This document shows positions 1 through 64,000 of a stretch of DNA of 64,000 nt, piece by piece. Under the pieces are notes generated by a model. It had not been told where the DNA came from. It saw nothing but the letters and a program-made list of their open reading frames with translations, and did not search any database. Within the stretch, counting starts at the first letter, position 1. Each line of letters begins with the position of its first letter. The DNA comes from an uncultured Candidatus Babeliaceae bacterium (GTDB lineage: Bacteria > Babelota > Babeliae > Babelales > Babelaceae), in NCBI GenBank assembly GCA_963704655.1, contig OY969927.1, forward strand, positions 352,001 to 416,000, written 5' to 3'. A program made the translations under genes and the position numbers.

Positions 1-2502
1 GGTGATCTTACGGTGACTAACACCTTAACTACCAATTGGTTAACTATTCAAAATAGTCCAGTTTTCTCAACAGATGGCGCCAATAAAGCTTATGTCGATG
101 GGGTTGCTCAGGGATTACATGTTGCAGCGCCATGCACTGCACTTGGAGATTCAAATATCAGTTTGCTCTCTGGCGCCATAACTATTGACGGTGTATCACT
201 TGTTGTTGGCAATCGTGTATTGCTTATTGGGCAAACAAGCTCAGTTGAAAATGGTATTTGGGTTGTACAATCTGGTTCATGGACACGACCAGTAGATTTT
301 GCAACTGGAAATAGTGCGCAAGCAATTTATGCATTTATACAATCTGGGTCAACATATGGTGACACCGCATATTTTTGTACTACATTAGACCCGAATGCGG
401 TAATTGATACTGACGCACTTACCTTTGTGCAGTTCGGTAATGTTCAGGATGTTACAGGTCAAAACTTAGGAAGTGGAGCGTCAGTATTTGCTCAAAAATA
501 TGGACAAACGTTACAATTTAAATCACTTGATGCAGGGCAAAATATCTTTATATCTTCTTCTGATACCGATATTACGATAGATCTTCCATCTGCATTAAAT
601 ATCTCTGGTAAAATAACTGCCGGCACTGATATTAAGGGCGCAAGTATTAGTGATGGTATTGCGCTATTAACCAGTGGTAATTTGAATCTAAATAATCTTA
701 TTTCAACGGCTACGGTTACAAGTTCTGATGGATCGGCTGCGTATCCAAGTTTTAATTTTGCATCATCGCCACAGACAGGAATTTCTGCACAGACGCCTGA
801 CACATTAGTATTATCAACAGCGGGAGTTAACAACTTGCAAATTAATTCTTCAGGAATTATTCAAATTCCCGCGTTTACATCACCAGGAATTGTGCATAAC
901 GATGCTTCAGGAAATCTTTCTTCGTCATTAATAACCAGTGCCGATATATCAGCAACTGCCGGTATAGCAGATACGCAACTTGGTATTATTCATACTGCGG
1001 GTAAAGTTGCTAATAGCGCTACAACAGCAACAAATAATAATAATCAAAATACTATTGTCATGCGCGACATGAATGGTAACTTTTCTGCAGGCGCGGTGAG
1101 CGCCTCTTTGCAAGCACCGAGTGGTTCAGTAACTTCGCCATCGGTGGCTTTTGCAAATTCACTTAATGCAGGCTTATCATCGCCCGTTGCAGGCCAGCTG
1201 AGCATAAGTGCAGGTGGTGCAGAATTATTACAATTGCAAGCGGGTGGAAATATCTATGTTCCTGGTTTTGTTTCAAATAATGGGGTGGTAAAATCAACAT
1301 CGGGTATATTAAGCTCCGCGCCGTTATATGATGCGGATATCGCAGTTGGCGCTTCTATACAAGATACAAAATTAGCAACCATACAAAGTGCTAATAAAGT
1401 TGCAAATAGCGCAACTTCTGCAACATCGGCTAATAGTGCTAATACTATTGTCGCACGTGATGGATCTGGTAACTTTGTTGCAAATACAGCAACATTTGTT
1501 GCAACAAATAATCATCTTGTATTGGGCAGTGGTAATACGGTTACCATTAATGCTGCCACTCCTGCAGTTTCACGTACGTATACAGTTCCAGACACCGGTA
1601 CATCAACTTCTACGTTTATGATGGTTGATGGCGCACAAACTATGAATGGTCCACTTACCTGTAATCAACTTTCTGTGACGCCGGGTAGCTTTACGGTGGG
1701 TTCACAAACCGGGGTTGTTACGGCAAATAGCGGTCTTTATGGTGCATCGGTTGGAAATGCTGGTCAACGTCTTGCAACATTTGGCAGCACACCAACTGTT
1801 GGGTGGTACAAGTCAATTGAGCCATCACGCGAGTCATTATTCTTTGATGATTTTACTGGCCCGCTGTTTGATACGCAGTGGTATGCTGGCGGATCGATTG
1901 GTAGTGTAACAGCACCAAGTGCTTCTGCAACGGGCATGGAGATTGGCGTTATTCAACTTGGCACGGCTGGCGCACCAGATGGTTCTACGGTAATTAATAA
2001 ACAACTTAATGGCACTGTGCTTGGCAATGGAACATGTTATGTTGAATGGCGCGTTGCAGTGCCAACATTATCAACAAGTAATCAGCAGTTTACCTTCAGA
2101 TGTGGTCTTGGTGATAGCAGTGTTGGCAACGGTGTTCCGCAGGCAAATCCAACAACGGGTATTTGGTTTGAACATAGCGGTACTAATATTTCACCTACAT
2201 GGATCATTAATTGTGCATCTGCAGGAAACACTACTTCCATTCCTACTACGCAGGTTATTGCTCAGGGTGTCTATTATCGATTAGGACTTTTAGTAGATGC
2301 TGCTGCTGATTCGGTATCATACTATATTAATGACGTGCTTGTTGGGGTTAGTTCTGGAACGAATCCAATTACTACAAATATTCCGACTACGGTACAACCT
2401 GTTGGTTTATTTGCGCATCTTATTAAATCATCAGGAACAACGGCGCGTACGGCAAACTTGGATTATGCAATGTACCAGTATGTTTATACGAGCCAACGAT
2501 AG
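1..2502 (+). CDS. Phage-tail-fibre-like / fibre adhesin protein, probably 5'-partial
   Basis: Frame is open from base 1. N-terminal 'ANKAYVD..AQGL...IDGVSLVVGNRVLL..Q...ENGIW' block is typical of tail-fibre proteins. Two internal copies of a 'GS...PS..F...AD..L..I..A.KVANSAT.AT..N..NTIV.RD..GNF' unit. Beta-rich C-terminal head. Confidence 0.65.
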   Translation, partial: GDLTVTNTLTTNWLTIQNSPVFSTDGANKAYVDGVAQGLHVAAPCTALGDSNISLLSGAITIDGVSLVVGNRVLLIGQTSSVENGIWVVQSGSWTRPVDFATGNSAQAIYAFIQSGSTYGDTAYFCTTLDPNAVIDTDALTFVQFGNVQDVTGQNLGSGASVFAQKYGQTLQFKSLDAGQNIFISSSDTDITIDLPSALNISGKITAGTDIKGASISDGIALLTSGNLNLNNLISTATVTSSDGSAAYPSFNFASSPQTGISAQTPDTLVLSTAGVNNLQINSSGIIQIPAFTSPGIVHNDASGNLSSSLITSADISATAGIADTQLGIIHTAGKVANSATTATNNNNQNTIVMRDMNGNFSAGAVSASLQAPSGSVTSPSVAFANSLNAGLSSPVAGQLSISAGGAELLQLQAGGNIYVPGFVSNNGVVKSTSGILSSAPLYDADIAVGASIQDTKLATIQSANKVANSATSATSANSANTIVARDGSGNFVANTATFVATNNHLVLGSGNTVTINAATPAVSRTYTVPDTGTSTSTFMMVDGAQTMNGPLTCNQLSVTPGSFTVGSQTGVVTANSGLYGASVGNAGQRLATFGSTPTVGWYKSIEPSRESLFFDDFTGPLFDTQWYAGGSIGSVTAPSASATGMEIGVIQLGTAGAPDGSTVINKQLNGTVLGNGTCYVEWRVAVPTLSTSNQQFTFRCGLGDSSVGNGVPQANPTTGIWFEHSGTNISPTWIINCASAGNTTSIPTTQVIAQGVYYRLGLLVDAAADSVSYYINDVLVGVSSGTNPITTNIPTTVQPVGLFAHLIKSSGTTARTANLDYAMYQYVYTSQR

Positions 2503-2525
2503 AGATAGTATTAATGCCCCTTTAA

Positions 2526-2738
2526 TTTGTTGCTACAATTTTAAATCAATGTGGATTTGAAGATGCCTTAGCGATAGAAATGAAAGACGGTAAGATTATT
2601 TTGTCAGCTTATAAAAGTAACAATGTACGAGAAAATTGGGATAAAGCATTTAAGGCTATGGCTCAAGCAGGAGATGATGAACTTTTAGATTCGGAACTTA
2701 TGACGTTAGGATCTGATGATAAGGAATGGACGTGGTAA
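2526..2738 (+). pseudogene. AbrB/MazE-type antitoxin remnant, N-terminus missing
   Basis: Manual translation ATILNQCGFEDALAIEMKDGKIILS...RENWDKAFKAMAQAGDDELLD...DDKEWTW*. In-frame stop upstream at 2523 and no start codon covering the N-terminal part. Confidence 0.7.
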
Positions 2739-2779
2739 AGTGTAAGCAATTTGAAGTTTATCTTGTTAATTTAACGTAA
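2732..2779 (+). pseudogene. PemK/MazF toxin N-terminal remnant
   Basis: GTG overlapping the antitoxin stop gives MVKCKQFEVYLVNLT*, matching the MazF start 'QFEVYLVNL(DP)'. Truncated at the edge of an inverted-repeat element. Confidence 0.6.
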
Positions 2780-3041
2780 GTTCGTTGATAAAAAATAGCT
2801 GAAATACTATTGTTTCAGAGTTAAATTGCGAATTATTAAGGTGTCATTCCGGACTTGATTCGGAATCCGCCTAACATGTGTAAAAGTCGAAAATATCACG
2901 TTAATTTAATCGATTATATTTTAGTAGATGGATTCCGGATCCCAGCCTGCGCCAGGGGCTCTGGCGGGCAGGCACGTCCGGAATGACACGGTGGGTTCGA
3001 AAAGCTTTTAATTGCAACACATTTCATCGAACTTCGTTAAA
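2770..3041. mobile_element. MITE-like element with imperfect terminal inverted repeats and an internal REP pair
   Basis: Left end tttaacgtaagttcgttga vs reverse complement of the right end tttaacgaagttcgatga. Internal inverted REPs gtgtcattccggacttgattcggaatcc (2841-2868) and ggattccggat...tccggaatgacac (2930-2989). Confidence 0.55.
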
Positions 3042-3126
3042 ACAAGATCTTCATTAATTTCTTTTATAGTTTTTAATAAGTTTTTTTGTTATTTTTTAAA
3101 AGTGGCTAACTATTCTAGGAGGTTTT

Positions 3127-3681
3127 GTGTCTGTTCCCTTACTTGTGTTTATTGCAAGCCCGTTTATTATTTTTGATTTGCGGTACACGACGCCTGATAA
3201 CTTTGTTGGAAAAGTTCTTTATCCGCCAAATGCACGTGCGTATGCGCGTAAAGAAGTTGCAGCGGCACTTGTTAATGCTGCACAAGAATTGTATGCAAAG
3301 CATGGGTATAAGCTCGTGATATGGGACGCCTATCGACCACTTTCTGTACAAAAAGAGATGTGGAAAGTTTGTTCAGATGAACGATATGTGGGCAACCCGG
3401 CAAAAGGCTCTAATCATAATCGCGGGTTAGCAATTGACTGTTCTTTGGCCGACAAAGACGGCAACCTATGCGCCATGCCAACTAAGTTTGATGATTTTAC
3501 TCCCGCAGCTCATCGTGGTGATTATAAAAAATGTTCTAAAGATGTTCAAAAACGCATGCATATTTTTGAAGAAGTTATGTATCGACATGGCTTTACCGGT
3601 ATGCCTACTGAATGGTGGCACTTTGATTTTCCGTCACCTGATAGAACTATTCTGGATATCTCTTTTGATGAGCTTGCATGA
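3127..3681 (+). CDS. ddpX: D-Ala-D-Ala dipeptidase (M15D, VanX/DdpX family)
   Basis: Motifs DLRYTT..NF, WDAYRP, SNHNRGLAID, EWWHF. Confidence 0.9.
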   Translation: MSVPLLVFIASPFIIFDLRYTTPDNFVGKVLYPPNARAYARKEVAAALVNAAQELYAKHGYKLVIWDAYRPLSVQKEMWKVCSDERYVGNPAKGSNHNRGLAIDCSLADKDGNLCAMPTKFDDFTPAAHRGDYKKCSKDVQKRMHIFEEVMYRHGFTGMPTEWWHFDFPSPDRTILDISFDELA

Positions 3682-4724
3682 AAAATTGTTTATTTAAAAA
3701 AATAATTTTCACTTTTTTAAGTATCGCCAGCTCTACTATCACTGCGCGCTCATGGACAACCACGTATCATTTTACCCCAAAGGTATTCCATGAATATCCA
3801 GGCATAATTGTTGTAGAAAAAAAGGCTCAAGAGCCATTTGCGCAACTTCTTGTTTCTTGGAACGCTGATTTGCCAAGCCATGGGTACTTGCGATTTTATG
3901 TAGAAGTTTTTGATGAAAAAAAACATGAGTGGTTAATATATAAAATGTATGAATGGGGTAACGGTATACAACGTTCATTTGCTGAAAAAAATAAACAGTC
4001 TGGTGGTGCGCAGTATACGCATGTGCGCTTTGAGGGCGCCCCTGGAAGTTTGTATCATACATTTAAAATAAAAGTTGAATCAGTTGATGGCGCAGAACTT
4101 TCTGCTTTACGTCACATAGCGGTTTGTGCTTGCGATTTGTCTCTTTTTGAAAATGAAACGGTAGGGTTATTGCATGCGACGTATTTTAAAAATAAGTATA
4201 TGTATCTTGCAGATGTGCCCTGTATTTCACAGCATGATGAACAATTTCCTGAAAGCACTGGTTGGTGCTCGCCCACTTCGTTAGCACAGGTTATTGAATA
4301 TTATACGCATAAGCCGATTGATCTTCCTGCTTTTGCGCGAGCGGTATTTGATGAAAAATTAGCTGCATACGGAAGTTGGCCCTTTAATACTGCACAAGCT
4401 GGGGTGTGTCTACCTGAGCATGTTTGTTATATTACACGTTTAAATTCTATAAAAAATTTGATTAAATTGTTATCTCATGGATATCCGGTAGTGGTGAGTA
4501 TCTGTTGCGCAAAGCCATTGCCAGGTGCGCCTAAGGCTTATGATAAAGGTCATTTAATTACCGTAGTTGGTTATGACCTAAGAAAAAATGAGATTATTTG
4601 TCATGATACCGCAGAAAAAGATGAAGCGCATATGATAAAAAATTATCCGTTAGAGCCTTTTATGCAGGCATGGGAACGGCGCCAAAGATTAGCATATGTT
4701 ATTGTCCCTGCTAAAATAGCTTGA
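3678..4724 (+). CDS. Secreted peptidase C39-like protein
   Basis: Signal peptide; Q...WCSPTS (catalytic Cys), YGSWPFN, GHLITVVGYD...HD. Confidence 0.8.
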   Translation: MKNCLFKKIIFTFLSIASSTITARSWTTTYHFTPKVFHEYPGIIVVEKKAQEPFAQLLVSWNADLPSHGYLRFYVEVFDEKKHEWLIYKMYEWGNGIQRSFAEKNKQSGGAQYTHVRFEGAPGSLYHTFKIKVESVDGAELSALRHIAVCACDLSLFENETVGLLHATYFKNKYMYLADVPCISQHDEQFPESTGWCSPTSLAQVIEYYTHKPIDLPAFARAVFDEKLAAYGSWPFNTAQAGVCLPEHVCYITRLNSIKNLIKLLSHGYPVVVSICCAKPLPGAPKAYDKGHLITVVGYDLRKNEIICHDTAEKDEAHMIKNYPLEPFMQAWERRQRLAYVIVPAKIA

Positions 4725-5877
4725 AAATTTTAACGGGCGATTCTTTAAAATTATTTCCAAATTTATCTAAGCGCATAACTTGATGCTTTTTATAATAAGC
4801 ATGTAAAAGATCGTCCCACGTATGAATCTTTTTAAGAAGCTGGTCAAGTTTAATGGTGTGTAGTTTTCCTACAAAATTTTCATAGCCAACAGCTTGCGTA
4901 ACCAGAGTGTTTTTAATGTCGGTGATAACAACCACATGCCCTTGTAACCATATAAGATCACCTTCTTGAAGAGTATCGGCAGGAGTAAATTTCTTTCCAT
5001 ATTTTTCAAGCATCGCTGTTGTTTTGAAATTATAGGGAACTTGCGCTATTTGTGCAAAACGCAATACCAGTAATGAACAGTCATAGCCGCATAGCGGAAT
5101 GGTTTCACTTTCTTTACGGTGAAAACGACCAGCATCTTCAATAAAATCATCGCTATAGGCGCGTGTAAAGCTTCCACCGCCCCAGACATAAGGAATCGTA
5201 TTATATGGCGTTTGTTGATCTATTTCATCTACAAATTCCGTTAAAAGTTTTATAAAATCTTGGCGGGATTCTGCTGTTGACAGTTTTTTACTTTTAAAAG
5301 CATGTGAACGTGGTATAAAAAAATATTTTAACGATTTTATGTGAGTATCAAGGTACATTACGTGAAATGCGTCAGGTTCGTGCTGGTCCTGAGCGCAGAC
5401 AAATTGTGTACCAACTGAATACCTTGTGCCGTTAGGGCCAGTAAAAGGGCGCTTTAACGTAATGACATTTTTTTTATGCGCATACTGTGGAATTGTTGGT
5501 AATAGTTCGTGATGGTTTGGGATGGCGTCTATGAAGATAATATTTTTTCGTTCTGCCCAATAACGACATAGTGGCTTGCCATGAGTATCATAGCCGTATA
5601 CTGCCCAAGGTATTGATAACGCAATCATGTTTCCAGAAATTTCTAGCACCTCAAAGCATTCGTTAAAGAGTCCTTGATGTATCCGTGGGCAAACTATAGA
5701 ATCTCGTGTTGCTGCTGGAATAGGCGTATCCGGTAGGTTTGCCGAACCGTAAAGGTCTATGACAGGATATTTTATGAGAGCATACTTTTTAAAGTCATGC
5801 AGGTTATAGTTTGCATCTGCCGTTTTTATAAAAAAGATTATGGCACTCAGTGCCATGAAAAAGATTTTTTGTCCCAT
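4711..5877 (-). CDS. NlpC/P60 family cell-wall endopeptidase
   Basis: PYVWGG, GYDCS, GDLIWLQGHV motifs. Start moved to MGQKIFF, which follows a GGGGAG SD and begins a signal peptide. Confidence 0.8.
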   Translation of the reverse strand: MGQKIFFMALSAIIFFIKTADANYNLHDFKKYALIKYPVIDLYGSANLPDTPIPAATRDSIVCPRIHQGLFNECFEVLEISGNMIALSIPWAVYGYDTHGKPLCRYWAERKNIIFIDAIPNHHELLPTIPQYAHKKNVITLKRPFTGPNGTRYSVGTQFVCAQDQHEPDAFHVMYLDTHIKSLKYFFIPRSHAFKSKKLSTAESRQDFIKLLTEFVDEIDQQTPYNTIPYVWGGGSFTRAYSDDFIEDAGRFHRKESETIPLCGYDCSLLVLRFAQIAQVPYNFKTTAMLEKYGKKFTPADTLQEGDLIWLQGHVVVITDIKNTLVTQAVGYENFVGKLHTIKLDQLLKKIHTWDDLLHAYYKKHQVMRLDKFGNNFKESPVKIFKLF

Positions 5878-6008
5878 ATGTCTTTCTCCCCTACTATTTA
5901 AGATAGGTGGTTTAATGGGCTTAAAGCAATCTTTTAAAGGGGCTTGTGTTATGCACCATTTTTTTGGTATAGTTCCAGAAAATGAGCATGTCACCTTGTT
6001 AACGTAAA

Positions 6009-6036
6009 AGATCCCGGATCGAGTCCGGGATGACAC
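6009..6036. repeat. REP-like palindrome (GTCA-tagged family)
   Basis: agatcccggatcgagtccgggatgacac, a reverse-complement relative of 2841-2868. Confidence 0.8.
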
Positions 6037-6052
6037 CATCATAGGAGAATTT

Positions 6053-6526
6053 ATGATACAGACACATATTGGACTTTCTGAAACTGTCCGTAAGCACGTA
6101 AGTGAAAAATTAACGGTTATTATTTCTTATCAATTTACGCTGTATATTAAGACCCTTAAGTTCCATTGGAACGTGCAGGGCATGAATTTTAAGCCATTAC
6201 ATCTTTTTTTTGAAGAGCAGTATGAAGCTATGCTCGAGATAGTCGATGAAGTTGCCGAGCGTATTCGTGCATTGGGCCATATGGCTCCTGGAACCATGGC
6301 AGAGTTTATGAAACTTTCTAAACTTACCGAAAGCCCCGGTGAAAATCCGAACGATAAGGGCATGATCCAAGCATTATTGCATGACCATGAATCTATTATT
6401 CAGCTTGTCCGTAAAGAAATAGATGCAACGGCTGAATTGGGCGATATGGGGACCAATAACTTTTTATGCGATATTTTGGAAAAGCATGAAAAAATGGCCT
6501 GGATGCTCCGCGCATTTGTAGAATAA
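6053..6526 (+). CDS. dps: Dps ferritin-like DNA protection protein
   Basis: HWNVQG..F..LH..FEEQY, DEVAERIRALG, HEKMAWML; SD AGGAG. Confidence 0.95.
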   Translation: MIQTHIGLSETVRKHVSEKLTVIISYQFTLYIKTLKFHWNVQGMNFKPLHLFFEEQYEAMLEIVDEVAERIRALGHMAPGTMAEFMKLSKLTESPGENPNDKGMIQALLHDHESIIQLVRKEIDATAELGDMGTNNFLCDILEKHEKMAWMLRAFVE

Positions 6527-6553
6527 CAGTTTTTTAAAGCTGCATCTGCAAGG

Positions 6554-7075
6554 TTAGGCGCTGTATTTTATTAAAAGCCATGCTCCAACGGCGAGTGTGG
6601 CTGATATACATGTTGCTACCCCGTCTTTTTGTGTAAATTGAGCATCATTATGATTGATATGTTTGTTTGCGATAAGCCCAGCTAGCATTAATGACAAAGC
6701 AAATGTTCCAACACCACCGATAACATAACCGGCCTGTTTCATGAGTGCAGAAAGTTGAGTCGTTGTTTTTTCAGTATCCATTGTAAGTATTACGGGGATC
6801 TTTTCATCAGCTTTAATCTTTATTCCATTAGTTAAAGCTCTATCAAGAAATGCGATAGTTTCTGGGTTTACGCCAACGGAATTACCTATTTTTGAGAGGT
6901 TTTCTGAACTTTTTAAAAGCGTGTCTTGGCTTTTGTCGATAAGATCAGCAAAGGCAAGTATCGAAGCTATATTTGCCTCTCTGTTATTCTTTTTTTCATC
7001 TGCTAATGCATGAGCAAAGAAAATGTTTAAAGATGCTAATGTGCACAAAGATGTTATTATTAATTTTTTCTTCAT
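6554..7075 (-). CDS. Hypothetical exported protein with C-terminal hydrophobic hairpin
   Basis: MKKK signal peptide and two hydrophobic segments near the C-terminus. Confidence 0.65.
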   Translation of the reverse strand: MKKKLIITSLCTLASLNIFFAHALADEKKNNREANIASILAFADLIDKSQDTLLKSSENLSKIGNSVGVNPETIAFLDRALTNGIKIKADEKIPVILTMDTEKTTTQLSALMKQAGYVIGGVGTFALSLMLAGLIANKHINHNDAQFTQKDGVATCISATLAVGAWLLIKYSA

Positions 7076-7165
7076 AAGTTTCCTATTTCTATGGTGAATT
7101 ATTACTTCACTGAGTAAACCAGCTTATAGAAAAAAATAGTTTTTTCAAAAATTGATATTTGTAAA

Positions 7166-7546
7166 TTATTTTCTGTATTCCAAACTCCATAAGAATAAGA
7201 GTGTTCCTGCGCTTACGGCAAGTCCAGCAGCAGGGATTACCCAATCACTCTGCGTGCGTTCTGCTACAGGCTTAGATGGGTATTTATTGAAAAGTTGGTG
7301 CGCAGAATAACAGCCTACAACAAGTGCTAATGTGCCAATACCTGAGGGACGCAAAGCATTTATGAGCCTATCTATAGATTTGGTAAGGGCTTGCGTTTGT
7401 TGGGTTGTGCTTTGCATGAAGGCGTTTAGTTGAGGGATATTGATTGTTGCTGGGGGGATAGTGATGGTCGCTGTTGCTGGCGCTACCATCGCTTGTGCTG
7501 ATTGCATGGATACCATCAAACAAAGAATGATTTTTTTAAATGACAT
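7166..7546 (-). CDS. Hypothetical exported protein with C-terminal hydrophobic hairpin
   Basis: Signal peptide (..AQA) and two C-terminal hydrophobic segments; same architecture as its neighbour. Confidence 0.65.
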   Translation of the reverse strand: MSFKKIILCLMVSMQSAQAMVAPATATITIPPATINIPQLNAFMQSTTQQTQALTKSIDRLINALRPSGIGTLALVVGCYSAHQLFNKYPSKPVAERTQSDWVIPAAGLAVSAGTLLFLWSLEYRK

Positions 7547-7842
7547 ATCTGGTCCTTCATCTTATAAGATAGCTTATAGATAGTTTTTGATAGTATATAT
7601 AACCAACACCATTTTTTCTATTTTTTGTTGACTCGATAAAGTTTTTTGGTTATTATTTTTTTTAAATGCTTATGAATTAATTAATTGTAAAAAATATGTA
7701 TAAAAAGCTGTTTTCTCTTCTTATTACTCTTATTCTTATTGTGATCGCCTGATGGCGATATATATTCATTAGTGTCTTTCGGCACATCTAACTTTTTTCG
7801 TTATTATTTTTTTCTTAAATTTTTTATTTCCGAGATTTCTTT

Positions 7843-8685
7843 ATGAAGTATACATATAGATCTGTTTATATCGTTATAGCTATGACGGTTGCATCAGCTC
7901 AGGCAGAAAATGAGTCTAAAAGTCTTGGTAGTTTTGTTGCAAAAAATGCCTTATTAGGGGCTATTGCCGGTGGTTTAGAGGTAACGGTTAACCAGCCTTT
8001 AGTAACTATCAAAAATAGTTTGCAGCAGCGGCTGCCGATAGCTTTTGACCGCACTTTGTATAAAGGGTATATGGTTAATGCTGGTAGCATGGGGCCGATT
8101 ACAGCGGCTCAGGTAACGGTATATGCGTTGATAAAAAAACAATTCGAGTCGCACGGTAGAGCTCTTTCTGATGCGCAGAATTTGGGGGCTGGTTTTGCAG
8201 CAGGTGCTGTCTCTGGTCTGGTAAGTGGTCCGGCTGAGCTTATTATGTTAAAACAGAAAAATAGTGGTAAAACATTGCAACAGGCTTTTACTGATGTTAT
8301 GAGACAAAAGGGTGTTGCTGGGTTATGGCGCGGCTTTGTGCCAGCGGCAATGCGTGACGGTGGTTTTACTATGGGGTATCTTGCTTTAGGCGATGTCTTT
8401 AAGAACCCTATCAAAAAGATAGTTCATGATGAGCGTCTTGCTTCATTGACGGCCGGCATTTGTGCAGGTTTAGTAGTTGCTCCTCCAACGCACCCTTTTG
8501 ATACAATAAAGACTATTATGCAGGCAGAAGATATAACGCTTAAGCAGGCTATGTATAAAAAATACCGGTCACATGGTGTTCAGGGTTTTTTTGACGGGTT
8601 GTCACCACGTGCGTTCAGGATTCTCTTGGCAATACCTTTAATGAGTATGGTTAAGTATGAACTTTCGCTGCACTTGGATCTTTAG
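7843..8685 (+). CDS. Mitochondrial carrier family (SLC25-like) protein with N-terminal signal peptide
   Basis: Three repeats with Px(D/E)xx(K/R)-like signatures QPLVTIK, GPAELIMLK, HPFDTIK and G..GL(W/F).G..P motifs (GVAGLWRGFVP, GVQGFFDGLSP). Confidence 0.88.
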   Translation: MKYTYRSVYIVIAMTVASAQAENESKSLGSFVAKNALLGAIAGGLEVTVNQPLVTIKNSLQQRLPIAFDRTLYKGYMVNAGSMGPITAAQVTVYALIKKQFESHGRALSDAQNLGAGFAAGAVSGLVSGPAELIMLKQKNSGKTLQQAFTDVMRQKGVAGLWRGFVPAAMRDGGFTMGYLALGDVFKNPIKKIVHDERLASLTAGICAGLVVAPPTHPFDTIKTIMQAEDITLKQAMYKKYRSHGVQGFFDGLSPRAFRILLAIPLMSMVKYELSLHLDL

Positions 8686-8739
8686 TCTAAAAAAATGCTA
8701 TAATATTGAAATAATCTTATATTGTTGCTTGGAATGTGT

Positions 8740-11520
8740 ATGAATTTTAAAGACACCTTAAATTTACCAAAGACCGATTTTCCGATACGGCCAAATGCTG
8801 CCGTAGAGGATGCGCAGCTTTTGCAGCGCTGGTCGCAAGAAAAACTTTCTGAAAAAGCCTTTACGCATAATAGCGGTGGCAAAAAATATATTTTACATGA
8901 TGGGCCACCCTATGCAAATGGGCATATTCATCTTGGGCATGCCTATAATAAAATTTTAAAAGATCTTATCACCAAATCTCGCCGTATGAAGGGCTTTCAC
9001 GTTCCAGTGACCCCAGGTTGGGATTGCCATGGTTTGCCTATTGAGCTTAAAGTTACTACGCAACCTGAAAATGCTGGCCTTTCGCCTTTAGAAATTAAAA
9101 AAGCATGTCGTGCCTATGCTCAGCATTGGATCGAAGTACAACGTGAAGAGTTTAAAAAACTTGGTGTCTTAATGGATTGGGATAACCCTTATATCACCAT
9201 GAGCCATGATTATGAAGCTTCTATTATTCACGCATTAAGCATCTTTGTTGAACAGGGCTTTATTGAGCGCAAAAATAAGACAGTTGCGTGGTGCTTTTCA
9301 TGTAAAACAACGCTTGCATCAGCTGAAATCGAACATAAAGATCGTAAGGACCCATCTTTGTATGTCAGGTTCCCGCTGCAAAAAAGTGATACAGCGCGCC
9401 TTTTTCCGCAAGCTGAAGATCGTGATGTAAGTTTATTGGTTTGGACAACAACCCCGTGGACATTGCCCTTGAATAGAGGGGTGATGGCTCATCCGCATGG
9501 CACCTATCAATTAGTTGATATGGACGGTACATTGCTGATTGTTGGTTCAAATGTAGCTGCAAAATTAGCGGAATTAACTAAACACACGTTGGTGGTTCTT
9601 AAAGAATTTGACTCAAAACTTCTTGAGGGTCTTTTTGTGCAGCATACGTTTATACAAGATATGCTGGTGCCGGTGATCTTTGATGATTCAGTTGGTCTGC
9701 ATGATGGTACGGCTTTTGTGCATACTGCGCCGGGCTCTGGGCCAATCGACTATGAAGTTGGAGTAAAAAATAATCTTGAAATTTATTCGCCGGTTGCAGC
9801 AGATGGTCGTTATACTGCTGATATTAAACCTGCAGAATTAAACGGCATGTTGATTACCGATGGTCAAATTTGGGTTATAAAAAAACTTGCTGAAACTGGT
9901 ACGTTATTCTTTAAAAATACGATAAATCATAGTTACCCGCATTGTTGGCGCTGTCATAATGGACTTATTTTTCGTGCGACACCACAATGGTTTGTTGATT
10001 TAATGCAGCAGGATATGAAACAGCGTGCATTGCAAGCAATCGAAAAAATATCATTTATTCCTGAGCGTGCGCAGAATTTTTTAAAGGCTACTGTTGAAAA
10101 TAGATGGGAATGGTGTATTTCGCGTCAACGTATTTGGGGCGTGCCGATTCCTGCATTAATCTGTGTGCAGTGTGACCGCGTGGCAACTTCTGTTGAGTTT
10201 ATGCAAGCAATTGCAGCAAAAGTTGCTACTCAGGGAATTGAATATTGGGATGCCGTGCCACTAGAAGAATTAGTGAAACTCGTTGGTGCGTGTACTGGAT
10301 GCGATAAAAAAGATTTTAAAAAAGAGCAGGATATTTTAGATGTCTGGTTTGATTCCGGTATAAGCCATTATGCCGTTCTTGAAAAAAATCCAAACTTAGC
10401 GTTTCCCGCAGATGTTTATTGCGAAGGTGTTGATCAACACCGTGGTTGGTTCCAGAGTTCATTATTAACCAGTTTAGTATTGGAAGATAAGGCTTGTATG
10501 CGTCAGATAATTTCTCACGGATATACCGTTGATGAAAAAGGGCGCAAGATGTCCAAATCGCTGGGTAATGTTATTGCGCCACAGGAAATTATTGAGAAAT
10601 TGGGTACCGATGGTCTGCGTTTATGGGTAGCAAGTGTGGGGCACGATGGCGACCTTGTGGTGTCACCAGTTGTTCTTGCAAACGTTACTGAAGTGTATCG
10701 AAAAATACGCAACACCTGCAGATTCTTGTTACAAAACTTGTATGATTTTGATATAAGACATGATGCCGTTGCTTTTGAAAAGTTATTACCGATTGATCGT
10801 TATGCGTTAAGCAGTTTATATAAATTGCATAACGAGATATTAAAGCTGTACGACCAGGACAATTTTACCGGTATATTCCATGGACTTGCCGATTATTCAG
10901 TTAATGAGCTCAGTTCATTTTATTTAGATATCATTAAAGACAGGCTCTATGTTGAGAAAGCTGACGGCCATGAGCGTCGCTCAGCTCAAACAGTGCTTTG
11001 GTATATTCTTGATACCTTAACGCGCGATATGGCGCCAATACTGTCATTTACTGCCGAGCACCTATCAGACTTTTACCAAGAAGATAAAACTGAATCGATT
11101 CATTTGCAGAATTTCCCTGATCTGCAGAAATTTAAAGATGTTGCTGGTGATGAATCGCTCTGGGAATTTTTGAAATCGTTGCGTTCTGTTGTGCTTAAAG
11201 CACTTGAAGAGCAACGTCAGCAGGGCGTCATTAAACATTCTCTTGAAGCTGCAGTGACGCTCTATGTTTCACCTGCACGCTATACAGAATTGCCTGCATT
11301 GCATAATCTGCTAACGCATGAAAAGTTCTTGAAAGAGTTCTTTATTGTGTCGCAGGTGCATCTTAAACCGGTAGTAGATGATCTTGTTGAGTCTACACTT
11401 AAAGGTGTCTATGCTGCTGCACAGGTTGCTGCCGGTTCTAAATGTCCACGCTGTTGGAACTGGGACCCGGTGATCGATGCGCGTGGGCTTTGTTCACGCT
11501 GTGCGCCATTAGTAAAATAA
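8740..11520 (+). CDS. ileS: Isoleucyl-tRNA synthetase (type 1)
   Basis: DGPPYANG-HLGH, GWDCHGLPIE, KMSKS, C-terminal CPRCW..C..C zinc finger. Confidence 0.98.
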   Translation: MNFKDTLNLPKTDFPIRPNAAVEDAQLLQRWSQEKLSEKAFTHNSGGKKYILHDGPPYANGHIHLGHAYNKILKDLITKSRRMKGFHVPVTPGWDCHGLPIELKVTTQPENAGLSPLEIKKACRAYAQHWIEVQREEFKKLGVLMDWDNPYITMSHDYEASIIHALSIFVEQGFIERKNKTVAWCFSCKTTLASAEIEHKDRKDPSLYVRFPLQKSDTARLFPQAEDRDVSLLVWTTTPWTLPLNRGVMAHPHGTYQLVDMDGTLLIVGSNVAAKLAELTKHTLVVLKEFDSKLLEGLFVQHTFIQDMLVPVIFDDSVGLHDGTAFVHTAPGSGPIDYEVGVKNNLEIYSPVAADGRYTADIKPAELNGMLITDGQIWVIKKLAETGTLFFKNTINHSYPHCWRCHNGLIFRATPQWFVDLMQQDMKQRALQAIEKISFIPERAQNFLKATVENRWEWCISRQRIWGVPIPALICVQCDRVATSVEFMQAIAAKVATQGIEYWDAVPLEELVKLVGACTGCDKKDFKKEQDILDVWFDSGISHYAVLEKNPNLAFPADVYCEGVDQHRGWFQSSLLTSLVLEDKACMRQIISHGYTVDEKGRKMSKSLGNVIAPQEIIEKLGTDGLRLWVASVGHDGDLVVSPVVLANVTEVYRKIRNTCRFLLQNLYDFDIRHDAVAFEKLLPIDRYALSSLYKLHNEILKLYDQDNFTGIFHGLADYSVNELSSFYLDIIKDRLYVEKADGHERRSAQTVLWYILDTLTRDMAPILSFTAEHLSDFYQEDKTESIHLQNFPDLQKFKDVAGDESLWEFLKSLRSVVLKALEEQRQQGVIKHSLEAAVTLYVSPARYTELPALHNLLTHEKFLKEFFIVSQVHLKPVVDDLVESTLKGVYAAAQVAAGSKCPRCWNWDPVIDARGLCSRCAPLVK

Positions 11521-11526
11521 ATAGTG

Positions 11527-11560
11527 AAAATAAGGGCTTTGAAAAAAGCCCTTATTTTTT
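11527..11560. terminator. Intrinsic terminator after ileS
   Basis: aaaataagggcttt-gaaa-aaagcccttattttt hairpin with T-tail. Confidence 0.85.
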
Positions 11561-11635
11561 AATTGCTTGAAATATGTTGCATTGTAGAACCTAATCATTT
11601 TAGTTTAATGTAAGTGGTTTTACTAGTGGTTTTCT

Positions 11636-13975
11636 ATGAATGATCCTCTACAAGCAATTGAAAAATATGTTCGAGCGGTTAATTACTTATCAGTTAGCCA
11701 AATTTTTCTTCAATCAAATGTGTTGCTTAATCGACCATTAACTTTTGAAGATATCAAGCCGCGTCTTTTAGGGCACTGGGGAACGTGTCCAGGTATTAAT
11801 TTTATGTACGCTCATCTCAATTATCTTATTAAAAAGCATCATCAATCAACGATTTTTGTTTTAGGCCCTGGCCATGGATTTCCTGCATTGCAAGCTAACT
11901 TATTTATGGAGGGAGTTTTACAGAAGTGTTACCAAGAAGCTACCCAAGATGAATCTGGGATCACGTATTTATGCAAAAAATTTAGTTGGCCTTATGGATT
12001 TGCTAGCCACGCAAACCCAGGAACACCGGGTACCATTTTAGAAGGTGGCGAGCTTGGTTATGCATTGTCTACGGCATATGGCGCAGCACTTGATAATCCA
12101 GATCTTTTAGTTGCCTGTGTTATTGGTGATGGCGAAGCAGAAACGGGCGCAACAGCAACTTCTTGGCATATAAATAAATTTCTTGACCCGGTAACCTGTG
12201 GCGCTGTTTTACCTATTTTACACCTAAACGGGTATAAAATTTCAGGACCAACTATTTTTGGGCGCATGACCAACAAGGAATTAAAGTCACTTTTTTATGG
12301 TTATGGGTATGAGCCAATTATTATTGAGGGCAGGGATCTTTACAAAAAAATGGCACAGGGGCTAGAAACAGCATTTCAGCTTATTAAAGATATTCAAAAA
12401 AGTCATAGAGCAGGAACAAGCTCAGGATTTGCCCGTTTTCCTATGATCATTTTAAAAACAAAAAAGGGCTGGACCGGCCCTAAGTATATACACGGCAAAA
12501 AGATTGAAGGGAATAATCTTGCGCATCAAGTAATACTCAAGCAGGCAAAGACTGATAAAAAAGAGTTAGCCATTCTTGAAAAATGGTTGGCATCATACAA
12601 ATTTGCAGAACTTTTTAATCTGGAACATGGATTTGATAAAGATATTACCGCTTTAATACCGCCAGCACCATTATCCATGGGCAATAACGATCATGCTTAT
12701 AGTGGCCGCATATATAAAGATCTTATATTGCCAGACCCCCAAATGTTTGCAGAAGATGCAACCGTTCCAGGAACTATTGGATCAAGCAGTATGCGTAGGG
12801 CTGGTTTATATCTACAGGCACTATGCGAACTTAATAAAAATACAAAAAATTTTAGATTGTTTTCACCAGATGAAATTTATTCAAATAAATTAGATGCGAT
12901 ACTCAGTTGTACATCGCGTGCTTTTGAGTTGCCTATCAAAAAGTGGGACCGCGATTTAATGCCAGATGGTCAGGTTATAGAGATGTTAAGTGAGCATGTA
13001 CTTCAGGGGCTTGCTCAAGGATACACCTTAACGGGTCGACATGCCTTGTTTGCTTCATATGAAGCCTTTATTGACATTGTAAGTAGTATGGCCGCGCAAT
13101 ATGCAAAATTTTTAAAAGCCGCACATGAATTTTCTTGGCGGGGGGATTGCGCGTCATTTAATTACATTCTTACGTCGTCTGGTTGGCGCCAAGAACATAA
13201 CGGATTTTCTCATCAAAATCCTGGATTTATCGGGAACATGCTCAAAAAATATTGTGGATTTATTAAAGCTTATTTTCCTCCAGACGGTAACAGTACGCTT
13301 GCCGTGCTTAAACATTGTTTTGCATCAAAGAATGGTATTAATATTATTGTTGCTGGCAAAACGCTAGAGCCGCGGTGGTTAACACTCCAAGCAGCAGAAA
13401 AAGAATTGAAAAATGGGCTCATGATATGGGATTTTGCAAGCGATGCTGATCCTGATATCGTGTTTGCAGCAATAGGTGATTATCTTACTAAAGAATCATT
13501 AGCAGCAATTGATATTTTAAAAACATGCATTTCAACAATTAAAGTTCGTTTTGTTAATATTATGGTCCTTTCATGCGGTGGTACTTTTGGTAATACGTGG
13601 TTGTCGACACAAGATTTCAATGCTTATTTTACCGCGGATAAACCAGTCATATTCAATTATCATGGCTATCCAGAAACGGTTAAATCGATTCTTTTTGAAC
13701 AACAAAATACGAGCAGGTTTTTTGTGCACGGATATATTGAAAGTGGTTCAACAACAACACCTTTTGACATGCAGGTACGTAATAAAACAAGTCGATATCA
13801 TCTGGTAATCGAAGCGCTTGAATTGTTGGCAAGCACTAATGTTATTGATCGAAAAATTGCTGAAAAGTTTAGTGCAATGTACCGAAATAAATTAGAGGAA
13901 CATGCAGTTTATATCAAAAAATATGGTGTTGATCCAAAAGAAATTGAAGAGTGGCAATGGAAAAGAACTACTTAG
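11636..13975 (+). CDS. xfp: Phosphoketolase (Xfp family)
   Basis: LLGHWGTCPG, GPGHG, EGGELGY, GDGEAETG (TPP binding), WRQEHNGFSHQNPG. Confidence 0.96.
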   Translation: MNDPLQAIEKYVRAVNYLSVSQIFLQSNVLLNRPLTFEDIKPRLLGHWGTCPGINFMYAHLNYLIKKHHQSTIFVLGPGHGFPALQANLFMEGVLQKCYQEATQDESGITYLCKKFSWPYGFASHANPGTPGTILEGGELGYALSTAYGAALDNPDLLVACVIGDGEAETGATATSWHINKFLDPVTCGAVLPILHLNGYKISGPTIFGRMTNKELKSLFYGYGYEPIIIEGRDLYKKMAQGLETAFQLIKDIQKSHRAGTSSGFARFPMIILKTKKGWTGPKYIHGKKIEGNNLAHQVILKQAKTDKKELAILEKWLASYKFAELFNLEHGFDKDITALIPPAPLSMGNNDHAYSGRIYKDLILPDPQMFAEDATVPGTIGSSSMRRAGLYLQALCELNKNTKNFRLFSPDEIYSNKLDAILSCTSRAFELPIKKWDRDLMPDGQVIEMLSEHVLQGLAQGYTLTGRHALFASYEAFIDIVSSMAAQYAKFLKAAHEFSWRGDCASFNYILTSSGWRQEHNGFSHQNPGFIGNMLKKYCGFIKAYFPPDGNSTLAVLKHCFASKNGINIIVAGKTLEPRWLTLQAAEKELKNGLMIWDFASDADPDIVFAAIGDYLTKESLAAIDILKTCISTIKVRFVNIMVLSCGGTFGNTWLSTQDFNAYFTADKPVIFNYHGYPETVKSILFEQQNTSRFFVHGYIESGSTTTPFDMQVRNKTSRYHLVIEALELLASTNVIDRKIAEKFSAMYRNKLEEHAVYIKKYGVDPKEIEEWQWKRTT

Positions 13976-15078
13976 TTATTAACCTTGGCAGTTCATCCAA
14001 GAGATATTCGTTATTTTCTGAAACGCGTGAACTGTTTTCTTTGCACATCGAAAAAGTATCTTTACAAAAAAACTATGCCAAGAGCACTGTGCATTTTTTT
14101 GAACAGATTAAAAAACAAAATATCTCTGTTCAGCCTGATACTATCAAAGCGATTGCATTTCGTGTAGTAGCTCCAGGCAGCTATTTTATGCAACACAGAA
14201 AAATAACGCCGGCGTATCTAAAAAAATTGCAAGCGACATGTATGATAGCTCCGATTCATAGTGAGCAACTTTTGCATGAGATAGCACAGTGTAAAAAGAT
14301 TATGCCACGTGTTTCTTATTATGGTATTTCAGATAGTGCATTTCATGGCACATTACCTGATGATGCGCGTTTATATGGTTTACCAAAAGATTTTGCAAAA
14401 AAATATGATATGTACCGCTTTGGGTATCATGGCGTTTCATGCACGTCGATACTGCGTAAACTTAAAAAGATGCATGGCAGCGTACCCAAAAATATTATTA
14501 TTTGCCATCTGGGTGGTGGCTCAAGTATCACCGCAGTTAAAAATGGTAAAAGTATTGATACATCTATGGGATTTACCCCACTTGAAGGTGTTCCGATGGT
14601 CACGCGTTGCGGAAATATCGATGCTGCAGCAATACTTTATTTGGTTAACCAAGGGATCACATTAAAAAAATTAATAGATACCCTTTTTAATCAGTCAGGT
14701 ATGGTGGGATTAACTGAACGCAGTGATATGAGAAAAATTGTCACGCTTGCACAACAGGGTGATGCGACATGCTTACAAGCGCTTGAATTTTTTGCATACC
14801 AGATCAAAAAATATATTGGAGCATATCATGCCGTTCTTGGTTCGATTGACCTTTTGGTGTTTACCGGGGGAATTGGTCAAAATGTCCCTCTTGTGCGCTC
14901 ATTAGTGTGTAAAAATCTTTCCTCACTTGGTATTGAACTTGATAGTAGAAAGAATAATTCTCTTGTAGATGTCGATGGCTTTATTCAAGTAACGGCATCA
15001 ACAACAAAAATTGCAGTAGTGAAAAATCAAGAAATGCATGTACTTCTGCATGAAATGCTTAGTTTGATAAACGTATAA
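13957..15078 (+). CDS. ackA: Acetate kinase
   Basis: LVINLGSSS, RFGYHG.S, CHLGGGSS, DTSMGFTPLEG, VFTGGIG. Confidence 0.95.
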   Translation: MEKNYLVINLGSSSKRYSLFSETRELFSLHIEKVSLQKNYAKSTVHFFEQIKKQNISVQPDTIKAIAFRVVAPGSYFMQHRKITPAYLKKLQATCMIAPIHSEQLLHEIAQCKKIMPRVSYYGISDSAFHGTLPDDARLYGLPKDFAKKYDMYRFGYHGVSCTSILRKLKKMHGSVPKNIIICHLGGGSSITAVKNGKSIDTSMGFTPLEGVPMVTRCGNIDAAAILYLVNQGITLKKLIDTLFNQSGMVGLTERSDMRKIVTLAQQGDATCLQALEFFAYQIKKYIGAYHAVLGSIDLLVFTGGIGQNVPLVRSLVCKNLSSLGIELDSRKNNSLVDVDGFIQVTASTTKIAVVKNQEMHVLLHEMLSLINV

Positions 15079-15155
15079 ATGGTTTAAGTGCTCGTGGTCG
15101 CATAAAAAAAGAGAGGCTTTTTACGCCCCCTCTTTTTCTAGTTAATTTTCAAGTA

Positions 15156-17204
15156 CTAGCGCTCTTGCGCTATCGCACTTGGTAGGAATTCATCACAAGG
15201 TACGTCAGGTGAAAGAGTTGGTTTGCCAATAATTGTCTGTGATAGATTATTAAAGGCAAGTGATGCATCATTGGTTAAACTCATTAACCGTTTGAGTTCA
15301 TCAGGCATCTCTTTTTTTGGAGTAGCATATTTTTTCTCTTCTTCTTTTAGATGTTTTCGTAAACATGAAAGTGTGTCGCTATGTACATCAACAAGATTTT
15401 GCCACTCACGTCTAACCATGGCCTGCTCTTTAGGGTCTTCTGGTAAATTATCATATAATGCATTGAGTGATTCGGTAAGATCTTCTAGTAAAAGCTGTTC
15501 GCTGAGTTTTTCTAATTGCTCTGTTGTAATAAACGGATTTACGCCACCTTTAAATTCCATCTGTTTAAAGAGTTTACGTGAGGCGTCTTTGCGCATCTCT
15601 TTTCTAAGATGTACTAAATTTGATCCAAGGTCATCGATGAGCTCTCTGGCTGAGATTTTTGCACGTGGAGCTTTTGTGGGTGTTTCTTTTTCGGGAGCTT
15701 TTTTACCTTCTTCTTTGCCTTGCCCTTTTTCAAGTTCTTTCTGTGCTTTTTCTTTTGCTTTATACAGGGCAAGCTCATCTTGCATCTCTTGCTGTTTTTT
15801 TGCAGCCTCTTTTTCTTTTTGCCCTTTTACTTTTTTCTCTTCAGCCTCAACAATTTTTTTAATTTGTTCATCTCGTTTTTCTTCTTCAGTTTTAGCTTGT
15901 CCAGTTCCAGCAGCTCCGCCTTTACCGCCACCTTTACCTTCTTTCTCTTCCTCTTTTTTTATTGGGGCAAGAGGAACCGGTGTCGGAGCAGTAGATGTTG
16001 TTGGGCTTGGCATTGAAGGGAATCCTCCGCGACCAAAGCCGTCATACTTGCTTGGTGTTGGTAGTTGTTGTGGATAGTCTGTTCTATCGTATTTTCCATA
16101 AGTTAGTTTTGGTTGTATTTTAGCAAATTCTACTTGTTCTTTTTTGCGTAGTGTTTGTGCTTCTTCAAATGCCTTTTTCTGTGCAAGTTGTTCAGGTTCA
16201 TATTTTTTCAAAAACTCTTGTAATTGATCTAATAATTTTTTTTGATAGACGCTATTGCTGATAGCTTCAAGAACTTTTGTCAGATTACTTTGTGCGGCAG
16301 GTGAAAGTTGATCAGTTGGTTGCGTGAGACGTTTATCATCTATTAATTTTTTTGTTTTTGGATCATTCAGTTGATCATAGGCATCTTGAATGAGTGATAA
16401 AGTTAACTCAGCTGCCTTTTTTTCACGGTCGATTTCTTTTTTCGTGGCATTTTGTGCCTTAAGTTTTTTTACTATCTTTTTGGGGTTATGTTTCTTTTTC
16501 AGTTTTGTATACTGTGCTGTTATATCTTGTGCCGTTGCATCATAAGATAACCCTAAAATCTTGTAAGGATCATCATTGTCAACGCTTTTCTCAGTTAAAA
16601 TAATATGCGGTTGATAGCTTACCAATTCTCTGCTGAGAGTTTCTAAGTCTTTAAACAGTGCATCAAAGTCTTTGGTTGCGAGTCGGTCGTGATGTACTTT
16701 TTTGTTAACTACTTTTAAGTAGAAGATAAGATCGTTAAGTGGTTCTGCCCATTGAGCGAGGCGCCGCGCAATTTGGTCGTTACCTTGAGACTTTTGGCGC
16801 AGCATGTTTATCTGTTTGATAATCGTCTCAATAACAATCTGTACGTTTTCAGGATTTTGTGTTCTTATAACTTGTTTTTGTTCGGCAGGTTTTGCTGGCG
16901 CTGCTGCTTCTGCTGGCTTAACTAGTTCGCCTGATGGAGCTTTTTGCTCGAGCGGTTTGCCGGTATCTGGATCGATTCCACTATCAACTAAAACTTGGCG
17001 GCCAATTTTTTCAAGCTCTTCAAGCTCTTGTGGACTCAGTTTACTGAGTTCATTTAAAATATTATTAAAATCATCTTCGGTCATGCTATTTAAAATAGCA
17101 TCGATATCTTGGGGCTTAAACTGCCCTGGCGGCATTTGGGTATATACTGGTGTTGCTAAAAAGAGTGATAAAACTAAACAACAAACTTTTGAAAATATAT
17201 GCAT
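15156..17204 (-). CDS. Exported coiled-coil protein with degenerate J-domain
   Basis: Signal peptide; DPYKILGL..DAT..DI...Y.KL.KKHNP...IQDAYDQL.DP (HPD replaced by HNP); Lys/Glu-rich region. Confidence 0.7.
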   Translation of the reverse strand: MHIFSKVCCLVLSLFLATPVYTQMPPGQFKPQDIDAILNSMTEDDFNNILNELSKLSPQELEELEKIGRQVLVDSGIDPDTGKPLEQKAPSGELVKPAEAAAPAKPAEQKQVIRTQNPENVQIVIETIIKQINMLRQKSQGNDQIARRLAQWAEPLNDLIFYLKVVNKKVHHDRLATKDFDALFKDLETLSRELVSYQPHIILTEKSVDNDDPYKILGLSYDATAQDITAQYTKLKKKHNPKKIVKKLKAQNATKKEIDREKKAAELTLSLIQDAYDQLNDPKTKKLIDDKRLTQPTDQLSPAAQSNLTKVLEAISNSVYQKKLLDQLQEFLKKYEPEQLAQKKAFEEAQTLRKKEQVEFAKIQPKLTYGKYDRTDYPQQLPTPSKYDGFGRGGFPSMPSPTTSTAPTPVPLAPIKKEEEKEGKGGGKGGAAGTGQAKTEEEKRDEQIKKIVEAEEKKVKGQKEKEAAKKQQEMQDELALYKAKEKAQKELEKGQGKEEGKKAPEKETPTKAPRAKISARELIDDLGSNLVHLRKEMRKDASRKLFKQMEFKGGVNPFITTEQLEKLSEQLLLEDLTESLNALYDNLPEDPKEQAMVRREWQNLVDVHSDTLSCLRKHLKEEEKKYATPKKEMPDELKRLMSLTNDASLAFNNLSQTIIGKPTLSPDVPCDEFLPSAIAQER

Positions 17205-17274
17205 CGTTAACTTCCTAATTACACTAAGATATTCTTAGTTTAACTTTAAAAAGTTGATGCGTAAAAGTCAATTG

Positions 17275-17562
17275 TTATGAATTTTTAAAAGCTTTAGCGG
17301 CAGATTCTATAATAGAAATCAAAACAGGGTTTTTGTGAAAATCTAAAAGAGCTTGAGTATATGCTGGATTTTTTTTTATTTTTGGGCGATCCATTACATC
17401 TGCAATTGCACCCAATAATGCTTTATCTTGGCTTATTACATCAAGTTCTTCAGGATTTATCGAAGCAAGTTCTTGTAATATCTTTGCAAGCCTGCGCTTT
17501 GGAGTTGCTGTTAATTCTGTTGCACAGAGTATAAGAGCTAAGATAATAAATTGTTTGTTCAT
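17275..17562 (-). CDS. Small exported hypothetical protein
   Basis: Likely start MNKQFIILALILC (signal peptide). The longer ORF call overlaps pfpI in antisense. Confidence 0.55.
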   Translation of the reverse strand: MNKQFIILALILCATELTATPKRRLAKILQELASINPEELDVISQDKALLGAIADVMDRPKIKKNPAYTQALLDFHKNPVLISIIESAAKAFKNS

Positions 17563-17708
17563 AGTATTTTGTAAAGTTAAGAGTGTTTTAACAATATTAG
17601 TATTGAAACTGTAAGAGATTTTGCGCAGTTCGTCAATACAAAAAATGTTGTTGACTTTATGAGTAGCACTTTCATAAGATGAGTCAAAACATTTAAGAAA
17701 GTTATTAT

Positions 17709-18260
17709 ATGGAAAAAAATTTACGTGGGTTAAGGGTAGCAATTTTAGTTGCAGACGGTTTTGAACAATCAGAAATGGTTGAACCCAGAAAAGCTCTGCA
17801 AGATGCAGGCGCTTATGTAGATATTGTTTCCCCTTCAATGGGGATGGTGAAAAGCTGGTCCGCAGGAAATTGGGCAGAAAGTTATCATGTGGATGTTCCC
17901 CTTATTACCGGTGGTATCGACCATGAGTATGATGCCTTAGTTTTACCCGGTGGTGTTATAAACCCTGACCATTTGCGTATTATTCCCCATGTAATAGAGT
18001 TTATTAAGCAGATGCATGATGCAAAAAAACCTATTGCTGCAATTTGTCATGGCCCATGGACACTGATTAATGCAGGTGTGGTTCTTGGCAAGCAGGTAAC
18101 TTCCTGGCCTTCAATAAAAGTTGATTTGGAAAATGCCGGTGCGCATTGGGTGGATAAAGAGTTTGTGCGTGATGGCAATTTAGTAACCAGCCGTAAACCT
18201 TCAGATTTACCAGTGTTTAATGCTGAAATGGTAAAACTTTTTTCAGAATATGTGTCGTAG
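17709..18260 (+). CDS. pfpI: PfpI/DJ-1 family intracellular protease/deglycase
   Basis: DGFEQSE, LPGG..NPD.LR, AAICHGPW, VTSRKP.DL. Confidence 0.93.
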   Translation: MEKNLRGLRVAILVADGFEQSEMVEPRKALQDAGAYVDIVSPSMGMVKSWSAGNWAESYHVDVPLITGGIDHEYDALVLPGGVINPDHLRIIPHVIEFIKQMHDAKKPIAAICHGPWTLINAGVVLGKQVTSWPSIKVDLENAGAHWVDKEFVRDGNLVTSRKPSDLPVFNAEMVKLFSEYVS

Positions 18261-18600
18261 GTTAGAACAGGAAGGCTTTGTTTTACTCGAGGCCATAGCT
18301 ACTTGTGCATTGGTAATGCTCACGTGGTATTTCATTACGCAATGTGCCGTGCAGGCGATCATGCTCGAACATCAGGTTGAAAAGAGAGCAACGGCTCTTG
18401 GCACAGCGTGCTCTGTTATAGAAAAATTACGTGCTGGGGTTTATTCTTTGAAAAATCAGACTATTACAGAAAATGGTATGCAGATTATAGTTTCTTGCGA
18501 GCAAAAATTATACGCTGAATTTTTGCATGTGGTCATGGTAAAAGTACTCAGTGATGCTCAAGAGTTGGTATGTTTAAAAACAGCGATATTAAAAACATGA
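18250..18600 (+). CDS. Type IV prepilin-like minor pilin / pseudopilin
   Basis: G|FVLLE prepilin cleavage motif followed by a hydrophobic helix. Confidence 0.7.
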   Translation: MCRRLEQEGFVLLEAIATCALVMLTWYFITQCAVQAIMLEHQVEKRATALGTACSVIEKLRAGVYSLKNQTITENGMQIIVSCEQKLYAEFLHVVMVKVLSDAQELVCLKTAILKT

Positions 18601-19037
18601 GGGCTTTTGTTGCGGGTTTTACGTTGATAGAGTTACAGGTCTATCTTGGGGTAATGGCTGTTTTGGCGGTTATGGTCTGTCAAGTTGCACTCATGTACCA
18701 TAATCTCTATGACAAAATTTCTGTGTCCGCCCAGCATTCTGTTATGATGCTTGCTGCAATTTTTCAGGTTAACCAAGCTTTTGATCATACAGTTACGCAT
18801 AAAAAGAAAGATGCGCAGGAATCCGCAGGTTCTTTTTTGAAGAAAAATAAACTTATGGGCATAATGGGCAGTCGCCCAAGTGTTATTCTTGATGATGTTT
18901 CGTACTTTGATGCGAGCTTAGATATTCAGAATAAAATATTGCGGGGGGCAACTTTTACCTGTGACTATAAGGGTAAGCGAGTAAGCTGGTACCGTGCTGC
19001 GATCACAAGGGCATTTTCATGTTCATCATCTTTATAA
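18597..19037 (+). CDS. Type IV prepilin-like minor pilin / pseudopilin
   Basis: G|FTLIEL motif followed by a hydrophobic helix; ATGA overlap with the previous gene. Confidence 0.75.
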   Translation: MRAFVAGFTLIELQVYLGVMAVLAVMVCQVALMYHNLYDKISVSAQHSVMMLAAIFQVNQAFDHTVTHKKKDAQESAGSFLKKNKLMGIMGSRPSVILDDVSYFDASLDIQNKILRGATFTCDYKGKRVSWYRAAITRAFSCSSSL

Positions 19038-19435
19038 CATTACTTGCTGCAAGCTTGGCCGCTGTTTCTGCGCATCTGTATACCGCTCTTACGCTACAGG
19101 CCCAAACAGTTGGGTATAGCGTACAAGCGGTTCAACTTGAGCAGTATACGCAGGGTGTTCTTGCTTACGCTATTTCTGAGGTTGCTCGTGTGGTTACTTT
19201 GCAGCAGCAGATTGAGCGAGAAAAGCAGGCTCATGTACTATGTGATATCTTTAATAATTCTTATGATGGCTTTATTCAGGGTGCAATTTACTATACAAGT
19301 GCTCCTGATGGGTATCTTATAGAAGTACGCATGAGCCGTTCGGGTGAATTTGTTGGTGGTGTGCGTGCCCATATTATGCGTGAAGTGGGCATAGAAAAAG
19401 TTATCTATTCCTGCGTGGCATTAGACGCTTTTTAG
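19019..19435 (+). CDS. PilX/GspK-like minor pilin (putative)
   Basis: N-terminal hydrophobic helix; third gene of a coupled prepilin cluster. Confidence 0.45.
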   Translation: MFIIFITLLAASLAAVSAHLYTALTLQAQTVGYSVQAVQLEQYTQGVLAYAISEVARVVTLQQQIEREKQAHVLCDIFNNSYDGFIQGAIYYTSAPDGYLIEVRMSRSGEFVGGVRAHIMREVGIEKVIYSCVALDAF

Positions 19436-19484
19436 GGTATACTAAAAAGTAAGATAATGCAGTATACACAGTGAGGATTTCTGT

Positions 19485-19928
19485 ATGAAAGTATTTTTAT
19501 TAAAAGATGTTGAACAAGTAGGCATGGCTGGCCAAATGATTAAAGTTTCTGATGGTTACGCAACTAATTTTCTTCTTCCAAGAAAGCTAGCCGTTGAGAT
19601 TACGCCAGAAAATGAAGCTCGATTTTTAAGCAAAATTCGTGTGGTTGAAAAGCACAAAGAGGTCGTTGCAACAAAGACTTCTATGCTTGCTGAAAAAATT
19701 AAGCACATCGAATTGAAAATTAAACGTAAGCTTGCTGAAGGCGATAAATTATATGGCGCTATTTCTGCTGGCGATATTGTAGAGCTTTTGGCTGCTGAAG
19801 GCGTTTCGGTTTCTAAGAACCAAATTGAGTTTGGTAAATCTATCAAAACAAAAGGTACTCACGAATTCACCGTTAAACTTTCAAGCACGTTAAAACCAAC
19901 TTGCAAAATTAAAGTATTGGCAGAATAA
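19485..19928 (+). CDS. rplI: 50S ribosomal protein L9
   Basis: MKVFLLKDV..VG..G..IKVSDGYA.NFLLP, KLYGAI. Confidence 0.97.
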   Translation: MKVFLLKDVEQVGMAGQMIKVSDGYATNFLLPRKLAVEITPENEARFLSKIRVVEKHKEVVATKTSMLAEKIKHIELKIKRKLAEGDKLYGAISAGDIVELLAAEGVSVSKNQIEFGKSIKTKGTHEFTVKLSSTLKPTCKIKVLAE

Positions 19929-19936
19929 TCTCATTT

Positions 19937-21310
19937 ATGCGAACATCATCTGCTATTGCACCAGGTGGAAAAAGAGAATTTGCCGACGCCGAAAGACTCC
20001 TGGGTAAATCTTTACCTTGTAATCTTGAGGCAGAGCGGGCTGTTCTTGGCTCAATATTATTTAATGATGAGCATCTTCCTGTTGTAAGCGAACTTATTTC
20101 CGCTGAGGATTTCTATTCTCCTGCGCATAAAGTTATTTTTGCTGCTTGTGTTGCTATTGTTCAAACGCAAAGGCGTATTGATTTGGTGACCTTGCAGGAT
20201 GAACTTGAAAAGCAGGGTACTCTTGCTCAATGTGGCGGGCTTGTCTACTTAGTCTCATTACAAGAGGATATCCCTCTTGTGGGCTTAGTGTCCCAGCATG
20301 CGCAGATTATAAAAGAGAAGTCGGTCTTGCGTCAGCTTATTCATTCTGCTACTCAAATTATTGGGCAGTGTTATATGCAGAGTGATAAGGGCATCGAGGC
20401 TATGCTTGATGAAGCGGAAAAGACTATCTTTAAAATCTCTGCACAGCGGTCGCCTTCTAATTTTGTGCAGCTGACTATTTGGTTGAATAAAACCTTTCAG
20501 CAACTTTCGCAACTTAAGGGGCATGGCAAGGGTATCACGGGCATAACATCTGGGTATAAGATTCTTGATGAGATGACCTCTGGTTTTCAAAAGGGTGACC
20601 TTATTGTATTAGCTGCACGACCATCTATGGGTAAAACTGCATTGGCGTTGAGTTTAGCTCGTAATGCTTGTCTTAATGGCGGTACGGTCGGTTTTTTCTC
20701 CCTTGAGATGGGTGCCGAGCAGTTGACATTACGTTTGCTTTCTTCTGAATCGCGTATTGCGCACCATGCTATACGTAATGCTTCTATAACTTCAGATGAG
20801 TGGATGGAGCTTGCAGATGTTGCTGGGCAACTTTCGCAGATGAAACTTTTTATTGATGATACTGCCATGCAGAGCATTATGGATATTCGTGCCAAAGCGC
20901 GAAAGCTTAAAGCGGAACATAATTTACAATTTCTTGTTATTGATTATCTTCAGCTTATTCACTCAAGCAAGGCGCATGAAAATAGGCACCAAGAAGTTTC
21001 TGAGATTTCACGTTCCTTAAAAGCGCTTGCCAAAGAGTTGGCTATTCCCATTGTGGCACTTTCTCAGCTTTCTCGTGCGGTTGATAGCCGTATGGACAAG
21101 CGGCCCATGCTTTCTGATTTGCGGGAATCTGGTGCTATTGAACAGGATGCCGATCTTATTATGTTCTTGTATCGTGATATTGTTTACAATAGTGATACGG
21201 AAGACCCACAACTTGCGGAACTTATTATTGGTAAGCAACGTAATGGCCCTACGGGGACGGTGTATTTGCACTTTCAAAATGAACTTACGTTATTTGAAGA
21301 TAAAGAGTAG
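19937..21310 (+). CDS. dnaB: Replicative DNA helicase
   Basis: EAERAVLG, AARPSMGKT, IDYLQL, SQLSR, SDLRESGAIEQDAD, KQRNGPTG. Confidence 0.98.
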   Translation: MRTSSAIAPGGKREFADAERLLGKSLPCNLEAERAVLGSILFNDEHLPVVSELISAEDFYSPAHKVIFAACVAIVQTQRRIDLVTLQDELEKQGTLAQCGGLVYLVSLQEDIPLVGLVSQHAQIIKEKSVLRQLIHSATQIIGQCYMQSDKGIEAMLDEAEKTIFKISAQRSPSNFVQLTIWLNKTFQQLSQLKGHGKGITGITSGYKILDEMTSGFQKGDLIVLAARPSMGKTALALSLARNACLNGGTVGFFSLEMGAEQLTLRLLSSESRIAHHAIRNASITSDEWMELADVAGQLSQMKLFIDDTAMQSIMDIRAKARKLKAEHNLQFLVIDYLQLIHSSKAHENRHQEVSEISRSLKALAKELAIPIVALSQLSRAVDSRMDKRPMLSDLRESGAIEQDADLIMFLYRDIVYNSDTEDPQLAELIIGKQRNGPTGTVYLHFQNELTLFEDKE

Positions 21311-21336
21311 CCTGTTATAAAAAAGCAGGAGAGTGT

Positions 21337-21819
21337 ATGGTAGTATTGGGGATAGATCCGGGAACGCGTGTTTCTGGTTTTGTGATTTTTAAAAAAGAAA
21401 ATCGGCAAGTTTCTGTATTAGATTACGGTACATTAAGTATGCCGGCTAGCCAAGAACTTACTGACCGTGTTGCGGAATTCTTTTCTTTTTTTAAAGATAA
21501 AATAGAGAAGTTTTCTGTGTCTGATATCGCTATTGAAACGCCATTTCTTGGTAAAAACGCCTCTAATTATCTCAAGCTTGGATATTTACGCGGTGCTGTC
21601 TATATTCTTACTTCTCAGTATAAGCTTGTTTTACATGAATATTCCCCCCGTGAGGTTAAGTTGTCTGTTACGGGGTTTGGCGGGGCGGACAAAGAACAGG
21701 TTGCCCGTATGGTTCTTCGCCTGTTTCCGGGGTTTGTTATGCCGGCTAAATATGATCTTACGGATGCGTTTGGCGTCGGGATTTGCTGTGTTTGGACCGC
21801 GCGGATGGTACGGGTCTGA
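21337..21819 (+). CDS. ruvC: Holliday junction resolvase
   Basis: LGIDPG, IE.PF, EYSP.EVK..VTG.G.A.K.QV, DLTDA. Confidence 0.95.
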   Translation: MVVLGIDPGTRVSGFVIFKKENRQVSVLDYGTLSMPASQELTDRVAEFFSFFKDKIEKFSVSDIAIETPFLGKNASNYLKLGYLRGAVYILTSQYKLVLHEYSPREVKLSVTGFGGADKEQVARMVLRLFPGFVMPAKYDLTDAFGVGICCVWTARMVRV

Positions 21820-21850
21820 TAATTTAAAGTGTAATTAATAGTTTTTCCCG

Positions 21851-21895
21851 CCCGTGCACCCTGAGTGTTCACCGTAAGGTGAATGTATCGAAGGG
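21851..21895. repeat. Palindromic repeat, 'ccg..caccctgag...tcgaaggg' family
   Basis: cccgtgcaccctgagtgttcaccgtaaggtgaatgtatcgaaggg; relatives near 22269, 35088, 36678, 57990, 61294. Confidence 0.85.
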
Positions 21896-22042
21896 TTATA
21901 AGTTTATTGATTTTTTGCACTATTATTAAAAGAACTATTGATTTTATAGTCTTTTATCTTTTATAATTAAAGTAGTTATTGACAGTTGTTGTCATATTAA
22001 CCATTGTAAGGTGGACGAATGTCCATTTAAAAAGGAGATGTC

Positions 22043-22183
22043 ATGGTAAAGAAAACCTTGTCACATACAAAGAAAACTGCTTCTACGGCTAAACGTCGTA
22101 AAGTAGTTAAATCTACTAAATCAAAAACTACGGCTAAACGTAGTGCTAAGAAGTCGAAAAAAGGCTTTTTTAGCTGGTTTTAA
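22043..22183 (+). CDS. 46-aa Lys-rich histone-like protein with C-terminal amphipathic tail (not in ORF track)
   Basis: AAGGAG SD; MVKKTLSHTKKTASTAKRRKVVKSTKSKTTAKRSAKKSKKGFFSWF*; candidate TTGATT-18-TATAAT promoter at 21938-21967; terminator directly downstream. Confidence 0.8.
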   Translation: MVKKTLSHTKKTASTAKRRKVVKSTKSKTTAKRSAKKSKKGFFSWF

Positions 22184-22189
22184 TCTTTT

Positions 22190-22219
22190 GCCCAGTTCTT
22201 AATTGAGCTGGGCTTTTTT
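22190..22219 (+). terminator. Intrinsic terminator
   Basis: gcccagttc-ttaatt-gagctgggc followed by a T run. Confidence 0.85.
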
Positions 22220-22256
22220 ATCTCGCTCCGCTTCTGATAATTCGCTTTTATCCGAA

Positions 22257-22333
22257 TGGTTCGATACACCGTGCATCCTGAGTGTTTACCGCTAGGTGAA
22301 TGTATCGAAGGGCACGGCACTCACCATGCACGG
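22257..22333. repeat. Nested palindromic repeats
   Basis: Outer tggttcgatac...cactcaccatgcacgg encloses an inner ccgtgcatcctgagtg...tcgaaggg. Confidence 0.7.
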
Positions 22334-22538
22334 AAATTTATTGCAATTTTTTTAGCGCTACCGCTCCTTCATGCATGGACGTCCCTGCGCTCTGCGTTGT
22401 TAATCACAACGCTTTCTGCTTGGGCTCGCCATGATTCAGGGCGTACGCTCCTTACGCTACTATTGATTTCTGTCTCAAGTTTTAATTATAATTAATAATA
22501 GAAATATAATTTTATGATTATTAAGCTATTGGGATTTT

Positions 22539-23351
22539 ATGAAAAAACATTTTTTTATCGCATTGCTCTTTTTTATTTCAGGCATATCAGCTCACCTCAA
22601 TTATATTCTTCGTCCAATGTCGCCAGAAGTAAGGGAAAAGCAACTGATTAATGATCAAAAATATAGCACCGCTTATGAAATAATTTCTCATGGTGATAAG
22701 ACTGCCAATACCAAATTACTAAACCAGGCCCAAGTACAATTTGAAGAGATTATTGATGAAGCAAAAAAAGATCCTGAAGCGGTATCTGAAAGAACGCTTT
22801 TAGCTACTCAATATCGCCTTGGATTGCTTTATTACAATATAGGTGTTGTTTCACCACAAGAAGATATCTTTTTGCAAAGTTTGAATAAAGCTAAGGAGTT
22901 ACTTTTGCCCGTAACGCAAGCGGCTCCGGAGGCGGTCTTGCCATTTATATATGTGCATAGCTGTTATCTTATGGCTAATATATATTGGTTTGGTAATGAT
23001 AAAGATGATGAATACAAAGCAGAACGATTTTTTAGAAAAGTTATCGCATATGATATTCAACATCCAGAATTTAAGAATGACGATATGATTCGTCCTATTG
23101 TGGTTTCTACGCGCATAGCACTTGCAAGACTGTTAAGTTACCATGATAATTTTTTTAAAGAGGCTCAATCAAGGTATCAAGCTCTTTATTATGAGCTTGA
23201 AAAAAATCCAATTACTGACCCAAATAAAGCCGCTTATATTAAAGATGGACTTAATGCTTTAAAAGCGACATTGCTTAAAAAAATGCATGCACGTATGCCA
23301 CAGCAAGAAGAAAGTCGTGAAAGATATGCAAGACAGGATTTACGGATATAA
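22539..23351 (+). CDS. Exported helical-repeat (TPR/SEL1-like) hypothetical protein
   Basis: Signal peptide; AxYxLGxxY-like helical pairs. Confidence 0.6.
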   Translation: MKKHFFIALLFFISGISAHLNYILRPMSPEVREKQLINDQKYSTAYEIISHGDKTANTKLLNQAQVQFEEIIDEAKKDPEAVSERTLLATQYRLGLLYYNIGVVSPQEDIFLQSLNKAKELLLPVTQAAPEAVLPFIYVHSCYLMANIYWFGNDKDDEYKAERFFRKVIAYDIQHPEFKNDDMIRPIVVSTRIALARLLSYHDNFFKEAQSRYQALYYELEKNPITDPNKAAYIKDGLNALKATLLKKMHARMPQQEESRERYARQDLRI

Positions 23352-23415
23352 GTTTTATTGCTATTTGGGATAAAATAATGTCAGTTTGATGAAAAAAATG
23401 TATTTCTTCAAAAGA

Positions 23416-23807
23416 CCCGCTCACCCAGAGCGAAGCGTAGCGCAGTCGAAGGGTTGGGGATATAAGTAACTTATTATTTTTTAAAACCTGCAAAACCGTG
23501 CTGTATTAAAATTTCTTTTTTTCTTCGGCCTCAGCCTTTAATTTTTGGTTTTGCCAACCAAGCTTCATCTCGAGTTTGAAAGAGCTCCGAATAAACCAAC
23601 TTAACTGGGCGCCACGTAGATGTATAATTTTCGAATGCTCCCGATTGATGCTCAGCAAATCTTTTTTGAAGATCATCTGTATGACCTATATAATATGATT
23701 TATCATTGCAGCGCAATATATATAAATAAAAACCATTCATAATCATATTTTTCTCATTTATATCCCCAACCCTTCGACTGCGCTACGCTTCGCTCTGGGT
23801 GAGCGGG
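23416..23807. mobile_element. GIY-YIG nuclease cassette bounded by perfect 50-bp inverted repeats
   Basis: 23416-23465 is the exact reverse complement of 23758-23807. Confidence 0.75.
23474..23740 (-). pseudogene. GIY-YIG nuclease (UPF0213/YhbQ-like) with internal TGA
   Basis: FYLYILRCND.SYYIGHT.DL..R..EH. TGA at 23531-23533 replaces the Trp of KIKGW, and the frame continues GRRKKEILI... to TAA at 23474. Confidence 0.85.
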
Positions 23808-23980
23808 GGCGGACAGGCGACTCGACGGAGTTTATACTGAGCCCTTCGATTGGTGCGTAAACGCACTATTTTACTCAGGATGAACTGCGTCGAAGTACTC
23901 AGTGTGACCCAGCCGTCGCCTCGGGTTTACTCCTGAGTAACGATAGCGTATTGAAGGGCTATGGCGGGCATGGGCGGGGG
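23808..23980. repeat. Cluster of nested degenerate palindromic repeats
   Basis: Interleaved fragments of cccttcgat...actcaggatgaac, ccagccgtcgcc...ggctatggcgggc and ctcctgagt...gaaggg. Confidence 0.65.
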
Positions 23981-24018
23981 TAAATTACGATAATTATAGG
24001 TTTAAGAAAAACTCTTTT

Positions 24019-24170
24019 AAAACAAACCATCGCATTAGTTTGCACCAATGCGATGGAAAAAAGGAGAGTAGTAATGAAGCCTAGTTATATGCCCCTTTTG
24101 AAGGGGATGGCGGGGAAGACCCGCGCGTCATATGAAAACTTATAATTTCTCTAATAAAGCTTATTTATAT
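24019..24170 (-). ncRNA. Putative structured small RNA with anti-SD/anti-start motif
   Basis: Own promoter; hairpins gcggg/cccgc and cccctt/aagggg; CUUCAUUACUACUCUCCUUUUUU tract; terminator hairpin 24027-24056 followed by a U-rich run on the minus strand. Confidence 0.5.
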
Positions 24171-24176
24171 AGTATA

Positions 24177-24204
24177 ATTCTACCAGTATTTGTATCTTTG
24201 TCAA
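24177..24204 (-). promoter_or_regulatory. Sigma70-like promoter TTGACA-16-TAGAAT
   Basis: Near-consensus match on the minus strand, downstream of the recF stop. Confidence 0.6.
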
Positions 24205-24245
24205 CTCTTTTAAAAATGAAAAAGCTTATAGTTGCGGGCTCGATT

Positions 24246-25427
24246 TCAGGCTGAAATTTCCCGCATGGAAGAAAGGTTACTTTTTGGGATAAGTGGCACC
24301 TGATCGGGGGAATCGATAGTTATAAGATTAAATCCGCTTTGTTCCGCGCAAAGGGAGTATAAAAAGGCGTTAGGCTGGGGGGTGGTGATAATAAGCTGCA
24401 CCTGGAGCCCAAATAAGAGTTTTAAGAGCTTTTTGACCCGTATTTCATCAAAATCGGTAAGGAAATCGTCTATAAGAAAAAGAATAGAGCTATTACTGCT
24501 TGAAGTTAGATCTCCCAATAAAAGACGTGCTTGGGCTATTTTAAGGAGCATAACTGCCAATTTTTGTTGACCGCGAGAAGCAAATGAGCGAGAATTGCGT
24601 TCGTGTACTAAGAATTCGATATCATCAAGATGTGGGCCATAAAGGTTGCGCTGTGCGCGTAATTCATCGTTAAGAAGGTGTTCGCGCTCTTCTTGGGTGG
24701 CTATACTGCGCTTTTCATGATAATTAAAGGTTAAAAAGTTTTCTGCCAGGGGTGAGCCAGAAGAGGCTGTGTCGTATAATTTAATTATTTCAGTAATTTT
24801 TGTCTTTAATTGAGTTAAGTAATGTATCCTATATCGTATAATCTCATGTGAGGTAGCGATTAATTGGTCTGTCCATAGAATGTATTGTTCTTCATGGAAG
24901 CGATGCTCTTGGATGATCTTGGTTCTTTGATCAACGATCTTGCGTAATGATTTAAGTAAGTTATGGTAATGGGGCTCTTGAATAGAAAGGGCGTTATCTA
25001 TCATTGATCTTCGTGCTTCTGGGTAACCCTTAATGCATTGAAGGTCATCTTCTATAAAGGTGACCACTTTATAGCTTTTTATCAGCTCGTTATATGAGCT
25101 GATAGTTGCACCATCTAGTTTTATGACTCGCTTTTTGCCCGACACGCCGATAAAAAGATCGTCTGTCGTTGTTGTTATCTGGATAGTAAAACCGGAAACT
25201 CCGGAACCGGTAACTTCTGAGTTGTCATTGCATAATTCTATTGGTAAATGCGTTCTAAATGAACGCAAGTAACAGCCATAGTGAAGAGCTTCCAGTATTG
25301 ACGTCTTACCAGAACCGTTGCTCCCTTGAATAATGGTTACTCCCGGAAAATCGGTACCGGGAGTAATATTAAATGTAGCTTGCTTAAAGCAGCGAAAATT
25401 TCTGAGCGTGATACGTGTTACCGACAT
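24246..25427 (-). CDS. recF: DNA replication/repair protein RecF
   Basis: LRNFRC, GSNGSGKTSILEA, GPHLDD, ASRGQQK, LIDD...DFD. Confidence 0.93.
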   Translation of the reverse strand: MSVTRITLRNFRCFKQATFNITPGTDFPGVTIIQGSNGSGKTSILEALHYGCYLRSFRTHLPIELCNDNSEVTGSGVSGFTIQITTTTDDLFIGVSGKKRVIKLDGATISSYNELIKSYKVVTFIEDDLQCIKGYPEARRSMIDNALSIQEPHYHNLLKSLRKIVDQRTKIIQEHRFHEEQYILWTDQLIATSHEIIRYRIHYLTQLKTKITEIIKLYDTASSGSPLAENFLTFNYHEKRSIATQEEREHLLNDELRAQRNLYGPHLDDIEFLVHERNSRSFASRGQQKLAVMLLKIAQARLLLGDLTSSSNSSILFLIDDFLTDFDEIRVKKLLKLLFGLQVQLIITTPQPNAFLYSLCAEQSGFNLITIDSPDQVPLIPKSNLSSMREISA

Positions 25428-25436
25428 ACTTTGTAA

Positions 25437-26561
25437 CTATCCTTGTGCCTGTGCTGCAGAAACTGGCATAACAAGATAAAGTCGGTTTATTTTTGGTGAC
25501 GCTGCTTCAAAAATAATAGGCTTTGTTGCAGAATGAAGATAGAAAGAGATATTTTCTTCAAAGCTTTGTACGCCACTTAAAAGATACGGTGCATAAAAAC
25601 GTACATCTATTTCATCATGGGTATAATCAAATAGCGGAACCCGTTCATTAAGCTTACCCACTTCTTTATTATTCATAACAACATGCACAGCATTATTCGA
25701 AAATTTAAACTGTGTTGCAATAAATTGGCCCGAAAGCAGACACGTAGAACGTTTAAGCGTTTTAATAAAATGTGCACGGTCAAGCTTAGCGGCATGGAAA
25801 CCTTCTTTTTGTAAAATAGGTTGATACTTTGGAAAAGTATCGACTAATAATTTTGAAAAGAAGTTAAAATGTTGCCCAGAAAAAACAAGTTGTGCTGAGC
25901 AGGTACCTACAAAGAGTGACGTGTCTTGGTATGAATCAAGAATCTTTTTTAATTCAAAAACAGCGCGGCGGGGTAATAACCATGACTGTGCGGTTTCGAG
26001 TGTAAATTCGGTAGAGCTTACTTGCGCTAAGCTGTGACCATCTGTTGCGGTCATTTTAAACATACCAGGTGAAACTTCTATAAAAAGACCATTTAAAGCC
26101 GGGTTTGAATTATTTTGTGGCACCAAGAAACTCACGCCCTCTAACATGCTTTTGAATGTCGCGCTTTCAATTTGCATGAGATTTTCTATGCGTTCCGGCA
26201 ATGGCGGAAATTCTTGTGCGTCTTTGATGTTTAATGATAAGTGTACATCGTCACAGGTTATATGTAGTTGGTTTTCATGTAACTCTAATGTGATAGTATT
26301 GCTCAGTTCTTTTACGATATCAAAGATGCGTTTTCCCGGAACAAGAAACTGTTCTGCTTGACGAAAATCGCTTTCAACAACACTGCAGCTTGCTTGTAAG
26401 CTGATCTCTAAATCGGTACTTTTTAATATTAACTCTTTTGCACCAACTTGGAACATAATGCAGCTTGTGGCATCAAGCGTTGTCCTGCGCGTACAAATAG
26501 GTTGCATAGCGGTTAAAATTGAGAGTAACTCTTTCTGTTCTATAATAAATTTTTTTTCCAT
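25437..26561 (-). CDS. dnaN: DNA polymerase III beta sliding clamp
   Basis: STDLEI, FPPLP, ALNG, ATDGH.L, FPKY, LVMPV. Confidence 0.95.
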   Translation of the reverse strand: MEKKFIIEQKELLSILTAMQPICTRRTTLDATSCIMFQVGAKELILKSTDLEISLQASCSVVESDFRQAEQFLVPGKRIFDIVKELSNTITLELHENQLHITCDDVHLSLNIKDAQEFPPLPERIENLMQIESATFKSMLEGVSFLVPQNNSNPALNGLFIEVSPGMFKMTATDGHSLAQVSSTEFTLETAQSWLLPRRAVFELKKILDSYQDTSLFVGTCSAQLVFSGQHFNFFSKLLVDTFPKYQPILQKEGFHAAKLDRAHFIKTLKRSTCLLSGQFIATQFKFSNNAVHVVMNNKEVGKLNERVPLFDYTHDEIDVRFYAPYLLSGVQSFEENISFYLHSATKPIIFEAASPKINRLYLVMPVSAAQAQG

Positions 26562-26705
26562 AACTACCTATAGTATTAAAAAAAGAATGGTAACTAGACT
26601 ATCTCATAGTATACCATAGCATAAGCTTTTTTCCTGTTAATTTTTTTTAAGTATTGATTTGTGTGCGCATACTATGTTCTAATAAAAAAAACATTCAAAA
26701 ACAAT

Positions 26706-26789
26706 GGGAACACTCTTGTTTATCAAATTTACCGTGATACCGGCTTATCACAACTTGTTGCAACTGTGCCTGCATCTGGAATATTTTAG
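26706..26789 (+). pseudogene. Remnant of the YVTN-array C-terminal domain
   Basis: Translates GNTLVYQIYRDTGLSQLVATVPASGIF*. Preceded by the same intergenic repeat (26651) as at 28187 and 30822. Confidence 0.75.
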
Positions 26790-26862
26790 ATATTGATTCT
26801 TATGATCATACTATTTTATTGTTTTATTGATTAAGAAAAAAACAAATACGAAAGTGTAGAGC

Positions 26863-28185
26863 ATGTACAAAAAAACTTTTATCTCATTATTCTTATTATT
26901 TATTGCAATATGTCATGCACAAATACCGAACGAAATTCTTTCAACACCCGCACTTACGGGAATCTTTGATGGCCCTGGAGGGGGAGTAGCAATAACACCT
27001 AATGGTGAATATGCCTATGTTACTAACGGGGCCGGAACTACTGTAAGCGTTATACAAATTTCTAATAATACTCTATATGCAACAATATCTGGTTTTGATT
27101 TACCGCAAGGAATAGCAATAACACCGGATGGACAATATGCCTATGTCACTAACGAGGCCGGAACTACTGTAAGCGTTATTGATCTTAGGCCAGCAAGTCC
27201 CACCTATAATCAGATAGTATCAACAATAACTGTTTCTGGTCAACCATTTGTAATAACAATAACACCGAATGGTGATTATGCCTATGTTTCTAATGTCGCA
27301 TACGTTATAAATGTTATTAAAACTTCTGATAATACCGTGCTAGTAACACCAGGATTAACAAACACTTTTAGAGAACCCAATGGAATAGCAATAACCCCAG
27401 ATAATCTTTTTGCCTATGCTGCTGATTCTCAAGAAAATACGGTTAGTGTTATTGATATTGATCCTTCAAGTGCCAACTATAATACGATAAAAGAAGTTAT
27501 AACTGGTTTTTCTTATCCCGATATAATAGCAATAACACCAGATGGACAATATGCCTATGTTGCTAATGCTGGTAATAGTGGGGGGTGTGTAAGTGTTATT
27601 GATCTGAGGCCAGCAAGCTCCACCTATAATCAGATATTATCAACACCAGGATTAACAACTGGTTTTAATGAACCCAGAGGGCTAGCAATAACACCAGATG
27701 GGCAATATGTCTATGTTACTAATACCAATGGAAATAGTGTAAGTGTTATACAAATTTCTAGTAATACCATACTTTCAACACCTGGTTTAACGAGTGGTTT
27801 TGATGAGCCCTTTGCAGTAGCAGTGACACCTGATGGACAATATGTCTATGTTGCTGATTTTGGTGCTAATAGTGTGGTTGTTCTCTACAGCCCCGCACCC
27901 TTGAATGCTAGTGGTTGCAAAAGAAAGGATAACTTTTTAACGCAAACAGATAACTATAATCATCTTACCTGGTCAGCACCAGAAGCGGGTTCACCCGCTG
28001 CATATCAAATTTACCGCGATGCAGCATTAACGCAATTAGTTGCAACTGTGCCTGCCTCTGGCATTTTGCAGTATGATGATCATAATCGAAATCCAAATGT
28101 AAATTACACCTATTATATTGTTGCAGTTGATGCTTCAGGAAATCTTTCATCGCCTGCTGTTACTACCGTTACACAATCTTGTTAG
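26863..28185 (+). CDS. Secreted YVTN/YncE beta-propeller protein with FN3-like C-terminal domain
   Basis: Signal peptide; repeated AITPDGQYAYVTN....VSVI; C-terminal domain GCKRK...TTVTQSC. Confidence 0.88.
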   Translation: MYKKTFISLFLLFIAICHAQIPNEILSTPALTGIFDGPGGGVAITPNGEYAYVTNGAGTTVSVIQISNNTLYATISGFDLPQGIAITPDGQYAYVTNEAGTTVSVIDLRPASPTYNQIVSTITVSGQPFVITITPNGDYAYVSNVAYVINVIKTSDNTVLVTPGLTNTFREPNGIAITPDNLFAYAADSQENTVSVIDIDPSSANYNTIKEVITGFSYPDIIAITPDGQYAYVANAGNSGGCVSVIDLRPASSTYNQILSTPGLTTGFNEPRGLAITPDGQYVYVTNTNGNSVSVIQISSNTILSTPGLTSGFDEPFAVAVTPDGQYVYVADFGANSVVVLYSPAPLNASGCKRKDNFLTQTDNYNHLTWSAPEAGSPAAYQIYRDAALTQLVATVPASGILQYDDHNRNPNVNYTYYIVAVDASGNLSSPAVTTVTQSC

Positions 28186-28254
28186 AGGTATTGATTTGTA
28201 TGCGCACAATATGTTTTAGTAAGAAAAAAATTCAAACTTTTGAAAGCGGGTATC

Positions 28255-29532
28255 ATGTTTAAAAAATCTTTTATATTTTTGGTATCGCTTTTTAGCATAG
28301 CGTGCCAGGCACAAGAGTTAAGTTATATCTTACCAACACCTGGCTTAGAAAGCGGTTTTAATAGTCCTATAAATGTGGCAATAACACCAGACGGTCAATA
28401 TGCCTATGTCACAGATAGTGGCAGTAATAGTGTGATTGTTATAGATGTTGCAAGTAATACCATTTTATCAACCCCTTATTTAACGGGTGTCTTTTCTGAC
28501 CCTTTTGGAATCGCAATTACCACCGATGGCAAATATGCGTACGTTACTAATGTTGGCAATAATACTGTAAGTGTTATAGATATAGCAAATAAAACCATAG
28601 AAACGTTAGCAACCGGTTTTTATGAACCGTTTGCAATAGCAATAAAACCAGATAATAGCTATGCCTATGTTACCAATCTTAGCAATGATAGTGTAAGTGT
28701 TATACAGATCTCGAATAATGCCGTAACAACACCAGCTGGTTTAAGCACGGGCTTTAATAGTCCAAGGGCAATAGCAATAACACCAAATAATACCTATGCT
28801 TATGTTACCAATTCAGACGGAAATTCGGTAAGCGCTATAACGCTTTCTAGTAATACTATTTATGCGACCATTACAGGATTTTATTATCCCGGTGCAATAG
28901 CAATTACACAAGATAGTAACTATGCTTATGTTGCCAATTCCGACAATAACACTGTCAGTGTTATACAAATTTCTGACAACACCATACTGCCAATATCTGG
29001 ATTAGATACTGAGTATGTTCCTCAAGGAATAACAATAAGTGGTAACTATGTGTATGTTACTTCTGGTAATGCTCCCTATGGTGCTGTCAATGTTATACTA
29101 ATCTCTGATAATAAGCTCTTATCAGTCCCAGGTTTATTAAGAGGTTTTGATGAGCCTCGAGGAATAGCAATAACCCCTAATGGGCAATATGGGTATGTGG
29201 TTAATTATGATAGTCATAGTGTAACTGTCATCTACAATCCTACGGTCTTGAATGTGAGTGGATGCAAAAGAAAAAATATCTTCTTAACGCAAATTGATAA
29301 CTATAATCATCTTACCTGGGCTGCACCGGCAGCGGGTGAACCCGCTGCATATCAGATTTACCGCGATGCAGCGTTAACGCAATTAGTTGCAACTGTGCCT
29401 GCCTCTGGCATTTTGCAGTATGATGACCATAATAGAAACCCGAATATAAATTACACCTATTATATTGTTGCAGTTGATGGTTCAGGAAATGTTTCAGCAC
29501 CTGCTGTTACTACCGTTACACAATCTTGTTAA
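28255..29532 (+). CDS. Secreted YVTN beta-propeller protein with FN3-like C-terminal domain
   Basis: Same architecture; likely start MFKKSFI. Confidence 0.88.
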   Translation: MFKKSFIFLVSLFSIACQAQELSYILPTPGLESGFNSPINVAITPDGQYAYVTDSGSNSVIVIDVASNTILSTPYLTGVFSDPFGIAITTDGKYAYVTNVGNNTVSVIDIANKTIETLATGFYEPFAIAIKPDNSYAYVTNLSNDSVSVIQISNNAVTTPAGLSTGFNSPRAIAITPNNTYAYVTNSDGNSVSAITLSSNTIYATITGFYYPGAIAITQDSNYAYVANSDNNTVSVIQISDNTILPISGLDTEYVPQGITISGNYVYVTSGNAPYGAVNVILISDNKLLSVPGLLRGFDEPRGIAITPNGQYGYVVNYDSHSVTVIYNPTVLNVSGCKRKNIFLTQIDNYNHLTWAAPAAGEPAAYQIYRDAALTQLVATVPASGILQYDDHNRNPNINYTYYIVAVDGSGNVSAPAVTTVTQSC

Positions 29533-29548
29533 CATGAAAGTGAGTATA

Positions 29549-30820
29549 ATGTTTAAAAAATCTTTTATCTTAATGTTCTTGCTTGTAAGTGCAGTATGCC
29601 AGGCACAAGAACCTAACACGATACTTAATACACCTTATTTAGATGGCGGGTTTAATGAACCGCAAGGTGTTGCTGTAACGCCAAATGGTCAATATGCCTA
29701 TGTTTGTAACTACGGCGAAAGTACTGTGAGCGTTATAGATGTCTCTACCAACTCAATAGCAACTGTGATATCAGGTTTTGATTACGGACCGCAAGGAGTA
29801 GCAATAACACCAGATGGCAAATACGCTTATGTTACTAATAATACTGGAAACAGCGTAAGCGTTATAAATTTATCAACCAATTCAATTTTGACAACAATAC
29901 CGGGTTTTAATCAACCAGTAGGAGTAGCAATAACACCAGATGGCAAATACGCTTATGTTTGTGCTGGCGGTGATGTAAAGGTTATAGACGTATCTACCAA
30001 CACCGTATCAGCAACGATAACTGGTCTTGATGATACCGCTGGAATAGCAGTTACACCAGATGGGCAATACGCCTATGTTACTATCCCGTTTGAGGGCTAT
30101 GTCGTCGTTATAAAAACTAAAGACAATTCAGTATTGACAACAATAACCGGCTTTTCTGAGCCGCAGGTACTAGCGATCACGCCGGACAACAAATACGTTT
30201 ATGTTGGAAACACTTATCAGTTAAAGGTAATAACTATTGCGGATAATGAGATATCAACAACGATATCTGGCTTTAATTTTATCTCTGGAATTTCAATAAC
30301 TCCTAATGGGCAATATGCGTATGTAACTAATTTCAATGGAAATAGTGTGAGTGTTATAGACTTAATCCCGACAGATCCAGCCTATAATACTATAATTTCA
30401 ACACCTGGCTTAGAAAGTGGGTTTACTTTTCCTGCTGGAATAGCGATCACACCAAATGGTAGCTATGCATATGTTACGAATCTATTTGGAAATAGTGTAA
30501 ATGTCATTTTTATTAAAACGCCTCTTACTGCGCCGGTTAATTTTAGCGGATGTAAAAGAAAGAATAGCTTTTTAACATCAGTTGATAATTATAACCACTT
30601 AACCTGGTTTGCATCGAGCGCCGGAACACCCGTATCGTATCAAATTTACCGCGATGCAGCGTTAACGCAATTAGTTGCAACTGTGCCTGTCTCTGGCATA
30701 TTGCAGTATGATGACCATAATAGAAATCCGAATATAAATTACACCTATTATATTGTTGCTGTTGATGGTTCAGGGGATGTCTCTGAGCCAGTAATTACTA
30801 CCGTTACACAATCTTGCTAA
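29549..30820 (+). CDS. Secreted YVTN beta-propeller protein with FN3-like C-terminal domain
   Basis: Same architecture; likely start MFKKSFI (alternatively 29534). Confidence 0.88.
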   Translation: MFKKSFILMFLLVSAVCQAQEPNTILNTPYLDGGFNEPQGVAVTPNGQYAYVCNYGESTVSVIDVSTNSIATVISGFDYGPQGVAITPDGKYAYVTNNTGNSVSVINLSTNSILTTIPGFNQPVGVAITPDGKYAYVCAGGDVKVIDVSTNTVSATITGLDDTAGIAVTPDGQYAYVTIPFEGYVVVIKTKDNSVLTTITGFSEPQVLAITPDNKYVYVGNTYQLKVITIADNEISTTISGFNFISGISITPNGQYAYVTNFNGNSVSVIDLIPTDPAYNTIISTPGLESGFTFPAGIAITPNGSYAYVTNLFGNSVNVIFIKTPLTAPVNFSGCKRKNSFLTSVDNYNHLTWFASSAGTPVSYQIYRDAALTQLVATVPVSGILQYDDHNRNPNINYTYYIVAVDGSGDVSEPVITTVTQSC

Positions 30821-30893
30821 AGGTATTGATTTGTATGCGCACAATATTTTATGGTTTAGAAAGAAAAAACATTCAAACATGAAAGTGAGTATA

Positions 30894-31271
30894 ATGTTAA
30901 AAAAATCTTTCCTATTGTTGAATTTGTTTGCTGCAGCAGGTCAAATGCTACATGCTACACCTGAAAGTCCCATTAATTTTAAAGGGTGCAAAAATAAAGA
31001 TATCTATTTGACGCAAATCGATAATTATAACTATCTCACGTGGGCAGCGCCAGATTTAGGCCCTCAGCCGGTATCATATGAGATTTTTCGCGCGAACTTT
31101 ACCAATGATACCCTTGTACTTGTTGCGACCGTTTCAGGCTCTGGAATATTAGAGTACTATGATCATGACAGAGACCCAAGTATAAATGATGAGTATGTAA
31201 TTTACGCATTAGATGCATCTGGCTTTCACTCTGTGCCTACAAGAACTACCGTTACTGAAAATTGTAATTAA
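30894..31271 (+). CDS. Secreted stand-alone FN3-like domain (no propeller)
   Basis: Signal peptide MLKKSF..HA followed directly by GCKNK.IYLTQIDNYN.LTW...TTVTENCN. Confidence 0.8.
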   Translation: MLKKSFLLLNLFAAAGQMLHATPESPINFKGCKNKDIYLTQIDNYNYLTWAAPDLGPQPVSYEIFRANFTNDTLVLVATVSGSGILEYYDHDRDPSINDEYVIYALDASGFHSVPTRTTVTENCN

Positions 31272-31296
31272 ATCTTCACATAAAAAAAGGAAAATT

Positions 31297-31902
31297 ATGA
31301 AAAATACAAAAAAATTATATCTCGGCTTATTGTTATTAAGCGCATGCTTGAATATACACAGTAAAAGAGACGTTATGTTAGAGTTCAAAGGCGCCTTTTT
31401 TCAACCAATAAACTGTACCTTTAAAAATATCTACGGCGGCGGGGCGTTTTTTGGGCCTGAACTGACCTTTAATATTTTCAGAAATATTCATGGCTTTGTA
31501 AGTTATGACTATTTTACTAAAAATGGTAACACTATTGGCTTAAGTACACCAACATCTGTTAATTTTATGGCGCTCGGCGTTGGGGTGAAATTCATGGGCT
31601 GTGTCAGCGACCATGCTCGTCTGTACGCTGGCTTAGGTTTTGAACCAGTATATTTAACGACAAAAAACTGCTCACCATACGTTACACCAAAAACGCAAAA
31701 ATGGGGCTTTGGTGGCATAGCTAAATTCGGTGCTTATATCGATTTACCACACAGCTTTGTACTCGATCTTTTTGCCGATTATTCATTTGTTAAAGTTTCG
31801 CCAAGCTGCTGCACCGGTTCACCTCTTGGTTATATTCAACCAACCAAAGCTGATTTAAGCGGCTTTATCTTCGGCGCTGGCCTTGGCTATCGTTTTAATT
31901 AA
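31297..31902 (+). CDS. Outer-membrane beta-barrel protein (small, OmpW/OmpA-like size)
   Basis: Signal peptide, alternating amphipathic strands, C-terminal GAGLGYRFN beta-signal. Confidence 0.8.
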   Translation: MKNTKKLYLGLLLLSACLNIHSKRDVMLEFKGAFFQPINCTFKNIYGGGAFFGPELTFNIFRNIHGFVSYDYFTKNGNTIGLSTPTSVNFMALGVGVKFMGCVSDHARLYAGLGFEPVYLTTKNCSPYVTPKTQKWGFGGIAKFGAYIDLPHSFVLDLFADYSFVKVSPSCCTGSPLGYIQPTKADLSGFIFGAGLGYRFN

Positions 31903-31917
31903 GTCTTAATATATTTA

Positions 31918-31941
31918 TATCAGGGGCGAACGCCCCTGATA
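31918..31941. terminator. Hairpin / terminator
   Basis: atcaggggcg-aa-cgcccctgat. Confidence 0.65.
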
Positions 31942-31960
31942 TCTTTTAAAGGTAAATGCA

Positions 31961-33361
31961 ATGATAAGAAAAATTATAATGTTCTTTATACTGATTTTTA
32001 GCAGTGTATTTTTTCAACATCTTTATTCACAAGAGCCAAATACGGTTTTAGGTATCGTTTCAGACCCCAATGCTACAATTGCTTATCCAGATGCTATAAC
32101 TATAACACCCGATGGGCTCTATGCCTATGTCGCTAATGAGAAGCCAACACTAAGCATAGTTGATCTAAATCCTTTAAATCCGACTTATAACTCAGTAATT
32201 GGTGTAGTATCTGGTCTTAATTCCCCTAGCGCTTTAGCAGCAACATTTGATAACAAATACCTGTATGTTGCTAATTATTATGACGGTGTGAGTATAGTAG
32301 ATAGAGCAACCAACACGGTAACCGGTGCTGTTGAAGATACAGGTTTTCCTTTTCTTGGTCCATATAGCGTGGCAATAACACCTAATAATCTCTATGCCTA
32401 TGTCGCTAATTATGGTATTAACTTCACTGCCGGTACCACAGTAAATATTGTTGATTTAGATCCATTATCTACCAACTACAACAAAGTTATTGGTATTGTA
32501 TCAGATCCTAGTGATACTTTTAATGGCCCTAGCGCAATAGCGATAACACCAGATGGGCTTCATGCCTACGTTGCTAATTATGGCTTTCCAGACGGTGGTA
32601 CCACAGTAAGTATTGTTGATCTAGATCCATTATCAACCGACTACAACAAAGTTATTGGTATTGTATCAGATGCTGGCAATACTATACAAACACCAAATGC
32701 AATAACAATAACGCCCGATGGAACGCGTGCCTATGTTGCAAATAATAATGGAAACACTGTCAGTATTATTGATTTAGATCCACTATCTGACAATTACAAT
32801 AGAGTTATTGGCACAGTATTAGACCCTCTTTCTACCATCAATGCTCCTACTGATGTGGCAATAACACCTGATAATCTTTATGCCTATGTTGCAAATAATA
32901 ATGGAAACACTGTAAGTATAGTAAGTTTAGAAAACAATACGGTAATAGGGACGGCGATAGATCCAAATTTCACTCTTAATGGACCATACTGGCTTGATGT
33001 AACACCTAATGGCAGCTATGTATATGTGGCTAATATTAGTGGCAGCAGTGTGAGTATTATAGGTTCAGATATAGTAAATAATTTCAGCGGATGTAAACGA
33101 AAGAATCTTTTTCTGAATCAAGTTGATAATTACAATCATCTTACCTGGTCTGCTCCAAATAACTTTATTGCAGTGAGTTACCAAATATATCGAGATGCAG
33201 CCCTTACGCAGCTTGTCGCTACAGTTCCTGCTTCGGGAATATTGCAATACGATGACCATAATAGAAACCCAAATGTGAATTATGGTTATTATATAGTTGG
33301 TGTAAATGCTTTAGGTGCTCAATCAGGTTTTGCAGCAACCACTGTTACACAATCTTGTTAA
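31961..33361 (+). CDS. Secreted YVTN beta-propeller protein with FN3-like C-terminal domain
   Basis: ITPDG..AYVAN repeats; C-terminal domain GCKRKN...TTVTQSC. Confidence 0.88.
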   Translation: MIRKIIMFFILIFSSVFFQHLYSQEPNTVLGIVSDPNATIAYPDAITITPDGLYAYVANEKPTLSIVDLNPLNPTYNSVIGVVSGLNSPSALAATFDNKYLYVANYYDGVSIVDRATNTVTGAVEDTGFPFLGPYSVAITPNNLYAYVANYGINFTAGTTVNIVDLDPLSTNYNKVIGIVSDPSDTFNGPSAIAITPDGLHAYVANYGFPDGGTTVSIVDLDPLSTDYNKVIGIVSDAGNTIQTPNAITITPDGTRAYVANNNGNTVSIIDLDPLSDNYNRVIGTVLDPLSTINAPTDVAITPDNLYAYVANNNGNTVSIVSLENNTVIGTAIDPNFTLNGPYWLDVTPNGSYVYVANISGSSVSIIGSDIVNNFSGCKRKNLFLNQVDNYNHLTWSAPNNFIAVSYQIYRDAALTQLVATVPASGILQYDDHNRNPNVNYGYYIVGVNALGAQSGFAATTVTQSC

Positions 33362-33410
33362 CTCTGGGAAAAGACTTTAATGTCTGATAATTAAACTTCT
33401 GTTTTTCATA

Positions 33411-33434
33411 AAGGGGCTCTTTTTCGAGCCCCTT
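33411..33434. terminator. Terminator hairpin between convergent genes
   Basis: aaggggctc-ttttttc-gagcccctt. Confidence 0.7.
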
Positions 33435-33452
33435 ACTTTCTTTATCTTTTAT

Positions 33453-33520
33453 TAATCATATTTTTTCTCATTTATATCCCCAACCCTTCGACTTCGCTAC
33501 GCTCCGCTCTGGGTGAGCGG
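33453..33520. repeat. Solo end of the GIY-YIG cassette
   Basis: Near-identical to 23740-23806, including the AT-rich flank that lies between the repeat and the nuclease start. Confidence 0.8.
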
Positions 33521-33588
33521 TGGGTGATATCAACCGAATTTATCGAGATAGAGTAACATTTAAAGAAAGCTTATCTATCAATTAATCA

Positions 33589-35055
33589 CTAATATGACTT
33601 TGCAACCATAACATCGCTTGGGCTTTCTAAGTCACAATTAAAACAGGTTAAAAACTGTTTCTCTTCAATAATACAGCGTGTTGTTGCTTGATATTCTTTG
33701 AGCTTAGCTTCACATTCACGTGAGCGGCACCAGCCCGTTTGATAAAAGCCACCTTTGTCTTTAAGATCTTCTGCAAATTCAGCAAGTTTTGCTCGCTTGT
33801 GCCACTGGCTCGCGCGGCGTTCGCGCGCACGCTCAAAAAGCATTGTTTGAACTTCAGAAAGGGTTGTCTCAACTGTTTTTGATAAATCCTGCCATGCAAC
33901 AGTTTGCTTAATTCCCGTTACACGGTTGGTTATTACCGCAACCTGTTGTGCTATATCACGCGGGCCAACTTCGATGCGTAGTGGCACACCCTTAAGCTCC
34001 CACTGATAAAACTTAGCGCCCGGAGTAGTGTGTGTTTCGGCATCAACTTTAACTCTAAACTGTTTGCCTAAATTGTCCTTAAGTGCACAAGCCGCAGCTT
34101 CAACTTCGTTATTGGGCATATTTTTATTATAAATAGGAATAATGATAATCTGAATAGGCGCAATGCGTGGCGGCATTATAAGACCTTTTTGGTCACCATG
34201 CGTCATAATAAGCGCGCCAATAAGGCGGGTAGTAACTGCCCAACTAGTAAGATATGGGTATGATTCGCCACCATTACGGTCCTGGTACTTCATGCCAAAT
34301 GCGTGAGCAAAGCCTTGGGAGATCATATGTGATGTTCCCATTTGTAATGCCTTACCATCTTGCATTAATGCTTCAAAGGTAAGCGTCATATCCGCACCGG
34401 CAAACTTTTCTGATTCAGATTTTTTACCTGCAATTACTGGTATTGCAAGATAGTTTTCTGCAAGATCGACATATTCAAGCAGCATAGTATGTGTTTCTAA
34501 AAGCGCTTCTTCCTGTGTTTCATGCGCCGTGTGTCCCTCTTGCCACCAAAATTCTGTAGTGCGTAAAAAGGGGCGCGAGCGCATTTCCCAGCGGACAACA
34601 CTGGCCCACTGATTTATCTTTAATGGTAAATCGCGCCATGAGCGGATCCATTGTGCAAACATATAATGAATAATAGTTTCAGAAGTAGGGCGCACCACTA
34701 ACGGTTCATCGAGTTTTTTGCCGCCTGCGTGGGTTACCACCGCAAGCTCAGGAGCAAAGCCCTCTATATGTTCAGCTTCGCGCTTTAAAAAGGATTCTGG
34801 AATCAACAGCGGAAACTGGGCATTTTGGTGACCGGTATCTTTAATTTTTTTATCTACAACTTTTACAATCTCTTCCCATAGGGCATACCCATAAGGTCGA
34901 ATAACGATGCAGCCACGCACGGGCGCTTGATCTGCCAATTCTGCCTGGAAAACCACTTCGTGGTACCATTCAGCAAATGAACTGTTAATATCTGGCAATG
35001 CTGTCGTTGTCTGTTTGGTGCGTTCTTGCGCACCACTTTTATTCTGATCACTCAT
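33589..35055 (-). CDS. proS: Prolyl-tRNA synthetase (archaeal/eukaryotic-type)
   Basis: VRPTSET, WIRSWRDLP, RTTEF.WQEGHT, LQMGTSH, C-terminal Zn domain ending KSY. Confidence 0.96.
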   Translation of the reverse strand: MSDQNKSGAQERTKQTTTALPDINSSFAEWYHEVVFQAELADQAPVRGCIVIRPYGYALWEEIVKVVDKKIKDTGHQNAQFPLLIPESFLKREAEHIEGFAPELAVVTHAGGKKLDEPLVVRPTSETIIHYMFAQWIRSWRDLPLKINQWASVVRWEMRSRPFLRTTEFWWQEGHTAHETQEEALLETHTMLLEYVDLAENYLAIPVIAGKKSESEKFAGADMTLTFEALMQDGKALQMGTSHMISQGFAHAFGMKYQDRNGGESYPYLTSWAVTTRLIGALIMTHGDQKGLIMPPRIAPIQIIIIPIYNKNMPNNEVEAAACALKDNLGKQFRVKVDAETHTTPGAKFYQWELKGVPLRIEVGPRDIAQQVAVITNRVTGIKQTVAWQDLSKTVETTLSEVQTMLFERARERRASQWHKRAKLAEFAEDLKDKGGFYQTGWCRSRECEAKLKEYQATTRCIIEEKQFLTCFNCDLESPSDVMVAKSY

Positions 35056-35087
35056 CTTATTAGACCTTATTACGCTCTTAAAAACGA

Positions 35088-35113
35088 CCGCTCATCCTGA
35101 GCCTGTCGAAGGG
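35088..35113. repeat. Palindromic repeat, short form
   Basis: ccgctcatcctgagcctgtcgaaggg; inverted copy at about 36677-36702. Confidence 0.8.
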
Positions 35114-35288
35114 TTAGCGAATTTAAAAAATATAAATTTCTTATCTTATTAGTTTACACAAACATCGTTTAATAATTAAGGGGCATTAAAGAATTTTTAA
35201 GATATATCTATAAGAATTGTAGTAAAACTTTATATACTTATATTAAGTAAGAAAAATTAGAGAAATATTATGCGACGCAAAAGGGGTA

Positions 35289-35687
35289 GTGAAATTGAAA
35301 AAGTTTCTTTATTTTATGGTTTTTTTTGGCTGGTTCCCAAGTTATGCACAATTGGTGCAGTCACAACCTTCGGTGAAATTGGAAAGAGCGTTACATCTGG
35401 CGCGTAAGGAAATTAACCGGCTTTTTTTAACACGTAGTGAACTTGAGCATCTTACAGAATATTTAGAATTTTATGCCTCGTGGTATGCGGCAGTTACACC
35501 AGCCAGTGCTGAGCTGAGAAATTCATTATCAAAACAGGCATTAGATTTTATCGCCAAAATTAAAAAGATAGCAAAACCGCTTGAGCGCAAACCGGACCGC
35601 CGACTTATGGGCGCAAGTAGACTTTCTGATGATGGCAAGAAATTCTATCAAAAAATTATTGAAGAGCTACAAAAGAAACTTTTATGA
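35289..35687 (+). CDS. Exported hypothetical protein
   Basis: GTG start after GGGG, signal peptide ..SYA. Confidence 0.55.
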   Translation: MKLKKFLYFMVFFGWFPSYAQLVQSQPSVKLERALHLARKEINRLFLTRSELEHLTEYLEFYASWYAAVTPASAELRNSLSKQALDFIAKIKKIAKPLERKPDRRLMGASRLSDDGKKFYQKIIEELQKKLL

Positions 35688-35864
35688 AAATTAAAATTAG
35701 CTCAAGCATTGAAGGGCTGATTGGCAACAAAGATTTGGCCGAGGGTACTAATAGGCGCTATACAGCCGGCTATATTATGGAGCAACTAGCTATTTGGGTA
35801 TACGAAAGATAAATAAATAGAATTAGATATAGATAGTGGCGGGTTATGAGAGGAAGCATGTGAT

Positions 35865-36386
35865 ATGGCAAATGTTGAGAAAAAACAAAAGAATACTTCT
35901 GCGTTCCAAAAGCGTAATCTTCTAAAAGAAATTTATGAAAAAAAGATTACTGAAAAAGAAGCTGAAGATATTTGGCTTAATGTAGAGGGATCAAATGCTT
36001 ATGCCCAAATTGGTATAAATACCTATAAAGAACGTTTAGCTGTGGATGCCATACCCTTTAAGATATTGGCAAAATGGCGCTACGAAGGCTGGCCAACTGT
36101 TTGTGCCATATGCAATAAACCTTGCGATATGGATAAAAATGAAGGGTATCCTGTAAAGAAATGGCGCGTGAATAATAAAATTAAAAGAAATTTTATTATT
36201 CATAAAGAATGTGAACCCTTGCCTTATGCAGATTATAGAGAACTAGAAGCCTGGCATATTATTGAAAAAGCGATAGATGATTTAGAAAAGTTGCAAGAAA
36301 TACGGATAACTACTGTAAAGGATAACGTCGTTGGTTATATAGTGAGTCGTTTGGCAAGAAATAAGAAGACTAAGGAGCCGTTATGA
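35865..36386 (+). CDS. Hypothetical protein with CxxC...HxxC putative zinc site
   Basis: CAIC...HKEC; GAGGA upstream; no signal peptide. Confidence 0.55.
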   Translation: MANVEKKQKNTSAFQKRNLLKEIYEKKITEKEAEDIWLNVEGSNAYAQIGINTYKERLAVDAIPFKILAKWRYEGWPTVCAICNKPCDMDKNEGYPVKKWRVNNKIKRNFIIHKECEPLPYADYRELEAWHIIEKAIDDLEKLQEIRITTVKDNVVGYIVSRLARNKKTKEPL

Positions 36387-36573
36387 AAGAAAATAGGGCA
36401 ATTTCAGGGAAAATTCATAAAAAAGTTATGCGACGCTTATAAGATCGATTAAATCTGCATTTAGAAACGGGCGAACCAGGATTAACGATAACGCGTCTTT
36501 TGGTGGCGGCTAAATAGATGGGCAGTAGCGAGCGTGATTAAAAAATAATTTTTTATTCCCCGCAAACCCTTTC

Positions 36574-36702
36574 CAGCCGTCCCTCGATACTAAACTTCGA
36601 CTTCGCTCAGTTTCACTCGGGATGAGCGGCGGCAGACAGGCGACTGTTGTAAATAACAATCACTTTCAATTCCCAACCCTTCGACGGGCTCAGGATGAGC
36701 GG
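36574..36702. repeat. Nested palindromic repeats
   Basis: ccagccgtc-[cctcgatac...cactcgggatgagcgg]-cggcagacaggc plus cccttcgacgggctcaggatgagcgg. Confidence 0.7.
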
Positions 36703-36810
36703 TGGGAAAATTGGTCAATAAAGACCAGAAAAAGTATAAAACTTTAAAGAATGCGATTGATTAGCGATAAAATCGATCTGTGGCTGCAAATCTTTTAAAA
36801 TGGCACCCCA

Positions 36811-36838
36811 ATTGTGTATAATGCTACTTATATACAAT
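36811..36838. promoter_or_regulatory. dif-like tyrosine-recombinase site (11-6-11)
   Basis: ATTGTGTATAA-TGCTAC-TTATATACAAT; arms are inverted with one mismatch and have the inner ATAA-N6-TTAT core of dif sites. Confidence 0.75.
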
Positions 36839-36880
36839 ATGCGTCAATTTTGACGATCTAGACAGTTTAAAGGAGCTGTA

Positions 36881-37846
36881 ATGAAGAATAATACTATTGC
36901 GTTAACAAGTAGCCGTGAACTTACTCACGAGCAGGCGTTATTTTTAAAAAAGGAAGCCGTTTGGAAAAACTTGGCCGACATCACCGTCGCGCAAGCGGTC
37001 AAGCAATGGCTGGCTACCCTCAAAAGTATAACAGCAAAAAATTACACAAGTGGCATTAAACAACTTGCCAAGTGTAAGCTGATAGACATGAAACTTTCCC
37101 TACAGCTTTTTTCACTTATTAACCATGATGCCATTATAGACCAGATAAAAATTTTACCCGAACTTTCTGAATGCTCCAAGCAAGCGCGCGCGGCGTGTTA
37201 TATTTCGTTCACCCGTTTTTTATCCAGAAGAACGCAGGGAGTTATACCAAAAGCAACCCCAAGTCGCGAAGGTGTTTCAAAGACTTTTTATAGGGTACGG
37301 GATAAAGTGGCTACCGAGGCAATGACCCGTGCGCAATGGACAGACTTTTTGGATGAACTCCACAAAATCAATCCACGGGATTGCCTTATTGCAAAGGTTA
37401 TTTTACAAGGGGGCAAAAGGTTATCAGAAGTTTTAAGCCTGACAACTGATAAAATTGATTTTATTAAACGTGAGATTACTTTTAGACAATCAAAGACAAA
37501 GGGCTATGAAAAAGAGACGGTAATAACGTATCCACAAACTATACTTGATGAACTGAAAAGTTATCTTGATGGTCGGCAAGGTCTTGTCTTTGTAACCAAT
37601 AAATTTAAACCGATTATGCCTAACCAACTTGCCGTTACCTTTGAAAGAGCCGGTGTCGCTGCCGGAGCACCCTTTAAGGTTACCCCGCACGTCCTGCGCG
37701 CATCGGCAATCACCTATTTAAAATTGTCCGGATATTCTGATAGTGATATCATGAAAATTTCAGGGCATGCCAACTCAGCCATGGTTAATGCTTACGACAA
37801 AAGCGACCGTGCACTTAATATTAGTAAAAAAGTGAGTTTAGTATAA
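36881..37846 (+). CDS. Tyrosine recombinase, chlamydial plasmid pGP7/pGP8-D-like
   Basis: Catalytic set GKRLSEV / QSKTK / TPHVLRAS / SGH....V.AYD; QARAACYISFTRFL block recalled from pGP8-D; SD AAGGAG. Confidence 0.88.
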   Translation: MKNNTIALTSSRELTHEQALFLKKEAVWKNLADITVAQAVKQWLATLKSITAKNYTSGIKQLAKCKLIDMKLSLQLFSLINHDAIIDQIKILPELSECSKQARAACYISFTRFLSRRTQGVIPKATPSREGVSKTFYRVRDKVATEAMTRAQWTDFLDELHKINPRDCLIAKVILQGGKRLSEVLSLTTDKIDFIKREITFRQSKTKGYEKETVITYPQTILDELKSYLDGRQGLVFVTNKFKPIMPNQLAVTFERAGVAAGAPFKVTPHVLRASAITYLKLSGYSDSDIMKISGHANSAMVNAYDKSDRALNISKKVSLV

Positions 37847-37889
37847 ATTAATTACACGACGCATAAAATATAGATTGGAACATATTTTT

Positions 37890-37926
37890 AAAAGTGGCGC
37901 ACGAGGATCGACCCAGCGCCACTTTT
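37890..37926. terminator. Hairpin after the recombinase gene
   Basis: aaaagtggcgc...gcgccactttt. Confidence 0.6.
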
Positions 37927-38058
37927 ATATTGCGGCCCGACCTGCAAATAGCTAAAATGATGTAAATTATTAAAAATTTTTCTCAAAAAACTCTATCTTC
38001 TCATAGGTCACCCTTGCTATAATTATTAATAGGAAATAAATTTTATAAGGGGGATATC

Positions 38059-39783
38059 ATGAAAATAAAATTACTTTCACTACTTACGTTACTTGCAGCG
38101 CTGCAGATTCATGCGACAGAAGTTGCACCGCAAGCTGCAATTCCAGCAATTACTTTTACTGCATATCTCCATACTCCCCTTTTTACTCTTAAGGGCCATA
38201 CACAGAGTGAAAACTCGAGTGAAAACCCGAGTGTAAACTCTATCGTATTTTCACCTGATGGTACAAAAGTTGTTACTGCTTCAGATGATAAAACTGCAAA
38301 AATCTGGGATGTTGCAACGGGTGAATTACTGCACACGCTTAAAGGTCATACAGGCTATGTGTGGTCAGCCGCATTTTCACCTAATGGCAACTATATTGTT
38401 ACTGCTTCAGCAGACGGTACTGTAAAAATCTGGGATGTTGCAAATGGTACATTAATAAGAACTCTTGAGGGTCATACAGATTGGGTGATATCAGCCGCAT
38501 TTTCACCCGATAGCAGTAAATTAGTGACTGCATCCAATGATAGAACTGCAAGAATTTGGGATGCTTCAACTGGTCAAATACTACACATTCTTAAAGGGCT
38601 TGTATTATCTGCTGCATTTTCTCCTGATGGCACCAAAGTGGTGACTACATCACTAGATGGATCAACAGGAGTTTGGGATGCACGAGTTTGGGATGCACAA
38701 ACCGGTACATCCATCTTTTCACTTGCAGGTGCTTCTTGGGCAAATGATGCCGCTTTTTCACCAGATGGCACTAAAATAGTTACCGCTGTTGGAGATAACG
38801 CAAAAATCTGGGAAGTGGAAACTGGTGCTTTAATCCGCACTCTTGTAGGGCATACGCAAGGGGTAAGCTTTGCCGCCTTTTCGCCAGATGGCAGGTATGT
38901 TGTTACTGCTTCTTGGGATAATACAGCAAGAATCTGGGATGTTGAAACTGGTCAACTACAACACACACTTAAAGGACATACATATAAGTTAATATTCGCG
39001 ACATTTTCAGCCGATGGGAACTATGTTGTTACTGCTTCTTGGGATAATACTGTACGTCTCTGGGATGCTTCAAATGGACAAGAAGTATTACGAATTAGCA
39101 CACGTTCATATGGTAATGAAGAGATTATTTGGAAACCAATAGACAAAAATCATGTAATAAGTAAACCAGGAAATGATTTATCCTCCGCTGCATTTTCACC
39201 TGATGGCACCAAAGTAGCTACTGGTTGTTATAATGGCACGATAAAAATTTGGGATATTACTCAAGCGCTATTTCAGTATGAAAAATTTATAACTATAAAA
39301 TCTATTACTGATTTAAAAGAAAAATTTGAAAACATAAAAGATAAAATCTACAAGAAATTGCGCGTATTAAACACAATGTTTGCTGATCCATTATTAACTG
39401 AAAGTGAAAAGAAAAATATACATACTTTTGCTCAGAGACTGAATGGATTAAACATTTTGGGAACACAAAAGAGTAGAGAAGGTGGTATTAGAGGCGCCAT
39501 AGATACTCGGCTTATAGCTTTAAATAACTTACCAATGGAATTAGAAAAAGCCAATAATGCCCGACAGTTTGCTGATTTTAAAAAGAAGATGCTTGATATC
39601 AACAGTGATTTACAAAAAATTGAAACCCGAATGCGCGAAATCTTTCAAGATTCTCAAGTAGTTGAGCAACGCTACCAAGATGCTCTCAAGCAGAGAAGAT
39701 TTAAGGGGACCGCATATTTAGGAATGAGAAAACCCAAATCAGCTCAGGCTCAGGCGGCTCAAGAAGAACCGGAAATAGATTAA
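38059..39783 (+). CDS. Secreted WD40-repeat protein 1, coiled-coil tail
   Basis: MKIKLLSLL signal peptide; GHT..V.SA.FSPDG..VVTAS.D.TAKIWD repeats. Confidence 0.92.
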   Translation: MKIKLLSLLTLLAALQIHATEVAPQAAIPAITFTAYLHTPLFTLKGHTQSENSSENPSVNSIVFSPDGTKVVTASDDKTAKIWDVATGELLHTLKGHTGYVWSAAFSPNGNYIVTASADGTVKIWDVANGTLIRTLEGHTDWVISAAFSPDSSKLVTASNDRTARIWDASTGQILHILKGLVLSAAFSPDGTKVVTTSLDGSTGVWDARVWDAQTGTSIFSLAGASWANDAAFSPDGTKIVTAVGDNAKIWEVETGALIRTLVGHTQGVSFAAFSPDGRYVVTASWDNTARIWDVETGQLQHTLKGHTYKLIFATFSADGNYVVTASWDNTVRLWDASNGQEVLRISTRSYGNEEIIWKPIDKNHVISKPGNDLSSAAFSPDGTKVATGCYNGTIKIWDITQALFQYEKFITIKSITDLKEKFENIKDKIYKKLRVLNTMFADPLLTESEKKNIHTFAQRLNGLNILGTQKSREGGIRGAIDTRLIALNNLPMELEKANNARQFADFKKKMLDINSDLQKIETRMREIFQDSQVVEQRYQDALKQRRFKGTAYLGMRKPKSAQAQAAQEEPEID

Positions 39784-39792
39784 AGGGACACT

Positions 39793-41238
39793 ATGAAGAT
39801 ACAATTACTTTCACTACTTACGCTACTTGCAGTGCAGCAGATTCATGCGACAGAAGTTGCACCGCAAGCTGCAATTCCAGCAAGTACTTTTACCGCGTAT
39901 ATCGATATTCCCCTTTTGACCCTTAAAGGACATGCCCAAAGTCTACGTTCAGCAGCTTTTTCACCAGATGGCACTAAAATAGTGACTGCTTCAGCTGATG
40001 CAACTGCAAAAATCTGGGATGCAAAAAATGGCGCATTACTCTTTACTCTTGAAGGGCATACAGCTTCTGTAAACGCAGCGCAATTTTCACCTGATGGTAA
40101 GTATATAGTCACGGCTTCAGCTGATAATACTGCAAAAATTTGGAGTGTTGAAACTGGCCAATTACTGCACACGCTTGAAGGGCATACAAAGCCGGTATCA
40201 TCAGCCTCATTTTCACCTGATGGTACCAAAGTCGTTACTGCTTCACTAGATGGATCAACAAGAGTTTGGAATGTTGCAACTTGGCAATTACAATACACTC
40301 TTCAGGGCCATACAAAGAGGGTATCCTCAGCACAATTTTCACCAGATGGCACTAAAATAGTTACAGCTTCTGCTGATGAAACTGCAAAAATCTGGGATGC
40401 TTCAACTGGTCAAGTACTACACATTCTTAAAGGTCATCCAGATGGGGTCTATTCTGCTTCATTTTCACCTGATGGCAAATTTATTGTTACTATCTTCCAT
40501 AAAGCGGCAAAAATCTGGGATGCCCAAACTGGTGCTTTAATAAGAGATCTTATAGGTCATACAGAATTTGTACTTTCAGCAGCTTTTTCACCTGATGGCA
40601 GGTATGTTGTTACTGCTTCATGGGATACTACTGCAAAAATCTGGGATGTCCAAACTGGTAGATTTATAATAACTCTTCACCATACAGGTTGGGTAAACTC
40701 TGCCTCTTTTTCTCCTGATGGCACAAAAGTTGTTACTACTTCAACGGATGGTACTGCAAAAATCTGGGATGTTACCCAAGAGCTATTTTATTATGAAAAA
40801 TTAATAACTTCAAAATCTATTGATGCTTTAAAAGCAAAATTTGAAAATATTAGAAATGAAATTTATGAAAAACTGCACGTATTGAACGCAATGTTTGGTG
40901 ATCCTGTATTAACTGAAGATTTTGACAAGAAAAGAATACACGAACTTGCTCAAGAACTTTATAAATTAAACATTTTGGGAACACAAAAGAGTAGAGAAGG
41001 TGGTATTAGAGGCGCCATAGATACACGGGTTATAGCTATAAATAACTTACCAATGGAATTGGAAAAAACTAATAATGCCCGCCAGTTTGCTGATTTTAAA
41101 AAGAAGATGCTTGATATCAACAGTGATTTACAAAAAATTGAAACCCGAATGCGCGAAATCTTTCAAGATTCTCAAGTAGTTGAGCAACGCTACCAAGATG
41201 CTCTCAAGCAGAGAAGATTTAAGGGGCCGCATATTTAG
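39793..41238 (+). CDS. Secreted WD40-repeat protein 2; tail duplicated from gene 1, last ~20 aa lost by a 1-nt deletion
   Basis: WD40 repeats; 3' end near-identical to gene 1 (aaggggaccgc vs aaggggccgc). Confidence 0.9.
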   Translation: MKIQLLSLLTLLAVQQIHATEVAPQAAIPASTFTAYIDIPLLTLKGHAQSLRSAAFSPDGTKIVTASADATAKIWDAKNGALLFTLEGHTASVNAAQFSPDGKYIVTASADNTAKIWSVETGQLLHTLEGHTKPVSSASFSPDGTKVVTASLDGSTRVWNVATWQLQYTLQGHTKRVSSAQFSPDGTKIVTASADETAKIWDASTGQVLHILKGHPDGVYSASFSPDGKFIVTIFHKAAKIWDAQTGALIRDLIGHTEFVLSAAFSPDGRYVVTASWDTTAKIWDVQTGRFIITLHHTGWVNSASFSPDGTKVVTTSTDGTAKIWDVTQELFYYEKLITSKSIDALKAKFENIRNEIYEKLHVLNAMFGDPVLTEDFDKKRIHELAQELYKLNILGTQKSREGGIRGAIDTRVIAINNLPMELEKTNNARQFADFKKKMLDINSDLQKIETRMREIFQDSQVVEQRYQDALKQRRFKGPHI

Positions 41239-41314
41239 GAATGAGAAAACCCAAATCAACTCAAGCTCAGGCGGCTCAAGAAGAACCGGAAATAGATTAA
41301 AAAAAATGGACAGT

Positions 41315-42949
41315 ATGAAGATAAAATTACTTTCACTACTTGTACTATTCGCGGTGCAGCAGATTAATGCGACAGAAGTTGCACCGCAAGCTACAATTCC
41401 AGCAATTACTTTTACTGCATATCTCCATACTCCCCTTTTTAACCTTAAAGGCCATACAAGTTTGATATTCTCAGTAGCCTTTTCACCAGATGGTAAATAC
41501 ATAGCCACAGCTTCAGCAGATGGAACTGCAAAAATATGGGATGCTCAAACAGGTGCTTTAATAATAACTCTTGCTCGTGAAGGAAATACAGAAAGTGTAT
41601 ACTCAGCAGCTTTTTCACCAGATAGCACCAAAGTAGTTACTGCAGAATGGGATGATACTGCAAAAATATGGGACATTACCCAAACGCTCATCAAGTATGA
41701 AAAAATTAAAAGAGAAGCTGCTACTTCAAAGGGTAGTACTACAAAAACTTGGGTTGCAGTGACGGGAAATCCGCTCTATATTCTGCAACACAAAGGCTCG
41801 GTAAACTCAGCACAATTTTCACCTGATGGGACCAAAGTTGTGACTGCTTCATGGGATAACACCGCAAAAATCTGGAATGCTCAAACTGGTGCTTTAATAA
41901 TAACTCTTGAGGGTCATACAGCTTTGTTAGACATTGCCATATTCTCACCAGATGGTACAAAAATTGTTACTGTTTCACGGGATAAAACGGCAAAAATCTG
42001 GGATGTTGCAACTTGGCAATTACAATACACTCTTGAAGGTCATACAGATTGGGTGAATTCAGGCTCATTTTCACCCGATAGCAGTAAATTAGTGACTGCG
42101 TCCAATGATAAAACAGCAATGATTTGGGATGTTACAACGGGTGAACATTTAAACATCCTTAAAGGGCATACAGATTCTGTAAACTCTGCTTTATTTTCAC
42201 CAGATGGCAAATACATAGCAACAGCTTCAGTAGATGGCACTGCAAAAATCTGGGATGTTGCAACTTATGCTTTAGTCTGCACATTTAAGGGGCATAAAGA
42301 TCATGTAAGCTTTGCACACTTTTCACCCGATGGAAAATATATTGTTACTGCATCCAATGATGGAACTGCAAAAATTTGGGATGCCGCAACGGGAACTTTA
42401 ATCTGGACGCTTAAGGGGCATACAAATAGAGTTATAGAAGCACTATTTTCACCTGATGGGACAAAAGTAATGACTGCTTCATGGGATAATACTGCCAAAG
42501 TTTGGGATGTTACCCAAGCGTTATTTCAGCATGAAAAAATTAAAACACTAAAAACTATTGATAATTTACAAAAAATATTTGAAGGAATCAGATATCTGAT
42601 TCATAAGAAATTAGCTATACTCAGCAACTTATTTGCCGATGAATCGGTATCCCCAGAGCTTAAAAAGAAGTTAATGGAAATTGGTAAAAGACTTAATGGA
42701 TTAAACATTAATGGTGCCAAGAATGCAAGAGGCAATGCGATAAATAAAGAATTAGAAGCACATTTAGAAAAAACCAATAACGCGCAACAACTTGCTGTTA
42801 TTAAAAAACGCATAAACACTCTAGACCAAGAATTACAACGCATTCAAACCAGACTGGAAGCAATTAATCAAGAATCTCAGGCTATTGAAGAAACTATACC
42901 AGAAGATGTTAGACAGCGGGCTGCGAAAGCATATGGACAGCGCACTTAG
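41315..42949 (+). CDS. Secreted WD40-repeat protein 3
   Basis: Start reassigned to MKIKLLSLL; WD40 repeats; coiled-coil tail. Confidence 0.9.
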   Translation: MKIKLLSLLVLFAVQQINATEVAPQATIPAITFTAYLHTPLFNLKGHTSLIFSVAFSPDGKYIATASADGTAKIWDAQTGALIITLAREGNTESVYSAAFSPDSTKVVTAEWDDTAKIWDITQTLIKYEKIKREAATSKGSTTKTWVAVTGNPLYILQHKGSVNSAQFSPDGTKVVTASWDNTAKIWNAQTGALIITLEGHTALLDIAIFSPDGTKIVTVSRDKTAKIWDVATWQLQYTLEGHTDWVNSGSFSPDSSKLVTASNDKTAMIWDVTTGEHLNILKGHTDSVNSALFSPDGKYIATASVDGTAKIWDVATYALVCTFKGHKDHVSFAHFSPDGKYIVTASNDGTAKIWDAATGTLIWTLKGHTNRVIEALFSPDGTKVMTASWDNTAKVWDVTQALFQHEKIKTLKTIDNLQKIFEGIRYLIHKKLAILSNLFADESVSPELKKKLMEIGKRLNGLNINGAKNARGNAINKELEAHLEKTNNAQQLAVIKKRINTLDQELQRIQTRLEAINQESQAIEETIPEDVRQRAAKAYGQRT

Positions 42950-42967
42950 AGAATTAAAAGGACACTT

Positions 42968-44590
42968 ATGAAAATAAAATTATTTTTACTACTTACAATA
43001 CTGGCAGTGCAGCATGCACATGCAGCAGAAGTTGCGCCGCAGGTTGAAGCACCACAGGTGATTATAGTAAACACCCCTGTTCTTACTCTGAATGATCCAA
43101 ACAATTTTGAAACAGCCTCATTTTCACCTGATGGTAGATATTTTGTTGCTACTGCAGGTTTGGCTGCACAAATTTGGAGCGTTGAAAATCGTGCATTAGT
43201 ACGCACTCTTGAAGGCCAGACAAAGATGGTCACATCGGCTCGATTCTCTCCCGATAGCAGATATATTGTTACTACATACTGGGATGGCGCTACTAAAATC
43301 TGGGATGCTGCAACTGACAAAGAAATAAGACCTCTTATAGGTCATACATTTTGGGTATGGAGAGCGGCATTTTCACGCGATGGAAGATTTATAGTTACCG
43401 CTAGCATGGATGGCACTGCAATTATTTGGGAAGTTGCTACTGGTAAGAAGATTCGCACAATAACAATCGATCGAGATATTGCTTATTCAGCCACGTTCTC
43501 ACCTGATGGTACAAAAGTTGCTATTGCTTTAAGTAATAATATCGCACAAATTTGGGATATCAAAACAGGTCAACAACTTACCACACTTATCGGCCATACA
43601 AGCGAGGTAGTAGATGTTGCATTTTCACCTGATGGCACTAAAATTGCTACTGGTTCAGCAGATCACACGATAAAAATTTGGAATCCGCAGACTGGTCAAA
43701 TAATCCGTACACTTAATGGCCATACCGGAGCTATAAACTCTATTGAGTTTTCACCATATGGCAACTATGTGCTTTCTGCATCTTATGATGGCACTGCAAG
43801 AATCTGGGATGTTGAAACTGGTCAAGAAGAAATTCGAATCACTGGCCATACTGACCACGTGAATTCGGCCTCATTTTCACCTGATGCAAACAAAGTAATC
43901 ACAGCCTCAAATGATAAAACCGCAAAAATGTGGGACATCAGAAACTTGCTCATTAATGAAAAAAAAGGACCGTTTAAAAATCTGATTTCCTATTTAAAAC
44001 AAACACTTGATAATCTCAAAAAAGAATTTTTTAACGAAGTTAATAAAGGTGCACGTACAGAGTTGCCGGGCACAAACCCGGAAGAAACTGCACATATACC
44101 TGAAATGCCATCGTCACATGCTTGGCGAGTTTGGCAGGCGGATCCAAACAACAAAGGCTCGATGCCTGCGCAAGAAGTGATACCATTCCTATGGAAAAAA
44201 AGAAAAAGTTTAGTTCAACAGTTTAATGCTTTAAAAGTGAGAATCGATGATTTTGAAAGAGCAGTTGATGCGGCTCAAATGGTAAATGAGCTTGAAACTA
44301 TCAGAAATACGGGCAAACAAATTATGACCGATTTAGAGCACGTTAAAAATATAGGTGTCGCTCAGTTTATAAAAGTTGTGCGTATTAAACATATGATTAA
44401 TGAGCTACAAAACCAGTTAGCCGGTTTGCCAGATTTACAAGAAAGAATTAATGGACTTGATGATGCTATTGAGCACTCTCAAACTGAAGGTGAGATTATA
44501 AGAGTCACTCAAGAATTAGAAATAATTAAAAACCAGATCCCCCAAGTACGAACAAGTACAAAGCGTAAAGCAGAGGAGATTTCTCAATGA
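42968..44590 (+). CDS. Secreted WD40-repeat protein 4, helical tail ending in KRKAEE
   Basis: Signal peptide and WD40 repeats. Confidence 0.9.
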   Translation: MKIKLFLLLTILAVQHAHAAEVAPQVEAPQVIIVNTPVLTLNDPNNFETASFSPDGRYFVATAGLAAQIWSVENRALVRTLEGQTKMVTSARFSPDSRYIVTTYWDGATKIWDAATDKEIRPLIGHTFWVWRAAFSRDGRFIVTASMDGTAIIWEVATGKKIRTITIDRDIAYSATFSPDGTKVAIALSNNIAQIWDIKTGQQLTTLIGHTSEVVDVAFSPDGTKIATGSADHTIKIWNPQTGQIIRTLNGHTGAINSIEFSPYGNYVLSASYDGTARIWDVETGQEEIRITGHTDHVNSASFSPDANKVITASNDKTAKMWDIRNLLINEKKGPFKNLISYLKQTLDNLKKEFFNEVNKGARTELPGTNPEETAHIPEMPSSHAWRVWQADPNNKGSMPAQEVIPFLWKKRKSLVQQFNALKVRIDDFERAVDAAQMVNELETIRNTGKQIMTDLEHVKNIGVAQFIKVVRIKHMINELQNQLAGLPDLQERINGLDDAIEHSQTEGEIIRVTQELEIIKNQIPQVRTSTKRKAEEISQ

Positions 44591-45897
44591 AAATAAAATT
44601 GCTTTCATTACTTATACTTGCGGTAATAACCGCAAAGCACATACACGCGTCTGAAAAATTGGAAGAGTTAAAAGAGAAAGCGGTGTATGGGAATATGATG
44701 TCGCTTGAAATCCCCACTATATCACTTATAGGTAACCAGGGTGCGGTCTTTCCTGCCTCTTTTTCACTTGATGGCATGCAAATAGTTACCGCTGGAGATG
44801 ATGGGATCGTAAGAATCTGGGACGCGCAAACGGGAAAATTACTCCAAACGCTTACTGGCCATACAATGGCAATAGGTTCGGCGGTCTTTTCACCAGATGG
44901 TGATCAAGTAGTCTCTGTTTCGCTTGATGGTACAGTACGTATATGGAACGCTCAAACGGGCACATTACTACAGGAAATTATAGTTTCTGCTGGGGCATTA
45001 TTTTCGGTAGCATTTTCACCTGATGGCACAAAAATAGCTGCTGCAGGTGCTGATGGAAATGTAAGAATCTTTAATGCAAAAAATGGTGAATTATTACAAG
45101 TAATTACTGGCAATACCAAAGAGGTAACTTCAGTGGCCTTTTCAGCAGATGGTGAATGTATACTCACTGCAGGCGCTGATGGCAGCATAAGAATGTGGAA
45201 TATTGAAACGGGTGAAGAAAGACTCACGCTTACGGGACGAGATACGAGCCCAGTATATTCGGCCTCTTTTTCATCTGATGATGCGTACATAGTTTTTGCT
45301 GGCGCAGATGGAATTGTAAGAATCTGGGATGTTGCCAAGCACACATTAGTAGGAAAACTTATTGGCCATGCCAAAGCAATATCTTCAGTGGCATTTTCAG
45401 ATGATAGCCGATTAATTGTTTCGGCTTCAAAGGATAATACAGCAAAAATCTGGGATGTCCAAACAGGGCAATTAATCCGCACCCTTAATCTTCAAGACAA
45501 CGTCAACTCAGCCTCTTTCTCGCCTGATGGCACGAGCATCGTTACTGCGTGCCAAGATGGTAGCGTAACGATTTGGGATATCAGCAAAACTGTTAACTGG
45601 GTAGAGGATGGAAAACTTGTTTGCCCGATATGCACCATGCGATTCCCTTTTAGAAATAATTTTAATTCACACATGTTCTTTGAGCATCCACTAGCTTCTG
45701 CTAAAAACCCTGAGGGAAAGCCTAAGTTGGCGCGCGCGAAAAAAAAGAAGGCTACGCCCAAGTTAAAAACAATTGGCAAAAAGAAACCTGCGCCCGCTGC
45801 ACCCATAACAGAACCGGTAATAGAGCCGATAGTTCAAGAAGCACCTGCATTAACTCCAGAGCAAGAGGAAGAACTCATTAAAGAGCTTCTTATATAA
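44587..45897 (+). CDS. Secreted WD40-repeat protein 5 with C2H2 zinc finger and basic patch
   Basis: CPICTMRFPFRNNFNSHMFFEH followed by KPKLARAKKKKATPKLKTIGKKK. Confidence 0.9.
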   Translation: MKIKLLSLLILAVITAKHIHASEKLEELKEKAVYGNMMSLEIPTISLIGNQGAVFPASFSLDGMQIVTAGDDGIVRIWDAQTGKLLQTLTGHTMAIGSAVFSPDGDQVVSVSLDGTVRIWNAQTGTLLQEIIVSAGALFSVAFSPDGTKIAAAGADGNVRIFNAKNGELLQVITGNTKEVTSVAFSADGECILTAGADGSIRMWNIETGEERLTLTGRDTSPVYSASFSSDDAYIVFAGADGIVRIWDVAKHTLVGKLIGHAKAISSVAFSDDSRLIVSASKDNTAKIWDVQTGQLIRTLNLQDNVNSASFSPDGTSIVTACQDGSVTIWDISKTVNWVEDGKLVCPICTMRFPFRNNFNSHMFFEHPLASAKNPEGKPKLARAKKKKATPKLKTIGKKKPAPAAPITEPVIEPIVQEAPALTPEQEEELIKELLI

Positions 45898-45928
45898 ATA
45901 GAATAAGTTTTATTAAAAAAGGGACAGT

Positions 45929-47212
45929 ATGAAGATAAAATTACTTTCACTACTTTCGTTACTGGCAGTTCAGCAGATTCATGCGGCAGAAGTTGCACAA
46001 GTGTCACAAGGCACTTCAGCGTATGCCATTGCGCAGGCGCTGCGGCCATTAGCTATCATTAATAACAATGGTGAAATCAATAGCGCAGCAATTTCACCCG
46101 ATGGCAAATACATAGTTACCACGTCTCTTAATACAGCACCAAAAATTTGGAATGCTCAAACTGGTGAATTCATCAGGGAGCTTTCTGCCCGGAACACAAT
46201 GCAAGCAAGATTTTCACCTGATGGCAAAAAAGTTGCTGTTATCAGTAGCGATATAATAATTTTTGATACCGAAACAGGAAATGTAGAAATGCGCTTAGCT
46301 TTCAGATTTTCTCACCCAGGCGCTGGCATTAGTACAAAAAGTTTGGCATTTTCAGCCGATGGAACTAAAATTATCAGCGGTGAAGAATATGGTACAAAAA
46401 TTTGGAATACCGCAAATGGTAAAGAAATTATACATATACTGTCAGGAGATACAGACGCTGTAGCATTTTCACCTGATAGTAATCAAGTTCTGACTTCTTC
46501 TAAAAAAAGCGAACGCCAAAAGCGGGGGATTGAAAAAACAGTGATGCTTTGGGATGCTTCAAATGGCCAATTAATACATACTTTTGATGGTCAACATTGG
46601 GGCGCTTCATTTTCTCCTGATGGAAGTCAAATAATTATGTGCTCAGATAGTAATGTTGCCGAAGTTTTTAATACCCAGGCGCTCAATAGAACTCATTGGC
46701 TTAAAGTGGTACCTCCCAGCAATATTTTCACTCCTGAGGAAATGCAATCAGCCGCCTTTTCTCCTGACGGTGAGATAGTTACTGTATCTTTAGCAGAGCA
46801 TGCGCGATTGTGGGATGCTCAAACTCGCAAGATAAAATCAACATTTGATACTTCAACCCCCAATGCTGAAATGAGCTCTATACATCCAGATTCATTTGCA
46901 CGTGATGGTAAGTTTGTTCCTCTTTTAAGGATAAAACCTCATTATGACTTAGCAAATATAGTAGAAGTTTTTAATATCGGTCAACTAGAAATTAAAGAAT
47001 ATTTCAAGAATAAATTATTACCTCTTAAGCAACAATCACTTTTAGTAACGTTGGACGCGCTTTCACGCCAAAAAAATGGCCGGCCCATTAAAAAAAGTGA
47101 TCTTGTTGCCGACCCAAGACAAGATACATCAGCATTATTCAAAGGAATGCCACAACGCGTTATAGATGCCTTAAAGCGTGTATATAAAATTGATGAGGAT
47201 GTTTTTATATAA
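45929..47212 (+). CDS. Secreted WD40-repeat protein 6 (divergent repeats)
   Basis: Signal peptide; FSPDG / IW repeats. Confidence 0.85.
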   Translation: MKIKLLSLLSLLAVQQIHAAEVAQVSQGTSAYAIAQALRPLAIINNNGEINSAAISPDGKYIVTTSLNTAPKIWNAQTGEFIRELSARNTMQARFSPDGKKVAVISSDIIIFDTETGNVEMRLAFRFSHPGAGISTKSLAFSADGTKIISGEEYGTKIWNTANGKEIIHILSGDTDAVAFSPDSNQVLTSSKKSERQKRGIEKTVMLWDASNGQLIHTFDGQHWGASFSPDGSQIIMCSDSNVAEVFNTQALNRTHWLKVVPPSNIFTPEEMQSAAFSPDGEIVTVSLAEHARLWDAQTRKIKSTFDTSTPNAEMSSIHPDSFARDGKFVPLLRIKPHYDLANIVEVFNIGQLEIKEYFKNKLLPLKQQSLLVTLDALSRQKNGRPIKKSDLVADPRQDTSALFKGMPQRVIDALKRVYKIDEDVFI

Positions 47213-47320
47213 AAACTGATTTCTTATCCTCAATAGCTTTGAAACTCTTTCTTTTTAATAGTTGCCCATACTATAATTATAATAACAATAGGAAATTATT
47301 TTTTTTAAAGAGGGCGACTT

Positions 47321-48664
47321 ATGAAGTTAAAATCACTTTCACTACTTATATTACTAGCGTTTCAACATGCACATGCAGATGTGGTTATAGTAACAACACC
47401 TGCTCTTACCCTGAATAGCCGAACAACATTGCAAGCAGCATCATTTTCTCCTGGTTCTCCTGGTGGCACTCAAATAGTCACAGCTGGCGGTAAATTCGCC
47501 GAAACATGGGACGCTGCAACTGGTAAGTTATTGGATACTTTTATAGGACATGCTGATACTATTACTTCAGCACAGTTTGCACCTTATGGCACTGAAGTTA
47601 TTACTGCGTCCAATGATAAAAAAGCAATGATTTGGGATGTTAATTCCCCTCTAGGACTGCCAATGGAGCTTAATCATAAAGCCGCGGTAAGATCAGCAAC
47701 ATTTTCAAACCATGGCTACACAGTTCTTACTGCTTCAGGCAACGATGTTATACTTTGGCAGGCTGGAAGAGGTAAAGAAATCTATAAATTTTCGCCTTCT
47801 CCTCATCGAATAAATTCAGCGTCATTGTCACCTGATAGATACAAAGTCGCTATTGCCTTAGAGGATAATTCGGTACAAATTTGGAATATGGATACCGATC
47901 GACTATTTCAAGTATTTCAAGGTCGTTCTGACGCCGAAGCATTTTCACCTCAACTATTTAAAACATTAACCGGCCATACAAGCGCGGTCCTCTCTGTTGC
48001 ATTTTCACGCGATGGTAAATACATAGTTACTGCTTCAGCAGACGGTACTGCAAAAATCTGGGAGGTGGAAACTGGTGCTTTAATCCGCACTCTTGTAGGG
48101 CATACGCAAGGGGTAACCTCAGCAGAATTTTCACCGAATGGCAAGTATGTGCTTTCTGCTTGCGGTGATGGCGAAGTAAGAATCTGGGACATTGAAACTG
48201 GTCAAGACGTAATTCAAATCATGGCGCATGCTGGCCGGGTGAATTCGGCACAATTTTCACCTGATGGTACTAAAATTGTTACTGCATCTAATGATAAAAC
48301 CGCAAAAATTTGGGATGTTGGCCAAATACTCAAAGATTATGAAGCAAAGCCAAAAGAACTCAAAAAGCCTCAGGCGGTTCCCCAAGTATTAACACCACAA
48401 CAAGAAATTGATCGCATTTTAACTCTACAAGCTAACTTTGATAAACTAAATTTTTCCAATTTTTCAAAAGATGAAATCCAAAGAAAAAAAGAGGATTTAG
48501 CATATAAAATTTTTAATCTTGTACCAGGTTCATCGCAGGATGAAATAAAAAAAGTTTACAAGAAATTAGCCCTCCAACTTCATCCTGATAAAAATCCAGA
48601 TCCTCAAGCAAAGCCTGCATTTCAGATAGTTAATAATGCTTACTCAGCACTTACTGTTAAATAA
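47321..48664 (+). CDS. Secreted WD40-repeat protein 7 with C-terminal J-domain
   Basis: AYKIFNL...EIKKVYKKLALQLHPDKNP....AFQIVNNAYSAL with intact HPD. Confidence 0.92.
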   Translation: MKLKSLSLLILLAFQHAHADVVIVTTPALTLNSRTTLQAASFSPGSPGGTQIVTAGGKFAETWDAATGKLLDTFIGHADTITSAQFAPYGTEVITASNDKKAMIWDVNSPLGLPMELNHKAAVRSATFSNHGYTVLTASGNDVILWQAGRGKEIYKFSPSPHRINSASLSPDRYKVAIALEDNSVQIWNMDTDRLFQVFQGRSDAEAFSPQLFKTLTGHTSAVLSVAFSRDGKYIVTASADGTAKIWEVETGALIRTLVGHTQGVTSAEFSPNGKYVLSACGDGEVRIWDIETGQDVIQIMAHAGRVNSAQFSPDGTKIVTASNDKTAKIWDVGQILKDYEAKPKELKKPQAVPQVLTPQQEIDRILTLQANFDKLNFSNFSKDEIQRKKEDLAYKIFNLVPGSSQDEIKKVYKKLALQLHPDKNPDPQAKPAFQIVNNAYSALTVK

Positions 48665-48677
48665 GAATAAGTAAATA

Positions 48678-48710
48678 AAGAAGGGAGAGTTTTTAAACTC
48701 TCCCTTCTTT
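48678..48710. terminator. Terminator hairpin between convergent genes
   Basis: aagaagggagagttt-tt-aaactctcccttctt. Confidence 0.85.
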
Positions 48711-49545
48711 ATTTGTCTTTTAATTCCGGATCAGATAAATCTAGATGATCATCTATAACTTTAAAACGCTCAATTGCAAGCGCTTTGCCCGATTTTTTAT
48801 CGATAGTAAGTATAATGCCGTGCATATGATACGGGCCTTCAAGCTCGACTTCAAACTTAACCGGCATTTGGGTTAATAAGTTGTGCAAGATCGCATGGCG
48901 TTTCATGCCGATCATAGAATTAATCGCGCCGCCCATGCCAATATCAGAAATATAGGCTGTGCCTAACGGAAAAATTCGTTCATCTGCAGTTTGCACATGC
49001 GTGTGCGTGCCATAAACGCAACTTACTTGTCCATCAAGAAAATAGCCCAGCCCCATCTTTTCTGAGGTAACTTCAGCATGCATATCAACAATGATACAGT
49101 TTGTTTGCGGCTTTAAAAACATTATAGCAGATTCTGCAGCTTTAAAAGGGCAACTTAAAAGCTCGCGCATAAATACGCGCCCCTGAACATTAATAACGCC
49201 GACCGTTACACCGGCAACCGTAAAGGTGGTAACCCCAACCCCCGGCGTTGACGCAGGAAAGTTTGCCGGACGCAACAGATCTTTATGACTCGAAAGGTAA
49301 CTATAAATATCACGTTTTGCAAAAATATGGTTTCCACTGGTAACAACGTTAGCGCCGTAGTGCTTTAAAAAATCAACAATGGCCGGAGTGATCCCGCGGC
49401 CATCACTTGCGGTATTTTCACCATTAACGATAACACCATCAATTGCATATTTTTGTTTTAATGCAGAAAGGTGTTTTTTGAACATTGCACGACCTGGTGT
49501 TCCCATAAGGTCGCCAATACAGAGTATCTTTAAATTATCGTGCAT
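48709..49545 (-). CDS. ymdB: YmdB-like metallophosphoesterase (TIGR00282 type)
   Basis: IGD, NGEN, SGNH, LRPANFP, DMHAE.TSEK, GTHTHVQTAD; directly downstream of rny. Confidence 0.92.
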   Translation of the reverse strand: MHDNLKILCIGDLMGTPGRAMFKKHLSALKQKYAIDGVIVNGENTASDGRGITPAIVDFLKHYGANVVTSGNHIFAKRDIYSYLSSHKDLLRPANFPASTPGVGVTTFTVAGVTVGVINVQGRVFMRELLSCPFKAAESAIMFLKPQTNCIIVDMHAEVTSEKMGLGYFLDGQVSCVYGTHTHVQTADERIFPLGTAYISDIGMGGAINSMIGMKRHAILHNLLTQMPVKFEVELEGPYHMHGIILTIDKKSGKALAIERFKVIDDHLDLSDPELKDK

Positions 49546-51084
49546 ATTCAATAGCCCGCTTTTCACGAATAACGTTTACTTTGATCTGTCCTGGAAATGC
49601 CATCTCTTTTTCAATGGTTGTTGCTATATCACGCGCTAGGCCCATTGCTTTTTCATCAGAGACATTATCTTCTTCAACAATAATACGAATCTCGCGACCG
49701 GCTTGTAGCGCATAAGCTTTTTTAACGCCACCAAAAGTGTGCGCGATATCTTCAAGTTTTTCAAGACGCTTAATATATGTTGATAATGTTTCGCGACGCG
49801 CACCCGGGCGTGACGCAGAAATAGAATCCGCGATCATAACAATAGGCGCATAGATAGAAGCAAACGGCACCTCTTCATGGTGCGCAGCAATAGCATTCAC
49901 CACAAGAGCATCTTCACCACAACGGCGAGCAACCTCTGCACCAAGCATAGCATGCGGACCTTCGCATTCAGCAGATAATGCTTTACCAATATCATGCAGA
50001 AGGCCACCACGTAAGGCTATTTGTGGATTTGGTAATCCGAGCTCTTCAGCAATAACACGAGCAAAGAGCGCAACTTCAAAACTATGTAATAAAACATTTT
50101 GTGAAAAGCTGGTTCTAAAGTGTAGTTTACCAAGCATTGACATGATCTCAGGCTTAACCCCTTGGAGATTGAACTTCATAATAGCATTTTTGCCATACTC
50201 TTCAATCATCTCATCGATCTCTTTTTCACACTGAGCAACGGTCTCTTCAATACGCGTTGGATTGATTCTGCCATCGGCAATTAATTTTTCAAGTGAACGG
50301 CGCGCGACTTCCCGTCTGATTGGATTAAATCCAGAGATAGTTATAATTTCTGGGGTTTCACCAATAACAAACTCCATGCCAGTTGCCATTTCAAGAGACT
50401 TAATATTGCGCCCCTCTTTACCGATAATGCGCCCTTTCATTTCATCATTAGGTAGATGTACCACACCAGATGAGTTAGGGGCAACTTGTTCAGCGGCATA
50501 TCGTTGCATAGCATTAACGAGTATCTGAATGGAACGCTCTTTAGCATTATGGCGCGCCTCTTCTTCAACTTTTTGAACCCATTTTTCTTGGGTCATGCGA
50601 ACATCGGCTTCAAGAGTATTAATAAGAACTTGTCGGGCATCTTCACGCGTCATAGAAGCAACCGCTTCAAGTTTACTGATAAGTTCATCATGTAAACTTT
50701 TAACACGCTGTTCATGCGCACGAAGCAGATCTGATGAACGTAATAAATTACGTTCTTTCTGTTGCAGCTCACGCTGTGTTTCATCAGCCTGAATCTCTTT
50801 TTTTCTAAAACTTCTAAACGAGAAGTAAGTTTCTGTTGAAAGCGGTCAAGATCGAAACGCTCTTTTTTTAGTTCAGCCTCAGCTTCTGTCCTGCGTTTAT
50901 ACAGTTCATCTTTGAGCCTAATAAGCGCTTCGCGTCGTTCAGTCTCTAAATCTTTTTTTATTTGGTCTTTTACCAACTGCGCTTCATGCAGAAGGTGCTG
51001 TGCAGCAGCTATTTTACGCCATGACCATGCAAGCAATGCAAGGCCTGATAGCGCGAATAGCGCTGAAATTATTAATTCTAACAT
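49535..51084 (-). CDS. rny: Ribonuclease Y, split by a frameshift at 50797-50804
   Basis: N-terminal TM plus coiled coil in one frame; KH (KGRIIGKEGRNI) and HD (LLHDIGKA) domains in another. One extra A in the A7 run rejoins them. Confidence 0.9.
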
Positions 51085-51087
51085 ACT

Positions 51088-51188
51088 TATCCTTTATCAA
51101 AATCGATGTAGTGTATCTACTATGATACATAAGGCATTGGCCTTGTCTACCACAGGGACTCCCCGGCACACGACATGGTAAAAGGATA
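51088..51188 (-). ncRNA. Rod-shaped RNA between zapA and rny (short 6S-like RNA or rny leader)
   Basis: Nested pairings tatccttt/aaaggata, atgtcgtgt/acactacat, ctgtggta/tatcatag, aaggc/gcctt around a central bubble; position downstream of zapA. Confidence 0.4.
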
Positions 51189-51245
51189 CTCTAGGATAAA
51201 GCAAAATTACAGAGTAATAACAAACGAAAAAATCTTATTAACTCA

Positions 51246-51512
51246 CTAACTTAATGAGCTTTCAAACTTTAGTTCATCATCAATAAGGCTCATCAATTTG
51301 GATTGATCACTCAACTGCTGTTGCGCTAAATGCAAAGCGACTAGTATAGCCAGTCGCTTAGTATCTGTACAACGTGTCTGCTGAGCAACCTCTTTCATGA
51401 GGCTGTCAACAAGTGATGCCGAATTCAAAAGTATATTTTCAGATTCGTCACTCACGAGCGAATATATCTCTCCAAAGAGTGATACTTTATATTTTTGCAG
51501 CGGTGAGGTCAT
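51246..51512 (-). CDS. zapA: Cell division protein ZapA
   Basis: V.LFGE.YSL, A.LVD..M.EV, RLAILVAL. Confidence 0.85.
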   Translation of the reverse strand: MTSPLQKYKVSLFGEIYSLVSDESENILLNSASLVDSLMKEVAQQTRCTDTKRLAILVALHLAQQQLSDQSKLMSLIDDELKFESSLS

Positions 51513-51742
51513 TGCTCTTGCTCATGTTCAATTAAAAAATCAATATTCTTAATCAGATCATCTACTGCGGCCTTGGTAAGCGCTAGTTCTTCAGGACGCT
51601 CCAGCAATGAAGCTTGGAGCTTTTCTATCTGATCTTTTAACACCACATTATTTTCAACTAATGCTGCATTTTCTAGACGCAATTCCTTAATCAATTCAAT
51701 TAAGCTTGCAATTTTCTTTTCAAGAACATTGAGAACTTCCAT
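51509..51742 (-). CDS. ZapB-like coiled-coil protein
   Basis: LE.KI..LI..I..LR.EN..L heptads; coupled to zapA. Confidence 0.65.
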   Translation of the reverse strand: MEVLNVLEKKIASLIELIKELRLENAALVENNVVLKDQIEKLQASLLERPEELALTKAAVDDLIKNIDFLIEHEQEQ

Positions 51743-51838
51743 AGAGCATCTCCTTTACTCGCGCGGATAACACAACTAACTTGAACTGAGATTAATATCT
51801 TCGTTCAAATAATGTCAAGTGTTTTTGCAAGGAGTTGC

Positions 51839-52186
51839 CTATGAACGCGCCATAGACGCTAACTGAGCAAATACCGGAGCATCATACACAGCTAATTGGC
51901 TTAACATTTTTCTGTTAAGCTCAACATGCGATTTTTTAAGCCCATGAATAAAGACGCTGTAGCTCATATCATGTTGATTTGCAGCAGCCTTAATACGCGT
52001 AATAAATAAAGCACGCATATCACGTTTTAAAAGCTTACGACCTTTAAATGCGAATGCCATAGCACGGAGCAATGTTTCTTTTGCACGTTTAAAAATATTT
52101 TTACGTTGGCCCCAAAAGCCTTTGGTTAATTTAAACAGACGATTATGTCTTTTTTTGGTAACTGTACCACGTTTAACGCGTGACAT
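51839..52186 (-). CDS. rplT: 50S ribosomal protein L20
   Basis: MSRVKRG, KGFWG, RI.AA, LNRKMLS.LA. Confidence 0.97.
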   Translation of the reverse strand: MSRVKRGTVTKKRHNRLFKLTKGFWGQRKNIFKRAKETLLRAMAFAFKGRKLLKRDMRALFITRIKAAANQHDMSYSVFIHGLKKSHVELNRKMLSQLAVYDAPVFAQLASMARS

Positions 52187-52237
52187 ATTTATATCCTAAG
52201 TGTTAATATTCAGTAATTATATTTCTTCTATCTTTAA

Positions 52238-52447
52238 TTAAGCAGGGTATGGGAAAAGTCTTCCGATACGACCCATGTCTGAAGGGCTAATATATAAAGC
52301 GCTTCGTAAATGACGTTTTCTTTTTTCTGATTTCTTAATAAGTAACTTACGTCTAAATGGACGCGTTGCCTTAATAAGACCACTTTTCAGCTTCTTGAAG
52401 CGTTTTTTTGCTCCAGAATGCGTTTTCATTTTATATTTTTTAACCAT
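52238..52447 (-). CDS. rpmI: 50S ribosomal protein L35
   Basis: KMKTHSGAKKRFK; located between infC and rplT. Confidence 0.95.
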   Translation of the reverse strand: MVKKYKMKTHSGAKKRFKKLKSGLIKATRPFRRKLLIKKSEKRKRHLRSALYISPSDMGRIGRLFPYPA

Positions 52448-52480
52448 AGTAAATCCTAAGTAGCTCTATTTATAACTTAA

Positions 52481-53029
52481 TTATTTTAAATAACAAATTC
52501 TCGACCAGACTTTAACCGTCTTCATGTCTTTTTCTTGAACTAATCTTTTAGTAAGACCCGCGTCCTCTAAAAATTTATCAATTTTTTGAACCAGCTGAGT
52601 ACCGCGTTCTTCACGCAACGTAATCTCACGCCCTTTAAATTCAATAGTAATCTTTAAGCGCTTTCCATCTTTAAGAAACTGAACACCCTGATTCATTTTT
52701 GTAACGAAATCATGCTCAGCAATTTTAGGCTGGAACTTCAACTCTTTAACCTGGATCACCTTTTGATTTTTTTTGGCGTCAGCCTGCTGCTTCTTCTTTG
52801 CGTATATAGCTTTTCCAAAATCCATAACCTTAGCTACAGGCACTCCAAAGGAACCCTGGTCGGCTATAATTACTAAATCTAGATTTGCTCCACGCGCAAG
52901 ACGAAGCGCCTCATCTCTGGACATAACACCTTTATTTTCACCGTCATCACCAATTACTTGGAGTGAGTCAAAGCGAATTTTTTCATTCATCAATGGTTGA
53001 TTGGAAGCTTCTCTTGGCTTAACCGACAT
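52481..53029 (-). CDS. infC: Translation initiation factor IF-3
   Basis: NEKIR, LDLV, PVAKVMDFGK, KELKF.P.I..HD. Confidence 0.95.
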   Translation of the reverse strand: MSVKPREASNQPLMNEKIRFDSLQVIGDDGENKGVMSRDEALRLARGANLDLVIIADQGSFGVPVAKVMDFGKAIYAKKKQQADAKKNQKVIQVKELKFQPKIAEHDFVTKMNQGVQFLKDGKRLKITIEFKGREITLREERGTQLVQKIDKFLEDAGLTKRLVQEKDMKTVKVWSRICYLK

Positions 53030-53040
53030 ACCGTATATCC

Positions 53041-54108
53041 TTATTCGTCAATCTGATCATGTACAGGTTCTTGAGCTAAAGGGGCAGGCGCAGTATTTAA
53101 CGCTAAACGCACTTCTTTTTCAATTGCCGCTGCAAGCTGCGCATCTGTTTTAATCATTTGCACAACAGCATCTTTGCCTTGAGCTATTTTTTGACCCGCA
53201 TAGGCGAACCATGAACCTGACTGTGTAATAATATTATTTTTTAAGGCCGCATCAACAAGATCGATCTCTTTACTGATACCCTCACCAAATCGCAATGAAA
53301 CTTCAATCCGTTTAAAAGGAGGAGCCATCTTATTTTTAGCAATCTTAATAGCTAAGCGATTACCCCAATGATTACCATCTTTATCCTTTAAACCCTCTAT
53401 ACGACGCACATCAATACGTAACGACGCATAGAATTTCAAGGCGTTACCACCAGTGGTAACCTCTTTACTGGCAAAGGCCATGGCATTAATATTTGAACGT
53501 AACTGGTTAATAAAGACCAGAACTGTTTTTGATTTATGCACAACGGGTGTTAATTTGCGCAATGCTTGAGACATTAATCGCGCCTGAAGCCCTACATGGA
53601 CATCGCCCATATCGCCATCAAGCTCAGCCTTAGGTACAAGTGCCGCTACAGAGTCGACCACGATAATATCAACTGCATTGGAGCGAATAAGCATTTCAGC
53701 AATATCCAAAGCTTGTTCACCATAATCAGGTTGCGAAATAATAAGATCAGCAATGTTAATGCCTAATTTTTCAGCATAAATAGGGTCAAGAGCATGCTCA
53801 GCGTCAATAAAAGCGCAAATGCCGCCTTTTTTTTGAGCTTGAGCGATAGTTTGTAAAGCGATGGTCGTTTTACCGGAAGCCTCTGGTCCATAAACTTCAA
53901 CAATTCTTCCACGAGGCAATCCACCGATTCCGATTGCATTATCAAGCAAAAGCGACCCGGTAGAAATAGAATCGAGCTGTACCGCGGCATTTTGCCCCAA
54001 GTACATGATTGCGCCCTTATCCCATGTCTTATGAATTTGAGCAAAGACCGCTTCAAGAGCTTTTTTCTTAGATGTTAATTCAATATTTTTTTCTTTGTGG
54101 TTTTGCAC
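53041..54108 (-). CDS. recA: Recombinase A
   Basis: [39 protein letters not shown]. Confidence 0.98.
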
Positions 54109-54129
54109 AACGCACCTGTAGTTAAAGTT

Positions 54130-55605
54130 TTATTCTAAAGTTTTATTATTATTAATTTTAGCATTTTTGAGCAAAGAATCAACTGATGCAGCCGTTACTA
54201 AACGTTCGTTCTCTTTTAAGAGCACGCTTCGAGCTACACTATACTGCTCAGGGGTCAGCGTTTGAGGCTTTTCAACTCGGTCTAGAGTTACCAAATAACC
54301 ACCTTGATCTCTGAGCCCGCGCATACGCGCGCCTTCGATAACCATATTTTTTATGCGGTCGCCAGAAAAAGAGTTTTTAGTTAACTTTTCAATTTCAGCT
54401 TCTGCGGTCCCTGACTTTAAGGTAAACTTCTGTGTTCCCGTCTTGTGTTCATCGCTCACTCCAGCACCTTCTAAATCTTCTACTATAGCCTTTTGTGCCT
54501 GGGAAAGGTAATAGTCTTCAAGAACCTGTTTTTCAAGGGCTCCACTGGCACCTACTTGGTAAGCTTTTTCCTGTGCGGGGGTTATCTTAGTTGGCATAGC
54601 TACTATCAGATGGTTATCTTCATGGAAAATACCCTTATCATCTAAAGCCAACTGGAAAAGCATACTGTTTTTTGATGATCTTTCAACATCGACAACCGGT
54701 GATTTCTGTCCCTTATGTTCAGAAATAAAGGCATCAAAGTCTTTAGCATCACCTTTAAGTGCTTGCTGAGCAGCCTCTGTTACTTTCTGCTTGTTTTTTT
54801 CAGTTGTAGGCACTTTCCAAAAGGTCCCGCTTCTTTTTTCTTTGGTCCAATAAGCACGGGACTGGGCGTTTCTTTCATTAAAAAATGCTTTGAGTGTATC
54901 TGGAGAGACTTCTGTCTTACGTGCTTGCGCAAGATACTTGTCAATCGAATAAGTTACCAAGGTAAAATCACGTGAGCCAAACTCTTTTAAGGCATATATA
55001 TCGATCTCTTTTTGTGTAACAGGTGTAGCCAGATGGAAAAGATCAAATGCAACGTCGCGCTGAACCGCTTGCTCAAGCATTTTTTCAAAATCCTGCAATG
55101 TTAACTCCATGGCAGACAAAAGACGAATGAGCATCTCTTGTTGAATTTTTCCATTGCGGTCATAGAGCGCACGTGGCAGCTGCGTACCAAAGATGTTCAT
55201 AACCGTCATAGGGTCTTGAGCCTTTTGCGCAATGGCACGCGTACTTACATTAAGTCCAGAACGCTCAATGCAGCTGTTTAATACAAGCTCCTGAACTATT
55301 TTGTTATAAGCATTTTTTTCTGGTGACATATCCATGCCCGCTTGTGCCAAAAAGCGTGGCGCCAGATCACCCAGTTGTGCTTTATAGAAATCTACAATCC
55401 TTTTTTCAATTGAAGCACGTAAACCAAAAAGCTGTTTTGTTACACCCTGGCCATTTACGGTAAAGGCATAACTACTATCAGAGAAAAAGACATTCACAAT
55501 CTGTGAAAAGGATCCAATCCCTACTAATGACAAAGTCATAACAATAATTAAGCCTTGCATAAGGCGTTTATGAAAATATTTTCTTATAATAAGTATCATG
55601 TACAT
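54130..55605 (-). CDS. SurA N-terminal domain / PpiD-like periplasmic chaperone
   Basis: N-terminal TM anchor, AFTVNGQ.V, helical SurA-like region. Confidence 0.6.
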   Translation of the reverse strand: MYMILIIRKYFHKRLMQGLIIVMTLSLVGIGSFSQIVNVFFSDSSYAFTVNGQGVTKQLFGLRASIEKRIVDFYKAQLGDLAPRFLAQAGMDMSPEKNAYNKIVQELVLNSCIERSGLNVSTRAIAQKAQDPMTVMNIFGTQLPRALYDRNGKIQQEMLIRLLSAMELTLQDFEKMLEQAVQRDVAFDLFHLATPVTQKEIDIYALKEFGSRDFTLVTYSIDKYLAQARKTEVSPDTLKAFFNERNAQSRAYWTKEKRSGTFWKVPTTEKNKQKVTEAAQQALKGDAKDFDAFISEHKGQKSPVVDVERSSKNSMLFQLALDDKGIFHEDNHLIVAMPTKITPAQEKAYQVGASGALEKQVLEDYYLSQAQKAIVEDLEGAGVSDEHKTGTQKFTLKSGTAEAEIEKLTKNSFSGDRIKNMVIEGARMRGLRDQGGYLVTLDRVEKPQTLTPEQYSVARSVLLKENERLVTAASVDSLLKNAKINNNKTLE

Positions 55606-55621
55606 TCCTTTATTTATGATA

Positions 55622-56170
55622 TTAATTAACAGTTTCTACTATAGAGACACCAGCCAAGCGATCTTCAATGGCAAGCCGTTCAGCGAGCCGCTGGGTTTCT
55701 TCATATCCCGCTGGCTTGGTAACTACCTGGTACCAAACTCTCTTTTTGCCACGCGCAGTTGTGCTCGTGCGTGTTATAGCAGCAGATGCTATTCCGCGTC
55801 GCTCTAATGCTTTTACATAAATCTGCGCCTGCTTTTCTGTACCATAGCCAATGAGTTGCGCCACAAAAACACCCGTGGGCTTCTCTTTTTCTTCCTGCTC
55901 GCTACTAGATTCACCCTGTGGTATTTCATCTACAGACTGAGCCTGTGTTTGATTTGCCCCAGCATCTGCGGGCTGGTCATAGAGCGCACAAAGAGATGCA
56001 TAAACCTTATCAGAGAATGATTCATTTTTTATCTGCTCCGCAAACTCTTCAAGAGCGCTTTTCTTTCCCCAAAAGTACCCTGCTAAAAATGTTACTACAT
56101 ATAGCATGAGCATGGCGGCAATAAGCCCCGTTATTTGGTAATGATGTATCTCTACGACTATTTTTTTCAT
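55622..56170 (-). CDS. SPOR-domain membrane protein
   Basis: N-terminal TM, linker, AQLIGY....A...V..L...WYQVV. Confidence 0.7.
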   Translation of the reverse strand: MKKIVVEIHHYQITGLIAAMLMLYVVTFLAGYFWGKKSALEEFAEQIKNESFSDKVYASLCALYDQPADAGANQTQAQSVDEIPQGESSSEQEEKEKPTGVFVAQLIGYGTEKQAQIYVKALERRGIASAAITRTSTTARGKKRVWYQVVTKPAGYEETQRLAERLAIEDRLAGVSIVETVN

Positions 56171-56187
56171 CTTAAACTTCTTATCGG

Positions 56188-57099
56188 TTAGGAGCTTGCC
56201 ACGATCTTAATAAGCTGATTAAGATATAAATCAACAGGCGATAAAGTCAAGTTTATCTCCTGTATATACTGATGATCACAAGCCGGAATTTTTTTTAATA
56301 AAGTTTTAAAATAGGTTCTTTGCCGCTTGGCATAATTACGTGTTTTTTGCTGAATAGTTTTAGTAAGCGTCTCATAATCAATACGATTATCCTGATAATC
56401 TAAAATATCATCGTACCCGATAGTCTTTTTTATTTTTACGAAATCTTTCCATTCTGGCGCTAAGCCTTGTGTCTCTTCAAGCCAGCCGCCTGTGAGCATG
56501 ATGCCTGTGCGAAGGTTAATGCGCTCATAAAGTTCTTCTATAGTTCTATTTATATGTAAAAAAAGATATGGCATAGATGGACCATACTGTAACCCGAGCG
56601 TACTCGGCGCTACATTATAGGTATAATAAATCTCGAGTGCCCGGTCTATACGATACTGGTCATTCGGATGCAAGGCTGCCGCACGGACAGGATCAACCCT
56701 ATTGAGCTCTTGCCATGTACGTGGATAGTCTTTGAAAGTTGTGAGCAATGGTTTGCCGGGTAAAGGTAAAAAATCAAAGAGTAGCATCTGATAATAAAAA
56801 CCAGAACCCCCAACAATAATCGCCCTTTTGCCTCGTGCATGCACATCAGCTATACACTCTTTAACTGCCTTTTGGTATTCAGCATTGCTATAGTTTCTTG
56901 GCGTAGTAACAAGATCAAATAGATGATGCTTAATTGATTTATTTTTCCAGTCTGGTTTTGCTGTGCCAATAGAAAGGGGCTCATACAACTGCCCTTGGTC
57001 GGCATTTATGATTTCTCCATTTATCTGGTCTGCTAGCAGTTCTGCAAAGTCTGATTTGCCTACGCCCGTTGGGCCGGCAATAATAATTATTTTTTTCAT
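56188..57099 (-). CDS. miaA: tRNA dimethylallyltransferase
   Basis: GPTGVGKS, IGTAKP, VGGSGFY, RALE, TRNYAKRQ.T. Confidence 0.95.
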   Translation of the reverse strand: MKKIIIIAGPTGVGKSDFAELLADQINGEIINADQGQLYEPLSIGTAKPDWKNKSIKHHLFDLVTTPRNYSNAEYQKAVKECIADVHARGKRAIIVGGSGFYYQMLLFDFLPLPGKPLLTTFKDYPRTWQELNRVDPVRAAALHPNDQYRIDRALEIYYTYNVAPSTLGLQYGPSMPYLFLHINRTIEELYERINLRTGIMLTGGWLEETQGLAPEWKDFVKIKKTIGYDDILDYQDNRIDYETLTKTIQQKTRNYAKRQRTYFKTLLKKIPACDHQYIQEINLTLSPVDLYLNQLIKIVASS

Positions 57100-57148
57100 A
57101 CTGCTAGTATAGCACTAAGCGCCTTTCATGAGAACTCCATAAAGAGAA

Positions 57149-57226
57149 AGACCCTGAGCGTGTCTCAGGGTGACACAATTTTAGCCAGCTTAGCCAGCAT
57201 GTCATCCTGAACTCGTTTCAGGATCT
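57149..57226. repeat. Inverted pair of GTCA-tagged REP-like palindromes
   Basis: agaccctgagcgtgtctcagggtgacac ... gtcatcctgaactcgtttcaggatct. Confidence 0.8.
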
Positions 57227-57245
57227 TTATCATAAATTAATAAAC

Positions 57246-64000: not shown

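Follow-up and report, generated by a model that had tools for sequence, protein, structure and literature searches.

A Pgp7/8-type tyrosine recombinase gene and its candidate core recombination site in the chromosomal terminus zone of a Babeliaceae bacterium

The 64,000-nucleotide stretch of Babeliaceae DNA analysed here (the window) contains a tyrosine recombinase gene of the chlamydial plasmid type, with a dif-like palindrome directly in front of it. The locus raises the question of whether gene and palindrome belong together as a site-recombinase module, and whether such a module could resolve chromosome dimers with a single kind of subunit, as the original prediction had it. The features on which the analysis rests are listed below in window coordinates.

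36794..36822, + strand: promoter-like TTTAAA-17-TATAAT, agreeing with the consensus at 10 of 12 positions (a consensus match only)
36811..36838, no strand assigned: 28-bp candidate core recombination site, 11-6-11 geometry, arms differing at one position
36811..36821, no strand assigned: left arm ATTGTGTATAA, putative binding site of one recombinase monomer
36822..36827, + strand: 6-bp centre TGCTAC, putative strand-exchange region that would set the polarity of the site
36828..36838, no strand assigned: right arm TTATATACAAT, from the sequence, a family-wide arm comparison and an upstream alignment
36871..36875, + strand: AGGAG resembling a ribosome-binding site, 5 nt before the ATG
36881..37846, + strand: Pgp7/8-family tyrosine recombinase of 321 aa, from Pfam PF00589 and homology to plasmid integrases

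The recombinase and the palindrome upstream of its gene

Residues 148-309 of the 321-aa protein matched the Pfam family Phage_integrase (PF00589) with an E value of 2.7e-22. The intact R-K-HxxR-H-Y set that had been read from the sequence alone was also found in the relatives: R180, K205, H270, R273, H296 and Y305 showed no variation in a 15-sequence alignment of diverse homologues. When the recombinase was compared with plasmids by tblastn, 138 records were retrieved, 112 of them from Chlamydia. The Chlamydia plasmid integrases were 45-51% identical to the recombinase over 96-97% of the protein, a Criblamydia plasmid integrase was 58% identical, and homologues at 57-60% identity bear the names 'Virulence plasmid integrase pGP8-D' or Parachlamydia integrase. 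The resemblance to pGP7/pGP8-D integrases noted earlier is therefore confirmed by full-length plasmid homology at 45-58% identity. The closest homologues, by their source names, assign the host to Candidatus Babeliaceae (Dependentiae). All NCBIfam Xer models scored the protein under their cut-offs (XerA, the best, 82 bits against 220; XerC, 42 against 335; XerD, 28 against 330; XerS, 25 against 267), and none of the four places it in a recognised Xer family.

The AF2 model of the recombinase (mean pLDDT 79.5) has a helical N-terminal core-binding domain and a catalytic domain. An arm-binding domain is absent, as in two-domain simple recombinases. The best PDB matches of the model were XerA (5hxy), XerH (5jk0/5jjv), and the Tn1549 and lambda integrases minus their arm domains, with which it aligned over 287-343 columns. 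The assembly is one contig of 1.298 Mb, on which the gene is located at 388.9 kb with proS on one side and WD40 genes on the other; it is thus chromosomal and not plasmid-borne.

Read as its reverse complement, the right arm becomes ATTGTATATAA, and only arm position 6 sets it apart from the left arm. The site is separated from the ATG (36881) by 42 bases (36839-36880), so that the coordinates agree with the 11-6-11 palindrome 42 bp before the ATG that was originally described; the palindrome also proved to be unique in the genome. A search of the window for the 28-mer, with up to three mismatches allowed, returned this site alone, and none of 100 shuffles produced a match. The whole genome of 1,298,077 bp contains 100 inverted repeats of 11-6-11 geometry with at most one mismatch and 157 ATAA-N6-TTAT cores, and the site upstream of the recombinase gene is the only one that belongs to both sets. 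One ~28-bp site per chromosome, its inverted arms set round a 6-bp centre, is the arrangement of Xer/dif systems. When up to seven mismatches were allowed across the whole genome, the sole further match was at 726,146, with five mismatches and 337 kb away. This degenerate site is intergenic and has no recombinase gene nearby.

No other promoter-like site upstream of the recombinase gene scores as well as TTTAAA-17-TATAAT, whose -10 hexamer TATAAT (36817-36822) falls within the left arm of the palindrome. Because the left arm overlaps this element, occupancy of the site probably lowers transcription of the recombinase gene; the enzyme, bound to the left arm, would damp its own expression.

Coupling of the inverted repeat to the gene in relatives and across the Pgp7/8 family

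When loci were oriented by the gene, the palindrome was found upstream in all seven Babeliaceae copies having upstream sequence. In a five-sequence upstream alignment 22 of 24 core columns were invariant and the flanks had diverged, making the core the only conserved island there. Read along the gene, the centre is TGCTAC in five copies (G000, G001, G002, G003 and G004:C2) and TGCTAT in G009; TGCTAC was also found in four chlamydial loci (L054, L060, L048 and L076). Among recombinase orthologues pN was 0.13-0.27 versus a pS of 0.74-0.87, a range in which synonymous sites are saturated. Purifying selection acts on both the gene and the site, which argues that the module is not decaying.

The coupling extends to the whole family. 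A 9-6-9 inverted repeat with a TAA-N6-TTA core was located within 335 bp upstream of the gene in 29 of 51 Pgp7/8 family loci versus 2 of 195 control windows; by the same criteria and within the same distance, the other 22 of the 51 had no such repeat. The arm variants in the family were TGTTTATAA (19 times), TGTGTATAA (5), AGTTTATAA (2) and TCCTTATAA, TGTATATAA and ATAATATAA (once each), and they were mirrored, left and right arms varying in concert. The Criblamydia 89.5-kb plasmid carries TTGTTTATAA-AGCCGC-TTATAAACAA 214 bp upstream of its integrase gene. C(C/T)TGATTA-N6-TAATCAGG was present upstream of the pgp8-type gene in all five Chlamydiaceae-type plasmids examined, 51 and 57 bp from the start codon in the two for which the offset was computed; on the Chlamydia 7.5-kb plasmid the repeat upstream of pgp8 is CCTGATTA-N6-TAATCAGG. 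Each gene copy had one site and orphan sites were absent in the seven genomes compared (G001-G004, G009, G041 and G044). In four of four genomes with two recognisable sites the centres differed, as would be expected if the sites were live crossover sites barred from recombining with each other.

The excess over control windows, the concerted arms and the single site per gene copy indicate that the inverted repeat with its 6-bp spacer is very probably the core recombination site of the Pgp7/8 family in both phyla. For the present locus, palindrome and gene are with high probability a cognate site-recombinase module. The palindrome had been proposed as a possible key to the target of pGP8-like enzymes. 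Its coupling to orthologues, which held in Babeliaceae and across the family including the chlamydial plasmids, makes it a strong candidate, and the conserved sequence is a concrete candidate target for Pgp7/8 binding and resolution assays. In the literature searchable outside subscription journals and supplementary files, no target site for Pgp7/8 enzymes was found. A 2021 survey reported pgp7/8 in chlamydiae only, and chromosomal copies in chlamydiae, including copies in islands, were already known from it (PMC7846284). The new element is the inverted repeat with a 6-bp spacer upstream of Pgp7/8 genes in both phyla.

A quick IQ-TREE analysis of 52 rows, all within the family, was rooted on Chlamydiaceae pGP8. 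On that rooting a single change is required for the seven Babeliaceae rows, which fall in an unresolved polytomy of chlamydial lineages; that the long branches of pGP7 and Clavichlamydia attach within the Babeliaceae group is probably artefactual. Because Pgp7/8 also occurs in Dependentiae, genes must have passed between two unrelated amoeba-associated bacterial groups; the module may have crossed phyla inside an amoeba host common to both.

Terminus position and the other recombinases of the genome

Cumulative GC skew is lowest at 1,043,876, where DnaA boxes are also more densely clustered than anywhere else in the genome (8 within 800 bp), and highest at 398,658, on a plateau that spans 378-399 kb. 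At 388,811 the site lies inside this terminus plateau, 6.2 kb from the antipode (about 395.0 kb) of the DnaA-box cluster origin. The expectation that the skew maximum would be found near the site was thus borne out, and here the site occupies the position expected of a Xer/dif-type site, the skew switch opposite oriC. The plateau limits the resolution with which the terminus can be placed: line fits gave 377 to 406 kb, and skewed 8-mers peaked at 377 kb. Three other markers were tried and set aside. Skewed 8-mers tracked local gene orientation, with the peak at 377 kb and a reversal at 401-410 kb, and were no finer than GC skew; the strand bias of long ORFs gave no usable signal; and dnaA, at 235.7 kb, lies at neither skew extreme, so the DnaA-box cluster was used as origin marker instead.

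The region round the site consists of arrays of paralogous WD40 and beta-propeller genes with flat skew. Gene and site (together, the cassette) are flanked by proS, 1.8 kb away, and small ORFs, and other plasmid-type genes are absent. The upstream ORF of 132 aa is genus-specific and another of 173 aa was found in this genome only among the loci searched; neither matched a Pfam family or was linked to chlamydial cassettes. The cassette is proS-linked in G000, G001, G003 and G004:C2, the same-genus genomes being drafts in which proS linkage alone could be checked. Further cassette copies and a paralogue of 43% identity are present in G004 and G001, and the cassette is missing in 18 of the 20 Babeliaceae genera sampled. 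A search with 17-mers (half-site plus centre, at most two mismatches) detected no second site or half-site flanking a segment in this genome, and no flanking second full or half site was found in G001-G004 or G009; the two sites round a segment that mark an IMEX or an integrase-attL/attR element are therefore not seen. No plasmid contig bearing the site was found in the genus genomes searched.

The terminus position represents one insertion event in one genus, for which the chance of falling within ~20 kb of the terminus is ~3%. Terminus regions are prone to gather foreign DNA. The position is not conserved in the two cassette-bearing relatives compared. In G009 the orthologous cassette (61% identity) is at 840 kb, ~430 kb from the skew switch (~405-410 kb). 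The G+C content of that stretch is lower; a CdiI-like protein is encoded downstream of the cassette, and a large serine recombinase and a Toprim protein are encoded in the ~8 kb before it. The complete chlamydial chromosome G041 carries its site at 805 kb, far from the plus/minus skew switch at 1,150-1,300 kb.

The genome encodes only two PF00589 proteins. The other, an intact XerC/D-like protein of 310 aa at ~530 kb, scored 240 bits with the XerC model and 237 bits with the XerD model. A complete XerCD pair, which would have told against the prediction, is consequently absent, and this one XerC/D-like protein could be the sole chromosomal dimer resolvase. Nor was a separate canonical dif recovered: scans of the terminus zone with a loose core motif and for inverted repeats gave no convincing one. 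The only hits of the dif-core motif in that zone, one-mismatch matches at 371,925 and 375,224, overlap ORFs. Other inverted repeats between 360 and 420 kb were mostly terminator-like hairpins, with one ATAA-N6-TTAT candidate at 419,215. FtsK with a gamma domain and RecA, prerequisites of dimer resolution, are both encoded.

A divergent Xer-like recombinase, here called B-type, was matched in 33 of 41 genomes of the Babeliaceae family and in one of six of this genus; neither a B-type gene nor a relic of one is present in this genome. The B-type gene is located at the skew switch in three of seven genomes (G009, G006 and G023) and away from it in G008, G052 and G053, G046 being ambiguous. It lies 5 kb from proS in G023 and 23 kb in G009, and it coexists with the cassette in G001 and G009. 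Inverted repeats, shared 10-mers and shared TAA-N6-TTA 28-mers were searched beside the B-type genes and nothing conserved was found. One 10-mer common to the B-type loci is an ankyrin-repeat coding motif.

Proposed role, rival explanations and comparison with known systems

According to the mechanism that we propose, two recombinase monomers would bind the two near-identical arms of the 28-bp site, two occupied sites would synapse as a homotetramer, and strand exchange would take place across the 6-bp TGCTAC, in the manner of Cre/loxP or of Xer systems with a single recombinase. The cleavage positions are predicted by analogy with the established geometry of the core sites used by Xer, Cre and lambda. 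A module of this kind, when carried on a plasmid, would resolve multimers of its own replicon. Babeliaceae would have received it laterally from the chlamydial gene pool, and in this genus it would have become fixed in the chromosome beside proS, with its one site lying in the zone where replication ends, and would resolve chromosome dimers there, taking over from the B-type recombinase. Dimer resolution is proposed because a lone chromosomal site can pair only with its own copy, on a sister chromosome or within a dimer. We put the domestication of the module for this role in this genus at a little short of an even chance. The terminus site and the lack of a XerCD pair favour it here; as a general rule it fails, since the cassettes of G009 and G041 are off-terminus, so the proposal is confined to this genus. 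The XerC/D-like gene that is left could serve the chromosome instead, so that the role is offered as a proposal even there. The full scenario, in which a module of chlamydial plasmids crossed phyla, displaced a terminus-linked Xer-like recombinase and now serves dimer resolution, its repeat being the target of Pgp7/8 on the plasmids, is less likely than not when taken as a whole.

The cassette may instead be the leftover of an integrated plasmid or mobile element in a permissive terminus, the XerC/D-like protein resolving dimers elsewhere, and this we consider a real, if less than even, possibility; with the same reserve, the cassette could persist as harmless or in the service of an episome. 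The family is described as typically plasmid-borne or located in chromosomal islands in Chlamydiae (PMC7846284), the cassette of G009 stands off-terminus amid mobile-element genes, and extra copies with a diverged paralogue occur in G004 and G001. The absence of the cassette from most Babeliaceae genera, the retention of an intact XerC/D-like gene and the flat-skewed arrays of WD40/beta-propeller paralogues round the site point the same way. On the other side are flanks without other plasmid-type genes, purifying selection on gene and site at a proS-linked locus throughout the genus and beyond synonymous saturation, the failure of the motif and inverted-repeat scans to give a convincing canonical dif in the terminus zone, and the loss of the B-type recombinase usual in the family. 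The original prediction had itself named an integrated-plasmid relic as its alternative; integration is possible as the origin of the cassette, but decay is contradicted by the purifying selection.

If the palindrome were mainly an operator and the protein a regulator of its own promoter, perhaps also of other genes, with recombination lost, the -10-like TATAAT inside the left arm would be accounted for, and Pgp8 of one Chlamydia species has been reported as a repressor of chromosomal genes (PMC13711795). This is improbable: the six catalytic residues are invariant in 15 diverse homologues, the conserved asymmetric 6-bp centre is needless for a pure operator, and the differing centres of copies in the same genome are sensible only for crossover sites. 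It is likewise hardly probable that the site is a dock for reversible attB x attP integration of an episome with the same site that is missing from the assemblies. Simple recombinases are able to integrate circles with an identical site, and plasmids are often left out of MAG and single-contig assemblies. Traffic between Xer sites and plasmids also has a precedent in intracellular bacteria (PMC9765430), but neither a second full or half site flanking any segment, here and in G001-G004 and G009, nor a site-bearing plasmid contig in the genus genomes searched was detected.

Among known systems, Pgp7 and Pgp8 are the nearest. They are described as conserved chlamydial plasmid genes and presumed multimer resolvases (PMC11895440). 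Those of the Chlamydia 7.5-kb plasmid and of the larger Criblamydia, Rhabdochlamydia, Simkania and Waddlia plasmids share with the recombinase 45-58% identity, the same catalytic residues and an inverted repeat with a 6-bp spacer upstream of the gene. Unlike them, the gene here is chromosomal, single-copy, at the terminus and in Dependentiae. The difSL site is longer and asymmetric, unlike the almost perfect 11-6-11 palindrome here. XerS/difSL of streptococci and lactococci otherwise resembles the present locus in having a single recombinase beside its site at the terminus (PMC1914069, PMC2731167); the 25 bits given by the XerS model, versus its cut-off of 267, set the proteins apart. XerH/difH of Helicobacter and Campylobacter and archaeal XerA/dif are also single-recombinase systems with near-symmetric arms, and XerA (5hxy, 4a8e) and XerH (5jk0, 5jjv) were the best structural and PDB sequence matches. 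Unlike XerH and XerA, with which it shares 15-20% identity in structural alignments (82 versus 220 bits with XerA_Arch), the recombinase belongs to the plasmid Pgp7/8 family and has another evolutionary origin.

XerL/dif of Legionellales provides single-recombinase dimer resolution in intracellular bacteria and was found via a mobile element; the XerL gene of Coxiella is plasmid-encoded, a precedent for a dimer resolvase common to plasmid and chromosome (PMC9765430). The activity of XerL was shown by experiment, whereas that of the recombinase here is predicted. Cre/loxP of phage P1 has the same two-domain recombinase, inverted arms, asymmetric spacer and gene beside the site, a combination that marks plasmid multimer resolution. 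The loxP site is 13-8-13, and the site here is 11-6-11 with dif-typical ATAA/TTAT inner arms. Cre was among the structural matches of the AF2 model, with similarity at the fold level only, and the homotetramer chemistry of Cre would apply to the recombinase here. If the chromosomal role is true, a plasmid resolution module has replaced the native Xer system and would join the few single-recombinase solutions, XerS, XerH, XerA and XerL. The 28-bp site and the 321-aa recombinase are also a possible tool, for which the natural centre variants could give an orthogonal recombination set.

Candidate site and recombinase gene

The recombinase gene is preceded by a short palindrome, and the two elements are placed as follows.

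Window 36811-36838, candidate core site ATTGTGTATAA-TGCTAC-TTATATACAAT, 11-6-11, arms mismatched at 1 position
Window 36881, ATG of a 321-aa ORF, preceded by AGGAG, 42 bp from the end of the site

These coordinates bear out the original prediction of an 11-6-11 palindrome with a 1-nt arm difference, ending 42 bp before the ATG. The 28-mer was unique within the window at ≤3 mismatches and was matched in 0/100 shuffles. The whole genome contains 100 11-6-11 inverted repeats (≤1 mismatch) and 157 ATAA-N6-TTAT cores, and both features occur together only at 36811-36838. The next-nearest 28-mer in the genome, a degenerate copy with 5/28 mismatches at 726,146-726,173 (L201:2146-2173, outside the window), lies in a divergent intergenic region. 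The adjoining ORFs, of 300 aa (no Pfam family) and 205 aa (weak GNAT match), are not recombinases, and a rough hand estimate of the chance expectation of such matches is ~0.04.

A promoter-like TTTAAA-17-TATAAT was found upstream of the gene, with its -10 hexamer within the left arm of the site. Past the site and ahead of the ribosome-binding site comes a perfect small hairpin, CGTCAATTTTGACG (window 36842-36855). The inverted repeat AAAAGTGGCGC...GCGCCACTTTT (window 37890-37926), 44 bp past the stop codon, was unflagged by the scan because of its long loop and may be a terminator. The site arm TGTGTATAA (window 36812-36820) was flagged in the DnaA-box scan, being 1 mismatch off the complement of the consensus box, which probably reflects a chance resemblance between AT-rich motifs.

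The 321-aa protein matches Pfam Phage_integrase (E 2.7e-22). The catalytic set is intact, as had been claimed: all 15 aligned sequences share R180, K205, H270, R273, H296 and Y305. Every NCBIfam Xer model scored far under its cut-off, the top one being archaeal XerA (82 bits vs 220). The closest proteins (76-89% identity) come from metagenomes, the named ones being Candidatus Babeliaceae or Babeliales, and a tier at 57-60% identity includes 'Virulence plasmid integrase pGP8-D [Chlamydiales bacterium]' and Parachlamydia integrases. A search of the plasmid collection gave 138 matching records (112 from Chlamydia), at 45-51% identity over 96-97% of the length; the integrase of an 89.5-kb Criblamydia plasmid shows 58% identity. 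These plasmid matches, together with the homologues named pGP8-D, show that the protein had been correctly recognised as pGP7/pGP8-like. A 2021 survey confines pgp7/8 to chlamydiae (PMC7846284). The family in Babeliaceae goes beyond this published statement, and its occurrence outside chlamydiae is new.

In an AlphaFold2 model (mean pLDDT 79.5) the N-terminal part forms a helical domain, followed by a catalytic one. The PDB structures closest to the model were XerA (5hxy), XerH (5jk0, 5jjv) and the integrases of Tn1549 and lambda minus their arm-binding domains, and a profile search of PDB sequences gave archaeal Xer 4a8e (E 1e-12). As modelled, the protein belongs with the simple recombinases, for which a core site suffices.

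Coupling of site and gene

Each of the five other genomes from this genus holds a true orthologue (68-81% identity), as does G009, a genome of another Babeliaceae genus (61%); the other 18 Babeliaceae genera sampled gave weak matches only, to their XerC/D-like genes. As expected of a functional pair in the original prediction, the palindrome stands upstream of every Babeliaceae copy having upstream sequence, with one site per gene copy, and no orphan sites were found in the Babeliaceae genomes scanned. In an alignment of five upstream regions, 22/24 core site columns are invariant amid flanks that are barely alignable. Among the Babeliaceae orthologues pN (0.13-0.27) is far below pS (0.74-0.87, synonymous sites being saturated). 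Judged from these comparisons, both gene and site are therefore under purifying selection.

A one-genome-per-species scan of the Pgp7/8 family gave 64 loci, mainly from environmental Chlamydiae, of which 51 were retained after exclusion of 12 partial matches and 1 locus with insufficient upstream sequence. A 9-6-9 inverted repeat (≤1 mismatch) with a TAA-N6-TTA core, ≤335 bp upstream, was present in 29/51 family loci vs 2/195 equal-sized control windows inside or downstream of genes. Both arms change in step (TGTTTATAA in 19 loci, TGTGTATAA in five, AGTTTATAA in two, TCCTTATAA, TGTATATAA and ATAATATAA in one each), and such mirrored changes are, at the sequence level, the signature of a symmetric protein-binding site. 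Centres are more variable than arms (AGCCGC in eight, TGCTAC in six, plus many singletons). The two centres differ in 4/4 genomes with two recognisable sites, a difference that would block recombination between the copies.

On the Criblamydia plasmid, TTGTTTATAA-AGCCGC-TTATAAACAA lies 214 bp ahead of the integrase gene. In 5/5 Chlamydiaceae-type 7.5-kb plasmids examined, the pgp8-type gene is preceded by a related repeat whose arms differ, C(C/T)TGATTA-N6-TAATCAGG; for two of them offsets were computed, and there the repeat starts 51 and 57 bp ahead of the start codon.

L177 (NC_010286.1) 991-1012, Chlamydiaceae-type repeat
L080 2873-2900, Chlamydiaceae-type repeat, 28 bp with perfect arms
Upstream regions of L077, L078 and L081, further Chlamydiaceae-type repeats

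In the C. trachomatis record the repeat falls within a ~100-bp unannotated gap preceding pgp8. No paper naming a Pgp7/8 target site was found in the searchable literature, which excludes subscription journals and supplementary files. The pairing of site and recombinase is very probable. The expectation that the target site of pGP8-like enzymes would be revealed is answered by a candidate, drawn from the coupling across the family; a candidate site for the entire Pgp7/8 family is new.

Terminus position and other recombinases

The genome (38% G+C) is a single contig of 1,298,077 bp, of which the window covers 352001-416000 (G000:C1). Cumulative GC skew bottoms out at 1,043,876 and peaks at 398,658, on a plateau spanning ~378-399 kb. 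No DnaA-box cluster in the genome is denser than the one found at that minimum (8 boxes, ≤1 mismatch, in 800 bp; genome 1,043,946-1,044,177), which puts the origin near 1,044 kb. The site, at 388,811, lies mid-plateau and 6.2 kb from the origin antipode (~395.0 kb), in agreement with the predicted skew maximum near it. In 10-kb windows the skew is +0.13 and +0.10 to the left, ~0 on both sides of the site, and -0.06 and -0.10 to the right; finer terminus mapping beyond the GC-skew plateau gave no better position.

dnaA is at 235.7 kb (genome 235,696), away from the origin cluster, and the terminus zone holds dnaN together with a recF-like gene (window 24246-26561, minus strand); the usual origin gene cluster is thus scattered in this genome. 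Paralogous beta-propeller (lactonase/NHL-like) and WD40-repeat arrays flank proS and the cassette of site and gene (window 26863-33361 and 38059-48664), and occupy much of the flat-skew plateau.

RecA and FtsK with a gamma domain, the usual activator, are encoded, so chromosome dimers should arise and the activator is at hand. The only tyrosine recombinases in the genome are the Pgp7/8 protein and a 310-aa XerC/D-like protein at ~530 kb (XerC 240 bits, XerD 237 bits, both under cut-off). A loose dif motif scan gave no convincing candidate near the terminus. The search for xerC/xerD with a canonical dif thus yielded no complete pair, but one XerC/D-like gene is retained. The sequence GACCCAAATAA-AGCCGC-TTATATTAAAG (window 23217-23244; genome 375,217), inside a 270-aa ORF, has a dif-like core, asymmetric arms and the same centre as the commonest chlamydial sites.

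Other families of the order carry two strong XerC/D-type genes, whereas most Babeliaceae have one strong and one weak, or the weak one alone. This weak B-type, a divergent Xer-like recombinase, forms a coherent family of ~300-340 aa with 44-75% identity among 12 genera.

G009:C1:403248-404216 (L028), B-type example, with a further 11 loci among L023-L034

B-type proteins share 22-29% identity with the XerC/D-like protein and no detectable relation with the Pgp7/8 protein, and their top family scores (XerA 126 bits, XerD 107 bits) are under cut-off. The B-type matches in 33/41 Babeliaceae genomes (E ≤ 1e-15), in two of them weakly (27-39% identity), and is the sole tyrosine recombinase found in several. 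In the genus of the window it matches in 1/6 genomes (G001, 39% identity), and no B-type relic was found in the window's genome. It lies at the +/- skew switch in 3/7 genomes (G009, G006, G023) and off it in G008, G052 and G053, G046 being ambiguous. A site for the B-type recombinase was looked for and none was found. Here 1.8 kb separates the cassette from proS, which in G023 and G009 lies 5 kb and 23 kb, respectively, from the B-type gene; the cassette is proS-linked in this genome, G001, G003 and G004:C2. Taken together, B-type loss, skew-switch positions and shared proS linkage fit a history in which the acquired module took the place of the B-type near the terminus in this genus, as one evolutionary event for which no statistics can be claimed. 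Such a possible displacement of a native Xer-like gene is new.

Possible chromosomal role and origin of the module

One monomer would bind each arm, two occupied sites would synapse as a homotetramer, and strands would be exchanged across the TGCTAC centre; occupancy may also damp transcription of the gene. A lone chromosomal site would meet only its own copy, on a sister or dimeric chromosome, and the reaction open to it would therefore be dimer resolution of the carrier replicon, that is, multimer resolution on a plasmid and chromosome dimer resolution at the terminus in this genus. In mode of action the module may be likened to Cre/loxP and to the single-recombinase Xer systems XerS/difSL, XerH/difH, XerA and XerL, and XerS/difSL shares its gene-linked site. 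By sequence it belongs to none of XerS, XerH, XerA, XerL or Cre, but to the Pgp7/8 family. A dimer resolvase shared between plasmid and chromosome has a precedent in the Legionellales, since the xerL orthologue of Coxiella is plasmid-encoded (PMC9765430).

A chromosomal role in this genus is quite possible, and we propose it tentatively. Domestication for dimer resolution, as originally proposed, agrees with the terminus position in this genome, but the cassette is off the terminus in G009 (840 kb vs a skew switch at ~405-410 kb) and in the complete chlamydial chromosome G041 (805 kb vs 1,150-1,300 kb). For Chlamydiae, a canonical dif of their own has been predicted at the skew shift points (PMC3025954). 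These three observations argue against a general Xer role, and accordingly the module elsewhere travels with plasmids and islands. In the G009 surroundings (L137:11580-16243, L138:1-3031; G009:C1, ~831-843 kb), genes for a large serine recombinase and for a Toprim protein lie ≤~8 kb upstream, one for a CdiI-like immunity protein follows downstream, and G+C is lower (33.7%) over the 20 kb starting at the cassette; this context looks like an integrated mobile element. The main rival, a somewhat doubtful but serious one, is that integrated foreign DNA left the module behind, that the chromosomal task falls to the XerC/D-like protein, and that the module's place at the terminus is coincidental. 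That the palindrome acts solely as an operator is improbable; the promoter-like element overlaps the site, but a plain operator would hardly account for the differing centres in all four two-site genomes. Docking of an unseen episome at the site is also improbable.

The seven sequences from Babeliaceae represent a single label change in a quick maximum-likelihood tree (52 rows). Rooted on Chlamydiaceae pGP8, they fall within a polytomy of chlamydial lineages; the branches of pGP7 and Clavichlamydia, which are long, join inside the Babeliaceae group, a placement regarded as an artefact. Since chlamydial diversity is much greater, the sequences suggest, but do not prove, transfer from chlamydiae to Babeliaceae. 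Chlamydial-type cassettes were also seen on contigs titled Bacteriovoracaceae, Verrucomicrobia, Pseudobdellovibrionaceae or Clostridia MAGs (L045, L051, L056, L064, L080). They fall among chlamydial sequences in the tree and are probably chlamydial or plasmid contigs in wrong bins.
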